Positions 1-64,000 of a stretch of 64,000 bases of DNA are shown here, one piece after another (the first letter of the stretch is position 1; each line of letters starts with the position of its first letter). The DNA is from a virus, in IMG/VR virus record IMGVR_UViG_3300021492_000072, one strand, 5' to 3'. Made by a program: the position numbers and the translations under genes. The notes beneath the pieces are model-generated. The model made no database searches and was not told the DNA's origin. It was given only the letters and a program-made list of their open reading frames with translations.

Positions 1-134
1 TCAAGATCTTGGAGCATTCGTTTCACTAAAGCAGACCTTAACCGTTGTAACCCCGTGTGGTACAACCAAACCCTCCACCAGTACGACTGCCTTATAATAC
101 TCACCATTGTACCACAAGTCAATACAAAGGTTCA

Positions 135-863
135 TTACTTACACATTGACTCTAAAAAGGTCATCAATTCCTTTGACTTCACCAACTGGTGGGGGCTTAG
201 CCGCTTATGGAAATCAGTCACAGCCCGCTCTTGAACGACTCGAAAGCACCAAGAAGTGTCAACCGACCTCACGTTCGGGAAAGCACCATAAACACGAAGT
301 TCATTAGGGTGACCCAAACCTAAGATGTGAACAGGAATTTCAGCTCCTACTTCCATCAAATAAGTCAGCGCTCTATGTCGTCCTGCTACCACGAACGCGG
401 GCATAGGCTGCTTTGGACGAGCCTCCTTTGGTGTCAAAGCGAGTGACGCCGCTTTACCCAAGCCGATCACATCACACCACGGCGCGTCTACAAATACCTT
501 CAGACATTCCATATACTCTTTAGGGCTGTTCCCTTGAGGAACGCACATGATCTTCGTAGTGGGGAACTCCGATCTTATAAGGGCGGCAAATTTAGCAGAT
601 TCCTCACAAGTCCTTTCAGCGTCATACAAATAATCGGGTGCGACGACCTCATGTGGACGCAACACTTCCACTTTCGCTTTATCAATCTGAGGCGTTCCTG
701 TCTCAACAACTCCATTATCTAAGACAATATATGCCCCACTCTCGCGTTGCCTCTCGTAAAACTCTAAATACTCCCCTTCCAGTAAGTGAGCCAATACAAG
801 GTGCTGATTTAAGTGGCTCACTAAGTCTAGATGAGGAATTGGTGCGTTGATCATTAACTTCAC
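135..863 (-). CDS. TGT-fold protein, candidate DpdA-like deazaguanine DNA transglycosylase
   Basis: Motifs IVLDNG, CVPQG, VHILGLG and RSVDTS resemble the TGT barrel; folE2, queD and queE are in the same window. Confidence 0.6.
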   Translation of the reverse strand: MKLMINAPIPHLDLVSHLNQHLVLAHLLEGEYLEFYERQRESGAYIVLDNGVVETGTPQIDKAKVEVLRPHEVVAPDYLYDAERTCEESAKFAALIRSEFPTTKIMCVPQGNSPKEYMECLKVFVDAPWCDVIGLGKAASLALTPKEARPKQPMPAFVVAGRHRALTYLMEVGAEIPVHILGLGHPNELRVYGAFPNVRSVDTSWCFRVVQERAVTDFHKRLSPHQLVKSKELMTFLESMCK

Positions 864-878
864 TGCCTACCTCCCATA

Positions 879-1748
879 TTACTCTAATCGAACCCCCAAA
901 TCCTCCGGGGGTAGAACTTGATACCCAAACCCTGGTATTACCTTAAAGTGACGCAAAAGCCTTTTTGCTGTTGACTCTGAAATATTAAATTTCTGCGCCA
1001 ACTTCTGAGTCGCCTCCTTCGCGCTGCTCGACGTGCACAAACATTCCAAAACCTGTCGCTTAACTTCGTCCTTACCTAATTTAAGGTAAGCCTTACCTAA
1101 CCAACTGTGACTAAAATTACTCCCTGGGAGCTTAATTCCATACTTGAACAACAGTGCCCTCACAGGCTTAACATCAAAACCCAACTTAGCAGCAATTTTT
1201 ATTTGCGTCCTGTATTTCTCCGCTAGTCGAGCAAGAAAGCGACGTTTACTCTCCTCAGTTATACACCCTATACTATCTAGAAAACGCTCGACCATTATAC
1301 CGGAGCGTCTCACTTCCAGCCACTTCAGTTTCGCTAACACGCTCCTGACTCTCTCTTCCCTAGTAACACCCCCCACAACATACCGCACCAACTTCCTAAC
1401 AGCTTTACCATACGCAGTTTCTTCCCCCCTAAAAGGAGGAACGTAAAACTGGTACACGTCTCTTTGGGATTCGCGCAATAAATACTTCAAGGCGCGAACT
1501 AGGGGGGCTGGTGCGTACATAAGGTTATCAGAAAACCACCTATCACAAACAAACGACGACCCCGAAAGCCATAACGAAATGTAGTTAGCCATACAGTAGC
1601 AAGTTTTCAAATCTTCAGAAAGACCATCAACCTCACCTACATCCACAACAACGGTCGAAATCCCCAGCGCTTTAGCTACATCCTTTGCTAAAGTAGTCTT
1701 ACCGACACCCCTATCACCTGTGAACGCGATTTTCAGAATTCTAGACAT
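879..1748 (-). CDS. dNMP/thymidylate kinase-like P-loop domain fused to a C-terminal HTH-like region
   Basis: Walker A GDRGVGKT and DR motif (VCDRW); basic helical C-terminus LAQKFNISESTAKRLL. Confidence 0.55.
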   Translation of the reverse strand: MSRILKIAFTGDRGVGKTTLAKDVAKALGISTVVVDVGEVDGLSEDLKTCYCMANYISLWLSGSSFVCDRWFSDNLMYAPAPLVRALKYLLRESQRDVYQFYVPPFRGEETAYGKAVRKLVRYVVGGVTREERVRSVLAKLKWLEVRRSGIMVERFLDSIGCITEESKRRFLARLAEKYRTQIKIAAKLGFDVKPVRALLFKYGIKLPGSNFSHSWLGKAYLKLGKDEVKRQVLECLCTSSSAKEATQKLAQKFNISESTAKRLLRHFKVIPGFGYQVLPPEDLGVRLE

Positions 1749-1961
1749 TTATTCATCCCGAGTTAATAGTTGTCGCATTATAAGATCCAAAAAAATGATG
1801 AGCACCGTCATCGCTGCGAAACTGTAAATCAGGGTTCTGCACGGGAGCCCAACATACACAAGCAAAGCATGAATGCCTTCCGCAACAACGCAAATCCCTG
1901 TTAAGATCCATGCTAAAACCAGCAAACCCACCACTACATCAATAACAATATTATCCTTCAT
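1749..1961 (-). CDS. small two-TM membrane protein
   Basis: Two hydrophobic stretches; abuts both neighbours. Confidence 0.55.
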   Translation of the reverse strand: MKDNIVIDVVVGLLVLAWILTGICVVAEGIHALLVYVGLPCRTLIYSFAAMTVLIIFLDLIMRQLLTRDE

Positions 1962-2382
1962 TTTGTACCTCCATCAAACGCGAAAGTACTCTATCAAAAT
2001 CACACATGAAAAAACCATCTGTATACATAAACGGCTGTACCCGAAAAGGTAAATCTTTCACAGCCGTTAAGAAGTAAGTAGCCACGCCCTCCTTCTGCAC
2101 TACGAGGCTCACTGGTTGAGCGATGCCCAGCGCGTCTCGTACCGCTTTTTGTAAATCCCCATAAAGACCTACCTTCATTAATCTCACTATAGAAAAGTCA
2201 ACACATACACAGTACAGCCAACCTCGCAGAGCACAACTAAAATGTCTAACCTGCCCAAGCAACCGCGCGTGCAGCGTTGCTTCAATCTCGGAACATAAAA
2301 ACGGATGAAACTTATTAAGCACCTTCTTCTCGAGGTACCTCTGGCGCCTCTCCGCTTTCGTCTGAGGGAACGTCGCCAACAT
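1951..2382 (-). CDS. hypothetical protein
   Basis: Fits the operon packing. Confidence 0.5.
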   Translation of the reverse strand: MLATFPQTKAERRQRYLEKKVLNKFHPFLCSEIEATLHARLLGQVRHFSCALRGWLYCVCVDFSIVRLMKVGLYGDLQKAVRDALGIAQPVSLVVQKEGVATYFLTAVKDLPFRVQPFMYTDGFFMCDFDRVLSRLMEVQNEG

Positions 2383-3388
2383 ACTTACCTCCCTCTTTCC
2401 TCATTTGTCTGATCTGCGCTACTGCTGGGGCAAGATCGCCATAAAACGCGGACACAACAGATTTCTCAATCGCCTCAGAGATCTCGGGAGGTGCGGCGCC
2501 TTGAAACTTCTGACCCCCAAACTCACACCAACCTCCTCCTAGCTTTTTCACAAAACCCCATTGTGACGCGAGGCTCAGAATAGCTCTTGAATCATCAAAA
2601 CCCGAGTCGAAATAGTAATCCACAGATGACCGCAGATATGGTCGACGTAACTTATTCTTTACACAAAACACTTCAAGACGTATCCCTATTACCTCATCCT
2701 CTTTATCCTTGATCAACTGAGTCCTCTTCAATAGAATCTGAACTGCGCTGTGGAAATCGAACGTATGACCGCCAATTTTAGTATACCCCACAGAACCAAA
2801 CGACCCTATCTTCTCCTTCATTTGATTTGTTGCAACAAATAAGGCGTTGAGCCTAGCTATACGAGTCGTCAGTTGTCTAAACATACGTGATAGTGTTCGT
2901 GCGTGAAGACCCAACGACTTCCCCGACGAGTCAACATCAACCTCCTCAAGCACAGGAGTTGCCGCGACTGAGTCCAATGCAAGCACCACTGGGGACACGC
3001 CCTTCAACTCATTACACAAGAAAAGAAACTGTTCACCGACCAGCTGTAAGTTATCAGGATTGAGTAGTAGTAAATCTCTAGGAATTACTCCAAACAAGCG
3101 GGCCCAATCTTCTGTATACGAAAACTCAGAATCACACAAAGCCGCGAAACCATTGAACTGATGACAAGCTCCGATAATCGCAGCAATAACTGCTGACTTC
3201 CCGACAGATTCGAATCCATAAATCTCAACAACCCTGCCGAGTGGAAAGCCCGGCATGCCCAAAACAAAGTCGATCGGTAGTACGCATGAAGGTAAATAAC
3301 CACGCGCCTCCTGTTTAACGCCCTCCAATGCGCCTAACGACCCGAATCGTCGTTCCATCTTCTTTACAACTGTGTCTAAACTACTCAT
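2315..3388 (-). CDS. recA: RecA/UvsX-like recombinase
   Basis: GFPLGRVVEIYGFESVGKS, DSEFS, LDSVAA, TNQMKEKIG, GG..FDFHS, KNKL. Confidence 0.93.
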   Translation of the reverse strand: MSSLDTVVKKMERRFGSLGALEGVKQEARGYLPSCVLPIDFVLGMPGFPLGRVVEIYGFESVGKSAVIAAIIGACHQFNGFAALCDSEFSYTEDWARLFGVIPRDLLLLNPDNLQLVGEQFLFLCNELKGVSPVVLALDSVAATPVLEEVDVDSSGKSLGLHARTLSRMFRQLTTRIARLNALFVATNQMKEKIGSFGSVGYTKIGGHTFDFHSAVQILLKRTQLIKDKEDEVIGIRLEVFCVKNKLRRPYLRSSVDYYFDSGFDDSRAILSLASQWGFVKKLGGGWCEFGGQKFQGAAPPEISEAIEKSVVSAFYGDLAPAVAQIRQMRKEGGKYVGDVPSDESGEAPEVPREEGA

Positions 3389-4239
3389 TACTTCTGCCCC
3401 ATCAACCTATTTAATGCGTCCTTCACCTTCTGAGGATCAAACCCAGTCTGTGGTGTTTGAGGCTGTGCCGGTTGCTGTGGTACTGGCGTTGACGGCGCTT
3501 GGGGCTGTGTTGGTTGCTGAGGTACTGGTGTCGGTGTTGGCTGTTGTGGTACTGGCGTTGACGGCGCTTGGGGCTGTGTTGGTTGCTGAGGTACTGGTGT
3601 TGGCTGTTGTGGTGCTGATGCTGGTTGTGAACCGAGTGGTGCAACGGCCACGTCTATACTCTCATCTTGTAGCAAGCTGATAATGTACTCAGGTGTCGCC
3701 TTAGTATAAATCTTATCTAAATCATGCATTTTAGTCAACAATTGAGGATCAACCTCAGTTTGCTGTGGATCGGGGATAATCTGATACTTTGTCGATTTAA
3801 CCCCAGAACCTTCACGCACTACAGTTACGTTCCTTCCTGTTTTTGAGTCCGTTAGGTCACCCCACTGTGGGTCAATACAGAACTGCGCGAATTGGTTCCA
3901 TATTATCGGGGGCATTGCCCAAACATGTACACCACTATCTTTGTCCTCTAAGTCAACCATATTAACGAGGAACCTGTTTATCGTGTTGATTTTCCCTTCG
4001 AGTGAGGGAGCTAAAACAGGATCTTGAAGCATCGAGCAAACAATGCAGTTCCCTGGTGTACATAACACACTTCGTGATCCAACCCAATGCAACCTAACAG
4101 GCTTGTAAAACAAATGAGTGTCGGGCTTCCATGGGGGAAGAATTCTGATGTAATTCCGTCCCACTTTTGGCTTCCAGAAGGAACCAACTGTAGATGAATA
4201 CTGACCTAAATCCTTCTTGAGTTGTTCGATGTCTAACAT
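3388..4239 (-). CDS. single-stranded DNA-binding protein (gp32-like) with Pro/Gln/Thr linker
   Basis: FWKPKVG.N.IRILPPW, C..C, D.TD..TGR, G.G..TKY; lies between pol and recA; GGAGG upstream of ATG 4239. Confidence 0.75.
   Translation of the reverse strand: MLDIEQLKKDLGQYSSTVGSFWKPKVGRNYIRILPPWKPDTHLFYKPVRLHWVGSRSVLCTPGNCIVCSMLQDPVLAPSLEGKINTINRFLVNMVDLEDKDSGVHVWAMPPIIWNQFAQFCIDPQWGDLTDSKTGRNVTVVREGSGVKSTKYQIIPDPQQTEVDPQLLTKMHDLDKIYTKATPEYIISLLQDESIDVAVAPLGSQPASAPQQPTPVPQQPTQPQAPSTPVPQQPTPTPVPQQPTQPQAPSTPVPQQPAQPQTPQTGFDPQKVKDALNRLMGQK
3476..3613. repeat. ~69-bp tandem duplication encoding PTPVPQQPTQPQAPSTPVPQQP
   Basis: Near-identical copies start at 3476 and 3545. Confidence 0.9.
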
Positions 4240-4249
4240 ACTATACCTC

Positions 4250-6664
4250 CTAATAAAATAATTCTTCGCCCCCCTCCCATCTATCAGAGACCTTAATATC
4301 AACAGGGATAACGAGGGACGTATTCGGAATTGGACGTTCCATAACGTCCTTTATTATCTCTCCAACCTCTTCAACACAATCCTCAGGCGACTTAACTCCT
4401 ATTGCGTCATGCAGTTGTAAAATCACAACAGCGCCGGATCCCTTTGACTTCAACAGCTCGACCAACATCGAGAGAGATTGATTAGTATGATCCGCGATAG
4501 TACTTTGCGGCACGAAACTAAGTGCCTGTCTCTCCCATTCTGACAGGAAGGGGCCTGGAGGGAAAATCCTAGTCCTACCGTACAAGTTACGTAATACTCT
4601 TTTTGATCTAGCTTCTTCCACTACATAATCCATGAAAGACTTAATCTCGGGGAACTCCGTAAAAAATTGGTTCATGATCGCCTCAGCCTCTTTGAGTGAA
4701 ATTCGGAACTGATCAGCGACGCTGTGCGCCTGGCGCCCGTACATCAATCCATATACAACAAATTTAGCCATCTTCCTCTCAATGTCATCCTTATGAATCT
4801 TCTTTTTAAATATGCGCTCCGCAACGACTGTGTGAATATCACGCCCGGTGCTAAACGCTTCCATCATTGTCGCACACTGTGCAACATATGCCATTACTCG
4901 CGCTTCAGCCTGTGAATAGTCCGCCTCAATAAACTTATATCCTGGTGGGACATTAAAAATAGATCGTAGTGCCGATTTCGGTATGGTCTGAATTGGTGGT
5001 GATGTGCAAGAGAGACGCCCACTTACAGTACCAGTTACGTGATAATCAGGGTGGACTTTCCCATCTTTTGCCACAAACCTCCAGATTCCACCTCTCCCTC
5101 CCGCCAAGTATGTAGACAGTACCTTCTGACGCTTCCGTAACTTAATTAGTGAGTCAACTACAGATAAAGCCCTCGTGTCTTGTTTCTGCTTAGCCCATGC
5201 AAGTAACTTTTGTAGCGCTTCGGCACATGTTGACGCCTTTTCTCCTTTTGTCTTTACAAGCACAGGAAGGCCCAGATCCGAATAAAGAACATTGCTCAGC
5301 TGTGTCGAAGAGCGTGGATTGAACTTCTTGCCAACACTTCTGTACAAATCCTCCTCAAGGCTCATTACTTCATCTGCGACTTGTTTAGTCAACTCCTGAA
5401 CTCGATCCCCATCTACACTCATACCTTCAATTTCGACATGTGTTAACGCTATTTGAGTAGGAAGCGCTACATTCCAATATAAATAGGAGTACTCTTTCTC
5501 AATGCTCGGAATCATTTTCAGCGCGATTAGGCGTGTTACAATTGAGTCATGGGCGGTATATTCATATAGAATCGAGGAAGGAATTTCCGAGTAAGACTTA
5601 ACTTTATTAGCCTTCTTGTACAACTCTAAGGGCAGATCGTACTTAGGGTAATCTAAGTAGATCGATACTAGTGTAACTAAGTCACAAGGTATATTCTCGT
5701 TTAATACGTGCTGACCTAACATAGTGTCAAAATATATGTTATTGACAGTGAACCCACACTGATATAAAAACTCGAGATCGAACTTGATGTTTTGACCCAC
5801 TTTTCTACATCTCGAGTTCAGTATTCTTTCAACAAATGGCCTCACTACTGGATCATCGAAAGGAATAACAACACCTACATAGTCCTTAAAGGAGATACTC
5901 AGACATAAAACTCTATCACTAAAAGGGTCCACCCCTGTAGTTTCAACATCAAAAGCAAGCAACTCATCCTCAGGCAGCTCTTCCACCATGCGTGTGACTT
6001 CTTCCAGATCCCATAAAGTGTTCACCACAAAATAAGTCGACCGACTTTCTTGGTAATTTCCTGTCAAAACCCTATAGAGTTTCTGAACGTCACACATATA
6101 TAAAAATTCCCTCTCCCGTTGACGCAGGATACTCGCTGGGTGTATAAGAGGGAAAATGACACATCCATCAGTCGTGTGGAGAACATAACCACGAACCGCC
6201 ATTATGGAAGTCAAAGGCTCCTTTCGAGCTAACTGAAGTAACTCACACCCCTTAAGGTTAAGGATCGACGTTATGTACTCCAAAGCAAGCCCACCTAAAG
6301 GAATAATTAAACTAGGGTTGACTTTCTTAATCTCTTTCCGTAATCGTGGGATACAAAAGTTATCTCGGATCGACTTAACTGGGTTTTTGGCTGAACAAAG
6401 ACACGCGTTTGTGATATACAAGTACATCTCACGTTTACGTAAGAAGTCCTCAAAGTCGTGCGCGTCCGGTACTAACCACCCCAAGTATTTAAATAAGAAT
6501 TCACCACTCGCACCACAGAAGGGGATCCTACGTAGCAGCTCCTCGGATCCGGGACTTTCTCCCACGACCATAATCACCGCGCGTGGATCTCCATGTGGTG
6601 GGACAATTTTGACCTTAGGCTTTATTGGGCATAATCCACACATTGCATCTCCATATACATCCAT
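4250..6664 (-). CDS. polA: family A DNA polymerase with N-terminal family-4 uracil-DNA glycosylase domain and 3'-5' exonuclease
   Basis: UDG: GESPG..E, PFCGASG, TNACLC, HPASILR. Exo: FDVET, QNIKFD, Y...D. Pol: DYSQAEAR, R..AK...YG..YG, LHDAI. Confidence 0.93.
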   Translation of the reverse strand: MDVYGDAMCGLCPIKPKVKIVPPHGDPRAVIMVVGESPGSEELLRRIPFCGASGEFLFKYLGWLVPDAHDFEDFLRKREMYLYITNACLCSAKNPVKSIRDNFCIPRLRKEIKKVNPSLIIPLGGLALEYITSILNLKGCELLQLARKEPLTSIMAVRGYVLHTTDGCVIFPLIHPASILRQREREFLYMCDVQKLYRVLTGNYQESRSTYFVVNTLWDLEEVTRMVEELPEDELLAFDVETTGVDPFSDRVLCLSISFKDYVGVVIPFDDPVVRPFVERILNSRCRKVGQNIKFDLEFLYQCGFTVNNIYFDTMLGQHVLNENIPCDLVTLVSIYLDYPKYDLPLELYKKANKVKSYSEIPSSILYEYTAHDSIVTRLIALKMIPSIEKEYSYLYWNVALPTQIALTHVEIEGMSVDGDRVQELTKQVADEVMSLEEDLYRSVGKKFNPRSSTQLSNVLYSDLGLPVLVKTKGEKASTCAEALQKLLAWAKQKQDTRALSVVDSLIKLRKRQKVLSTYLAGGRGGIWRFVAKDGKVHPDYHVTGTVSGRLSCTSPPIQTIPKSALRSIFNVPPGYKFIEADYSQAEARVMAYVAQCATMMEAFSTGRDIHTVVAERIFKKKIHKDDIERKMAKFVVYGLMYGRQAHSVADQFRISLKEAEAIMNQFFTEFPEIKSFMDYVVEEARSKRVLRNLYGRTRIFPPGPFLSEWERQALSFVPQSTIADHTNQSLSMLVELLKSKGSGAVVILQLHDAIGVKSPEDCVEEVGEIIKDVMERPIPNTSLVIPVDIKVSDRWEGGEELFY

Positions 6665-6725
6665 TCTTATCCTCCACCTCTCAGTATTCTATTACTTATG
6701 TGTTCTTCATACACGTGTGGAGGAC

Positions 6726-7280
6726 TTAGGAAGAACCCGGCTCAACCTTAATCCAAAACGCTTGCTTCGTGTGGTACTTATTGCACTCTTTCATAAAAAT
6801 TGGGGTTAAACATTCAATATCAACCCTGATATCCCCCGCTACTATCTCTTCCATCCAATCATGCACCCCAATTATATCATCGGGCTTCAGGAAACGCGCA
6901 TAAATATTGAACTCATTGATCTTATTACCATTATCACAGTAAACAAAGACCCTATCAGGCGATTCGATTAGCTTACGTATCTCATCTATAGTTTTAGGCT
7001 CAAAAATATCAGCCTTTCGAAAATCAACTCCAAACTTCTGAAAAAGAACCTTACCTCTACCAATCTCTAAATAGGCTGTCGTCTTATCATAAGTGATAAA
7101 CTCACTGTCGTATGCTTTAGCCAGAAAATGCATAAAAAGGCTCGCTCCACCCCACCCCGTCCCCAACTCTATGACTCTCCTTGGTGCGTAGGTCTTAAAT
7201 ATCAACTCAAAAAGATACAAAGCCGACCAACTCTGATAGACTTTGATCCCACAAAAAGAGGATGGTATCTCAAAACACAC
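6726..7280 (-). CDS. class I SAM-dependent methyltransferase (CmcI/Methyltransf_24-like)
   Basis: VIELGTGWGG, ITYD, VYCDNG, VHDW. Confidence 0.75.
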   Translation of the reverse strand: MCFEIPSSFCGIKVYQSWSALYLFELIFKTYAPRRVIELGTGWGGASLFMHFLAKAYDSEFITYDKTTAYLEIGRGKVLFQKFGVDFRKADIFEPKTIDEIRKLIESPDRVFVYCDNGNKINEFNIYARFLKPDDIIGVHDWMEEIVAGDIRVDIECLTPIFMKECNKYHTKQAFWIKVEPGSS

Positions 7281-7447
7281 TACTTACGTCTCCCCCCTAA
7301 GTTACGTCCTCTTCCTCTACCAAATCCAGGGCCGCCATTAGAGCAAGGGCCTGTATTACGCCCACCTCTACGACCTCCTGGCATGCCAACTCCACGTCCA
7401 CGACCATCACGTGGACGCAACTGTCCTCTTGGATTCCTCTCTGACAT
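7280..7447 (-). CDS. small Gly/Arg-rich basic protein (DUF5320-like)
   Basis: PRDGRGRG..PGGRRGGR..GPC...GFGRGRG; GGAGGAGG RBS. Confidence 0.55.
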   Translation of the reverse strand: MSERNPRGQLRPRDGRGRGVGMPGGRRGGRNTGPCSNGGPGFGRGRGRNLGGRRK

Positions 7448-7463
7448 TTCCTCCTCCTTCTTT

Positions 7464-7949
7464 TTATTTGCCTGTACTTCCTGCGCCGCCTCCTCTGTCG
7501 TAAAGATAATCTGGTAACTTAGTAACATTCAAGGTCCCTCCATAGAAGAGAGGAACAAAAAGGACCTGCAACACCCTCTCCCCGCTCGAAATATGTATGA
7601 CATCAGAGTAACAGTTAGTAGCAAACGGAGTCCAGGGGAGAAGATAACCAGGATCAAAGATTGACATCGCAACTAAGCCCTTTCTTCTCCACGAAGACCG
7701 AGGCACTACCAGACCACAGACTCCTTGTGGGACTACGATTCTACACGCACAATCAAGCTTAACGGTTTCACCAGGTTGGATGATGTAAGTTTTGATGTAA
7801 GTTTTATCTTCTTCACTAGAGTAATCAGTCGGATCAGGATGATTAGCGGGAAGAACTCTGAAGACGCGTAGGTCGAAACCAGCGTCGTGAACATTTCCTT
7901 TTCTAGGGTAAAACCCTTTAACCAATTCCTGAAAATAGATTTCTTGCAT
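7464..7949 (-). CDS. dut: trimeric dUTPase
   Basis: Five motifs: AGFDL, PRSS, DPGY, GERVLQ, RG..GSTG; GGAGG before ATG 7949. Confidence 0.85.
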   Translation of the reverse strand: MQEIYFQELVKGFYPRKGNVHDAGFDLRVFRVLPANHPDPTDYSSEEDKTYIKTYIIQPGETVKLDCACRIVVPQGVCGLVVPRSSWRRKGLVAMSIFDPGYLLPWTPFATNCYSDVIHISSGERVLQVLFVPLFYGGTLNVTKLPDYLYDRGGGAGSTGK

Positions 7950-7950
7950 C

Positions 7951-8769
7951 TTATACCTCCTGAAGGAACCACCAAGCATTGACCCGATCCGAACAATCGA
8001 ACGCAACCGCTTGGTGGACATGAATACTTTCTTGGTGTTCAACTTTCACCCAAAACCCATCACTAACGGGGTTCTTCGAGAGTCGATCGCTTATAGCTCT
8101 AACCATATCCTCTACGAACTTCGGGTTCTCATAAGCCTCAACCGTTACATGCTTCTCATCTGGTCTCTTCAAAAGCTCGAACACAGGAGCGCTAGCACAC
8201 TCCTCTACCAAATTGACAATATGCTCAAACAATACAGTACCTTTGGGGTTGATTAAGGCAACGGACGCAAAAGACCTCTGGTTGTGAGCACCTTTTCCGT
8301 TTGCTATCTCCTTTGAACATGGACAACAAGAAGTGTAAGGCACTTTTACAATCATAAGCAGTGAAGTACTCGAAGACTCACAAATACCTACGACGGAAGC
8401 AGTAATAGGTAGAAACTGCTTTATCATGCTTTGTGGAGACGTTTTCTCAACGAAGTAATCAAGCGTCACCTTCACAAAGCCGTCTGCACTACCTAACCTC
8501 TCCTTCAGGAAATCCAAAGACTTTACTACGTTATCCGCAAGTAGACATTGTTTCTCAAAGCACTTATAGACGACCTCAACAGTACGTGACATATTAATCC
8601 CACGTACCTCCGGAGTTAGCGAACAATACACTGACAGTATAGCTGGGGTCCGAACATAACCCAACGAAGGGTAAAATACGTAAACAGGATGCTTCACCCC
8701 TTCAACTCCAACCCATGGAACCCGGCGTTTTACCTGGCTCGAAGTATTCTGAACATCAGGTAACGTCAT
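7951..8769 (-). CDS. folE2: GTP cyclohydrolase IB (FolE2)
   Basis: LPDVQ, RGINMSR, CPCSK, GAHNQRS, LKRPDE, NPKFVEDMVR, ESIH.HQA. Confidence 0.95.
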   Translation of the reverse strand: MTLPDVQNTSSQVKRRVPWVGVEGVKHPVYVFYPSLGYVRTPAILSVYCSLTPEVRGINMSRTVEVVYKCFEKQCLLADNVVKSLDFLKERLGSADGFVKVTLDYFVEKTSPQSMIKQFLPITASVVGICESSSTSLLMIVKVPYTSCCPCSKEIANGKGAHNQRSFASVALINPKGTVLFEHIVNLVEECASAPVFELLKRPDEKHVTVEAYENPKFVEDMVRAISDRLSKNPVSDGFWVKVEHQESIHVHQAVAFDCSDRVNAWWFLQEV

Positions 8770-9581
8770 ACTTCACCTCCTTTTTCCAAAATCTCACCTA
8801 AAGTAAAAAAATCGCCCGTACTAACACGAACACACGTCACCCTCAACAAATCCATTGTCTTAAAGTCGCTTGGTGACCCTTCAATCATAAACCCGGCGTA
8901 CGAATTAGGCACTCCTAGCTTGTATAACTTAACCGCATCAGACAAACCATCAAAGTGTGAATCACTATCCCAAAGAACAACCACACTTTTCACCCCCATA
9001 ACTCTCAACATCTGAGGCAACTCTCTATATACACTCTTACCAAAAGTACACACCGCAAAACCCTTCAGAGGCAGATAGTCAAAATAACCCTCAACAAGAA
9101 CAGCTACTGGGGAAACCAACTCATCTAAACCAATAGGGAAGTCGCACTTACGAAAACCAGGTGAAGACAAATACTTCGTGGGGCAGTCAAACATTCTAAC
9201 TTGATAAGATACACGACCGTCAAACTGAAGCGGTATAACCAAGCCGTAGCCTGTAGACGCGAATGTTAAATATACCTGCTGAAAATAGGAAACCGCGTTT
9301 TTGCGTTGCAGAAACCTAAAAACCTGTGGGTACTTTAGTTCGATCTCGCTAATAGTGTACTTCACAAACCTTCGCGGATCAGTTAAGGCAACTCTATCAA
9401 CATCAACACAATGTTTGTATAGCGTTAGGGGCACATCCCTCAATCGAGTAGTCCTACCTTTTGCCCCACACCGAAAACAGTGGTAAACTCCCTTCGACCA
9501 ATTAACGTACAAATGACCCTTTGTATCCGGGGGCTTCCCTATCAATACACAAAAAGGGCAGTTATATCTAGTTTCACTCAT
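8766..9581 (-). CDS. DNA primase (Zn finger + TOPRIM)
   Basis: CPFC...HLY...CFRC, VEGYFD, WDSD. Confidence 0.85.
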   Translation of the reverse strand: MSETRYNCPFCVLIGKPPDTKGHLYVNWSKGVYHCFRCGAKGRTTRLRDVPLTLYKHCVDVDRVALTDPRRFVKYTISEIELKYPQVFRFLQRKNAVSYFQQVYLTFASTGYGLVIPLQFDGRVSYQVRMFDCPTKYLSSPGFRKCDFPIGLDELVSPVAVLVEGYFDYLPLKGFAVCTFGKSVYRELPQMLRVMGVKSVVVLWDSDSHFDGLSDAVKLYKLGVPNSYAGFMIEGSPSDFKTMDLLRVTCVRVSTGDFFTLGEILEKGGEV

Positions 9582-10956
9582 CTTTCCGAAAAGGGATAAC
9601 ACCTTGTAAGTCCTTATAAGGGTTAGATAAGGCACCCTCTACGTACCTACGTGATCGTGGTGGAACAAAGAACCTGGAATAAGGATAGTCAATCTCCACC
9701 TTGAGCCCATAAAACGGCGGGCACCGCCGTGAGTAAACCAGAGACACATCCAGGATCGTGCTCGATCTATTACTAGCTGCGTCCCCTTTTGTAACATCTG
9801 AAAGTACCACAACATGATCCAGCCCATACAAAAACGCGTAACTCTGTCCTATGTCCGAACCCTTTAATCTAGCCCCGACTGTTTCCTGAGCCCTGATCCC
9901 TTCTCGGGACGCACGGGCAACAGTCCAAACAGCAACCTGGTTCTCCTTAGCAAACGAGTGAAGCCACTCAATTATATCAGCACCTACCGAGAACAAATGA
10001 GATTGGTCTCTTACACGCTCTGAGTGTACTAGGTTCAAGTAGTCTAAGAGAACAACATCTGGTTTAGAGCCCAAAGTCGAACATGCTTGATCGAACTTTG
10101 ACTCAAGAAGTGTTGGAGTCGCTGCGTAAGAGGACACATCAACCTGCAGCAGAACCGCCGGTGGTTGTAAGAACGACGAGACGATCGGTTCGATCTCTTG
10201 ATACCTCATCCCGTAGTCGCTAACACAAATCGATCTCATCCCAAACTGGTTAGCAAAAGTTAAATCGTATCTGATCCCTATCTCCATTGCAGACATCTCA
10301 AGAGTAAAATGAAGCACGCGCGCTTGAGCGTTAACAACTGCGTAGGAACCCATCCAAATCAGGAAGAACGTCTTCCCTATCTTAGGCGGAGCACAAATGG
10401 CTCCTACTTCTCCAGGTAAAAGAAAAGTAAACTGACCAAGCGCAAGAGGAGAAGGGACGCCTGCTTTAGTGTAAGCGCGCTTCCAGGCTTCCATACGTTC
10501 CCGTAAAGCGCTTGTATGATTAACTATTGGTGCGGACTGACGGTCGATATAAGAGATACCTTTAGCTATATCTGATATCTTATCAACATCACCACGTTTT
10601 AGTAATGAGTCAGCTTGTCGGATAAGTCTTGTCACTCTCTTTCTCTTCAGCCATTGAACCACTTTGTCAGCAAGATAGGGCTGGTCTTCAGGGCTGTAAG
10701 ATTGTTCCATCCAGCGCTCAAAAAACTGAACTACATAACTAGACTCCACTGATGTTAGTCTACCCTGTAGGTTAGACTTCAACTCGTCTACAAGAAAGTC
10801 AGGTCGTGGTAGTGTTTTGTACCTCGTTTCGTACCTCGCAACCAAATCAAAAAGTAACTGAATAATCGCGAGGTCAAAATCCTCTTTTTTTGTCTTCGCT
10901 AGTAAGTCCCAATCTAAATACGTAACAAAGTACAGTAACACTCCTATGTCATCCAT
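9574..10956 (-). CDS. DnaB-like replicative helicase
   Basis: APPKIGKT, HFTLEM, LLDYLNL; adjacent to primase. Confidence 0.85.
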   Translation of the reverse strand: MDDIGVLLYFVTYLDWDLLAKTKKEDFDLAIIQLLFDLVARYETRYKTLPRPDFLVDELKSNLQGRLTSVESSYVVQFFERWMEQSYSPEDQPYLADKVVQWLKRKRVTRLIRQADSLLKRGDVDKISDIAKGISYIDRQSAPIVNHTSALRERMEAWKRAYTKAGVPSPLALGQFTFLLPGEVGAICAPPKIGKTFFLIWMGSYAVVNAQARVLHFTLEMSAMEIGIRYDLTFANQFGMRSICVSDYGMRYQEIEPIVSSFLQPPAVLLQVDVSSYAATPTLLESKFDQACSTLGSKPDVVLLDYLNLVHSERVRDQSHLFSVGADIIEWLHSFAKENQVAVWTVARASREGIRAQETVGARLKGSDIGQSYAFLYGLDHVVVLSDVTKGDAASNRSSTILDVSLVYSRRCPPFYGLKVEIDYPYSRFFVPPRSRRYVEGALSNPYKDLQGVIPFRKDE

Positions 10957-11249
10957 CGGCTCTTTTCCTCCAAATGGCTGTCAGCCCATTGAAGGAACTC
11001 CTTAATCGTCTTCTTCCGTGCAATTGCTCTCAAAATCAGGTCCACAGAACTGCACGGGTAGTTACTCAACACATAGTCAAAGTAAATACTGGCCATGCTG
11101 GGATACGGTGCTAATCTAAGGAAGCTAGTATACGCTCTGAGCAGTGTCTTTGCCCGTTGTGGAGTTAGATAAATCCTGAAACCCGGATATTCCTTACGCA
11201 TCGCAAACACAAACGCTAACACAAACTGATCAAACGACACAAACCTCAC
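10944..11249 (-). CDS. hypothetical protein
   Basis: Operon packing. Confidence 0.55.
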   Translation of the reverse strand: MRFVSFDQFVLAFVFAMRKEYPGFRIYLTPQRAKTLLRAYTSFLRLAPYPSMASIYFDYVLSNYPCSSVDLILRAIARKKTIKEFLQWADSHLEEKSRWMT

Positions 11250-12513
11250 CTAAACCTGTCGAAACGTAAATATCATATCTACTCTTACCTTGAGACTTCA
11301 ACACTGAGGGATGTTGATCCCATATATCACAAAACAACAACCTTTTCCCCTCTTGATACCGTATACCCCGACCCAACCGCTGCAGGACGCTAATACAAGA
11401 ACGGACCGGCGCGCTGTTTATAATAACCTGTATGTGTTTGTTATCAATCCCTTCCTCAAGCAGCTTTGAAGTGAAGATTACTCCTTGGGTTAACCTACTG
11501 ACCTGCTCCCTTACCTTGGCAGGAGTTCGATAATCAACCACGAACGATCCAGGTATTCTCTTACTCATTAGATCAGCATGTTCAACCCGGCCCAAGAAAA
11601 CCACTATAACGCCTCGCGAACTAAGCTCTGTTATCAACATCTCCAACAGCTCGTTGCGCTGTGGATCGGTCATGATACGTTTCTTATAAATCCAACCTAT
11701 GTCTCTTTCCTTAGACCCAGGTATCGTGTATCTCCCCACATACTTGATCATACAAAAATCAACAGGACAAACCAGCTTAATCTTCATCCCCTCTTGGTAA
11801 GATGCGGCGTTAACCACGTTGTTCATGAAAACAAGTTTGATCACTTTATCCAACCGATCCGACCGCCCTGTTGGAGTGCCCGTGAACCCATACCACCGAG
11901 ACGCTCTCGTGCCAAGCAGTTTACGTAGGTAAGAAGGCGCCGCTACGTGGTGTGCCTCATCAACCAGAACCACATCGTATCGAGAAGCAGCGAGGCTCTG
12001 GAAAGTAGAGACCATAATCCGACCTCTTCTTTTCTTCTGACCTGTACGTATTCCTACGCCCGAAAACCATTCCCTGAGTTTGTTGTAGGTTTGCACTACA
12101 ATCCGCTCACGATGAGACACACATAACACTTTATAATCCCGGAACACGGAACACAACCCTGCTATCATGTAAGTTTTGCCTGTACTAGTAGCGCTCACAA
12201 TAAGAGCCGATTGATATCGAACCGCTTCTTCAACTACACGCTGCTGAAAGGGCATGAGCGATTCTATCGTGCATTCCTTCGGAGCAACAGGTTTTGTTAA
12301 ATCCACAACCTCCACGGATTTCATGGTAGTTAGGAATCCACTAGGGAACTCGTCACCAAACAAGAACACTTTTCGCTCTTGGTGCCATTCCGGGACGCGC
12401 CCCTTTGACGGATGGTATACGATACGCATAGAAGGGACTAAAAACGTCACCTTACTCATCAGATCTCGAGTTAGCTTCCCCTTCGCACAAATTCCATACT
12501 TTTCAATCTTCAT
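11230..12513 (-). CDS. superfamily 2 DEAH helicase (UvsW-like)
   Basis: STGKT, DEAHH, TGTP, EGID, QRLGRGIR. Confidence 0.9.
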   Translation of the reverse strand: MKIEKYGICAKGKLTRDLMSKVTFLVPSMRIVYHPSKGRVPEWHQERKVFLFGDEFPSGFLTTMKSVEVVDLTKPVAPKECTIESLMPFQQRVVEEAVRYQSALIVSATSTGKTYMIAGLCSVFRDYKVLCVSHRERIVVQTYNKLREWFSGVGIRTGQKKRRGRIMVSTFQSLAASRYDVVLVDEAHHVAAPSYLRKLLGTRASRWYGFTGTPTGRSDRLDKVIKLVFMNNVVNAASYQEGMKIKLVCPVDFCMIKYVGRYTIPGSKERDIGWIYKKRIMTDPQRNELLEMLITELSSRGVIVVFLGRVEHADLMSKRIPGSFVVDYRTPAKVREQVSRLTQGVIFTSKLLEEGIDNKHIQVIINSAPVRSCISVLQRLGRGIRYQEGKRLLFCDIWDQHPSVLKSQGKSRYDIYVSTGLGEVCVV

Positions 12514-13456
12514 TAGTCTGCCGCAACTTGCTGACATTAAATACGTCAAACACTGCTAAATAAGGATAATGAGTGTTTTCAGCCACATAGAATCCGATAG
12601 GAAACATAGTACATTGAGACAGTATGAAATGACGAAACTGTCTAAACGCTGCAAACACAAACACAACCCTGCACCTGAACTTCTCAATCCATTGTAACCA
12701 CTCCAAGCAGTCCTTATCAGATTCAACTTGTAAACAAAGAATTACCTTTCTGGATACATAAGGAAACCCCCGGAACGGTAGTTGCATATCCTTTGTTCGA
12801 TTAGAGATAAAGTACTTCATGGCACGCCTAACCGCGCCCCCTTTTGGGTGGGGCATCCACGCAAAAGCAACCCGTCGTAGCTTAACTATCTGTGAAATTT
12901 GGTAGGCACACCACCCGGTCGCTTCGTAAGATAAAAACGTCACAGGTTCTCTTATCAAACGGTCCACAATCGCACGTGCGGTAAGGCCCACCCGCAGTAC
13001 TTGGTCGCCCGTCATCCAGTCAACATACATTTTAGGATTCTCAATACATGAATAAAAATGGCGTTTGTCTTTCAGTTTCAGTATCCGTACTTTCCAGCCC
13101 CTTATAAAGTCCCCATACAACCGGAAAGCGTAGGCAGTCTTGATCTGCTTCTTAACCGCGTACTTCAGTTTAGGACTACGCTGAGCTGCGAAGGGTTCAA
13201 TATCACGAGCTAAATACGAGGCCATGCGTGGCGGTACTTTCTTATGGAACAAAAACGCCGTGTGCAGCACGTCTTTCAACAACGTCCGAGGTCTCCCTGC
13301 ACACCCAAACTCAGCGATTCTCAGAATCATACACTCCAAAAAGTAGTCGCAATGAGTACACACTTCATCAAACCGGAACACACCATTACACCTTGAAGGA
13401 AATTCTCGCCTGAACATAAAACACTTCTTAAAACTCAGGACAGGCAACTCCATCAA
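12503..13456 (-). CDS. hypothetical protein with Cys-rich N-terminus
   Basis: 317-aa ORF coupled to both neighbours. Confidence 0.6.
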   Translation of the reverse strand: MMELPVLSFKKCFMFRREFPSRCNGVFRFDEVCTHCDYFLECMILRIAEFGCAGRPRTLLKDVLHTAFLFHKKVPPRMASYLARDIEPFAAQRSPKLKYAVKKQIKTAYAFRLYGDFIRGWKVRILKLKDKRHFYSCIENPKMYVDWMTGDQVLRVGLTARAIVDRLIREPVTFLSYEATGWCAYQISQIVKLRRVAFAWMPHPKGGAVRRAMKYFISNRTKDMQLPFRGFPYVSRKVILCLQVESDKDCLEWLQWIEKFRCRVVFVFAAFRQFRHFILSQCTMFPIGFYVAENTHYPYLAVFDVFNVSKLRQTNED

Positions 13457-14865
13457 GCGCTCCTGTGTGAAGTCACGATTACCTGAGAGAAGAGTTTCGT
13501 TGCCCCTCCTGACAAGTAGTCCATCAACGCGCTATAATGTACTTCATCCAGAGAATCCCCAACTGAGTCTAACAGTAATGGTGTGCGTGGACAGCCATAG
13601 AGTAGTGAGAGAAGATACGAAACCGTAACTCGAAACGCCGTTGCAACATAGTCCTGCTGTCCTGTCGAAAGCAAATTGAAGTCCTTTCCGTCCACTTTGA
13701 TGTTGAAGGCTTCGTCTAGCTCAAATGAGTCAAACACGCCTGCCTTCAAAATATTTGTGGTGTACACAGACAGGAAATTGATCAGTGGGGTAGACATCCA
13801 CATCAAAAAGTCTCTCAGCACCTTCCGGGCTTGCTGAGTCGTGCGTGCACTTCGAGCTCTCTCGATAGCTTCCTTTAAGTTTTCAAGAGTATGCTTCTTA
13901 ACTCGCTTTTGTGTTATCAAATCCAAGTACTGCCGGCACACGTCCTCCTCAAGATCAGGGATCAAATCCGAGAACGCTTCAGGCGAAACAGTATAAGCGG
14001 GTGGAAGACTTTTCAACTCGGCATCAAGACTCAACATCTGTTGGTAAGTTTCATTTGCGCGCTCTATGATATGATTCCGTGAGTAAGTAGTAGAACCACA
14101 TAAGGGACAGTGAGGTGAATCAACGTTTGAAGCCATTTGTTGTAGTTGATACAGTGTGCGGAGCATGCTCAACTGTTCTTGTAGTTGAGCACGTCTCTGC
14201 GCCGCAGCTGGATCGTAGGCTTTCTTCAGACGTAAGAGCTCTATTTGTCTACGTAGTACGGGCTCGAGAGAGTCATCAACTTCTTCAAGCTTTTGTAAGT
14301 CCTTCTGACAATCCTCCAACTGATCCTCTAATGCGCGTAAGGACGATGAATAAGACGTTGGTGATGAAAGCGACTTCAAGGCTCTTTCAATGACGTCTAG
14401 TCGAAGTAGAGCCATGATAAATTTACGTCGTGTGTTCATATCAGCCCGGGCGATTAAGGCGGCCTCCCTCTGGAAACAGCAGATAGTCGTCCGAACCAAT
14501 TGAGGTGGCATAATATGATCCTTCACAAACCGTTGAATCTCCGTCACTTTTGTCATTGATGTGCGACCCCACTTCAGCGACGAGTTCCGTGGGCTAAGCC
14601 CCCTTTTTATGACGAGCTGCTTCTGGCCTAATTGGGCTTTCATCGTAACATAACTAGATCCTAACGAACCTTCGCGTACATAATCACTCACTGTTCCTGG
14701 AATCGCGCCAGACCCCGCAAGTGAATAAGCGACGCCCTCAACCAACGTCGTTTTACCACCCCCATTCGGTAACACCACTAAATTGAATCCAGGATTAAAC
14801 TCATACTTTGACTGTGAGTAACACTTAAAGTTGGTTAATGTAACTAACTCGATCAAAAACATCAC
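13453..14865 (-). CDS. Rad50/SbcC-like ATPase (gp46-like)
   Basis: NGGGKT, CPLC zinc hook inside a coiled coil, LSTGQ signature, LLLD, TSH. Confidence 0.9.
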   Translation of the reverse strand: MMFLIELVTLTNFKCYSQSKYEFNPGFNLVVLPNGGGKTTLVEGVAYSLAGSGAIPGTVSDYVREGSLGSSYVTMKAQLGQKQLVIKRGLSPRNSSLKWGRTSMTKVTEIQRFVKDHIMPPQLVRTTICCFQREAALIARADMNTRRKFIMALLRLDVIERALKSLSSPTSYSSSLRALEDQLEDCQKDLQKLEEVDDSLEPVLRRQIELLRLKKAYDPAAAQRRAQLQEQLSMLRTLYQLQQMASNVDSPHCPLCGSTTYSRNHIIERANETYQQMLSLDAELKSLPPAYTVSPEAFSDLIPDLEEDVCRQYLDLITQKRVKKHTLENLKEAIERARSARTTQQARKVLRDFLMWMSTPLINFLSVYTTNILKAGVFDSFELDEAFNIKVDGKDFNLLSTGQQDYVATAFRVTVSYLLSLLYGCPRTPLLLDSVGDSLDEVHYSALMDYLSGGATKLFSQVIVTSHRSA

Positions 14866-15810
14866 TTACTCCATATTTTGTTTCAAAACATCAACACAAA
14901 GGCTCCTTAACTTACGAGGAATTCCTTTCATCTCACAAAACTCGTCAAACGACTCTAGTAGCGGCTTAACAACGGTCAACTCCGGTACATTGGTAGGCTC
15001 CTGGGTTGACAACTCAACTGTAACTTGGAGCGGAACCCCGCTGCGTCGAAGCTCCTCAACCCAACTTACGTCAGCACCAGAGGTTCTACACCGAACAATA
15101 GCGCCTTGAAGAGAATCTAACGTCTGTGGTGGGCTGGTTAAAGTGATATATGGTCTCGCTGGAGTCTCGACAAAGCGTATACCTCCCTTATCGTAAACCA
15201 AATACCCACAAGGGAAACCTTCTTGATTAAACGAAAAGCGTTCCACAGCTCCTATGTAACAAGCATTTTCACTCAACTTCGTGTACATATGCAAATGTCC
15301 TAAAAAACAGTAAGTATACTTTTCATACGGAATCTCTATTCCACGGTTCCTAAACTGGGACACTGATTTATCCTCTAAATGCGCCACCAAAAAGTCGGCT
15401 TCCTCAAACTTAGGAGTCGTAGTGTAAGGAATACAGTAGAAAGAAGCACCTTCCACATAAATAGTAGATGGACTATCAACCACACACTTCACATGTGGTA
15501 AAACCGATAAGACACTCAACGGAGACCAAGCATCACGTAAGGGCTTGTCGTGGTTCCCACTAATTACTATCACAGGGCACTGGATCTTCCGTAGCCCTTT
15601 CAACGCCACACAATAAGCCGCAGCAGGCGGTCGAGTTGAGTCAAACAGATCACCCACAACTACAACTACATCCGGGCTCTCTTTGACGGCCATGTCAATC
15701 ATATTGTCAAAAGCATGGTAGACGTCATTCTCACGCAAATTGATCCCATCTACGACCCTTGAACCACTCCTAAAACCTAAATGGACATCTGGTAACGCGA
15801 CGATCTTCAT
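14866..15810 (-). CDS. Mre11/SbcD-like nuclease (gp47-like)
   Basis: DVHLG, GDLFD, GNHD, GHLH. Confidence 0.92.
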   Translation of the reverse strand: MKIVALPDVHLGFRSGSRVVDGINLRENDVYHAFDNMIDMAVKESPDVVVVVGDLFDSTRPPAAAYCVALKGLRKIQCPVIVISGNHDKPLRDAWSPLSVLSVLPHVKCVVDSPSTIYVEGASFYCIPYTTTPKFEEADFLVAHLEDKSVSQFRNRGIEIPYEKYTYCFLGHLHMYTKLSENACYIGAVERFSFNQEGFPCGYLVYDKGGIRFVETPARPYITLTSPPQTLDSLQGAIVRCRTSGADVSWVEELRRSGVPLQVTVELSTQEPTNVPELTVVKPLLESFDEFCEMKGIPRKLRSLCVDVLKQNME

Positions 15811-15852
15811 AGCACACCACCTTGTGAGACACTTTAATATTTACACACCGAA

Positions 15853-16161
15853 CTAGCGTTTCTTTAGCTCGTTAGGAATTTTAAGAGTCGGGACTACAAG
15901 TCCACTTGTGATTTGGAGATATCGTGACTCAACCTCTTTTGGCAGAGCGGCTAAGACGCAATCCTTCTGCTCATAACCGATTTCCTTCACTCCTACAAGA
16001 GTCAGGGGTATAAGCTGCGCCTGTACAGGAGAAATGGGAATGAAACGCACCGGATCTTTGCAGACATACGTAGATCCCTCCTCATAAACCTTCGCAATAA
16101 TACACTCCAAAGAATGTTTCAACAAGATCAACTTTAGGCCCAAGTGTTTCATATCGGCCAC
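15853..16161 (-). CDS. hypothetical protein (Sm-like phage protein?)
   Basis: ORF ends Y.QITSGLVVP, a tail seen in small beta-barrel phage proteins. Confidence 0.45.
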   Translation of the reverse strand: MADMKHLGLKLILLKHSLECIIAKVYEEGSTYVCKDPVRFIPISPVQAQLIPLTLVGVKEIGYEQKDCVLAALPKEVESRYLQITSGLVVPTLKIPNELKKR

Positions 16162-16409
16162 CCCCGCTTACGAAAGTACTGCTTAACCTTCTCTAGAGGA
16201 ATGAACACTCTCTTTCCCGACTTTAACGTAATCCAAATACCTTTCCGTCCCTGAAAAGTGACCAAATGAGATTCAAGCCAATGTTTGTTCCTAATCGCGG
16301 CCGAAATCCGCGCGTTGCGCCCGTCACGACTCTCCGCAATCTTTTTTCCGGTTGATGACTCTATTAGATGGTATAGCCCCTCCTTCACCTTCTTAACTAC
16401 TACTGGCAC
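16149..16409 (-). CDS. hypothetical basic protein
   Basis: GGAGG RBS; WITLKSGKRVFIP motif. Confidence 0.55.
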   Translation of the reverse strand: MPVVVKKVKEGLYHLIESSTGKKIAESRDGRNARISAAIRNKHWLESHLVTFQGRKGIWITLKSGKRVFIPLEKVKQYFRKRGWPI

Positions 16410-16420
16410 TGAATACCTCC

Positions 16421-17113
16421 TTAAGTGTAAGTCTCCACCAATCGTAGGAGTGTACCCAACGCACGCCTCAATTGAACAGGACCCAAATCTGTACCAACAA
16501 AAGGATATGTTGTGCTAACACTCCTAATATTAAGCGGGCTACGCTTGCTAAACTCCTGGTAGAAAGGTAACTCGACTTCTGGATCCACTAGACCTAAAAT
16601 ATGAACCGGCTTCGCTGTCAGGTCCTGAGTTAACATGTACCTCAAAACATAAAGTCGGGATAAAAGTAGTTTCATCTCCTCCTGAACCCTAACATCCGGT
16701 GCATCCCACAATAAACCCATAGCGTCTTTACTCAAACCGATCGCAGTTACAAAACGTGACATATACATTGATTCTAAAAGCCTAAAGAACTCCTCTTGAT
16801 TACGACCTTGAGGAACACCAATAACCCCAATTTTTAATCTCGCAACCTGCTTCATAAACTCAAACTCCGGATCAGGGGGAGAAATGACCTCGCTCACACG
16901 AACTTCGCTCAGAACTTTAGTTACATATGGGGTTAACTCTTTTAGATCTTTTACTATCAGATGATGCCCCTTCTTACCTAGTCGTTTGTAAAACTTAAAG
17001 TACGTTTTCGTAGATTGAAGAAGCTCCATCGAGACCAAATGCCCGAATTGGCCGACTTCCACAACCCAATGCGCGTACTTAAAAGGAACGTCAACAGCTA
17101 TCCACATATTCAC
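16421..17113 (-). CDS. degenerate paralogue of the TGT-fold protein at 135-863
   Basis: Shares VPQG, IGL.K, PVHILGL and RSV, but lacks LDNG and the D of VDTS. Confidence 0.6.
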   Translation of the reverse strand: MNMWIAVDVPFKYAHWVVEVGQFGHLVSMELLQSTKTYFKFYKRLGKKGHHLIVKDLKELTPYVTKVLSEVRVSEVISPPDPEFEFMKQVARLKIGVIGVPQGRNQEEFFRLLESMYMSRFVTAIGLSKDAMGLLWDAPDVRVQEEMKLLLSRLYVLRYMLTQDLTAKPVHILGLVDPEVELPFYQEFSKRSPLNIRSVSTTYPFVGTDLGPVQLRRALGTLLRLVETYT

Positions 17114-17832
17114 TTCCCTCCTAACACCTTCCGAGTATAAACATACGATGCACCAACCGCAGCCGCCACATGTGAAATAGGAGCCGCTGGGTGGTCCTTG
17201 CGATACGCAATAATCCTGTCACGCAGCTTGTCAGGCGCTCTCAAGCCAAGCTTAATCTTCAACGCTTCAACGAGCTCCCTGAACGATCCAACTATAAAAT
17301 AGGAACGCGGATCGATATCTTGGACGGGACATACACTACAAGCACCTCGTCGGTCACACAGTAAGCACACAGCCGCTTCAACTGTGTCAGATAAAACCGG
17401 GCATCTGACACACTGGTTAACACGGTGTCTCACAGTAAAATTAGGTTTACGCTTCACGAACCTGAACAGAGCACCCCGGTCGAACATTAGCTTAAGCAAG
17501 TGTGTACGTGATGTCTCAAGTGATCTAGCACTCTTTAGTGAGCGGGGTGGCCAGGTTATATCGCTCAACGTCCTCCTTACAATATCTAACGTTTGTTCAT
17601 CTAGTTTAAGCGAGTTGTACGACAAGTGCCTTAGCGCCGATGCTTCCAGCTGCCTGACGCGTTCGCGTGAGACTCCTAAAATCTCAGACAGCTCATTAAG
17701 AGTATGAGGCCCATCGTTCGCGACCCTGATAGCGCAATTCCCGTACCTCAAACGTCCAACATACGTCATTCTAGTGAAGTACCGGCAGCGCGTGTCATGA
17801 CAAACAAGTGGCAACTCCCAACATTCCATCAC
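17110..17832 (-). CDS. transcription regulator with sigma-70 region 4, Cys cluster and C-terminal HTH
   Basis: TLNELSEILGVSRERVRQLEASALRHL. Confidence 0.75.
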   Translation of the reverse strand: MMECWELPLVCHDTRCRYFTRMTYVGRLRYGNCAIRVANDGPHTLNELSEILGVSRERVRQLEASALRHLSYNSLKLDEQTLDIVRRTLSDITWPPRSLKSARSLETSRTHLLKLMFDRGALFRFVKRKPNFTVRHRVNQCVRCPVLSDTVEAAVCLLCDRRGACSVCPVQDIDPRSYFIVGSFRELVEALKIKLGLRAPDKLRDRIIAYRKDHPAAPISHVAAAVGASYVYTRKVLGGK

Positions 17833-18074
17833 AAACGTATTTTACTCCTTATTAGTATCATATGCCCAACTTTTTGGACCACGCGTTTACGGACTAACCT
17901 TTCTAACTCACACTTAGGAACGGACCGGGGAATACCCCTTACCCGTATAGGATCAAAAAACAACTTAGAAGCCGGGTTTAGGTTAGGTGAGCCTAGCAAG
18001 AACTCCCTTAACTTCCGCCCGTCCCTACTTAGAGTTACGTAAAACCTTCCGTGCATACGCTTGGGATACGCCAC
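17829..18074 (-). CDS. hypothetical protein
   Basis: Operon packing; true start uncertain. Confidence 0.4.
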   Translation of the reverse strand: MAYPKRMHGRFYVTLSRDGRKLREFLLGSPNLNPASKLFFDPIRVRGIPRSVPKCELERLVRKRVVQKVGHMILIRSKIRL

Positions 18075-18537
18075 ACGATTTCGCGATCTCCGACACAGTA
18101 GCTTTGGGGTGACTCTTCAAATAAGATACTATAACATCTCTCTTACTCCCCTTTGAGCCACTATCCTTAGCTGATTTATGATCTTCTGTCGGTTTAGGTG
18201 CTTTTGACCGACGTGTCTTTCGCCTCACTACTTCATCTTTCACCTCACTTTTTACAGTCTGGGCCGACACTGACTTAACTAAGCTCGCCGGGTCAACCAT
18301 AACATCCTCAACCGTAAGGTTCTGAATGTCGTTTGCTCGTGTAACATCACACTGAGAAAAGCGGGAACACGCAAAACAGAAGATCAACGCTTGATACCTA
18401 TCCAACGCAGGGCACCAAATTGACTTAGTAAGCCGGTCCCTAAACTCATCCTTAATGTCCTCATTACTCATAAGCCGAAGCATAACCATTACCTCCATAA
18501 TACACTTTCCGTGTTGTATACTCACGTAATCTCTCAC
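18025..18537 (-). CDS. Cys-motif plus C-terminal HTH protein
   Basis: WCP...CFACS..C; YLKSHPKATVSEIAKSCGVSQAYARKVL. Confidence 0.65.
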   Translation of the reverse strand: MRDYVSIQHGKCIMEVMVMLRLMSNEDIKDEFRDRLTKSIWCPALDRYQALIFCFACSRFSQCDVTRANDIQNLTVEDVMVDPASLVKSVSAQTVKSEVKDEVVRRKTRRSKAPKPTEDHKSAKDSGSKGSKRDVIVSYLKSHPKATVSEIAKSCGVSQAYARKVLRNSK

Positions 18538-27209: not shown

Positions 27210-28553
27210 TCACAGACCTTTACCCCATGACTTCTCTAAGTCACGGAAGTATGCATATGCCTCCGGCCACTTCTTTTTTAAAAGAGAAGGCTTATGCATG
27301 TAGAACGAGAATGCTTCAGCATACCCTTCTACTGGGTTAGTCACAGAGTAGGGAGTGATGAGACGACGGCGCGTCTCACGAGAGAATCTAAGAACCTTCA
27401 AGAGCTCCCGAAACAAATCCTTAAAACCCTTTGCACTAGTGAAAGCCATTACACGTTCGGTCAGCCTCGACATAGGCACCAGCACTCTCTCAACATATGG
27501 TGTATACGCTTCCGTCATAAACTTCTCCAAATTATCGTGCTTCGCCTGAAGCACGTGGCCAAACTCGTGAAACACCAAACGTCTTGAAGGATACACAGTC
27601 CCCAAAATACGAGACGAAGGAAACGCCACAAAAAGACTTTCACCTATTTTCAATGGTGTATCCCCCAACGTGGTCAAACCCAAACGGTGCGCACCACCAG
27701 TGCCAAGGGCCAACATCTCTGCCACGTCCTTATTAACCCCAGCTTTAGCCAACTGCGATAAAAGCCTCTTCTCATAAGACTCCCAGACAAAGTTACTTTT
27801 CGCCAATCTCCCAGCTTCTGCCTTAAGTACGTCAGAAGCAACCAGTCCTCCAATCAGAGGTAAACGTGGCATTTTATAGTTAACAAGGTGAACGTCTTTC
27901 AGTAGACCTGGGAGTCGCGACTCAAGGACTGACAAAGCAACTCTTGTCCGGCGAACTTGGGGTAAAGTCAACTTACCTTTCAAACTCATATATTTCCCCG
28001 TATGTCGACCCAACCAGTTAAGAACCGGATTCGGTGTTCTCGACGACTTCATTTCCTGAACTACTTTCATCCATTGAGGGTTACTTGGTAAAACCCACTT
28101 CGCACCTTTTTCTGTAAGTAACCGTGCAAGCCTCTCCGCTTCACGCTTAAAAAGCACCCGATGAATAACCCCAGCGCCAACCACACCACCAAGAGCCAAA
28201 CCAGCATAAATTGCTCTCGTTGACTTATACCATTCATCACGGTACTCTTTCTTTATGATCGGAATCCGTCTGCCGCGATAGGTAATCCATTTCTCAACCC
28301 ATTCCTTTGGGAAGCGAATTCGTTGTTCCTCACCCCGGCGTGTCAATTCAGGGATTTTTTCTTCAAGCTCGAAAACGTAAGCTCCTTTTTGGTCTGGTAA
28401 AATCTCAACGTGAGGAAGAAAACCCTCTAATACATCAGAAGGTATTCCGTTAGGAAATGCAGGGCAAGCAAGCTTACGTGACTGAAAGTGTTTACACCCT
28501 AGGCATAAAGGTCCATACTCAAAATGAGGTGGCTTTATAAGTTCAATCATCAA
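27210..28553 (-). CDS. multidomain protein with C-terminal zincin-like metallopeptidase
   Basis: HEFGH and YS.TN..E..AEAF; N-terminal C..CKH...C.AFP.GIP; WITYRGRRIPI; short hydrophobic segment. Confidence 0.7.
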   Translation of the reverse strand: MMIELIKPPHFEYGPLCLGCKHFQSRKLACPAFPNGIPSDVLEGFLPHVEILPDQKGAYVFELEEKIPELTRRGEEQRIRFPKEWVEKWITYRGRRIPIIKKEYRDEWYKSTRAIYAGLALGGVVGAGVIHRVLFKREAERLARLLTEKGAKWVLPSNPQWMKVVQEMKSSRTPNPVLNWLGRHTGKYMSLKGKLTLPQVRRTRVALSVLESRLPGLLKDVHLVNYKMPRLPLIGGLVASDVLKAEAGRLAKSNFVWESYEKRLLSQLAKAGVNKDVAEMLALGTGGAHRLGLTTLGDTPLKIGESLFVAFPSSRILGTVYPSRRLVFHEFGHVLQAKHDNLEKFMTEAYTPYVERVLVPMSRLTERVMAFTSAKGFKDLFRELLKVLRFSRETRRRLITPYSVTNPVEGYAEAFSFYMHKPSLLKKKWPEAYAYFRDLEKSWGKGL

Positions 28554-28601
28554 CAGAATCTATCATGGTACCTCCACCTCACGGTCAAGCGTCCAAGTCA
28601 A

Positions 28602-28712
28602 CTAGCGGGGATGGATCACCTTATACCCACACTGTGGGCAAACCCAAAAAACACCTCCTGTTTTCGCCTTACGGGGCTCCAAAAGAGAACCACACTCAGG
28701 GCACAAGTGCAT
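28602..28712 (-). CDS. unannotated zinc-ribbon microprotein (RpoM/TFS N-terminal-like)
   Basis: Hand translation MHLCPECGSLLEPRKAKTGGVFWVCPQCGYKVIHPR*; may start at in-frame TTG 28754, adding a hydrophobic leader. Confidence 0.65.
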   Translation of the reverse strand: MHLCPECGSLLEPRKAKTGGVFWVCPQCGYKVIHPR

Positions 28713-28759
28713 AGGAACAACTAAGAAGAAACCAGTTAGAATTAAAAGGAGCAACCTTA

Positions 28760-29233
28760 TCAACTTCTACTCGCTTTACCAACGGCGTAATTATCCAAAC
28801 CCTCTGTTAAAGTCACAAAAACTGACGACACAGAACGAGGAAGCTTCTGAAGAACTTTCTCAGCTACTAAATTAGATAAAGTCTCTGCTAGTGGCTCACC
28901 TTCGATTATCGTAACTTCCGACTTTGGTAGAATCATAAAATGATTTCCTGCCTCTGTTGTGTATCGAATCTCAACGGACTCAAACTTCACTTTAGCGTAC
29001 TTAGATGAAACTATCAACTTATGGTCTACCCACTCATTCAAAGTGTCCTTCAACGCCTTCTTTAAGACCACAAAGTCAATAAGCATCCCCTTTTCATCAG
29101 GAGTTCCGCAAACCGCAACGCTGACACGACTGCTGTGACCGTGAACGCTTTTACACTTACCTTCATAAAAAGCTAAAAAGTGCACGTAACAGCAATCAAC
29201 AGTACATACGTTATTAACACCTATTATTGCCAT
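28760..29233 (-). CDS. queD: 6-carboxytetrahydropterin synthase
   Basis: H......GKC..VHGH, GMLIDF..LK, DHK, AE, TE. Confidence 0.88.
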   Translation of the reverse strand: MAIIGVNNVCTVDCCYVHFLAFYEGKCKSVHGHSSRVSVAVCGTPDEKGMLIDFVVLKKALKDTLNEWVDHKLIVSSKYAKVKFESVEIRYTTEAGNHFMILPKSEVTIIEGEPLAETLSNLVAEKVLQKLPRSVSSVFVTLTEGLDNYAVGKASRS

Positions 29234-29711
29234 TCCTCTCCTCCTTACAGCAGTTTAAACATAGACTTAAGAAGTCTTCTAACTTATACACGTACAAGCG
29301 ACTCTCTTCCAACATTACTAACATCCAAACCTTAAGCTCGCATTTCAAAGGCGTAACTACTACTGTAGGCCCATGACTTCTATGCGCTACTAGCACGGGT
29401 GTACTATTAACTGGCGTTTCCGAGACGGTCTGGTGCCACCAAGAAACAATTCCTGAAGATGCGCCAGTTAAGAAATCTTCAACCCGGTAGTCCTTCCTGT
29501 TTTTTAGCTCAAACGTACAGTAACACCTCGGATAATCTGTGGTATTTATCTGCACAACATCACCACAAAATTGGAACATTCTTCCCTTTTGCTTAAAAGT
29601 CGCTCTCCTCCAAAAAACAGAGTCATCGCGCCCTTCAGACCAAGCCAAGGAAAGCAAACGGCAAAACTGCCTCTCAAACCTACTTCCTTTATCCTTCTCT
29701 CGTTTTCCCAC
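29214..29711 (-). CDS. Holliday junction resolvase (Hjc-like PD-(D/E)XK)
   Basis: KGSRFER, GD, FELKNR, WW.Q, PVL. Confidence 0.8.
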   Translation of the reverse strand: MGKREKDKGSRFERQFCRLLSLAWSEGRDDSVFWRRATFKQKGRMFQFCGDVVQINTTDYPRCYCTFELKNRKDYRVEDFLTGASSGIVSWWHQTVSETPVNSTPVLVAHRSHGPTVVVTPLKCELKVWMLVMLEESRLYVYKLEDFLSLCLNCCKEERNGNNRC

Positions 29712-29883
29712 TTTGGGCTCTCATTCTCTTGATCAACCCAACAACACTTTTCAGAAGCTTCGCACCAAAACGCACTGTCACTCTAAGAGGTTTGAACTTA
29801 ACGTCACACGATACGTAATCAGCGAGATGACCCTCAAGAGACTCACTGTTTACCTTTACATACAATTTTTCTCTCTCCTCCAT
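29689..29883 (-). CDS. hypothetical protein
   Basis: GGAGG RBS. Confidence 0.5.
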   Translation of the reverse strand: MEEREKLYVKVNSESLEGHLADYVSCDVKFKPLRVTVRFGAKLLKSVVGLIKRMRAQSGKTREG

Positions 29884-29906
29884 AGTACTACCTCCTACTC
29901 ATACGA

Positions 29907-30284
29907 TCATAACCCGATCCAAACCAGCCGGGCTTCGGCGTCACTACATGTGACGCCAACAAAGGAAGCTAATACTCGAATCGCGCTGACGGGATCGGCT
30001 ACAGTCCACCACCATCGACGCTGACCATGTATATCTAACTCTACCCCACGAAACATAGCCTTAGCGTCTTTCTCTAATCTTTTCCACAACAACTCAACTA
30101 ACGCACAAAACAAAGAACAGCTCTCAAGCGCCACAGACACACGCATACCATATGGGACTCGGTCTACTGAAAGCTGCCAACCGAGCTTAACCATGTAAAG
30201 CCGCTCAAGATAAGTTAAAAACCTACTTCCCTCTTTCTCCATTCCACACCACAATATGCTCACGGCATCCAAAGATGTAACCAT
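29907..30284 (-). CDS. hypothetical protein
   Basis: ORF track; true start probably downstream of the queE stop. Confidence 0.4.
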   Translation of the reverse strand: MVTSLDAVSILWCGMEKEGSRFLTYLERLYMVKLGWQLSVDRVPYGMRVSVALESCSLFCALVELLWKRLEKDAKAMFRGVELDIHGQRRWWWTVADPVSAIRVLASFVGVTCSDAEARLVWIGL

Positions 30285-30897
30285 AACGTCCGCAAAAGTT
30301 GATAGTTTTTTCTGCTACCTTCAAAAACTCCTCACGGTTCTTACATTGAGGCATCACTCTCACTTCCGAACACTTAAAAAAGTCAACACAATGCGTGATA
30401 AATTGGCGCAGCTTATCTTCCGCCTCATCATACACAAACTTTAAACTCATATCATGATGCCTCGCGCCCCAACGAAGCTCGTCTTTGCCTATATGAAGCT
30501 TTGGTGAGATTTCATAATGATCCACGAGTAACTCAAGCATAAGCGGGGGGCATATCGTCCCATTTGTCTCAACGCAAACCACAAAACGTTCTTTTTTCAG
30601 TTGAGTCACCAAATCCACCAGTTCGTCCCTGGGTTGAAACAGAGGTTCACCTCCCGTCAAAACGACCATCTTCGCTCCAAGTTGGTGCACACGTGCTAAC
30701 ACTGAACTCACCGGCATAGTAGCAGCGTCAGCGTCGTCCCAACTGTATTTCGAATCACAAAACACACACGGACGCGGTCGACTAAACCGCTCAATATCTA
30801 AGTAAAGATTACACCCCGCGAACCTTACAAAAACCGCAGGATAGCCTACGTACTTTCCTTCACCTTGCAGAGATTCGAAGATCTCCACTATTTTCAC
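30223..30897 (-). CDS. queE: 7-carboxy-7-deazaguanine synthase (radical SAM)
   Basis: EIFESLQGEG...G.PAVFVRFAGCNL, CX14CX2C, LTGGEP, ETNG, SPK, H. Confidence 0.93.
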   Translation of the reverse strand: MKIVEIFESLQGEGKYVGYPAVFVRFAGCNLYLDIERFSRPRPCVFCDSKYSWDDADAATMPVSSVLARVHQLGAKMVVLTGGEPLFQPRDELVDLVTQLKKERFVVCVETNGTICPPLMLELLVDHYEISPKLHIGKDELRWGARHHDMSLKFVYDEAEDKLRQFITHCVDFFKCSEVRVMPQCKNREEFLKVAEKTINFCGRYGYIFGCREHIVVWNGERGK

Positions 30898-30908
30898 TTA
30901 GCATCCCC

Positions 30909-31487
30909 CTACTCTAAGTTACTGTGCACTGCTTTCATTTGAGCCTCACTAACACCGAGTTTCTCCATTAACAAAGCGACACATGTCTCAAAGACAACCA
31001 GCGTCGCTACCTCAAACAAGCTACCTAATGGGAACCTCATAGGTGTACCAGCCACTTCACGACACTCAAAAGCTTCCAACCCGCCAGGAATTTGCGGAAG
31101 CGAAGACGGAACCCATAGTACAAAATCAGCTAATTCCGCGAGTGGAGACCCACGATCCGCTGTAACCCCCAAAACTCTTGAACCACGCGACTTCGCAAGC
31201 CGTGTTACATCTACAACTGTTGTAGTTCTTCCACTCCCCGAAACCGCGATAAAACCGTCCCCTTCACGAATCGCGGGGGTCACCGTCTCACCTACTACGA
31301 AAGTCTTCACACCCAAATGAACTAGACGCATAGCAAAAGCTTTCGCGACCAAACCCGAGCGACCTGCACCAATGAGGTAAACACGGGGCAATGACGCGAT
31401 CAGGTTGGTAAAATCAACCAGTGCTTCGGGCGGGATCTTAGAAACAACACTCCGGATCACATCTACTGTTCTTAACACTAACCCCAA
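30909..31487 (-). CDS. hxlB: 6-phospho-3-hexuloisomerase (SIS domain)
   Basis: GAGRSGLVAKAFAMRL.HLG, VVGETVTPAI, SGSG.T, PLGSLFE, H.NLE. Confidence 0.9.
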   Translation of the reverse strand: MGLVLRTVDVIRSVVSKIPPEALVDFTNLIASLPRVYLIGAGRSGLVAKAFAMRLVHLGVKTFVVGETVTPAIREGDGFIAVSGSGRTTTVVDVTRLAKSRGSRVLGVTADRGSPLAELADFVLWVPSSLPQIPGGLEAFECREVAGTPMRFPLGSLFEVATLVVFETCVALLMEKLGVSEAQMKAVHSNLE

Positions 31488-31490
31488 TCA

Positions 31491-31682
31491 CTACTCCTCT
31501 AGTGTTACTTTAAGCTCCCCTCGATCCCATCCTGCTTCAGCAGTATCGTATACTAAATCCACAACTTCTCTTTCAAGCCAAACTGCTACCCTTCTAGCAC
31601 TCTCCTCATCCAAAACAATAACTGTCGACTGCCCATCATAACCAGGAGGTGCGCTTTTAACTCTAACTCTAAGCAACTTCAT
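31491..31682 (-). CDS. hypothetical protein
   Basis: GGAGG RBS. Confidence 0.55.
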   Translation of the reverse strand: MKLLRVRVKSAPPGYDGQSTVIVLDEESARRVAVWLEREVVDLVYDTAEAGWDRGELKVTLEE

Positions 31683-31694
31683 CGCTTTCCTCCT

Positions 31695-32333
31695 TTACTT
31701 CTTACCTGACATTATAGAGCTAACTCCACCTTCACTCCACTGAGCGGAGTCCTCAACTGGTTGAAACGGACGAGTAAGTCTAACAGCAAGCTCTTTCATA
31801 ACCGAGAGTTCTTTTCTCTTCACTTTTCCCACCACGTCTATGCGTCTTAGCTCCTCTGAAGTAAGTGTGAAAGCCACTATGAAGTCGTCAACGCGTTTCA
31901 GGCAAACTCGACGTGTTTTATCACGAAATGTCATATGCCCAACAGCGACGCGCTTCCTCAAGACCTCACGTAGCAACACGTAAGCATGCGCATCACCATC
32001 AGGACCTACTACGTAAGCAGTATCGTGGTAAATCTCGGGAACGTGAGGAGCAAAGTAATCAACATGAATCGTTTTATCATCAACAACCATCAACTTATCA
32101 ACAGGATCAACAGGAACCAACTGACCTTTTGAAACCTCATAACCTCTCATCGCTTCGCTCCGGTCCACTTCTCGGCCGCACGACTCACAGAATAAGCGGT
32201 ATTTAAGCTTTCTGTGACACGTAGGACAAATTAAGTGTAGTGGAGTCCCATGATTACTCGGAAACGCTCTATAAAGCCTGACCGGCACTTCAACTGATCG
32301 AACCCTTATTATACCCTGCCAAACTGTTCGCAT
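31695..32333 (-). CDS. ku: Ku DNA end-binding protein
   Basis: MRTVWQG.I....VPVRLY.A, C..CGREV....RGYEVSKG..V, AYVLLREVL. Confidence 0.85.
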   Translation of the reverse strand: MRTVWQGIIRVRSVEVPVRLYRAFPSNHGTPLHLICPTCHRKLKYRLFCESCGREVDRSEAMRGYEVSKGQLVPVDPVDKLMVVDDKTIHVDYFAPHVPEIYHDTAYVVGPDGDAHAYVLLREVLRKRVAVGHMTFRDKTRRVCLKRVDDFIVAFTLTSEELRRIDVVGKVKRKELSVMKELAVRLTRPFQPVEDSAQWSEGGVSSIMSGKK

Positions 32334-32405
32334 CTTTCTTCTTACCTCCTTCTGGCCCTAATTAGAATCGGACCATTAAGTTCTTCCCTACTCATGTAAG
32401 GTAGG

Positions 32406-32762
32406 CTAGTCAACTTCCGTTTCTATCCCCTCTTCTTTCAACGCTTCTGCAAAGAACCCAGCAAGAGCGCTAATTTTAGCGTTAATCCTTCTGGTTTTCA
32501 TTACTATCATCCTCTCAAGTTCAGATTTCAGCTTCATTAACTCCTCAACAGCTTTTTCCGCAGTCTCAGAGTCAGAAATCGGATTACTCACCAACTCTAA
32601 CTTCACAAACGGCTTCCCCCCTTCTAGTATCTCCTTGTCGTAACAGTACTTCCCCTGCAGAACCTCTAGTTTAACCCTGTCTTTGAACGCGACTTCCACC
32701 TCAAGCTCCACTGTAGCCTCTAGAACCACATACTCCGGCTTTCTGCTAACTTTCACCCTCAT
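32406..32762 (-). CDS. hypothetical protein, family C (paralogues 60242, 60596)
   Basis: Shared V.F...KLEVLQG...DK..L.G...F..L. Confidence 0.6.
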   Translation of the reverse strand: MRVKVSRKPEYVVLEATVELEVEVAFKDRVKLEVLQGKYCYDKEILEGGKPFVKLELVSNPISDSETAEKAVEELMKLKSELERMIVMKTRRINAKISALAGFFAEALKEEGIETEVD

Positions 32763-32777
32763 CTCTTCTCACCTCCT

Positions 32778-32978
32778 TTATCTAAAACAATCTGCGAGCT
32801 CATCCAGTATCGCATCTCTAACAGCACTGTCATATATTTCTCCATGCCCCTCTTTTGCTATCTTTTCAATACCCGCTCGCAGTTCTCTCTTGATATGATT
32901 TATCAGTTCTTTCACCTTTTCCTCACCTTCAGAACTGAACATCCCAAACTCTTCAAACTCTTCTTTCTCTCGATTCAT
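32778..32978 (-). CDS. small acidic protein
   Basis: RBS; FGMFS.EG, HGE..D..VR. Confidence 0.55.
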   Translation of the reverse strand: MNREKEEFEEFGMFSSEGEEKVKELINHIKRELRAGIEKIAKEGHGEIYDSAVRDAILDELADCFR

Positions 32979-33006
32979 CCCTCACCTCCTTCTCTTACAA
33001 GCTTCG

Positions 33007-33321
33007 CTAGAATCTTCCTGTTCTTTCAATAGCGTCCTTCAAAGCCTCAGCTCCTGCTACTACTTCCACATTCCACCTACAAACAACTCTAGCAGGAGAG
33101 CCTTCACTAAGAGGTGTACACGACAAATAAAAACTCGGGATTTTTCCTTCAGTATCCTCTATCAGATAAACCGTCACTTCACGCACTACTTCAAAGTTAT
33201 CCACAGCACCACACACTGGGCATGCAAATGAATCCGGCATAAGGGACCCAGGATCATAGGAGAGACCCTCAAGTCGATCTCTCTCAACCACACTCTGACA
33301 GTTCTTGCATCTGACACGCAT
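33007..33321 (-). CDS. zinc-ribbon protein
   Basis: CKNC...CPVCG. Confidence 0.6.
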   Translation of the reverse strand: MRVRCKNCQSVVERDRLEGLSYDPGSLMPDSFACPVCGAVDNFEVVREVTVYLIEDTEGKIPSFYLSCTPLSEGSPARVVCRWNVEVVAGAEALKDAIERTGRF

Positions 33322-33371
33322 CTGACCTACCTCTTTGAAAAAAATTATTATTAAATATTAAAAAAGAGACC

Positions 33372-34085
33372 TTACTTCCACCCACGTTGCTCGAGGAGTT
33401 CAAGCAACTGTAAACCCCGCACAACTGACCGGGTCAGTGATACAAGTGGTACATAGACCGCCTCTTTCAATACAATGCTCGCAACTCCTAACTTTCTATC
33501 TGGCGCTACAGTGACTGCCCGAAAAGAACCAAAAGGCCCCAAGACCTTCCACCTCCAGCTACGGAGTTCCATTACAACAAGTTCGTAACCCAACCGCGTG
33601 AGAAACCAAGCCATAAACGACTGGTGTGTAGCAAATTCCACCATATCAAGTATAAAATTCACACCTTTCAACATTAACTCACCTGTGATATCAAGCTCAG
33701 GTATTAGCGTCCGAAACTTCATCAAGCAGGTCACATTCTCACTAGACGTATGTGTGGTTGGCTGTTTCAGAGCGTCCCTCGTCGCATGGCTAATAAAGTC
33801 AAGCATACCTAGTTTCGCCCATTTACAAACATTGTCACTCGCCAAAACTGATCCGAACCGTCGGGTGAGCTCCATCAATTCCCACTTACTGTCAGGCAAA
33901 CCGATTTGAAAGTCCTCCAAGTCAACCTGCTTATGGATGCCTGACGTCATACTTACAGTAATTGAAGTTTTATGTGGATTTATCATTGCTGTAACAGAAA
34001 CCCAACTACGTACAGCCGATCCACTCCGAAACGGGATAGACCCCTGCAGACGGAGCAACTTCAACTGCCAGAACAAACGTTTCAT
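33372..34085 (-). CDS. hypothetical protein, family D (paralogue 43679)
   Basis: MKRL.W.LK, L.RLGY, W.V, L.....GL..L.ELE-like end; both 237 aa. Confidence 0.6.
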   Translation of the reverse strand: MKRLFWQLKLLRLQGSIPFRSGSAVRSWVSVTAMINPHKTSITVSMTSGIHKQVDLEDFQIGLPDSKWELMELTRRFGSVLASDNVCKWAKLGMLDFISHATRDALKQPTTHTSSENVTCLMKFRTLIPELDITGELMLKGVNFILDMVEFATHQSFMAWFLTRLGYELVVMELRSWRWKVLGPFGSFRAVTVAPDRKLGVASIVLKEAVYVPLVSLTRSVVRGLQLLELLEQRGWK

Positions 34086-34198
34086 GTGTCTTCTCGCTCA
34101 ACAACACATCAACAGTATTAAGATCCATAAAATCAGGCCTATTAAACACCCAAGAAGAATTCCCTTAGCTGCGTTTAAGCCATTGTCGTCCTTCTTCA

Positions 34199-34558
34199 TC
34201 ACCTAACCCACTCTTCTACATCTTGATATGATAAGCATTTCGTGCACTCCAGTAAAAGAAGGCCTTTAATCCCAGGCCGTTTCATTGTGTCTGATAGCCA
34301 ACTAACCAAATCTGACACTGAATAAAACACAGGGGTACAGTGAGTGAGAGGGGCGAACTTATATCGTTTCGCGTGTGCGATCCAGTCAGGAAACTTTAGT
34401 TTAAATATCCTCCAGAACTTAAAAGGGTAAGGTTCAACCCTTATAAAGTACCTAGAAGTAACCCACAATTTATCAACCGAAGCTTTCTGGACGTCACTAC
34501 TTACTTCCCGTAACACACACGTCAATAAAGGCCACTCTGCACGTCTTCCAGCCCGCAT
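34199..34558 (-). CDS. family A protein, divergent subfamily copy
   Basis: Y.I.VEP...FW..FK.K.P.W...AKRY...P.F....L..WLSDT scaffold. Confidence 0.7.
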   Translation of the reverse strand: MRAGRRAEWPLLTCVLREVSSDVQKASVDKLWVTSRYFIRVEPYPFKFWRIFKLKFPDWIAHAKRYKFAPLTHCTPVFYSVSDLVSWLSDTMKRPGIKGLLLLECTKCLSYQDVEEWVR

Positions 34559-34564
34559 TACTTT

Positions 34565-34945
34565 TCACCATCTTAACCTATGTTTTACACCCCGATATGC
34601 TAAGTATTTCGTACACTCCAACAAAAGAAGGTTTCTAATCTCAGGACGCTTCATTGTATCTGACAACCAACTAACGAGATCCGTCACTGAATAGAACCAC
34701 GGAGTATAAGGAGCAAAAAGATCGACTTCAAACCGCTTCGCATATACAATCCAATCAGGAAACTTCAGCTTAAACAACTTCCAAAACTCGCGAGAGTGAG
34801 GTTCAACCTTTATATAGTAACGAGAAGGAATCCACCCCCATACATCATCAACCGAAGCTGACTGTACATCACAGCTTACTGAACGCAACACACTTGTTAA
34901 GAAAGGCCACCCAAATAGTCTCTGGTTTGTATTACACTTTCTCAC
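34565..34945 (-). CDS. family A protein, divergent subfamily copy
   Basis: Same scaffold as 34199. Confidence 0.7.
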   Translation of the reverse strand: MRKCNTNQRLFGWPFLTSVLRSVSCDVQSASVDDVWGWIPSRYYIKVEPHSREFWKLFKLKFPDWIVYAKRFEVDLFAPYTPWFYSVTDLVSWLSDTMKRPEIRNLLLLECTKYLAYRGVKHRLRW

Positions 34946-35301
34946 CTACTAACCCGCGCTTCTATATTATACTTTGCACACTCTAATAGAAGCAGGCCCC
35001 TAACTCCTGGTCGCCTTATTGTATCTGACAACCATGCGATCAAATCTGACACCGAATAAAACCGGGGGGTGTAAAGAGAGAAAAAGTGATCGAATCTATA
35101 TCGCTTCGCATGAACGATCCAGTCAGGAAACTTTAGTTTAAATATCCTCCAGAACTCGTGAGAGTAAGGCTCGACCTTTACGTAGTAACGAGGAGGGTCC
35201 CATCCCCACAAAACATCAATTGAAGCTGTTTGTACATCTCGGTTTACTGACTGTAACACACACGTTAATAAAGGCCACTTTACACAACCTTTGGCCTGCA
35301 T
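34942..35301 (-). CDS. family A protein, divergent subfamily copy
   Basis: Same scaffold as 34199. Confidence 0.7.
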   Translation of the reverse strand: MQAKGCVKWPLLTCVLQSVNRDVQTASIDVLWGWDPPRYYVKVEPYSHEFWRIFKLKFPDWIVHAKRYRFDHFFSLYTPRFYSVSDLIAWLSDTIRRPGVRGLLLLECAKYNIEARVSR

Positions 35302-35309
35302 ACACTTTC

Positions 35310-35501
35310 TTACCTCTTTAACTCTCTTGGGTCTTCTAGTTGCTTAACCATTACCTGAGGAGCCCTGCCCAAGAAACATTTATAATTAAAAATCTCCACC
35401 GCTTCCTTTTTGGCTAGCTCGTACGCCTCCTTTACACTAGGAGCATCAATCTCAAAGCTTACCGCATCACCACGATATTTTGCTACTACACTAAACTTCA
35501 T
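35310..35501 (-). CDS. hypothetical protein
   Basis: Coupled ORF. Confidence 0.5.
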   Translation of the reverse strand: MKFSVVAKYRGDAVSFEIDAPSVKEAYELAKKEAVEIFNYKCFLGRAPQVMVKQLEDPRELKR

Positions 35502-36177
35502 CCTTCTTCACCTCCGAGATTTCTCGTTGTATAACTTCAAGTGCTTTAGCCCAAAACGCCTTACTTCCCGCCTTTAATCGCCACAACCTTCCACTTGGCG
35601 ACTCTAGTGCACATATGACATCTCGTAACACCTTCTTGAACAACTCACCCTTCTGAGGTCCAACTACAGTTTGACCTCTAGCTAATATAAGTCGCATAGA
35701 ACAATAGGTGCAGTTACCAGGTGACGCCCACCCAAAGCTAACGACCACCTCTACATCTACTTCGCCCTTATACCAACCCCGCAAAACAGCAGGCTTGACG
35801 TCTGTGAATTCAACTGACTCTAACTCAAAAGGAGTGCGAAGCGCAGCCCGCCGGATTTGAGCTCGCATCTCCGCACGCCTCTTCCGCTCAAGTGCTAGAT
35901 TTCGCTCGTTTCGCTCGTACGATTCAAGACATTGTCTAATAAATTCACGTCCTTGTTGTGTTAGACTCAGATTTACATATCCACGCCTCACCCACCTACA
36001 AAGTGGTAAGGCTACACTCGTAGTGCAACCCCCACAGTCACGAACAAAGTCCGTATCCATGCATCTCAAATCAGGAGCATAGACTTCCTCTTTTGGGCTT
36101 CCAACTTGTATAAATTTCGACTTCAGTTTATAAATCTCCTCAAAAAGTTCCTCATCTGTTGCCTTCCTAAAATTCAT
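35491..36177 (-). CDS. hypothetical protein, family B
   Basis: C-terminal FELE...G.Y...KVLRDVI....P.GRLW.LK domain. Confidence 0.65.
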   Translation of the reverse strand: MNFRKATDEELFEEIYKLKSKFIQVGSPKEEVYAPDLRCMDTDFVRDCGGCTTSVALPLCRWVRRGYVNLSLTQQGREFIRQCLESYERNERNLALERKRRAEMRAQIRRAALRTPFELESVEFTDVKPAVLRGWYKGEVDVEVVVSFGWASPGNCTYCSMRLILARGQTVVGPQKGELFKKVLRDVICALESPSGRLWRLKAGSKAFWAKALEVIQREISEVKKDEV

Positions 36178-36187
36178 CTCTCCTCAT

Positions 36188-36271
36188 CCTCTTAACATGA
36201 TCCTCCACACCTCAACTTTGTCCCTAGTAATTTATATATGCTTTACAGTCCACTTAGTATAAACAATCGTC
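36188..36271 (-). pseudogene. relic duplicate of the 3' end of the exonuclease gene
   Basis: Similar to 36719-36806 (cctcttaacatgatcc.ccacacctcaactttgtc.ctagtaa...gtataaacaatcgtc). Confidence 0.75.
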
Positions 36272-36742
36272 ACCTCCCCCACCCCCCGCTATTTCTCGCA
36301 TAACCTCAAGTGCTTTAGTCCAAAACACCTCACTTCCCGACTTCAGTCGCCACAACCTTCCACTTGGCGACTCCATTGTATGTATGACATCTCGTAACAC
36401 CTTTCTGTATAACTCCCCCACCTGAGGCTCAACTATAACCCGGTCTCCAACTAGTACAAGACGTATAGCGCAAAAAAGCATCGACCACCCAAAACTAACA
36501 ACCGCTTCTACGTCCACTCCACCTTTATACCAACCCCGTAAAGCGGCGGGCTTAGTGCCCGTAAACTCAACCGTTTCCAACTCAAAAGGAGCGCGAAGCA
36601 CGGTACGGTGGATTTGAGCGCGTGCCTCCGCACGCCTCTTCCGCTCATTTCGCTCGTACGATTCAAGACACTGACTAGTGAATTCACGTCCTTGTTGTTT
36701 TAGACTCAAATTTACATATCCTCTTAACATGATCCCCCACAC
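36254..36742 (-). CDS. hypothetical protein, family B (recent duplicate of 35491)
   Basis: High protein and DNA similarity to 35491-36177. Confidence 0.65.
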   Translation of the reverse strand: MWGIMLRGYVNLSLKQQGREFTSQCLESYERNERKRRAEARAQIHRTVLRAPFELETVEFTGTKPAALRGWYKGGVDVEAVVSFGWSMLFCAIRLVLVGDRVIVEPQVGELYRKVLRDVIHTMESPSGRLWRLKSGSEVFWTKALEVMREIAGGGGGDDCLY

Positions 36743-37248
36743 CTCAACTTTGTCTCTAGTAACTTATATGCCTTACAACAGTAATTCACTTGGTATAAAC
36801 AATCGTCTAACGCGTTATGTGTTTTTGGGTCTCCGCTCTTCTCCTCCCTCTTAAGTCCCGCCAAAAACACCAAAGTCCTAATATCCCTCCAACGGGTATA
36901 GTGAAATGGGAGTTTTTGCCCGAGTTTTTGACAGACACTCTCAAGAATTTCTATATCGTAAAAATGCGACCAAACGTAGGCTTTTTTATCGATCTTACAG
37001 AAAGCCGTTAGCTCTTCCAGAGCCTTTGTCAAAGGAATAGTATCCTTATCCCAAGTAATCCTGTCTTTATTCTCCAGCCAAAATTTGAGTTCTTTATATT
37101 TGATCTCAAGGCCTTTATCCAAACAGGACTTTATATTAACGTTTACAAGAAAAGTTTCTCCGGTTTTTCCTGCCCAATCAAAGTACACTGCGCCGATCTG
37201 GGTAATAACCGTACCTAGCGTCTCAAGGTCCAACATTATATTACTCAC
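36724..37248 (-). CDS. DEDDh 3'-5' exonuclease (Rv2179c-like)
   Basis: MLDLETLG, IGAV, D..IL, RD.RT, HNALDD. Confidence 0.85.
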   Translation of the reverse strand: MSNIMLDLETLGTVITQIGAVYFDWAGKTGETFLVNVNIKSCLDKGLEIKYKELKFWLENKDRITWDKDTIPLTKALEELTAFCKIDKKAYVWSHFYDIEILESVCQKLGQKLPFHYTRWRDIRTLVFLAGLKREEKSGDPKTHNALDDCLYQVNYCCKAYKLLETKLRCGGSC

Positions 37249-37276
37249 ACCACATCTCCTCCTTCACAAAGGTCAC

Positions 37277-37600
37277 TTACTCCACCCTTGTCAAAATTCG
37301 AAACCTTAAGTCTTCGGGTTTCACACCAAATACTCCTGTCGTGAAACCCTTCACCTCGCGTGACGTGTTCCGCTTCAAAGTCACAACCAAAGCACTCTCA
37401 CCCACTCGTAAGCCGCGAAAGAAAGGACTGCTGCTTCTCACGGCACCTAACCTCTCTAAAAGTTCACGGGTTGACACGTGCCCAACGTAATGAGTAAGCC
37501 CGTGTACTAAAGGTTTTACCTCCTCAAATCTTTTCGTTCTAACTTTATACACGCCATCCTCCGTCGCCACCACAGACGACAAAATAGCTACTAGTCTCAT
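37277..37600 (-). CDS. DUF1874/AcrIII-1-like viral ring nuclease (anti-type III CRISPR)
   Basis: 107 aa; DG.Y.V...EE.K.L, YVGH.ST..LL, GE.ALV..LK, F..LTR.E resemble the YddF/STIV B116 pattern. Confidence 0.75.
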   Translation of the reverse strand: MRLVAILSSVVATEDGVYKVRTKRFEEVKPLVHGLTHYVGHVSTRELLERLGAVRSSSPFFRGLRVGESALVVTLKRNTSREVKGFTTGVFGVKPEDLRFRILTRVE

Positions 37601-37842
37601 TCTTCCTCCTCCTTCTCAAGTTGTCGGTAAAATTCAGACCATCCCTTCTCCACATATGTATACGGGGCGTACTTCTCTAGAAGCCCCTTCTTCACTAACC
37701 GATCGCACCTACACCGAACAGCATTAAAAGAAAGCTCTATACCAAGTTCATACCTAATCTGGTCCTTCAAAAAGCCCACATGCGTTGGCATAATAGTATG
37801 AGACACAATAACTTCATTGACCTCTTTACTTCGCACACACAA
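37597..37842 (-). CDS. small winged-helix-like protein
   Basis: AVR.RC.RLVKKGLLEK. Confidence 0.45.
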   Translation of the reverse strand: MCVRSKEVNEVIVSHTIMPTHVGFLKDQIRYELGIELSFNAVRCRCDRLVKKGLLEKYAPYTYVEKGWSEFYRQLEKEEEE

Positions 37843-38293
37843 TCTCCCCTATTGTAAGTAATACTCTCCAGACATACTCTTTACTTCGCGCCCCGCAGTA
37901 TCGGTACAAAACACGGACTAGGTCGGGCTCGGTAGCGAACAACTTTCGTAGTATATAACCAACAGCCTGTATGTTCGTCTCAATACCAAATAAGTCCCTT
38001 TGTGTCTTTATAATCCCAGCCTGCTTGAGTTCCGGAACCCAAACAGGCATGATTTGACCCAAGCCAATCGCACCCGTAGGGGACACAGCATATGGGTCAA
38101 AGTGGCTTTCAACTTTACATATAGCTAAAATTAAGATAGGGTGCGCTTCTTGGTGTGCACACTGCACAACCAGCCATGCCTGTGATCTCGTTAACCGACT
38201 GTTCTTTAACACCCAATCTACTTCATCTCCGTAAGCGCAAATAGCAAAACACAAAAGGGCGCCTACTATACAGCTTCTCACTCCTCCAACCAA
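37826..38293 (-). CDS. lytic transglycosylase (SLT domain) with signal peptide
   Basis: ILAI.KVES.F.P.AVS..GAIGLGQIMP, NI..G..IL, Y. Confidence 0.88.
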   Translation of the reverse strand: MVGGVRSCIVGALLCFAICAYGDEVDWVLKNSRLTRSQAWLVVQCAHQEAHPILILAICKVESHFDPYAVSPTGAIGLGQIMPVWVPELKQAGIIKTQRDLFGIETNIQAVGYILRKLFATEPDLVRVLYRYCGARSKEYVWRVLLTIGEIVCAK

Positions 38294-38320
38294 AGCTTCT
38301 CTCTCTTTCAGTTTCTCTTA

Positions 38321-38611
38321 CTACCTTATCTTAATCTCGTACCTACCGCGTCCCTTTGAAACTACCTCTACTGTGTAAGAAGGCGCGACACCGCCCGGAC
38401 GCACCAACTTGAACTTAGGACAATATGCTAAGTACTCTATAGTGTCATTCTCATATTTGTAGCTCGCGTCCAGGATAATAAAGTTAGAGAACACCAACAT
38501 AAGCACCCCAAGCAACTCAGAGTTCTCATTACCTATAGCTAAATCCAACATCCTTTTACTGATTTCAAATTTGCCTAACCTCCGACCTTTAGGTTCTCTC
38601 TGACCTGCCAC
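38321..38611 (-). CDS. hypothetical protein
   Basis: ORF track. Confidence 0.55.
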   Translation of the reverse strand: MAGQREPKGRRLGKFEISKRMLDLAIGNENSELLGVLMLVFSNFIILDASYKYENDTIEYLAYCPKFKLVRPGGVAPSYTVEVVSKGRGRYEIKIR

Positions 38612-38646
38612 TATAACACCCCCTATTTTACCACAAACTCAGCTAC

Positions 38647-38844
38647 CTAATAATAAATCTCTACCACTTTCCCATTTTCGTACACGACCGCTGCTTCGCT
38701 ACACCTTACCTCAAACCAAGGCTCGTCTTCATCCTTCCCCTTTAACTTTATTTCCCACCACGGTTCTTCGTCTGTGGGGGTAGACACAAGTACTTCATCT
38801 CCGTCACCCCAATCTCTACCGTAAAAAAGCGCTCTTCCAAGCAT
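38647..38844 (-). CDS. small acidic protein
   Basis: GGAGG RBS. Confidence 0.5.
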   Translation of the reverse strand: MLGRALFYGRDWGDGDEVLVSTPTDEEPWWEIKLKGKDEDEPWFEVRCSEAAVVYENGKVVEIYY

Positions 38845-38859
38845 TGATCTATACCTCCT

Positions 38860-39063
38860 CTATTTTATCCTCCTCACAAATAACACACACCCACGTCCAA
38901 GAGGAATCAACTTCATCTGCCCTGGCTCAAGTGGCAGTATGTCTTTCTCTTCCACCCCCAACGCTCCAAGGTGATCCCGGTCACACATCCGACGGAGACT
39001 AATTCGAGGTTGGTGTGCGATGCACACCCCGCCTGGGGACAGAATCTTTGACTGAAGCAACAC
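38860..39063 (-). CDS. hypothetical protein
   Basis: GGAGG RBS. Confidence 0.5.
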   Translation of the reverse strand: MLLQSKILSPGGVCIAHQPRISLRRMCDRDHLGALGVEEKDILPLEPGQMKLIPLGRGCVLFVRRIK

Positions 39064-39112
39064 TAAAGGTACCTCCTTCTCAAAACCAACTTATCAAAAA
39101 CCGCTAAACATT

Positions 39113-39775
39113 TTAGCGTATCAAGCGCTTCCATGCTGTTACACCAACACGAAGCTTCCACAATCTACCCTTAGGGGAGGTCTTTATAGCACGAATAACA
39201 TCAGTTAACACCTTCTGCCGCAGTCTCCCTTTCCGAGCCGACATCGTAATAACCACCCCACCCCTTGATAGCCTTACGATCGTAGGGATGCCATCAACAA
39301 TCATGACTTCAGCGCGTACGTCTCCATATCTACCACAAACCCCAAAAGCGGGACCAAGGCTAGATTCGGGTCCGCGAACTATGTGAAGGTCGTTAAGTTC
39401 AAAAGAATTATATAACACATCCAAACGCAAAGCCGCCTTTGAATTACAGAGTTGAGAAGCAACTCCTTGAACGAAACCCTCCAATTCAGACGCTACAACG
39501 TCACGGAACGCCTGTAAAACGCGACCGATCCGCTTTCCCTTTATAAAGTTAAGCTCACTCGGTGCGTCAATTATCCGACCATTCTGGTTGAACGGACTTT
39601 TTATCACAAACTCAAAGGGGTGAAAGATCCATCTCGAACCCCTGTTGGACAGGAGTTCCTTCACCTCTTCCACTGTTGAGGCCTCGAAATCGGTCACATA
39701 GTCTCCCTCAAAACTAACCAATAATGCCTGATACACCTCACAAACCCCTTTGCGACAGTTAACGGTGATAATCAA
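39113..39775 (-). CDS. two-domain hypothetical protein with family B C-terminal domain
   Basis: FELND...G.YG...KVLTDVIRAIK.SPKGRLWKL. Confidence 0.6.
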   Translation of the reverse strand: MIITVNCRKGVCEVYQALLVSFEGDYVTDFEASTVEEVKELLSNRGSRWIFHPFEFVIKSPFNQNGRIIDAPSELNFIKGKRIGRVLQAFRDVVASELEGFVQGVASQLCNSKAALRLDVLYNSFELNDLHIVRGPESSLGPAFGVCGRYGDVRAEVMIVDGIPTIVRLSRGGVVITMSARKGRLRQKVLTDVIRAIKTSPKGRLWKLRVGVTAWKRLIR

Positions 39776-40319
39776 CCGTAACCAAATACCCAGTAGTTAT
39801 ACCCCTCTCCTCTAAAGTCTTCTTCACATAGCCGTCAAAGCCGGTCCTACAAAAGCCGAAACCAGTCCAAATCTCATGGTGAAGAACCTCGTTCGGAAGA
39901 ATTAGTGTATAACACGTCAGTCGCGATGATACCCTCCCAACAGAAACAACATCATCAGCGTAACCATCATCCCTGTACCTATCACGACAAGTCGGTATAA
40001 GCCCCTCGAAACCTGGGAAAAGTTTCAAGAACTCTTCACGCCTCTTGGCCTCCTGAACCTTTTTCGGATTCTTAGCCCCATACCAAAACAATCTCTTCTC
40101 TTCGCAAATCTTGTAAAACTTTTCAATCTTCGACGGATCCAGTGTCGTTACTGTATGAACACCAGACCACTGACCGCCAACAACAAACCAATCCCAAAAA
40201 CCATGGCGCTCACCGGTTGCCTCATCGAACCACAGTTTGTAAGGTTCCATGATCCTCAAAACAGCTTCAAACACATCTTTAGGTAATCCTTCAAGGTAAA
40301 CCTCGCAATGATAATGCAT
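39759..40319 (-). CDS. conserved-looking phage hypothetical protein
   Basis: WDWFVVGGQWSG and LVTVDYH motifs. Confidence 0.6.
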   Translation of the reverse strand: MHYHCEVYLEGLPKDVFEAVLRIMEPYKLWFDEATGERHGFWDWFVVGGQWSGVHTVTTLDPSKIEKFYKICEEKRLFWYGAKNPKKVQEAKRREEFLKLFPGFEGLIPTCRDRYRDDGYADDVVSVGRVSSRLTCYTLILPNEVLHHEIWTGFGFCRTGFDGYVKKTLEERGITTGYLVTVDYHR

Positions 40320-40561
40320 CCAAAAACCTCTCTCTACAGTTCTTCAACTAAATACACCCTAAAAAGACACCCACCTTACGACACATGCTTGTCATCTTTA
40401 AGGTTAGAACACTTACTTAACATGACCCGAAACGCTCGTTCATACTCCCTCAACATCCTCTCTGAAGCAGTATGAGTAATGACAGCTCCAATGAAAACAC
40501 CTAACCCAAAACAACACAGCCCAACTACTAACAATTGTACCCCCATAAGATCACCTCCTTA

Positions 40562-40813
40562 CTATTCAGACCCACTTACCTTCAAATCGGGGAAGTCGGT
40601 TATCACTGAATCTACCACTGCTCTCATCTCTTCTTGGTTCAAGATAACTTGTGGGTTGTTCCTCGCCAGGTCCCGCTCTGCCTCATTATCGTCATCATAG
40701 TAGCCACTTTCTACCCATACATGACATTCATACCAATTAATAGCGTAGTACTTCTTCTTCTTCATCTCTCCTCCTCCTCCTACCACACATGATGCGGCCA
40801 CCTTATAACCCAA
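40562..40813 (-). CDS. hypothetical protein
   Basis: Likely starts at MKKKKYY after GGAGGAGGAG. Confidence 0.5.
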   Translation of the reverse strand: MGYKVAASCVVGGGGEMKKKKYYAINWYECHVWVESGYYDDDNEAERDLARNNPQVILNQEEMRAVVDSVITDFPDLKVSGSE

Positions 40814-41703
40814 CCATCATGTACGTAGTAATTGAACCTTAATAATAAGTCAAAGAAATCTCGAGCTAAAATATACTTCCAATACGCCGGTAACTCTGTT
40901 GACACAGTTGATTGTACGAGTGAGCGAAGGGGAAAACTCGCGACACGCATCTCTACTAACTCACTCTTAGTCATACCAAAAATCACTCTCATTACACCAC
41001 TTGGATAATGAAGGAGCTTAAAATCGATTGGGCGAAACTGAATCTCTCTAGATAAGTCAACTTGTGGTAGTGATTTAACAAGGCCCTCAAAAGCCTTCAC
41101 CAAATCTTCTTCAACTAGGACCCCCGCGTAAGGGCCAATATGGATTTTACGAACAATCGGATCAGAAATAATCCTAAACTCCCGCGTCTGAACCGCGAGC
41201 CGTAAGTTGAGCGCGGCCTTACCGACTTCAGAGTTCGTAATCACCAACGAAGGGGCAAACGTAACATTCATCTCGCACCGTTGTACCCCCTCAATTCGCA
41301 TAATTGAAAACTCATCGGTCAACATCTCCCAAACAGGGTCTGTCACCTTACCGAAAACCTTACTCAACTTAAGGTGAGGGAGCAACTCGCGACAAACAAC
41401 AATGTTATCAATTGGTTTATAACTCGTCGAAAGAACACCTCTAACTGTCTGCTCACGTAACCTCAACAAAAACTGAGTCTCCTTCAACACCCTATTTATT
41501 ACTTCACATAAGCCCTCTTCCTTTAGAATTTCAAAGAACTTCACAGTACAACCCGCAAAAGAGCACAATTGCGACGTCGCAGTATCATTCAAGGTTAAAG
41601 GTCCATTAGGATACACTATACCTCCACTACTATCCAATTTAAGAGAAGCGGTCACGTCCCTACATCCCTTCGTGAATTCCTCTACTTGACTAAGGAAGTC
41701 CAT
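40780..41703 (-). CDS. DUF932-like protein
   Basis: A.SQLC, LLR....VRGVLS..Y..IDN, ITNSEVG..AL. Confidence 0.65.
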   Translation of the reverse strand: MDFLSQVEEFTKGCRDVTASLKLDSSGGIVYPNGPLTLNDTATSQLCSFAGCTVKFFEILKEEGLCEVINRVLKETQFLLRLREQTVRGVLSTSYKPIDNIVVCRELLPHLKLSKVFGKVTDPVWEMLTDEFSIMRIEGVQRCEMNVTFAPSLVITNSEVGKAALNLRLAVQTREFRIISDPIVRKIHIGPYAGVLVEEDLVKAFEGLVKSLPQVDLSREIQFRPIDFKLLHYPSGVMRVIFGMTKSELVEMRVASFPLRSLVQSTVSTELPAYWKYILARDFFDLLLRFNYYVHDGWVIRWPHHVW

Positions 41704-41725
41704 AGCCTACCTCCTTCTTGATCCT

Positions 41726-42142
41726 CTACGTATAGTTCAACCATTTGGGTGGCACTGTGTGCAACCCAAACCAGTACACCCACTTACCGTTACACACATG
41801 AGTGTAGTAAACCGTCGCGTACTCACCAACTCTGCCTAGTACTACCCATACATACTCTTGACCATGGTCCTCTGGGGGCCAAACTGGAGGCACAAGATCA
41901 ATGTCACCCCGTGGACATTCGTCCATTAGCCTCCGTACTAGAATAGCCGCTAGCTCCTCCATACCGTTAAACATCAACCGGTTTTCGCTTCCAACAGGGA
42001 TCCCATTCTCAATTGGTATTCCCAACAAGATTGACTTCAAATCCTCCCCATGACTACTCGGGTCTCCATCAAACTGTCTAGAAACACAAACAATCGGTCT
42101 GCGTTTCTCATCAAACACGTAAGTTAAACATTTCGTACCCAT
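41726..42142 (-). CDS. hypothetical protein, family E copy 2
   Basis: MGTKCLTYVFDE...FDG.P..HGEDL...FNGMEELAA. Confidence 0.7.
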   Translation of the reverse strand: MGTKCLTYVFDEKRRPIVCVSRQFDGDPSSHGEDLKSILLGIPIENGIPVGSENRLMFNGMEELAAILVRRLMDECPRGDIDLVPPVWPPEDHGQEYVWVVLGRVGEYATVYYTHVCNGKWVYWFGLHTVPPKWLNYT

Positions 42143-42198
42143 TTCACACTCCTTCAAACCCTCATCACTACATTCATCAAAGTCGTGCACAACGCGCT

Positions 42199-42621
42199 CT
42201 AAATAGTAAATAGGAACCCCCGCCGAGCTAAGTCCACTTGAGGGCCAAACCAGTGATGCCATTTAATGTTACACGCATGAGTATAGTAAACTGTCGCGCA
42301 TTCACCAACCCTACCCAATACCACCCATATGTAATCTTGACCGTAATCCTCTGGAGGCCAGACCGGAGGCACAAGGTAAACATTTCCGCGGGGATTTTGG
42401 TCTTTTAACCTGTACACCAACAGAGCCGCCAGTTCTTCCATACCATTAAACAACAAACGATTCTTTTTTCCTAATGGGAGCCCGTCCACGATCGGGATTC
42501 CCGACAAGATCAACTTCAAGTCTTCTCCATGACCTTCGGGGTATCCATCAAACCGTCTGAGAACGCAAACGATTGGTTTACATTCTTCATCAAACACGTA
42601 AGTCAGGCATTTCGTCCCCAT
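42199..42621 (-). CDS. hypothetical protein, family E copy 1
   Basis: Tandem paralogue of 41726; DGYPEGHG. Confidence 0.7.
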   Translation of the reverse strand: MGTKCLTYVFDEECKPIVCVLRRFDGYPEGHGEDLKLILSGIPIVDGLPLGKKNRLLFNGMEELAALLVYRLKDQNPRGNVYLVPPVWPPEDYGQDYIWVVLGRVGECATVYYTHACNIKWHHWFGPQVDLARRGFLFTI

Positions 42622-42659
42622 CTTTCCATACTCCCTCTTCTAAACCTTAAGTGATTCCT

Positions 42660-43232
42660 TTACTTCTGACACTGACGGTAGTAAGTGCAAAATTTTTCCC
42701 ATTGTGAGACGATGGAATCCCCATACCGTATGTTAAAAAGGTACACATGCCATTGCAACTTAGCTCGATACACTACGTCCATCAAAGACAGAAGACGCGC
42801 GCCTCGAATTTTAAACGCGGTATAAGATTCAAACCCACTCCAATGAGCGCAGCGCACCCTAATAGTAACGGGATTCAAGTATGGCGGAGCTAAACGCCAC
42901 GCTTTTAGACAATCTGAGAGCGAGTTACTGAGCTTTAGTAACCGTCGTTGAGGTGTATTTATGCTGCGCAACGCGTCCTTCAACTTCACGAGAGTCATGG
43001 CTCGTGTACCATATCTCTCTAGCCGAATTGAGCCACTCGTTATTGCCAGATAGGGAAACCTCACCTCAACCTCATCATCCCCAAACTTCAATTCAACCAA
43101 CACATCGTTGGGCAACCGTGTTTTAAACTGAACACACGGCGCAACACACAAAATTGTTTCCAACACAACAGCGGGATGAATTTGGGACAGGAGTGACTTT
43201 TCTACTTCGATAAGCTCGTTATGTAAACTCAT
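42660..43232 (-). CDS. hypothetical protein
   Basis: RBS; weak family B-like motif L.DALRSI.TP..RL.KL. Confidence 0.55.
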   Translation of the reverse strand: MSLHNELIEVEKSLLSQIHPAVVLETILCVAPCVQFKTRLPNDVLVELKFGDDEVEVRFPYLAITSGSIRLERYGTRAMTLVKLKDALRSINTPQRRLLKLSNSLSDCLKAWRLAPPYLNPVTIRVRCAHWSGFESYTAFKIRGARLLSLMDVVYRAKLQWHVYLFNIRYGDSIVSQWEKFCTYYRQCQK

Positions 43233-43256
43233 ATTCTCCTCAAACCCCCACCAAGT

Positions 43257-43679
43257 TTACCAAATATGGGTTAAGAAGTGCTTAAGCCAATCTAAGTTAA
43301 CATACTCAATCGGGTAATGTGCACGAAATAAATCCAACCTCATTCCCGCTTTAGTTATGGTGTACCGCCCCCGCTTCTCTCGCACTATCAACCCAAAAAC
43401 TAATAACTTCTCAAGCGGTCGTGACGTCCACGCAAATCCGGCCCATCCACGGCTCACTAAATACCTATGGATCTCACAATGCCTTGCGGACTTCTTCCTC
43501 TTCAAGAAATGAAGCACCGCCCTAGCACGCAGATCTAGTGTGAAGCGGTTCTCCAAGAATTGCTTCTCCCAAAATTGGCGGCGACTATAACTGCCTTGTA
43601 AAACACGTTGGATGGCTTCCTTGTCGGAAGGAAACACCTGCAACCATTCCATCGCGAAGTATTTAGTAGTTGACTCCAC
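43257..43679 (-). CDS. winged-helix DNA-binding protein
   Basis: LEKL...GLI......Y.IT..G. Confidence 0.6.
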   Translation of the reverse strand: MESTTKYFAMEWLQVFPSDKEAIQRVLQGSYSRRQFWEKQFLENRFTLDLRARAVLHFLKRKKSARHCEIHRYLVSRGWAGFAWTSRPLEKLLVFGLIVREKRGRYTITKAGMRLDLFRAHYPIEYVNLDWLKHFLTHIW

Positions 43680-44392
43680 TACACTACCTCCTCAAGTTCA
43701 ATCAAACATCTTAAACCCTCAAGGTTCCTTTTTGTCAGTTGTATAACAGGTGCGTAGCACGGAGTAAAAGTCTCACTCCAGACCCAAAGAACACATCCAG
43801 GAGCGTACTTCAACGTGAACATATCGCTCAACGAGCGAATCACTCCCCACTCACGGTCCCCCAAAGTCACTCTGAAGCAGTAACCCAGCCGTACTAATTG
43901 AAGCGCGGCAACAATGGGTGGAACCGTAAACCAAGTAAATTTGGTCAATCCATACGCAGGGGTGTGATATATAGTCAGCTTACCTTTTATCACACGCTTT
44001 ACGACTTCAAGTTTAGTAATGAACAGCAGTCGGTAGCTAAAACACAAGTCATCACGCACCTCAAGGGGTAGACTAACATTACCAGCCTTAAACAGTGATT
44101 CAGAAAGAGATAAACCCAAACCCTTGGGGTGGTGTACCAACTTGGTCCAAAGTGCGGGTCCATCGACTACAAAAGCCCTAAAGCGATTATACACCTGGAA
44201 AAAGTCCTCCCATGACATAGGAAAGTAGTTATGCTTACATGTTTGCACAAAACGCCCACGACGCGAGGACACTGTGACGTGAGCCCGCCTCCTGAACATC
44301 GTCACCGACGCCTCAAAGTGAGGTACCGTTGATCCAGGACGTGGGCCATAACCCAACGAAACTGTTTTCAACTCCCACTTCAACCGCTTCAC
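43679..44392 (-). CDS. hypothetical protein, family D
   Basis: Paralogue of 33372. Confidence 0.6.
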   Translation of the reverse strand: MKRLKWELKTVSLGYGPRPGSTVPHFEASVTMFRRRAHVTVSSRRGRFVQTCKHNYFPMSWEDFFQVYNRFRAFVVDGPALWTKLVHHPKGLGLSLSESLFKAGNVSLPLEVRDDLCFSYRLLFITKLEVVKRVIKGKLTIYHTPAYGLTKFTWFTVPPIVAALQLVRLGYCFRVTLGDREWGVIRSLSDMFTLKYAPGCVLWVWSETFTPCYAPVIQLTKRNLEGLRCLIELEEVV

Positions 44393-44406
44393 ATATTCAC
44401 CTCCTC

Positions 44407-45609
44407 TTATATCATTAAGACTCTACCAAATGGAAACTCCATCCCAATAGTGCCTGGTCCTTCAACCACCACCCAAAGTACTGAGTAAGGCGGCACCTTT
44501 TCAGGAAACGCACCGTATCCATCTGTAAAATAAACTAAAATCGCGGGATTTAAACGGCGTTCCTCAACGTTCTCGAAGACAGGACGAAAGTCCGTTCCAC
44601 CACCGCCACTAACTTTAACAGGGAACGCTGGATTATGGTAAAACTCGTGTACCTTCGCATCACAAACGTACACATATAAATCAGTAACTACCCTTTTTAG
44701 CTGTTCTAACTCTGTCATAAATTGTGTCAGCTCAGTTCGACTGATTGACCCACTTGTGTCAATCGCAGCAACAACTTGGGTTGAACACTTTTGTGATCCA
44801 GGAATCCTAATTCCATTCTTAAAACAAGTTCGAGACCATATTGGAATCCTTGTGTAAGTGAAGTATTTACTCCTTCGCCCCACAGCTGAAACTATCTTTG
44901 AACGTACATACAAAGTCCATCTCACTTTTGGAACAGCTCGATCAAACTCCCTCGCCAATCCTGCTGGTAAATCTCCCCGGCTCTTCCTCAAAGCGTCTGC
45001 GAACTCCTCTCTTGCTAACCCAGATCCTTCCAATTTCCTTCCTTCCTCAGGGCGTGAAGCAACTGAAACTCCTTTTGTACCACGTGAACTATCATGCCAT
45101 TCAACATATGAGCCAAAACCATCGTCGGGTCCCTTATCCCCCACCTGAAATGATATTCCATCAACTGTAAATTGCTTTAACCCCTTTGATAGCGCGTCAC
45201 CAATTTGGTCTACTAACCAGCGGTATACAACCTCCACCGGGCCATCGGGTGCGCGCTCAAAGAAAACTAAACCCGAGTTTTGTATTTCGTTTCGATCAGT
45301 GAACCCAATATCGGTAAGGATTTTATGTACCACATGGTCCGCGGCTAGATTCCACAGCACAGGTTGTCTCCCTTGACCTCTCTCAATATGAAGGAATGTG
45401 TGGTGCAACAGTTCATGAGCGTAAGCGATTTCCTTCATCCGCTTTGGTAACGAGGGGCGCAGATAAATATGACCCCCTTTTGTTGCACACGCGGAGGCGA
45501 ATTCTGGTAGCCCGTCTGTGTAAGCCACAGGCGCATACAACGCTATTGACACCTGCAAAGCGTTGTAAACCCGTAGTCGGATACCTGTAAAGTCAGTTGC
45601 TTGTTTCAT
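44407..45609 (-). CDS. metallopeptidase-vWA protein (DUF2201-like)
   Basis: HELLH, WNLAAD, DTSGS MIDAS, GGGGTDFRPVF, YFTDG. Confidence 0.9.
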   Translation of the reverse strand: MKQATDFTGIRLRVYNALQVSIALYAPVAYTDGLPEFASACATKGGHIYLRPSLPKRMKEIAYAHELLHHTFLHIERGQGRQPVLWNLAADHVVHKILTDIGFTDRNEIQNSGLVFFERAPDGPVEVVYRWLVDQIGDALSKGLKQFTVDGISFQVGDKGPDDGFGSYVEWHDSSRGTKGVSVASRPEEGRKLEGSGLAREEFADALRKSRGDLPAGLAREFDRAVPKVRWTLYVRSKIVSAVGRRSKYFTYTRIPIWSRTCFKNGIRIPGSQKCSTQVVAAIDTSGSISRTELTQFMTELEQLKRVVTDLYVYVCDAKVHEFYHNPAFPVKVSGGGGTDFRPVFENVEERRLNPAILVYFTDGYGAFPEKVPPYSVLWVVVEGPGTIGMEFPFGRVLMI

Positions 45610-45632
45610 ACAAAGCCTCCTAACAAGACATT

Positions 45633-45664
45633 AAAGGGCCCTAGATTAGCTAGGGCCCCTTTTT
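45633..45664. terminator. GC-rich hairpin, possible intrinsic terminator or processing stem
   Basis: GGGCCCTAG-attag-CTAGGGCCC flanked by A and T runs, between moxR and vWA genes. Confidence 0.5.
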
Positions 45665-46640
45665 ACCTCCCCTCCATCTTCTTTATCAGCCCGTCTGTGA
45701 TCTTTGATAGTGTGGGGTGATCAGCCAACTTATAGATATCACCGAAGTTGAACGTCATCTCCCCCATTACATAACACATTTGAGCTTCAGCGGTTAACCT
45801 CTTCGCAACAAAATCCAAAACCTTAACGTTCGGTTTGTGCCGAGACAAAGCAGCTGCAATCACAACCTGATCTTTTACTGACTCTGGCTTCGATTTTAAC
45901 AGGTCGTTTATACTCTTACCTAAAATTGGGTAACTATCAATAAATTTAGCACCTGCGTTGACTCCAACAACCCCCACCGCTATATTAAGGTCAAATCCAG
46001 CACTCAGAACTTTGTGTAGATTAAACCAACTCCTCGGTGAATGAAACTTTTGGGAAGTAGGAGGATCAGGATCATAAAGAAACTCAGGGTATGCAATCAA
46101 GAACGCGGAGATTTTGCTGCTTACATTTCGGCTCGTCGCGTACTGAATAAAATCCTCTACTGTAGGATTAAACTCAATAGCGATGTCGAACCTGTCCATC
46201 ACAGGCGCTAATAGCTCTGACGCACCCGCGCTATGCAGAGATAGATTCCCAGCCGCAACAAATCTCGTTTCGTCGGATGTCTCGTGTCCGTGTAGACGAT
46301 GACACAAGAGCAGCTCAAACAACGGGGATTGAAGTTGTTCAGAAGCGAGATGTATGTCATCGAAGAACAATACACGCTTCCCATCAGCTGGTAACGGCAG
46401 CCAATTAGGTCGAGTCCAGTACGTTGCATCATCCCTAATGTCAGGGAGACCTTTGGCCTCGCCTGGTTCCATCAAATACAGCCGGAGTTCGTCAATAGGC
46501 ATGCCGAGTTCTGCTGCTGCTTGAGCTGTGATTTCTGACTTACCACAACCTGGCGGGCCAGAAATCAACACAGACAGGTTGTGTTCCAACGCTGTCTTCA
46601 AACACTCTTTAAGCTGTTTTCCACCACTGATCTTATACAT
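45663..46640 (-). CDS. MoxR-like AAA+ ATPase
   Basis: GPPGCGKS, GLP, LFFDDI, AAGN, DRF; adjacent vWA partner. Confidence 0.9.
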   Translation of the reverse strand: MYKISGGKQLKECLKTALEHNLSVLISGPPGCGKSEITAQAAAELGMPIDELRLYLMEPGEAKGLPDIRDDATYWTRPNWLPLPADGKRVLFFDDIHLASEQLQSPLFELLLCHRLHGHETSDETRFVAAGNLSLHSAGASELLAPVMDRFDIAIEFNPTVEDFIQYATSRNVSSKISAFLIAYPEFLYDPDPPTSQKFHSPRSWFNLHKVLSAGFDLNIAVGVVGVNAGAKFIDSYPILGKSINDLLKSKPESVKDQVVIAAALSRHKPNVKVLDFVAKRLTAEAQMCYVMGEMTFNFGDIYKLADHPTLSKITDGLIKKMEGR

Positions 46641-46725
46641 CTTTTCACCTCCTTCTCTTTTAATTTACCTCAAACAAATAAAACCGTACTAGTCTAAAGC
46701 ACGGTACCTTAGCCACTTATGACTA

Positions 46726-46899
46726 TCACCACTTCTTATAAGGCCAAGAGATCTTTTTATTAGGTTCAGAGTTACTTTTCAACTCTTCCAAATGTCGTGA
46801 TAAAGCCGAGTTTTCCAAAGCAAGCTTCTCAACCTCTAGTTTCAGTTTTTTCCTCTTTAACCTAAAATACGTAACCAACTCAGTCAGGAAACGCCACAT
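46726..46899 (-). CDS. unannotated 57-aa coiled-coil protein
   Basis: Hand translation MWRFLTELVTYFRLKRKKLKLEVEKLALENSAL...KKW*; AAGGAG RBS. Confidence 0.5.
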   Translation of the reverse strand: MWRFLTELVTYFRLKRKKLKLEVEKLALENSALSRHLEELKSNSEPNKKISWPYKKW

Positions 46900-46994
46900 T
46901 CACAACACTCCTTGAAAAAATTTAAAATTTAAAAAAATAAAAAATTAGTACTCACATCTGAACTCACTACCTTACAGTTGTGCTCTACCAGGTA

Positions 46995-47687
46995 TTACAT
47001 CCCCCCACTCATCAGTGAAGGCCCCCCTCTACCTATAAAGTATCTCCAAAATAGCGCGACTCGACGACGAGCAAAGTAAGTTGGGATCCAAACAACCCCA
47101 GCTCCTATCGACGATACTGCCCTCTTTAGTCCTTCTATGTCAGTAATTCTGGTCACATTACCCGAACACGTAGAAGTACCTACTGTGGGGTTGACCCTCT
47201 GAATGACCACCTCATATCCAGCGCTTACATACATAGTAGTAGCTGAGACATTCCACACACCCTTAGAAGGATATAGGGTTATACTGCCTGTACCACCACG
47301 TTGGGACAAACAAGCACAACCTCTAACTTGCAGTGACCCATAACGTGTGTTAACCTCGGCCTGTCCTTCGACCTCAACTCGCCCGGTCCAAGAGCGGTAC
47401 ACGCTCCGCACTCTCGAACCTACTATTACCCTCACTGCTAATTGGCGGAAACGGTGCTGGCTCAACCCACTTGCTGATTCTGCTAAAGATAACCAATTCT
47501 GAACCTTGTGCGAGCGGTACAGCTCGGCAACATGACGCACAAGCAATTCTGGATTATCTAAGCTCCACTTATGAGTAACTTCACACTCAAAAGGGTGAGT
47601 GATCCGTAGTTTAGTAGGTCCTAGCCAGAAAGACAGGTGCTCACTTGATGCTACAACCCCTGTAACCTCCAACTTAAGAATCATCAC
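46995..47687 (-). CDS. hypothetical protein
   Basis: 230-aa ORF. Confidence 0.55.
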   Translation of the reverse strand: MMILKLEVTGVVASSEHLSFWLGPTKLRITHPFECEVTHKWSLDNPELLVRHVAELYRSHKVQNWLSLAESASGLSQHRFRQLAVRVIVGSRVRSVYRSWTGRVEVEGQAEVNTRYGSLQVRGCACLSQRGGTGSITLYPSKGVWNVSATTMYVSAGYEVVIQRVNPTVGTSTCSGNVTRITDIEGLKRAVSSIGAGVVWIPTYFARRRVALFWRYFIGRGGPSLMSGGM

Positions 47688-47732
47688 TAATCAGCAATTC
47701 CTTTCATAAAGATCTCCTCTAGTAGGTGAAGG

Positions 47733-48179
47733 TCAGTCAGTCGTGGACCATACTCTCAAACCAACGTCCAAAAACTCCTTAATGCCATAGTCTCGCACAA
47801 CCCACTTCACTTTCCCCGCCGTTACCTGCTTTTGTATATGCAACAGTGCATGGTAAACAAGGGCTTCCCTAGTTTGATCTGACGATCTGTCCCAAAAAGG
47901 CTTCCACACTTCAACCACATAGTCGTACCCCGTCAGATATGACCACTTTCCTACCGTGCGTGAGCACTTTCCAAAAAACGAGCTCTTCTCAGCCTTGTAA
48001 AACAGGAACTTAATCACAGCCTCTTCTGCGTCACTCAACTGAAACTTCTTAATCAGTTTCTTCGCTAGCGCTTCCACTTCCGGGGCGTCCACGTACTTCT
48101 CGGCTTCCTTCGATGAAATTACCTCCTCAACAACCTCCTCTAATGTCATCTCTTTAGCCATTTTTTTCCTCCTTACCAA
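47733..48179 (-). CDS. phage metallopeptidase-like protein (HExxH changed to HALLH)
   Basis: G.C.R....W..L.GYD.V.....W......REALVYHALLHI. Confidence 0.65.
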   Translation of the reverse strand: MVRRKKMAKEMTLEEVVEEVISSKEAEKYVDAPEVEALAKKLIKKFQLSDAEEAVIKFLFYKAEKSSFFGKCSRTVGKWSYLTGYDYVVEVWKPFWDRSSDQTREALVYHALLHIQKQVTAGKVKWVVRDYGIKEFLDVGLRVWSTTD

Positions 48180-48226
48180 TACTATTCATGATTATTCCAC
48201 CAAGCTTTGTCTCTTACTATAAACGC

Positions 48227-48475
48227 CTATGCGACCTCTACCAACCTGCCACAGTACGGGCAGGTTATTGTGGTATCATAATCGCTTCTTACCATAAACT
48301 CTCTATTACACACCCCACATACTTCTTTCACAAACACTTCCCCATGTTCTCTATCTTCAATTGCAAACTCCACCACATTGTTTTTGAATATTGGGTTCTC
48401 CAGAGTTACTCCTCTATCTCGGGGCTCGATCTCACTATCAAACAATTCCCTAAAGCTTATCCAGTTTCTTCCCAC
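48227..48475 (-). CDS. zinc-ribbon protein
   Basis: CGVC...CPYCG. Confidence 0.6.
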   Translation of the reverse strand: MGRNWISFRELFDSEIEPRDRGVTLENPIFKNNVVEFAIEDREHGEVFVKEVCGVCNREFMVRSDYDTTITCPYCGRLVEVA

Positions 48476-48520
48476 CTCTCATCACCTCCTTTCTCATCCG
48501 ACTCCTTTCTACAAAATTCC

Positions 48521-48817
48521 CTAGTTTTTCTTTCTTCCTACCCAAAAGACTGTCCGCGAATTATTCCACCCAGGCTTTTCGCCAAAAATCCTCTCACACA
48601 TAGCTTCCACATCTTTATAGAACTTTTCAGAGAGATACACAAATGCATAGCCTTCACGGTACGGCTCTGGATTGACATAAGGATCCTGAAACTCAAGTAC
48701 CGCCTCAAAGACAGCTAAAGTAGCCTTGACTTCCTTCAACTTCAACTTAACAACCCCTGACCTAGTGTTAAATCCATCTACGAAGTCCTTACAAGTACTT
48801 TCCCATTCTTTCATCAT
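48521..48817 (-). CDS. hypothetical protein
   Basis: ORF track and coupling. Confidence 0.55.
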   Translation of the reverse strand: MMKEWESTCKDFVDGFNTRSGVVKLKLKEVKATLAVFEAVLEFQDPYVNPEPYREGYAFVYLSEKFYKDVEAMCERIFGEKPGWNNSRTVFWVGRKKN

Positions 48818-49131
48818 TACCCCCTACTCATCTCTCTTAACTTCTCATCTGGTGTTGTCTTAACCAAGGCTTCACAAACGTCTCGTTCATACGCACCAAT
48901 TAACACAACCATCCATGTTCCCTGTGCACGCTGACGAATTTTCATCATACGTAGCGTACGAGCTTCTGCCTCATACCTCTTAAGTATATGCTTCATCTTG
49001 GCTCGCAAGGCCAACTTTAGGAAGCGAGGGTCAACATACCGAGCTATGAAATGAGAATCGAGATATTTCCGCCCAGTAGCCCAATCATAACCCCATGTAA
49101 AGATCGTTCTCGCGCCTCCTTTACGTTTCAT
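48817..49131 (-). CDS. hypothetical protein
   Basis: ORF track. Confidence 0.5.
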   Translation of the reverse strand: MKRKGGARTIFTWGYDWATGRKYLDSHFIARYVDPRFLKLALRAKMKHILKRYEAEARTLRMMKIRQRAQGTWMVVLIGAYERDVCEALVKTTPDEKLREMSRG

Positions 49132-49184
49132 CAGACTTCCTTTTTAAAAAATTTTAATTTTAAAAAAATTTTTTTTGACCGCAC

Positions 49185-49520
49185 CTACGCACAAAGACGT
49201 AAGAGCCTTCTCTCACCTTGCGAGAGGTTCAGCACATCTTCTAACCAACTCAACAGATCCTCTTTCGCGATAAATTCAGGGCAAGCAAGAGACACCAACG
49301 TTCCAACTCTATCAATCATAATCCGCGCACCGTACTTAAGCGCGCGCGTGGCAGCCCCAGGATATCTTCTCCTAAAGGCGCTCCAGTACCCCAAATGATT
49401 TGGGCTAACATGAATGTGATAACACCCATTAACACGTACTATAACCGCAGATTCCACAAGCATATGCGGCACTGCGGAGGACATTATGTAAGTCAGCATC
49501 CACACTGTGCCTTCTCGCAA
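49185..49520 (-). CDS. family A paralogue
   Basis: AVP/H..YW/CPEF/GER scaffold. Confidence 0.8.
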   Translation of the reverse strand: MREGTVWMLTYIMSSAVPHMLVESAVIVRVNGCYHIHVSPNHLGYWSAFRRRYPGAATRALKYGARIMIDRVGTLVSLACPEFIAKEDLLSWLEDVLNLSQGERRLLRLCA

Positions 49521-49813
49521 ATGTATAGCAACCTTCGCTCTCCTTGTGACAAACCTAGTGTGTCCGCCAACCAGTCTAACAATCCTTTTTGTGTAGAAAA
49601 CTCAGGACAAGTGCCACTCATTTTTGCACCACGCTCTTGCGCCAATCTCACACTATTAGAGTACCTCCTCTTAAACTGTGCCCAATATTCACTATGGTCA
49701 GGGGTGACTAAAATAAAGTACCACCGCCCCTTAACCAAGTCAGTGATCACCGCATAGCTAACTCGCGCGTTAGGTACAGCATGTGATAGTATGTGAGTTA
49801 ACATTTGCATCAA
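49493..49813 (-). CDS. family A paralogue
   Basis: Scaffold motifs. Confidence 0.8.
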   Translation of the reverse strand: MMQMLTHILSHAVPNARVSYAVITDLVKGRWYFILVTPDHSEYWAQFKRRYSNSVRLAQERGAKMSGTCPEFSTQKGLLDWLADTLGLSQGERRLLYICEKAQCGC

Positions 49814-50145
49814 AGTAAACTAAGCTCCAACAGTTTTCTCTCACCCTGTGACAAACTTAGTGTGTCCGCTAACCAACCCAGCAAATTCTCTTTTGAATGA
49901 AACACCGGGCACTGTCGGCGCCCTAACTCAAGATCAAGTTCTTCAACACCACGTGCGCAAGCTAATCGTTTATAGTGAGGATACTTTTGTCTAAAACATC
50001 CCCAAAAGTCCCTGTGGTGGGGCTCAACTACTATATAATAGTCACTTATGCCCCACTTAGGCAAATCCCAATGTTCTATCCTCGCCGATTCAACATACAC
50101 TTCTGGTACAGCTCGTGCTAATAATTGAGTCAAAAACCGAGACAA
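49810..50145 (-). CDS. family A paralogue
   Basis: Scaffold motifs. Confidence 0.8.
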   Translation of the reverse strand: MSRFLTQLLARAVPEVYVESARIEHWDLPKWGISDYYIVVEPHHRDFWGCFRQKYPHYKRLACARGVEELDLELGRRQCPVFHSKENLLGWLADTLSLSQGERKLLELSLL

Positions 50146-50465
50146 CCTCCATACCCCTCACACAGAAGTAGAAGTTTTCTTTCACCCTGAGTCAATTTAA
50201 GCACATCAGATAGCCACTCAAACAAATCCCCCAAATCAGCAAATTCTGGGCAAAAGCCACGAGCTATTGATTCCTTTGTTGCTCCCTTTGAGAACGCTAT
50301 TTTCGCCCCATACGGATAAGTTTCCCTAAACCGCTCCCAATACCCGTAGTGATTCGGTCCAACTAAAATCCAATACAACCCTGACGATGCTCTAACCACT
50401 GTTGCTGACTCAACACGTACTTTTGGTACAGCATCCGCTAGTAATTGAGTCAAAACTTGCGGCAC
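50130..50465 (-). CDS. family A paralogue
   Basis: Scaffold motifs. Confidence 0.8.
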   Translation of the reverse strand: MPQVLTQLLADAVPKVRVESATVVRASSGLYWILVGPNHYGYWERFRETYPYGAKIAFSKGATKESIARGFCPEFADLGDLFEWLSDVLKLTQGERKLLLLCEGYGGCLGF

Positions 50466-50791
50466 CTTTTACACCTCTTACATAGAAGTAATAAAAGATT
50501 TCTTTCACCTTGAGGTAACTCGAGCACCTCAAACAACCAATTAAGCAAATTTTCCAAATCATCAAATTCCGGGCAAAAGCCGCGTAGCCCTAGTGAGTCT
50601 TTCCGTACATGATATGTAAACGCAACTTGCTTCCAGTGAGGATAAATCTCCCCAAACCGCTCCCAATACTTCTCATGATCCGGGTCAACTAAAATCCAGT
50701 ACACATTCGGTAACGCTCTAATCACCGTCGCTGACTTAACGTACACATCTGGCACAGCGTTCGCTAGTAAGCGAGTTAAAAACCGGGGCAT
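50450..50791 (-). CDS. family A paralogue
   Basis: Scaffold motifs; start trimmed to MPRF. Confidence 0.8.
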   Translation of the reverse strand: MPRFLTRLLANAVPDVYVKSATVIRALPNVYWILVDPDHEKYWERFGEIYPHWKQVAFTYHVRKDSLGLRGFCPEFDDLENLLNWLFEVLELPQGERNLLLLLCKRCKRCRKF

Positions 50792-51126
50792 CCTCTGCGC
50801 CCTACACATAAAAGCAGTAGTTTTCTTTCACCGTAATCCAGCCCAAGCACATCAAACAACCAGTTAAGTAAATTTTCCAAAACATCAAACTCTGGACAAA
50901 AGCCACACGAGTTTAACGAGTCCTTCCGTGCATGATATGTAAATGCAACTCGTTTCCAGTGAGGATAAATCTCTTTAAACTGCCACCAGTACCTATAATG
51001 ATTTGGCTCAACGCTAATCCAGTACGACCACAACCATGGTGCTCTGAATGTTTTGACCAACGACGCTGACTCAACACGCACATCAGGCACGACACGCGCT
51101 AATAACGAGGTCAATATCTGCGACAT
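50776..51126 (-). CDS. family A paralogue
   Basis: Scaffold motifs. Confidence 0.8.
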   Translation of the reverse strand: MSQILTSLLARVVPDVRVESASLVKTFRAPWLWSYWISVEPNHYRYWWQFKEIYPHWKRVAFTYHARKDSLNSCGFCPEFDVLENLLNWLFDVLGLDYGERKLLLLCVGRRGCPGF

Positions 51127-51461
51127 TCTCTAACCTTCTCATATAGAAGTAAAAGATTTCTTTCACCTTGAGTCAACTCGAGTACCTCAAACAACCAATT
51201 AAGCAAATTTTCCAAATCAGCAAATTCTGGGCAAAAACCTTCGATCATCAGCGATTTATCCGTCGCCTTATATGTGCGCGCTATCTGTACACAACTTGGA
51301 AAGGTCTTCCTAAACCGTCTCCAGTACTCATAATGACGCGGATCAACCCGAATCCAGCACAAACCCACTGACGATCTAACCAACGCCGCTGATTCAACTT
51401 TTACATTGGGTACAGCTCGCTCTAGCAACCAAGCTAAACATTCTAGAGTGACCTTTGACAT
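51111..51461 (-). CDS. family A paralogue
   Basis: Scaffold motifs. Confidence 0.8.
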   Translation of the reverse strand: MSKVTLECLAWLLERAVPNVKVESAALVRSSVGLCWIRVDPRHYEYWRRFRKTFPSCVQIARTYKATDKSLMIEGFCPEFADLENLLNWLFEVLELTQGERNLLLLYEKVRECRRY

Positions 51462-51787
51462 GACTGTGCCTCAACACTAAGTTGTATAAACTTCCGTTCA
51501 CCCTGTGATAAACCTAGCGTATCCGCCAACCAATTAATTAAATCTTCTCTCACACGAAATACAGGACAGGATCCAAAAGGTACTAGTGAAGATTCCAATG
51601 CTTTATATTCACACGCGACTCGTTTCCAGTGTGGGTAGGTCCTCTTAAAGCGCTCCCAATAATAGCCATGATTTGGCTCAACCCAAATCCAATAATGGCC
51701 CGTAAACGTGCGAACCACCGCCGAAGTTGGCTCAACTCGTACGTCAGGCACGGCGCGGCGTAATATTGTTGTTAACACTCGAGTCAT
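51443..51787 (-). CDS. family A paralogue
   Basis: Scaffold motifs; start trimmed to MTRV. Confidence 0.8.
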   Translation of the reverse strand: MTRVLTTILRRAVPDVRVEPTSAVVRTFTGHYWIWVEPNHGYYWERFKRTYPHWKRVACEYKALESSLVPFGSCPVFRVREDLINWLADTLGLSQGERKFIQLSVEAQSCQRSL

Positions 51788-51789
51788 GA

Positions 51790-52122
51790 TCACACCCCTG
51801 CAGAAAGACGTAGAAGTTTGCGCTCTCCCTGTGTCAGACCCAGTGTGTCTGCTAACCAACCTATCAAGTCCTCTTTTGAAAGAAACTCTGGACAGAGCCA
51901 ACCAGTCATAAGTGAGTACCCAACAGCTCCATATTCATATGCTACCCGGCTAAAGTGAGGGTACATCTCTTGGAAACGAGTCCAGTACACATCATGATAC
52001 GGTTCCACACGGAGCCAATACCTACTCCCTAGGGGCCCAAAATCCCGCTTAACCACTTCCGCCGAGCCAACGTAAACAGTAGGTACAGCGTGAGACAATA
52101 CAAGAGCGACAAACTGCATCAT
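51790..52122 (-). CDS. family A paralogue
   Basis: Scaffold motifs; ATGA-coupled start. Confidence 0.8.
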   Translation of the reverse strand: MMQFVALVLSHAVPTVYVGSAEVVKRDFGPLGSRYWLRVEPYHDVYWTRFQEMYPHFSRVAYEYGAVGYSLMTGWLCPEFLSKEDLIGWLADTLGLTQGERKLLRLSAGV

Positions 52123-52439
52123 TTGACTCCTTTGTACAAGCGTAGGAAGTCTCTCTCCCCCTGTGTTAGGTTCAGTACATCCATCACCCAACCTAACAGA
52201 TCCTCCTGTGTTGGAAACTTAGGACAACAATGCCCTAAAGTAAACCGCTCCGCTCCGTGTTTAAGAGCCAAATGCCTATAATGAGGATACTTTATCCGAA
52301 AGTAACCCCAAAAGTCTACATGATGTGGTTCAACATAAATAAAGTATCCCTCCTTTGATGACCACCGCTTCACCTCTACCGACGCTACATACACCTCAGG
52401 TACGGCGCGAGAAAGTAAAAATGTTAAAAGTTGTGTCAT
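52119..52439 (-). CDS. family A paralogue
   Basis: Scaffold motifs; start trimmed to MTQLL. Confidence 0.8.
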   Translation of the reverse strand: MTQLLTFLLSRAVPEVYVASVEVKRWSSKEGYFIYVEPHHVDFWGYFRIKYPHYRHLALKHGAERFTLGHCCPKFPTQEDLLGWVMDVLNLTQGERDFLRLYKGVK

Positions 52440-52794
52440 CCGTTGTGCCTCCCCACAGCCGTAGAAGGTTGCGCTCACTATGGGTCAACTCAAGCACATC
52501 AAACAACCAGTTCATCAAGTCTCGCGCTGTAGTAAACTCTGGGCAGAAGCAATGCAAATCAGGTATTGTTCTATGCTTATACGCAATCTGTTTCCAGTTT
52601 GGGTGAGCCTCTTTGAAACACTTCCAGTACGTGTAGTGATCTGGATCAACCCGAATCCAGTATGTGGTTCGACCTGGCACAACCACCTGGATCCTGTGTT
52701 CAGTTTGATCTGTCCCAACAATTTCTGCGGAGACAACTCGTACTCCACTCACAGCACGAGACAAAATATATGTTAAAAACCTAGACCGTTTCAT
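52396..52794 (-). CDS. family A paralogue
   Basis: Scaffold motifs; long loop 1. Confidence 0.8.
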   Translation of the reverse strand: MKRSRFLTYILSRAVSGVRVVSAEIVGTDQTEHRIQVVVPGRTTYWIRVDPDHYTYWKCFKEAHPNWKQIAYKHRTIPDLHCFCPEFTTARDLMNWLFDVLELTHSERNLLRLWGGTTDDTTFNIFTFSRRT

Positions 52795-53105
52795 AATCCT
52801 ACATCAAGAAGCAAGAGTTTACGCTCACCATCAGTCAAACCTAATATCTCTGATAGCCAATCAGTCAACGCGTCCCGCGAGCAAAACTCTGGGCAAGCAA
52901 CCTCATGGACTCTCGCGTTACGCTTCCGTGCCAAACGTGTACAATCAGGATACCTCTCTCTGAACCGCTTCCAATAACCAGATTGATCGGGTGTAACGTA
53001 AATGTAAAACCATGTTCCACTACGGTATCGAACGCAAGATATCTCCACTGAGTCAATACACGCGCCAGGCACAGCGTGGGAGAGTATAGACATTAACAAA
53101 CTCAT
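52791..53105 (-). CDS. family A paralogue
   Basis: Scaffold motifs. Confidence 0.8.
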   Translation of the reverse strand: MSLLMSILSHAVPGACIDSVEISCVRYRSGTWFYIYVTPDQSGYWKRFRERYPDCTRLARKRNARVHEVACPEFCSRDALTDWLSEILGLTDGERKLLLLDVGL

Positions 53106-53431
53106 ACCCCTCCTTCGCGAAGTTGCAAAAGATTTCGCTCCCCTTTTGACACATTTAGCACATCAAACAACCAATCTAACAAGTTCTCTAAAGAAGTAAA
53201 CTCAGGGCAGTTCCCAGAAGGTATTAACGAAGCCCCTAACGCTTCATACTTACACACAACCCGCTTCCACTGTGGATAGACTCTTTTAAAGCGTTCCCAA
53301 TAATAACCATGACTCGGCTTAACTAAAAGCCAGTATCGGCCTCTCACTGACTCAACAACTTCCACAGAGTCAACTCGCACTTCACTCACAGCTTGAGATA
53401 AGATATATGCTAAAAACCCAGACCGTTTCAT
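53102..53431 (-). CDS. family A paralogue
   Basis: Scaffold motifs. Confidence 0.8.
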   Translation of the reverse strand: MKRSGFLAYILSQAVSEVRVDSVEVVESVRGRYWLLVKPSHGYYWERFKRVYPQWKRVVCKYEALGASLIPSGNCPEFTSLENLLDWLFDVLNVSKGERNLLQLREGGV

Positions 53432-53748
53432 AATCCTACATCAAGAAGTAAGAGTTTACGCTCACCACGCGTCAACCCCAGCACCTTAGACAACCACTCC
53501 ACTAAACCTCTTCGCGTGGAAGACGTGGGCCAGCAAACTTCAGCGGCCGATAGTGGTACTACTCTATATTTGCGAACCATCTGCTCCCAATAAGGGTAAG
53601 CTCTTTCAAAACGCTCCCAATAACTGTAGTGATCTGGCTCAACCCAAATCCAATACAGATCCCCTACTTTAGTCAACGTTGCAGAATCAATCGGAACCCC
53701 ACTTACAGCTCGAGTCAAAATATATGTTAAAAACTTAAACCGTCCCAT
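53428..53748 (-). CDS. family A paralogue
   Basis: Scaffold motifs (CPEF replaced by WPTS). Confidence 0.8.
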   Translation of the reverse strand: MGRFKFLTYILTRAVSGVPIDSATLTKVGDLYWIWVEPDHYSYWERFERAYPYWEQMVRKYRVVPLSAAEVCWPTSSTRRGLVEWLSKVLGLTRGERKLLLLDVGL

Positions 53749-54062
53749 AGTCCTACATCGAGGAGTAAGAGTTTACATTCACCTTGTGTCAACTTCAACG
53801 TATCAGACAACCACCCCACTAAAGCCTTTTGTGTAGGAGACGCTGGCCATCGAATTTCGTCTACCGTTAGAATTGTTAACTCATATTTATAAGCCACTTG
53901 CTCCCAGTGGGGGTAAGTTCTTTCAAACCAATCCCAATATGCATAATGGCTAGGAGCGACTAGGAACCAGTACAAATCTCCTACTCCTTTGATCAACGTC
54001 ACTGAATCGACCTGGATATTAGGTACAGCGCGAGTCATTATCAGGGTTAACAGTTGAGTCAT
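53727..54062 (-). CDS. family A paralogue
   Basis: Scaffold motifs; ATGA-coupled start. Confidence 0.8.
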   Translation of the reverse strand: MTQLLTLIMTRAVPNIQVDSVTLIKGVGDLYWFLVAPSHYAYWDWFERTYPHWEQVAYKYELTILTVDEIRWPASPTQKALVGWLSDTLKLTQGECKLLLLDVGLWDGLSF

Positions 54063-54406
54063 CCTACTATATTTTCCATGAGGTACAAAAGGTTTCTTTC
54101 TCCCGAGGGTAGGTTTAACACATCTGATAGCCAACTCAACAGCCCTTTCTGAGTAGAAAACACTGGGCACCGGATTCCTGTTACCGATGATAACACCCCA
54201 TACTTACGAGCCAACCGCTTCCAGTGAGGATAAGACTTCTTAAAACGCGTCCAGAACTCATAATGATTTGGGGTAACTAGCAGCCAACACGGACCCCCCA
54301 CCGATCCAACCACCGCCACCGAATCGACCCGCACATCCGGCACAGCTCGCGACAATATAGGCTTCGCCAGTGAAATTTTCCGCAAGTAAGTTAACGACCT
54401 TGACAT
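54059..54406 (-). CDS. family A paralogue
   Basis: Scaffold motifs. Confidence 0.8.
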   Translation of the reverse strand: MSRSLTYLRKISLAKPILSRAVPDVRVDSVAVVGSVGGPCWLLVTPNHYEFWTRFKKSYPHWKRLARKYGVLSSVTGIRCPVFSTQKGLLSWLSDVLNLPSGERNLLYLMENIVG

Positions 54407-54762
54407 CCTATTTTACCCCCCACAAGGTGTAGGAGCCTTCTCTCTCCTGGGGTCAAGTTCAACACATCTGATAGCCAGTCCAACAACTTCTTCTGTGTAG
54501 GAAACACTGGGCAACAGCCTCTCGTTACTGACTGCGACAAAACTCCATGTCTATAAGCCACTTGCCTCCAGTGAGGGTAAGTGCTTTCAAAACGATCCCA
54601 GTACTTATAATGACTGGGAGCGACCAGAAACCAGTACTGATCCCCTAGTGACTTAACTATCACCACTGAGTCAACCCGCGCATCCGGCACAGCACGTGAC
54701 AACAAAGACTTTATTAACATAACTTCCGTAACTTTCCAGAACCGAGTCAACAACCGCGACAT
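54391..54762 (-). CDS. family A paralogue
   Basis: Scaffold motifs; start trimmed to MSRLL. Confidence 0.8.
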   Translation of the reverse strand: MSRLLTRFWKVTEVMLIKSLLSRAVPDARVDSVVIVKSLGDQYWFLVAPSHYKYWDRFESTYPHWRQVAYRHGVLSQSVTRGCCPVFPTQKKLLDWLSDVLNLTPGERRLLHLVGGKIGCQGR

Positions 54763-55148
54763 CTTATTTTGCCCTCCATGAGGTACAAAAGGTTTCTTTC
54801 TCCTGGCGACAAACTCAACACATCTGATAACCAATCAATTAACATACCCCGTGAAGAAAATTCTGGGCACAGTTTACGAGTCGTAACCGAGTAAGTTGCC
54901 GACCTATATTTATATGCAACCTGCTTCCAATGAGGATAGATTTCCCTGAAACGTCTCCAATAAATATAGGGTTCTGGCCTAACATCAAATGAATATGCAA
55001 CTCCCAACTTAACAGGATATGGTGTCATCTTTTTAAAATCGAAAGACCACTGTAAGGGCACAAGCGACTCAACTACCTCTACTTTCCAAACACGTACACC
55101 CGGCACGGCACGCGAAAGTAAAGAGGTCAAGAAACGCGACATAGTCAT
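54747..55148 (-). CDS. family A paralogue
   Basis: Scaffold motifs; long loop 1. Confidence 0.8.
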   Translation of the reverse strand: MTMSRFLTSLLSRAVPGVRVWKVEVVESLVPLQWSFDFKKMTPYPVKLGVAYSFDVRPEPYIYWRRFREIYPHWKQVAYKYRSATYSVTTRKLCPEFSSRGMLIDWLSDVLSLSPGERNLLYLMEGKIRCRGC

Positions 55149-55200
55149 ACTCTCACAAAGTCGTAGCAGCTCTCTGTAACCTTACCATAGCGACGCCAAG

Positions 55201-55539
55201 CTAAGAACGTAGGACGTGATATCGTCTAACCTTATTTAAGTAAAGACGCAAGAAAGTTTCCTCCCCCTTCGTCAAACTCAACACATCGATTACCCATTCA
55301 ATCAAGTCCTCCTCTGTGTTAAACTCCGGGCAAGGTAAGTTAAGCTCAACCACATTATGACGCAATGCAACTTGATCCCAATCTGGGTACACCTCTTTGA
55401 ACAAAAACCAGTACGCTGTGTGGTCTGGGTTTACTTGTATGTAATACGAATCCTTTGTAGACCAACGGACAACTCTCGCCAATGTCACACATGCTCCAGA
55501 CACAGCTCGACTTAGTATTGTTGTTAACACTCGAGACAC
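55201..55539 (-). CDS. family A paralogue
   Basis: Scaffold motifs. Confidence 0.8.
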   Translation of the reverse strand: MSRVLTTILSRAVSGACVTLARVVRWSTKDSYYIQVNPDHTAYWFLFKEVYPDWDQVALRHNVVELNLPCPEFNTEEDLIEWVIDVLSLTKGEETFLRLYLNKVRRYHVLRS

Positions 55540-55569
55540 GGTCGCACCCCAACACCGGAGCGAAAGTTA

Positions 55570-55929
55570 TCACTTCATTATACAAAGATGAAGTAAATTT
55601 CTTTCCCCCTGTGACAAACCCAGTACGTCAACCAACCAATTTATCAAATCTCGCCGGGTAGGAAACTCAGGACAGCACTGTGAATTGATGGACTGTTCCT
55701 CTACTCCATATCTCAAAGCAACCCGCTTATACTGAGGATATCTTCTATGAAAACGTAGCCAGTACTCCACATGGTCAGGATATACAGTTAAAAAGTATGC
55801 TTCTATCCCATCTTCAACCCAGCATGAAACTTTTGCCCTTGTGACACAAACTTCTGGTACAGCTTGTGCCATAACAGCAGTAAGTAACTTTACTGTGTTC
55901 GCCTCACACATTTTTACGTTCTCATACAA
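55570..55929 (-). CDS. family A paralogue
   Basis: Scaffold motifs. Confidence 0.8.
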   Translation of the reverse strand: MYENVKMCEANTVKLLTAVMAQAVPEVCVTRAKVSCWVEDGIEAYFLTVYPDHVEYWLRFHRRYPQYKRVALRYGVEEQSINSQCCPEFPTRRDLINWLVDVLGLSQGERNLLHLCIMK

Positions 55930-56225
55930 AGTCGTAGTAGCTTTCTCTCTCCTCGTGACAAGCTCAATACGTCAACTAACCAATTCACCAAGTCTGCTTT
56001 GTTAAAGAATTTAGGGCAACACCCCGAAATATTGTGCTCACTCACCCCATACCTCAAAGCAATTCGTTTATAATGTGGATACTTCTTATGAAACCGTAAC
56101 CAATACTTCACGTGACTGGGGTAAACAATTATAAAGTACGCCTTAGCCAAGGGGGCGTATGTAATTTCTGCTCTCTCAACAAACACTTCTGGTACAGCTC
56201 GGGCTAGTACACGTGTTAGTGCCAA
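55914..56225 (-). CDS. family A paralogue
   Basis: Scaffold motifs. Confidence 0.8.
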   Translation of the reverse strand: MALTRVLARAVPEVFVERAEITYAPLAKAYFIIVYPSHVKYWLRFHKKYPHYKRIALRYGVSEHNISGCCPKFFNKADLVNWLVDVLSLSRGERKLLRLCMRT

Positions 56226-56228
56226 CGC

Positions 56229-56555
56229 TTACCTCCTCAACGCGAGACGCAACAAAGATCTTTCACCCCCTGTTACGCTCACTACATCAATCAGCCAGTT
56301 AATTAAGTCCTCCTTCGTGTTAAACTCTGGACAGGGGGTGAGAAGCTTAGCCGCGTTATACTTCATTGCCGCTTGCTTCCAATATGGGTAAGTTTTCTTG
56401 AACGTCATCCAATATTCCATATGGACCGGATATACATTTATGAAGTACAGCCCCTCTGAGGGCCAGCGTGTAATCCTCGCCGCTGTAACACGTACATCTG
56501 GAGTAGCTCGATCTAGTATGTGGGCCAGCATCTTGGATACCTTATCCATTATCAT
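56229..56555 (-). CDS. family A paralogue
   Basis: Scaffold motifs. Confidence 0.8.
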   Translation of the reverse strand: MIMDKVSKMLAHILDRATPDVRVTAARITRWPSEGLYFINVYPVHMEYWMTFKKTYPYWKQAAMKYNAAKLLTPCPEFNTKEDLINWLIDVVSVTGGERSLLRLALRR

Positions 56556-56869
56556 CTCTCATAGATTCGTAAAAGCTTTTGTACTCCTTTCGACAAACCC
56601 ACAGTATCTGACAGCCATTTGATAAGATCTTCACGCCTAAAAAACTCAGGACACGTTCTATCAAATTCCTGTTTAACCTCCTTTAAAACATACTTATTGA
56701 CTGCTCGACTCCACTGTGGATAAATCTTCTTAAACCAATACCAATATAGAATATGATTAGGAGTAATACGGATCCAATACAATCCCCTTGGTTCTCTAAC
56801 TATCTCTGCGGACTCAACATACATGCTTGGTACGGCCCGCTCCATAACAACAGTAAGTAAAGTCGACAC
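56552..56869 (-). CDS. family A paralogue
   Basis: Scaffold motifs. Confidence 0.8.
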   Translation of the reverse strand: MSTLLTVVMERAVPSMYVESAEIVREPRGLYWIRITPNHILYWYWFKKIYPQWSRAVNKYVLKEVKQEFDRTCPEFFRREDLIKWLSDTVGLSKGVQKLLRIYER

Positions 56870-56872
56870 AAC

Positions 56873-57256
56873 CTACACCTCACCGCATAGACGCAGAAGC
56901 TTTCTTTCCCCTGGGGATAAGCTTAACACATCTGATAACCAACTAACCAGCGCGTCTTGTGAAGGAAACTCCGGGCACAACCTGCAAACCACAACTGAAT
57001 ACACTGTTGCTCCATATTTAAACGCTAATTGTTCCCAACTAGGAAAGGTCTCCCTGAACCGCCTCCAGTACACATAAGGTCTTGGTCTAACGTCTAAAGT
57101 ATATTTATACTCAGCCTCAATTACACGAAACGCTCCTGTCTCTAAATCCAGACCCCATTGTGGGTTCGTGGGTGATTCAACTACCTGTACTGTCTCAACA
57201 CATACATCAGGTACAGCGTGAGACAAAATGAAAGTTAATAAGTGCGCCACGATCAA
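56873..57256 (-). CDS. family A paralogue
   Basis: Scaffold motifs; long loop 1 like 54747. Confidence 0.8.
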   Translation of the reverse strand: MIVAHLLTFILSHAVPDVCVETVQVVESPTNPQWGLDLETGAFRVIEAEYKYTLDVRPRPYVYWRRFRETFPSWEQLAFKYGATVYSVVVCRLCPEFPSQDALVSWLSDVLSLSPGERKLLRLCGEV

Positions 57257-57552
57257 AACCCCACACTAATCCGTAAAAGATTATTTTCCCCTTGTGTCAG
57301 ATCTAACACATCTGACAACCATTCGATCACCTTAGCTCGTGAAGAAAATATAGGAGTGAGCTTAAAACCCAAAAGACCGTGTCTAAAGCCCACTCGCTTC
57401 CAGTGCGGGTAAAGTTCCATGAACCGCTCCCAGTATCTTTCATGACTCGGTTCAACCTGGATCCAGTACATCTTTGCTGTAAACCATTGTTCAACTCTTG
57501 CCGACTCAACCCGTACATCAGGTACAGCACGTGACAGTATAGTAGCTAGCAC
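57253..57552 (-). CDS. family A paralogue
   Basis: Scaffold motifs. Confidence 0.8.
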   Translation of the reverse strand: MLATILSRAVPDVRVESARVEQWFTAKMYWIQVEPSHERYWERFMELYPHWKRVGFRHGLLGFKLTPIFSSRAKVIEWLSDVLDLTQGENNLLRISVGF

Positions 57553-57881
57553 TTATACCCCGTTTCAGTAAAAAGATGTAATAAGTTCCTCTCTCCCTGT
57601 GGTAAATTTAACGTATCTATTAACCAACCTAATAGTCCTTTTAGTGTAGGAAACTCAGGGCAGAGGCACTCTAAAGTGTGCTTCTTTGCCCCATACCTAA
57701 GAGCTATGTATTTATAGTGAGGATACCTCACATGAAAGCGCTCCCAGTATCTTTTATGATCTGGTTCAACAAACACAACGTAAACCTCATCTGACGTGTC
57801 CGGCTCATCTGACCACCACTTCACCTCAACCGATTCAACTCGCACTTCCGGGACAGCGCGTGACAATATAGCAGTTAACAC
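57546..57881 (-). CDS. family A paralogue
   Basis: Scaffold motifs. Confidence 0.8.
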   Translation of the reverse strand: MLTAILSRAVPEVRVESVEVKWWSDEPDTSDEVYVVFVEPDHKRYWERFHVRYPHYKYIALRYGAKKHTLECLCPEFPTLKGLLGWLIDTLNLPQGERNLLHLFTETGYKC

Positions 57882-58204
57882 TTACACTCCTGTTTCATCA
57901 AAAGTTGTAATAGATTTCTTTCTCCTCGCGGCAGGATCAGTACATCAAACAGCCAGTTCATTAAGTTTTCGGCGGAATCAAATTCAGGGCAAGCAGCCTC
58001 GATTGCCTTCGCTCCGTACTTCAAAGCAACTCGCTCCCAATGAGGATACCGCTTCTTAAACTGTAGCCAATAGCCACTATGATCAGGGTCTACGAAGATG
58101 AAATAGAGACGAACATCCCACCACGGAACATGGGACACCCATGCTGATTCGACTCGCGCACCTGGCACGGCACGTGACATCATGAAAGTTAATAATTGTG
58201 ACAT
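57875..58204 (-). CDS. family A paralogue
   Basis: Scaffold motifs. Confidence 0.8.
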   Translation of the reverse strand: MSQLLTFMMSRAVPGARVESAWVSHVPWWDVRLYFIFVDPDHSGYWLQFKKRYPHWERVALKYGAKAIEAACPEFDSAENLMNWLFDVLILPRGERNLLQLLMKQECKC

Positions 58205-58554
58205 GACTGTGTCCTCATATAGAAACGTAAGAAGTCACGCTTTTTCTGTGTCGCGCACGCTATGCACGCCAACCATCCAAACAAATCCCTCTTCAAAAGA
58301 AACTCAGGACAAAGACACGTGAGGCCTTCCGACCTAGTTAGCGCACCATATCTTTTACACGCCAGAAAAATAAATTCAGGATACCTATCCTGGAACCGAG
58401 ACCAGTACTTGAAGTGCTCAGGAGAAACCTGAAGGTAAAGCCGACTTCCATGGCCGGTTCGTATCTCTACCGAATCAACACATACGTCTGGAACCAACCT
58501 CTGTAACGCTGACCGAATCAATGAATCGCTCCTAATAGCATTAACATATGACAT
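58189..58554 (-). CDS. family A paralogue (divergent)
   Basis: Scaffold motifs. Confidence 0.75.
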   Translation of the reverse strand: MSYVNAIRSDSLIRSALQRLVPDVCVDSVEIRTGHGSRLYLQVSPEHFKYWSRFQDRYPEFIFLACKRYGALTRSEGLTCLCPEFLLKRDLFGWLACIACATQKKRDFLRFYMRTQSCHNY

Positions 58555-58877
58555 CTCACCACATTACTACAAAAACGCAATAGCTTCCTCTCTCCTTGTG
58601 TTAAACCTAATACATCTGACAACCAATTCAACAAGTCCGATGTTGTGGTAAATTCTGGGCAAGCAACATCATCAACCCTCGCGCCACGGCTTCGCGCTAA
58701 GTAGATGCTATCAGGGTACCGTTCTTTAAACCGACCCCAGTACTCCGCGTGATCTGGAGTAACCGCAATGAAGTACTTTTTACTCTTTGTTGATGTCGCA
58801 ACCGACGCGCGACTGACAGATACATCGGATACCGCGCGTGATAGTATGTCAGTTAATAATTGCATTAAATCATCCAA
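58518..58877 (-). CDS. family A paralogue
   Basis: Scaffold motifs. Confidence 0.8.
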   Translation of the reverse strand: MDDLMQLLTDILSRAVSDVSVSRASVATSTKSKKYFIAVTPDHAEYWGRFKERYPDSIYLARSRGARVDDVACPEFTTTSDLLNWLSDVLGLTQGERKLLRFCSNVVRCHMLMLLGAIH

Positions 58878-59242
58878 AGTCGTAATAAGTTTTTTTCACC
58901 CTGGGTTAAACGAAATATATCCGCCAACCAACTGAATAAGTCCTCCTTCGAAGCAAACACAGGACAAAGGTACAGACGACCATCTTTTGCCCTCCGTGAA
59001 GCGTTATACCTTCTACACGCTAAAGTTATAAGCTCACGGTGTTCGTGCCGGAATTGAACCCAGTACGCTTGATGATCCGGTTGAACAAATAGGTAGTACC
59101 CCTGATCACGTGCATTTACCACACGTACTGACTCAACACATACATCCGGAATTAACCTCTGAAACAATGACTGCGTCATCATAGCATTAAATGCAGCAAA
59201 TTTCTCTCTCCGTGTGTCAAGCACAAAGTATCCGACAGCCAA
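58865..59242 (-). CDS. family A paralogue
   Basis: Scaffold motifs; true start probably MMTQS. Confidence 0.78.
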   Translation of the reverse strand: MAVGYFVLDTRREKFAAFNAMMTQSLFQRLIPDVCVESVRVVNARDQGYYLFVQPDHQAYWVQFRHEHRELITLACRRYNASRRAKDGRLYLCPVFASKEDLFSWLADIFRLTQGEKNLLRLWMI

Positions 59243-59475
59243 TTAATCAGGGCCTCTCTTGCACAAAACTCCGGACAAGCAGTGAGTCTAATTTCCGCGC
59301 CGTGCTTTAACGCCAGACGCAAACAATGAGGGTACACCTCTTTGAACCGCCTCCAATACCTGTCATGATTTGGGCTAACTCGGATCCAGCACACTGCTCT
59401 GGCTGGTGATTTAACTATTTCCGCTGACTCAACTTGAACGTCCGGTACAGCCCGACTTAACACCACCGCTAACAT
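59179..59475 (-). CDS. family A paralogue
   Basis: Scaffold motifs. Confidence 0.8.
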   Translation of the reverse strand: MLAVVLSRAVPDVQVESAEIVKSPARAVCWIRVSPNHDRYWRRFKEVYPHCLRLALKHGAEIRLTACPEFCAREALINWLSDTLCLTHGERNLLHLML

Positions 59476-59482
59476 TGTAACA

Positions 59483-59782
59483 CTACTTTATAGTAAGGTG
59501 TAAAAGATTACGCTCACCTGGTGTCAAATCCAACGTGTCCGACAACCAATCAATTAAGTCCTTCTTTGTATGAAACTCTGGGCAAGCAGTGTGAAAAACT
59601 CTTGCGCCACGATCTTGTGCAAGGCCTAAACTGTAAGAGTACCTTTTTCTGAACCGTCCCCAGTACCTAAAATGGTTAGGAGTAATGTGTATATAAAACC
59701 TGTTATCAACACGAGCTATCTCTACTAACTCGACACGAGCATCAGGCACAGCACGTGCCAGTAAACGAGCTAACAATTCCAA
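59483..59782 (-). CDS. family A paralogue (first in transcription order)
   Basis: Scaffold motifs. Confidence 0.8.
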   Translation of the reverse strand: MELLARLLARAVPDARVELVEIARVDNRFYIHITPNHFRYWGRFRKRYSYSLGLAQDRGARVFHTACPEFHTKKDLIDWLSDTLDLTPGERNLLHLTIK

Positions 59783-60252
59783 TTAGAAAAGTCCTCCTCA
59801 CTAAGATATAAGTCCGTACCAACCTTAACCGCGGTCACGTCTCTAAAGAAGCATCCATGATTCGTTATATGTACAAATGTAACTGGTTCCACGCCGGAAG
59901 GTTCTATTGACAAGTGATAGTGATCGTCACAATCCACATAACATCCACGTAAATCATCAAGAGCGTAACCTAGTTTATCAACTACATGGTTATAACCACA
60001 CTCTTTAAGATCTTTATACTCCTCAATACGCCGTAACTTCACCCAGCGTTTTTGTGGGTTAACAACCTGACCATCAATCGGTTCTACATCAAAAGTCAGG
60101 CTACCGCAGACATCAGGACCGAAATAGTCCTGAAATATCTGGTACAATTCCTCATAGAGATCTTCAACGGACTGAATAGGGGTCCTAATAGCCCCCTTAA
60201 CCGCGATTCTGTAGCACTTCATAACCTTTCCTCCGGTCCCATTAATCACCAA
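59770..60252 (-). CDS. hypothetical protein
   Basis: ORF track. Confidence 0.55.
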   Translation of the reverse strand: MVINGTGGKVMKCYRIAVKGAIRTPIQSVEDLYEELYQIFQDYFGPDVCGSLTFDVEPIDGQVVNPQKRWVKLRRIEEYKDLKECGYNHVVDKLGYALDDLRGCYVDCDDHYHLSIEPSGVEPVTFVHITNHGCFFRDVTAVKVGTDLYLSEEDFSNWNC

Positions 60253-60559
60253 ACAAGGCTTCCTCTATAGAATTGTCTAATGCCACCACTTCCGACTCTA
60301 AATCTTCTAAGCAGCGTTTGACCCTAGCCAACTCCCCCTTCACCTTCTTCGCGTCTACAACATTTGTGACTGCTCCTGATGTTAAATTAAGCATGCAAAA
60401 ATCAGCTTTACCATTAAGTGCATCCTTATCTACTTCAGTACTCCCCTGTAGAACTTCCAACTTAATTGGCTCTTCAAATCTAACTACTCTATCCATCATA
60501 AACACCACAGAGACCCACACACCCCCTTGATTCCTCTCAATCGTCAAAGTGCGTTTCAT
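60242..60559 (-). CDS. hypothetical protein, family C
   Basis: Paralogue of 32406 and 60596. Confidence 0.6.
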   Translation of the reverse strand: MKRTLTIERNQGGVWVSVVFMMDRVVRFEEPIKLEVLQGSTEVDKDALNGKADFCMLNLTSGAVTNVVDAKKVKGELARVKRCLEDLESEVVALDNSIEEALFGD

Positions 60560-60595
60560 CTTTACCTCCTTCTACGGGATAAGCACTCTTCCCAA

Positions 60596-60937
60596 CTATT
60601 CCGTAACAAGTCCCTCAAACTCCTTCCTTAAATAGTCCTCAACCACACGCAACCATTCTAACCCATTCTGCTCCCTGCGCTTCACTTCATCTAAGATCGC
60701 TTTTATCTCTTGAGCGGCACGCTTCGCCTGGTTCAAATTCCCTAATGCTACTGTCTCAAATCGAAGTACGGTGAAGCTCACCTCGCCCTCCAATTTTCTT
60801 TTATCATCATAGTTAAAACCTGTAACGAGTTCCCGATGCACTAAAATATCAAACCTAACCTCAACCTCAGTGGAAACCTCAACCTTAACAATGACTCCAG
60901 TTACTCCTCGCTCAATTTCAAACCTATTAACTTTCAT
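60596..60937 (-). CDS. hypothetical protein, family C
   Basis: Paralogue of 32406 and 60242. Confidence 0.6.
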   Translation of the reverse strand: MKVNRFEIERGVTGVIVKVEVSTEVEVRFDILVHRELVTGFNYDDKRKLEGEVSFTVLRFETVALGNLNQAKRAAQEIKAILDEVKRREQNGLEWLRVVEDYLRKEFEGLVTE

Positions 60938-60948
60938 CTTCCCCTCCT

Positions 60949-61134
60949 TTAACGGCGATTACGTCTTCGACTTAATCGCGCTAACTTATTTCTTCTTCTT
61001 CTCCTTTTTACCTCTTTTTCAAAATGACCCTCTTTCCCTATACGCTTCCTCTCAAAAGCAGTTAAGGATTTTTCCATAAATTGAGCGGCATGGTACATTG
61101 TAGCTTCATCACTTATTTTACTCATTTCACTCAC
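60949..61134 (-). CDS. small basic protein
   Basis: Arg-rich tail RRRRNKLARLSRRRNR. Confidence 0.5.
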   Translation of the reverse strand: MSEMSKISDEATMYHAAQFMEKSLTAFERKRIGKEGHFEKEVKRRRRRNKLARLSRRRNRR

Positions 61135-61136
61135 CT

Positions 61137-61340
61137 CTATACAGGTAAATACAACCTACCATCTTTTCCTACAATAACCGTCACTTTCTCCTCCCACGGC
61201 AACTCAAGTCCTTCTATCTTCACCGCATCCCTCACAATAACCTTTCTCTCACCAACTTTTTCTACTTTAGTAAGCACTTCATCAAGGATGATACAAACTC
61301 CATCTTTAACTTCTTCCAGTAAGAAAAATCTTTCCTCCAT
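61137..61340 (-). CDS. hypothetical protein
   Basis: GGAGGAGG RBS. Confidence 0.55.
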   Translation of the reverse strand: MEERFFLLEEVKDGVCIILDEVLTKVEKVGERKVIVRDAVKIEGLELPWEEKVTVIVGKDGRLYLPV

Positions 61341-61350
61341 TTCCTCCTCC

Positions 61351-62061
61351 CTATGTTCGTAAAACCTGTGAGCTCTTTGATATCAACAAAAGCCTGGCTA
61401 TCTGACGTGCTTCGTCACGCTTCGCCAGCCCTCCTTTATACAAATACCACGCCAGCGCATCAGTTGGTGTGTCAAAAGTGGCTTCAATGATCCAAACTCC
61501 AACGTCGGTCTTCATCCGCCACTCAACGCTCCCTCTAAACAGGTGAAGATCCTCAACACCGCAAAAAGCTACCTTCACCCTTACCTGACGACCATCCACA
61601 ACCGTGAAGTATCTACCTCCATCACGACAAACGTATGCATCCGAGGATCCCCAATCCTCAATCACATCTTTACCAGATCGCCCCTCATACTTATAGAAAC
61701 GATTCACCTCACGAATCAAATCCCCTTTCGCGACATCCGAACTAGGAGCATACGTCACCATACCCGGTCCAAATTCATTGAATAGGACTTCTGCGTAACG
61801 CAACCTACCCTTCTCGTCGCGGAAGAAAAAAGAGACACAAGGGAGGTGGTCATCCTCCCACACACAAGCAAGATGAATATCCGTCATATCAGTCACAGGC
61901 TCAAAAGTCGAGCCTATCTCAAGGTAACCATTGTTTACTAAAGCGCCTAACGTCTCCCAACCGACTCCAAACCGCTTCTTAATTATTTCACGAACACTAG
62001 TTACCCTTGAACCCCCACACCCCATCGTCAACCTTCTCAGACAGAGCCTACGTGACTCCAC
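61351..62061 (-). CDS. hypothetical protein
   Basis: 236-aa ORF. Confidence 0.55.
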   Translation of the reverse strand: MESRRLCLRRLTMGCGGSRVTSVREIIKKRFGVGWETLGALVNNGYLEIGSTFEPVTDMTDIHLACVWEDDHLPCVSFFFRDEKGRLRYAEVLFNEFGPGMVTYAPSSDVAKGDLIREVNRFYKYEGRSGKDVIEDWGSSDAYVCRDGGRYFTVVDGRQVRVKVAFCGVEDLHLFRGSVEWRMKTDVGVWIIEATFDTPTDALAWYLYKGGLAKRDEARQIARLLLISKSSQVLRT

Positions 62062-62168
62062 AAAATCCTAACCCATCGTTCGTGACCGTACTGACTAAAT
62101 GGTACCCAGTATATTTCACAACCCAATCCACAATAGCTTTGTACCAGGTTTGAATGGAACGCTGCCTT

Positions 62169-62534
62169 CTACAACGTTCGACTCTTTATCCATCCCTCTG
62201 CAGTAATAACGAAACGTCGTAAATAATCCTCTTTCAACAAGTACAGACGCCCTTTGCTCGTCTCCTTTATCGCGCGAAGCACATCCGTCAGTACCTTCCT
62301 ACAACACTCGCCGTAATACGAAGCGGTTGAGACACCACCATGTTGTAGGACAACATGAGCAAAATCATAGTTTGAAACATGTTGATAACTTACAACCGCC
62401 TTAACTTTATTGTAATGGCCACAGATTACTAAATCTCCTTGTACTCCTCTTGTAACCTCATCTAGATTAAATGTAGCCCGTAAAACAACTCTCCGCATCC
62501 ATTGTCTCTTACGTACCCTAAACGACGCTCTCAC
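62169..62534 (-). CDS. hypothetical protein, family B domain
   Basis: LRATFNLD...G.Y...KVLTDVLRAIK.TSKGRLY.LK. Confidence 0.6.
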   Translation of the reverse strand: MRASFRVRKRQWMRRVVLRATFNLDEVTRGVQGDLVICGHYNKVKAVVSYQHVSNYDFAHVVLQHGGVSTASYYGECCRKVLTDVLRAIKETSKGRLYLLKEDYLRRFVITAEGWIKSRTL

Positions 62535-62793
62535 TGGGCTCCTCTTTTATAATATCAGTAAGGCCCAATACGTCCATAAACCTTTTAATGTCCTCGCCAG
62601 TGCCCTCTACTGTGAGTGGCGCGTCATCCGCAATATACAACATGTCACCATAGATAGCTAATGTACCTGTTTCAACTACTTCAACGCCAAAATTACGTCT
62701 AATCTCGTCTACCCATATCTGCAACACCAAATCCAAGTCCTTTATAGGAATTGCTTTGTGAACATCAATCACTACTCTCTTCCTCATCCTCAA
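62518..62793 (-). CDS. hypothetical protein
   Basis: ORF track. Confidence 0.5.
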   Translation of the reverse strand: MRMRKRVVIDVHKAIPIKDLDLVLQIWVDEIRRNFGVEVVETGTLAIYGDMLYIADDAPLTVEGTGEDIKRFMDVLGLTDIIKEEPSESVV

Positions 62794-62998
62794 TTCTCCT
62801 CATCATCTCATCTATACAATCATTCCATCCGTCTTTAAACGCACATGTAGTAGCAAAGTCTGGGTTCGTCACATCGTCTCTATCATACACCTCCCTATGA
62901 GGAATGATTGACAACACAAGGTTCTCTATCTTGATCGCGACTTCCTCAAGGTCGCCTGCACTCGATTCTAAAATCTTTAAAATCTCCTCCTTCAACAC
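62765..62998 (-). CDS. small acidic protein
   Basis: GWNDCIDEM motif, common in small phage proteins. Confidence 0.5.
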   Translation of the reverse strand: MLKEEILKILESSAGDLEEVAIKIENLVLSIIPHREVYDRDDVTNPDFATTCAFKDGWNDCIDEMMRRIEDEEESSD

Positions 62999-63007
62999 AA
63001 CACACTC

Positions 63008-63199
63008 CTAGTCGTAAGTTCCCGCGTACGTTACTACGACAAACTCCACACTCTCCTTAGTTAAGGAGAAATCGTGGGTCTTCTTATGGAACTTCACAGT
63101 CGCAGGCAAGTAACCACTCGGAGTAGGTACTTTCACCTCTTTATCCTGAAGCTCAGGCTTCAGGTTACTCAACAACTTTGCAAGCTCTTTTACTGTCAT
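63008..63199 (-). CDS. hypothetical protein
   Basis: MTVKEL...L..L....D.EV start; RBS. Confidence 0.55.
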   Translation of the reverse strand: MTVKELAKLLSNLKPELQDKEVKVPTPSGYLPATVKFHKKTHDFSLTKESVEFVVVTYAGTYD

Positions 63200-63292
63200 T
63201 CTCCCCTCCTACAAAGGGTTTACATACGTATCAGCAGGAACCCGCGCTTATCGCTAAGATATGGCGCAATGAGCATATGATAATCATATAGT

Positions 63293-63643
63293 CTATTCCC
63301 AATGTGAGTGGAGCCAAACCACGTGTGTTCTTTCGTCATCCTTAATGAACGTCAGCAAAATCTCTGTGTCATTTGGGTCAATCCAGCCACTAGGCTGCAC
63401 CAAATCCATCTCTACCATGTGTCTATATTTAACTATTATAAAACCCAAGTCCATACCAGAAACGAGTGTAGATCGCTTTCGTACTAACTTGTTCAATTTA
63501 GGAGTAGGTATATCTCCCAGATCTTCAACTACAACTCTTGGCTGCCCGTTTATAAGTAGTAAGACATTCTGAGGAACTTCTACTTCTACTATATCTCTAC
63601 CAGGACCCACACCGAACTTCCTAAACCCTATTCTCATCTTCAC
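63293..63643 (-). CDS. hypothetical protein
   Basis: GGAGG RBS. Confidence 0.55.
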   Translation of the reverse strand: MKMRIGFRKFGVGPGRDIVEVEVPQNVLLLINGQPRVVVEDLGDIPTPKLNKLVRKRSTLVSGMDLGFIIVKYRHMVEMDLVQPSGWIDPNDTEILLTFIKDDERTHVVWLHSHWE

Positions 63644-63646
63644 CTC

Positions 63647-63772
63647 CTATTGAATAAGCCCCAACCGTAACATGAAGTTTAACATCTTAAGGTTACAGAA
63701 GAACTGAACACCATCCCAACGCCTTATTAAGTACTTACCAGCACCTGGGTGGTAAGCAACTATCTTGTACAT
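63647..63772 (-). CDS. unannotated 41-aa protein
   Basis: Hand translation MYKIVAYHPGAGKYLIRRWDGVQFFCNLKMLNFMLRLGLIQ*; AAGGAGG RBS. Confidence 0.5.
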   Translation of the reverse strand: MYKIVAYHPGAGKYLIRRWDGVQFFCNLKMLNFMLRLGLIQ

Positions 63773-63812
63773 ACTTTCCTCCTTAACGCTCCATCACCAA
63801 AATTCGTGGATC

Positions 63813-63876
63813 ATTTTGAACCACCAAGTACCTATATATATTAATTATATTATAGGGGTACTTGATGGTTCAAAAT
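63813..63876 (-). promoter_or_regulatory. 20-bp inverted repeat around an AT-rich core, containing a sigma70-like promoter (TTGAAC-18-TATAAT, minus strand)
   Basis: ATTTTGAACCACCAAGTACC (63813-63832) and GGTACTTGATGGTTCAAAAT (63857-63876), one mismatch. Confidence 0.6.
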
Positions 63877-64000
63877 TTTTGTGGAGTGGAGCGCCAGGTT
63901 CTAGCACCAAAATTCTTAACTCCTCCTACTCTTCAGCACTGAAATTCTTGACAAAACTCTATAGAAATCACTTATACTGTCAAACCTTTTCATCTCACTC

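Follow-up and report, generated by a model that had tools for sequence, protein, structure and literature searches.

A tandem block of 32 intact, adjoining paralogous genes occupies positions 49185-59782 on the minus strand of the window (the whole 64-kb stretch of DNA analysed here), which belongs to the ~152-kb genome of an uncultured sediment virus. All the ORFs listed previously for this block are present, and the 32 tandem paralogues claimed by a first-pass annotation are borne out: each copy matches the 107-position family profile almost throughout, with E-values (1e-34 to 1e-43) far beyond chance. The copies can be aligned end to end and share a mean identity of ~45%. A search of the window with the family profile adds three diverged copies at 34199-35301, also on the minus strand, which brings the number of members in the window to 35. 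In the complete genome, the window is flanked at each of its two ends by one additional copy, located just outside it. The family total of ~37 copies represents ~8% of the genome.

The proteins share a scaffold interrupted by two segments of variable length, as the first-pass annotation had described. Using the numbering of the copy at 59179-59475, the residues P35, W41, F44, P68 and W79 are invariant across the array, while A9, V10, V15, V33, H37, Y40, P49, C67, F70, L76, L80, L86, G89, E90 and L94 are nearly so. These positions coincide with the motifs RAVP, YW.RF...YP, CPEF, WL.DVL and GER.LL, and every copy retains the N-terminal segment LT..L.RAVP.V.V.S. The first variable segment (V1), which follows the first strand, includes 5-25 residues and the second (V2), which precedes CPEF, 5-14 residues; both are unique in each of the 32 copies. 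Most of the invariant positions hold a hydrophobic residue or proline. The loss of the near-invariant H37 and C67 in the diverged trio and in more distant relatives of the family speaks against a catalytic or metal site. Conserved polar residues are numerous (R8, D82 and G89-E90-R91) and hint at a shared function or partner which the structural model does not explain. The net charge of the copies extends from -4 to +11 and their pI from 4.9 to 10.1; their surfaces are therefore diverse. Twenty-five of the 35 copies are basic (pI of at least 8.7) and the other ten neutral or acidic. No transmembrane or signal-like stretch was found in the array copies.

The copies are numbered here from the upstream end of the array and are given with their coordinates (all on the minus strand), length and profile E-value. 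The start of copy 1 (59483..59782, 99 aa, 9.7e-36) overlaps an upstream 160-aa gene by 13 nt. It is followed by copies 2 (59179..59475, 98 aa, 1.2e-41), 3 (58865..59182, 105 aa, 1.5e-35) and 4 (58518..58865, 115 aa, 5.6e-40). Copy 5 (58189..58554, 121 aa, 5.5e-34) is devoid of the GER motif, and the CPEF cysteine is substituted in copy 8 (57253..57552, 99 aa, 5.6e-39); between them lie copies 6 (57875..58204, 109 aa, 2.1e-40) and 7 (57546..57881, 111 aa, 3.6e-40), the latter with a V1 of 12 residues. Copy 9 (56873..57250, 125 aa, 9.1e-39) carries a long V1 hairpin of 25 residues and precedes copies 10 (56552..56869, 105 aa, 2.4e-38), 11 (56229..56549, 106 aa, 1.3e-40), 12 (55914..56225, 103 aa, 1e-41) and 13 (55570..55911, 113 aa, 2.9e-42). 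Copy 14 (55201..55539, 112 aa, 2.2e-39) is enclosed by the only two real gaps of the array (30 and 58 nt). V1 again reaches 25 residues in copy 15 (54747..55142, 131 aa, 1.7e-38). After copies 16 (54391..54762, 123 aa, 6.8e-42) and 17 (54059..54406, 115 aa, 1.2e-39) comes the most acidic member, copy 18 (53727..54062, 111 aa, pI 4.9, 8.3e-38), and then copies 19 (53428..53748, 106 aa, 7.3e-37), 20 (53102..53431, 109 aa, 6e-42) and 21 (52791..53105, 104 aa, 8.4e-36). Copy 22 (52396..52794, 132 aa, 6.6e-39) has a V1 of 18 residues. The remainder comprises copies 23 (52119..52439, 106 aa, 9.2e-42), 24 (51790..52122, 110 aa, 5.1e-41), 25 (51443..51787, 114 aa, 5.7e-43), 26 (51111..51461, 116 aa, 8.1e-41), 27 (50776..51126, 116 aa, 3.3e-43), 28 (50450..50791, 113 aa, 7.3e-43), 29 (50130..50465, 111 aa, 9.2e-41), 30 (49810..50145, 111 aa, 9.5e-39), 31 (49493..49810, 105 aa, 2.8e-37) and the last of the array, 32 (49185..49499, 104 aa, 1.3e-35). 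An A/T-rich spacer of 53 nt (49132..49184, minus strand) directly 3' of copy 32 probably marks the end of the transcription unit. The diverged copies are A (34942..35301, 119 aa, 1.6e-16), which has neither the CPEF cysteine nor the GER motif, B (34565..34945, 126 aa, 4.7e-16) and C (34199..34558, 119 aa, 2.9e-18).

The array genes form a single co-oriented and compact block in which stop and start codons overlap or almost touch. Overlaps account for 22 of the 31 junctions, spacings of 2-7 nt for seven and the two gaps for the rest, counts which rest on inferred start codons set 8-23 residues (mostly 8-16) ahead of the AVP motif. The block lies within a long minus-strand region together with replication genes, upstream of them and on the same strand, and tens of kb away from a plus-strand block (95-125 kb of the related record G002). 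The only Pfam match among the ten genes flanking the array is PhageMetallopep, at 47733-48179. The "63.8-kb promoter" invoked by the first-pass annotation is one sigma-70-like match; it provides no evidence on timing because the region contains fewer such matches (15) than shuffled sequence (25.8).

The AlphaFold2 model of copy 2 is confident (pLDDT 94.7) and comprises five helices (2-9, 37-47, 51-57, 73-83 and 88-97) and a β-hairpin (17-34). In this model the N-terminal helix is built into the fold itself (block pLDDT 96). The model of copy 15 exhibits the same core with a hairpin lengthened to strands 20-35 and 40-55 (pLDDT 84), so that the arm varies from 7 to 16 residues per strand across the modelled copies while the helical core is unchanged. 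On the model, columns variable among paralogues fall at the tip of the hairpin, in the V2 loop and at alternating positions along the helices. The structure prediction and Foldseek comparison proposed previously thus yielded a fold with no neighbour found in PDB, BFVD or the ESM Atlas (best Z 3.6), and neither profile nor structure searches matched the array proteins to a DNA- or RNA-binding fold or Pfam family.

The family could not be related to any described one, in line with its initial reading as unrecognised. No Pfam match was obtained at E ≤ 0.1 for ten copies; with the 32 copies, PADLOC gave no family match and NCBIfam only scattered noise. The best PHROGs match, in one copy, reached only E 0.041, and GenBank phages contained no match. 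Among 1.84 billion proteins, 96 representatives were identified, all from uncultured viruses, and contigs carrying members were viral wherever examined. Members are absent from 60 other genomes around the relative G001. The family is confined to one virus lineage and is without cellular homologues; its members are best explained as virus-only, small, soluble cytoplasmic proteins. No known defence or anti-defence family matched the array proteins, and no Acr was listed among the PDB-wide Foldseek, VIA-align and HMM results, a result compatible with a distant kinship. Diversification by a DGR was also considered: no RVT_1 (reverse transcriptase) match was found in the 131-kb record G002, a record shorter than the 152-kb genome.

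Selection was measured on orthologous copies in three related virus genomes. The pN/pS of the array between the window and G002 (0.20) is the same as that of the other small genes of the virus (0.21). Neutral evolution of the scaffold, which the first-pass annotation had named as an outcome that would refute its reading, was not seen: in the comparison with G001, a ~90% identical relative, scaffold columns have a dN/dS of 0.055 and paralogue-variable columns one of 0.28-0.36, and the copies are kept intact in relatives. The high dN/dS for which the variable loops were to be tested was not seen between orthologues, where regional values are 0.39 for V1, 0.18 for V2 and 0.06 for CPEF. Loops and scaffold alike are under purifying selection; the diversity is therefore old, and every copy is maintained in its own right. 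The tree pairs most copies with one-to-one orthologues, its tips being short and its internal branches long, and neighbouring copies are often mutual closest relatives. The expansion is itself old, because the closest paralogue pairs have a dS of at least 0.72 and identity is ~45%. The number of intact array copies between the same flanking genes is 32 in the window, 34 in G002 (38 family copies in total), where a further one, the orthologue of copy 10, is frameshifted, and ~13 in L035, where two more are broken, including the counterpart of copy 32. Copy 20 is 90% identical to its G002 counterpart and its neighbours ~99%, which suggests allele exchange. Change appears to proceed through whole copies that are gained, lost or exchanged, with no sign of an ongoing point-mutation arms race.

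A diversified repertoire of binders is still the best reading of these observations. More precisely, we infer that the array may encode a co-expressed panel of intracellular binders directed against variable host targets, to which we attribute a probability of about 40%. A single long mRNA would cover the array, which would belong to a pre-replicative section of the leftward genes, and coupled translation would produce all versions together. With an arm, a loop and variable helix faces particular to it, each version might then bind a different partner in the infected cell. The likeliest partners would be host proteins that vary, for instance components of defence or toxin systems, and the virus would neutralise them. 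The repertoire would adapt as related viruses gain, lose or exchange whole copies, rather than through rapid point mutation. However, purifying selection on the loops between orthologues fits any stable specific function and does not single out anti-defence. In a narrower version, possible but rather doubtful, the ~37 copies would be specific inhibitors that form a germline-encoded, antibody-like panel on a fold not seen before, each disarming a different host immune or toxin protein.

The 25 basic copies would fit nucleic-acid binding equally well. The copies might then act as specific transcription factors, bind RNA or shape DNA architecture, with a hairpin arm that recognises different sequences. 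The extendable two-stranded arm resembles in shape those of DNA-bending proteins such as HU/IHF. A role of this kind has been proposed for the Zn-ribbon expansion of phage G (PMC7824862). We nevertheless consider it unlikely here: neutral or acidic proteins make up ten of the copies (lowest pI 4.9, lowest net charge -4), few basic positions are kept across copies, no nucleic-acid-binding fold or family was matched, and ~37 specific regulators seem an improbable need for a 152-kb virus. The shared N-terminal segment might act as an addressing element for virion-associated cargo or structural accessories, e.g. internal head proteins injected along with the DNA, for which the internal proteins of T4, injected anti-restriction proteins, provide a precedent. 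This is improbable given that the N-terminal helix is integral to the modelled fold and that the array belongs to the minus-strand replication-gene block, far from the plus-strand block. Similarly, the exposed-looking R8, D82 and G89-E90-R91 could form a common interface through which copies, mixed by co-translation from one mRNA as gene packing suggests, co-assemble as homo- or hetero-oligomers into a mixed scaffold or compartment, diversity tuning assembly and not target recognition. Loops that are unique and individually conserved in 32 of 32 copies are hard to explain by assembly alone, and we hold this to be just as improbable.

The differing copy number among relatives, the broken copies and the kinship of adjacent copies might also point to unequal recombination, with the array as its neutral or selfish by-product, or to a recent dosage amplification ("gene accordion"), in either case with no copy-specific function. 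The selection data largely refute this explanation, which is very improbable: dN/dS between orthologues is 0.06-0.4 in every region, all 32 array copies are intact, and the divergence of even the closest paralogue pair (dS 0.72) indicates an old expansion. A recent accordion of the poxvirus K3L type was rejected on the same ground, the copies not being near-identical.

The pattern departs from that of a usual arms race in that copies are old, distinct and conserved while whole copies turn over between close relatives; more genomes of this virus group would make it testable. The fold, for which no solved or predicted neighbour was found, accommodates arms whose strands range from 7 to 16 residues; it is of interest both to the mapping of fold space and to the design of small binders. 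Should the copies bind host proteins specifically, they would constitute a catalogue of ~37 probes or inhibitors for the defence or physiology of an uncultured sediment microbe without genetic tools, possibly an archaeon of the Bathyarchaeia. If the inhibitor panel exists, it would represent a new class of anti-defence proteins and a new natural binder scaffold, and host range would be tuned by swaps of whole copies between viruses.

Several known systems resemble the array in outline. The ASFV families MGF110/360/505 and the poxvirus ankyrin/Kelch genes are tandem diverged paralogues near non-structural regions, with a strain-variable copy number tied to host range and immune evasion. Their hosts, folds and sizes differ, and there is no homology. 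Immunity-gene arrays of polymorphic toxins are also composed of tandem diverged paralogues of ~100 aa, each thought to neutralise a different partner. However, they are cellular conflict loci whereas this array is virus-encoded; neither its copies nor the ten flanking genes have a Pfam match to an immunity or toxin domain, no adjacent toxin gene was recognised, and such an identity was rejected. Anti-CRISPRs of archaeal viruses (e.g. AcrID1) are small early proteins with several uncharacterised paralogues per viral genome (PMC11065993). They are alike in this multiplicity, and the host here is possibly archaeal too, but the copy number is an order of magnitude greater and the searches turned up no solved structure resembling the array proteins in sequence or fold. 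The closest parallel in number is Bacillus phage G, where a lineage-specific Zn-ribbon expansion has reached ~35 copies, proposed to act as transcription factors or structural DNA-binding proteins (Iyer et al. 2021, PMC7824862). The earlier description of the copy number as "extreme for a virus" was therefore overstated, since a comparable array is known. Both cases involve tens of diverged small paralogues in one large phage genome, lineage-restricted and with a role that is only proposed. They are not homologous: the present family has a single near-invariant cysteine, no paired CxxC and a helical core with a hairpin without PDB neighbour, and its copies form one contiguous block, translationally coupled judging from gene packing. 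The family is distinctive in that it takes up ~8% of a genome of only ~152 kb, with its variability focused in two indel-tolerant elements.

All 32 minus-strand ORFs that the first-pass annotation had placed at 49185-59782 were found, and they align end to end. A family profile recovers each of them at E 1e-34 to 1e-43 over nearly the full span of its 107 positions. The only other profile matches within the window are three weaker, diverged copies in tandem at 34199-35301 (-), with E values of 1e-16 to 1e-18, which lack both the Cys of the CPEF motif and the GER motif. The array copies are about 45% identical pairwise. Five residues are invariant (P35, W41, F44, P68 and W79, numbered as in the 59179-59475 copy) and 15 others are conserved in at least 90% of the array copies. 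The two variable segments described earlier are real: V1, which follows the first strand (5-25 residues), and V2, which precedes CPEF (5-14 residues), differ in sequence and length in every copy, with 32 distinct versions of each across the 32 copies. The diverged trio is conserved in G002, a related IMG/VR record (25122-26263), and one of its three members also in G001, a MAG with related contigs. Two extra single members lie outside the window, one beyond its end, some 5 kb upstream of the array (G002 56581-56961), the other roughly 1.3 kb outside the window start, adjoining QueC (10001-10306 of the complete-genome contig L031). The family therefore totals about 37 copies per 152-kb genome, occupying approximately 12 kb, or about 8%.

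The array is packed tightly in an operon-like manner. Its start codons are inferred and were re-placed 8-23 residues (mostly 8-16) upstream of the AVP motif, where a GAGG/GGAG-like stretch usually precedes them. With these starts, 22 of the 31 junctions overlap, by exactly 16 nt in seven cases and 4 nt in six, another seven are spaced by 2-7 nt, and only two real gaps occur (30 and 58 nt). The C-terminal tails of many copies carry a Cys (GC.GF, RC.KF). These were taken as a by-product rather than a conserved motif because 16-nt overlaps are common and manual inspection of one junction (50450-50465) showed the Cys codon to be the ATG/GTG start of the next gene in the overlapping frame. The base composition of the array is that of the remaining window, and promoter-like and terminator-like matches within it are no commoner than in shuffled sequence. 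Neither Rfam families nor tRNAs were found in the window. The gene immediately upstream overlaps the first array copy by 13 nt, and, going further upstream, the first gaps come at 62062-62168 and 63200-63292. Directly after the last array gene lies a 53-nt spacer of nearly pure A/T (49132-49184; runs A8, T7, T6 and A5), which ends 10 nt ahead of the next start codon and may represent a terminator plus promoter. The 13-nt overlap, the position of the upstream gaps and this spacer make it plausible that about 62.1-49.2 kb is transcribed as a single unit.

The genome carrying the array is large and tailed-virus-like. It was assembled completely at least three times (151.8-152.9 kb) with differing start points, which suggests that it is circular or circularly permuted. 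The virus is present in the sediment samples behind SRR6823439/41 and IMG 3300025163, 3300013103 and 3300014869, and assemblies carrying the array fall in 39 index blocks. Identity to the window is about 98% for the 131-kb G002, about 90% for the G001 contigs and 83-93% for the flanks of a 21-kb contig from a more distant relative, L035. In G002, minus-strand genes extend from 1 to about 80 kb and a plus-strand block occupies 95-125 kb; the array spans 40-51 kb, on the upstream side of the replication genes. The virus encodes a family A DNA polymerase, a DnaB-like helicase, a RecA/UvsX-like recombinase, an SbcC-like protein and an anaerobic ribonucleotide reductase. Minus-strand genes of the window also specify a Ku-domain protein (31695-32333, E 6.6e-22), an Rv2179c-like 3'-5' exoribonuclease (36724-37248, E 1.2e-26) and, a few genes downstream of the array, a PhageMetallopep protein (PF18894; 47733-48179, E 1.3e-24). 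The order of array, small genes and metallopeptidase is also kept in L035/L036. All-against-all BLASTP revealed a second paralogue family with four minus-strand members (35491-36177, 36254-36742, 39113-39775 and 62169-62534) and six further families of two members in the window. A stretch of 755 nt without a credible gene (25506-26260) lies downstream of a 300-aa gene (26261-27163). In the complete-genome contigs L031 and L033, the region about 1-12 kb past the window start includes QueC, two glycosyltransferases and a HicB-like gene, with a GCHY-1 (GTP cyclohydrolase) gene on the window side; PTPS was seen only in the related L025/L026. Together QueC, GCHY-1 and PTPS suggest a 7-deazaguanine DNA modification. 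In one 152.9-kb assembly, a TnpB/OrfB_IS605 insertion adjoins QueC; it is absent from the others.

The evidence on the host domain points both to an archaeon and to a bacterium. The G001 contigs belong to a MAG titled 'uncultured archaeon', and the family members RLI16719.1 and RLI43053.1 are deposited under Candidatus Bathyarchaeota MAGs; these three co-binnings hint weakly at an archaeal host. An SLT-domain lytic transglycosylase (37826-38293 (-), Pfam E 1.2e-13) conflicts with these labels since it is murein-degrading, and the bacterial-type replication and recombination proteins likewise point away from an archaeon. When 60 kb of the window was searched against 32 genomes of the genus of G001, no CRISPR-spacer link emerged, the only two matches (28 nt each) having no adjoining repeats. 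In G001 and two congeners McrA was not found; archaeal AmoA gave no match in them, but neither did the AmoA control.

The first-pass annotation did not recognise the family, and indeed no usable match was obtained in Pfam, PHROGs, NCBIfam, PADLOC, PDB sequences or, by tblastn, GenBank phages. Searching 1.84 billion representative proteins with the family profile returned 96 matches at E <=0.001, including 16 at E <=1e-30. About two thirds of the matches are at most 60% identical to every copy in the three compared genomes, and other related viruses therefore have their own versions. The family is restricted to viruses: where context is visible its genes sit in viral contigs, often in tandem, with three consecutive copies in both L005 and L028 and, in L025, one 222-aa fusion alongside dispersed copies. 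A search of 60 further genomes from the class around G001 found no copy. One match (P0094, 222 aa) has an additional N-terminal part without a Pfam family. Two long matches, P0080 and P0083, were considered as fusions and taken as spurious; they are repetitive and of low complexity, and only a stretch of 25-35 residues was matched, many times.

Structures were predicted with AlphaFold2, the alignment consisting of the 32 paralogues alone. The model of a 98-aa copy (mean pLDDT 94.7) comprises a helix (2-9), a beta-hairpin (17-23 and 28-34), helices 37-47 and 51-57, a loop shut by a tiny bridge (61 with 69-70), and helices 73-83 and 88-97. The 131-aa copy, which has the longest V1, is modelled with the same core, its hairpin extended to two 16-residue strands (20-35 and 40-55) and its V2 at low confidence. 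V1 is thus predicted to sit at the end of a hairpin arm that can be lengthened, V2 to be a flexible loop, and both to project as variable elements from a core that the models show as rigid. For neither model did Foldseek find a convincing match in the PDB (best E 0.24). An exhaustive VIA-align comparison with 48,161 chains gave best Z values of 3.6 and 3.2 for the two models, Z 7-8 being typical, by its own guidance, even of models without clear matches. For both models, the best BFVD hit had E 0.02 at TM 0.30 and ESM Atlas gave TM <=0.48; language-model neighbours reached 0.83, no better than noise. The helix containing LT.GER.LL.L recalls the first helix of a LuxR/sigma-region-4 HTH, a likeness that was rejected as the protein ends straight after this helix and has no such Pfam match. 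A catalytic or metal centre is unlikely because the near-invariant His37 and Cys67 are absent from the diverged trio and from distant members.

A phylogeny of 100 copies (window, G002 and G001 combined) places most of them in one-to-one(-to-one) orthologue groups, with tips that are short and internal branches that are long, and adjacent array genes are often sister groups. The expansion is old and proceeded by local duplication. Between paralogues, synonymous sites are nearly saturated (median dS 2.0; closest pair 0.72), and pN about equals pS at the variable columns, no more than a hint that change was rapid after duplication. Orthologues are constrained. Between the window and G002, pN/pS is 0.20 for the array, 0.21 for other small virus genes and 0.03 for large core genes. 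Against G001 (dS about 0.23), dN/dS is 0.055 at scaffold columns, 0.28-0.36 at paralogue-variable columns and 0.82 at rare inserted residues, where sites are few. By region, pooling 36 orthologue pairs including those of L035, it is 0.39 in V1, 0.18 in V2, 0.06 in CPEF and 0.18-0.41 elsewhere; these are simple Nei-Gojobori counts and the pairs are not independent. The loops had been called hypervariable, which holds between copies but not within each copy, where the low orthologue values indicate that they stay conserved. These comparisons show purifying selection specific to each copy. A DGR was rejected as the source of diversity because the 131 kb of G002 contain no reverse transcriptase.

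The repertoire itself is fluid in these genomes, with whole copies gained, lost and exchanged. The G002 array holds 34 copies plus a frameshifted one (47801-48127) whose orthologue in the window is intact, and one of its copies has an orthologue in G001 and none in the window. Between the same flanking genes, L035 retains about 13 intact and 2 broken copies. The copy at 53102-53431 (-) shares 90% identity with the corresponding G002 copy, from which it differs by about 23 synonymous and 9 non-synonymous changes; for adjacent copies the figure is about 99%. This contrast suggests recombinational replacement of one copy by exchange between strains.

We propose that the array copies would be co-expressed, before or during replication, and that, inside the infected cell, each would bind a partner of its own, most likely a variable host protein such as a defence or toxin component. 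The repertoire would adapt through changed membership. We give this reading as a whole, a co-expressed panel of individual binders adapting by membership change, a probability of roughly 0.4. Isoelectric points range from 4.9 to 10.1 and reach at least 8.7 in 25 of 35 copies; that the copies are nucleic-acid binders is nevertheless judged unlikely. Mixed self-assembly of the copies and a role as virion cargo both seem quite improbable. A homodimer prediction scored 0.39 against a mark of 0.42, one control reaching 0.35, and counts neither for nor against assembly. None of the copies contains a hydrophobic stretch of membrane-spanning length. An array that is a functionless by-product is the least credible alternative, being largely excluded by the selection data.

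The copy number had been regarded as extreme for a virus, but the phenomenon is not unique. Bacillus phage G has about 35 Zn-ribbon copies (Iyer et al., PMC7824862). In archaeal viruses, anti-CRISPR proteins come with multiple uncharacterised paralogues (PMC11065993). What is new here is the protein family, whose fold is apparently without a match, the way variability is concentrated in what is modelled as an extendable hairpin and a loop, the presence of approximately 37 copies filling about 8% of a mid-sized genome, and the clear pattern of old, individually conserved copies combined with whole-gene turnover.
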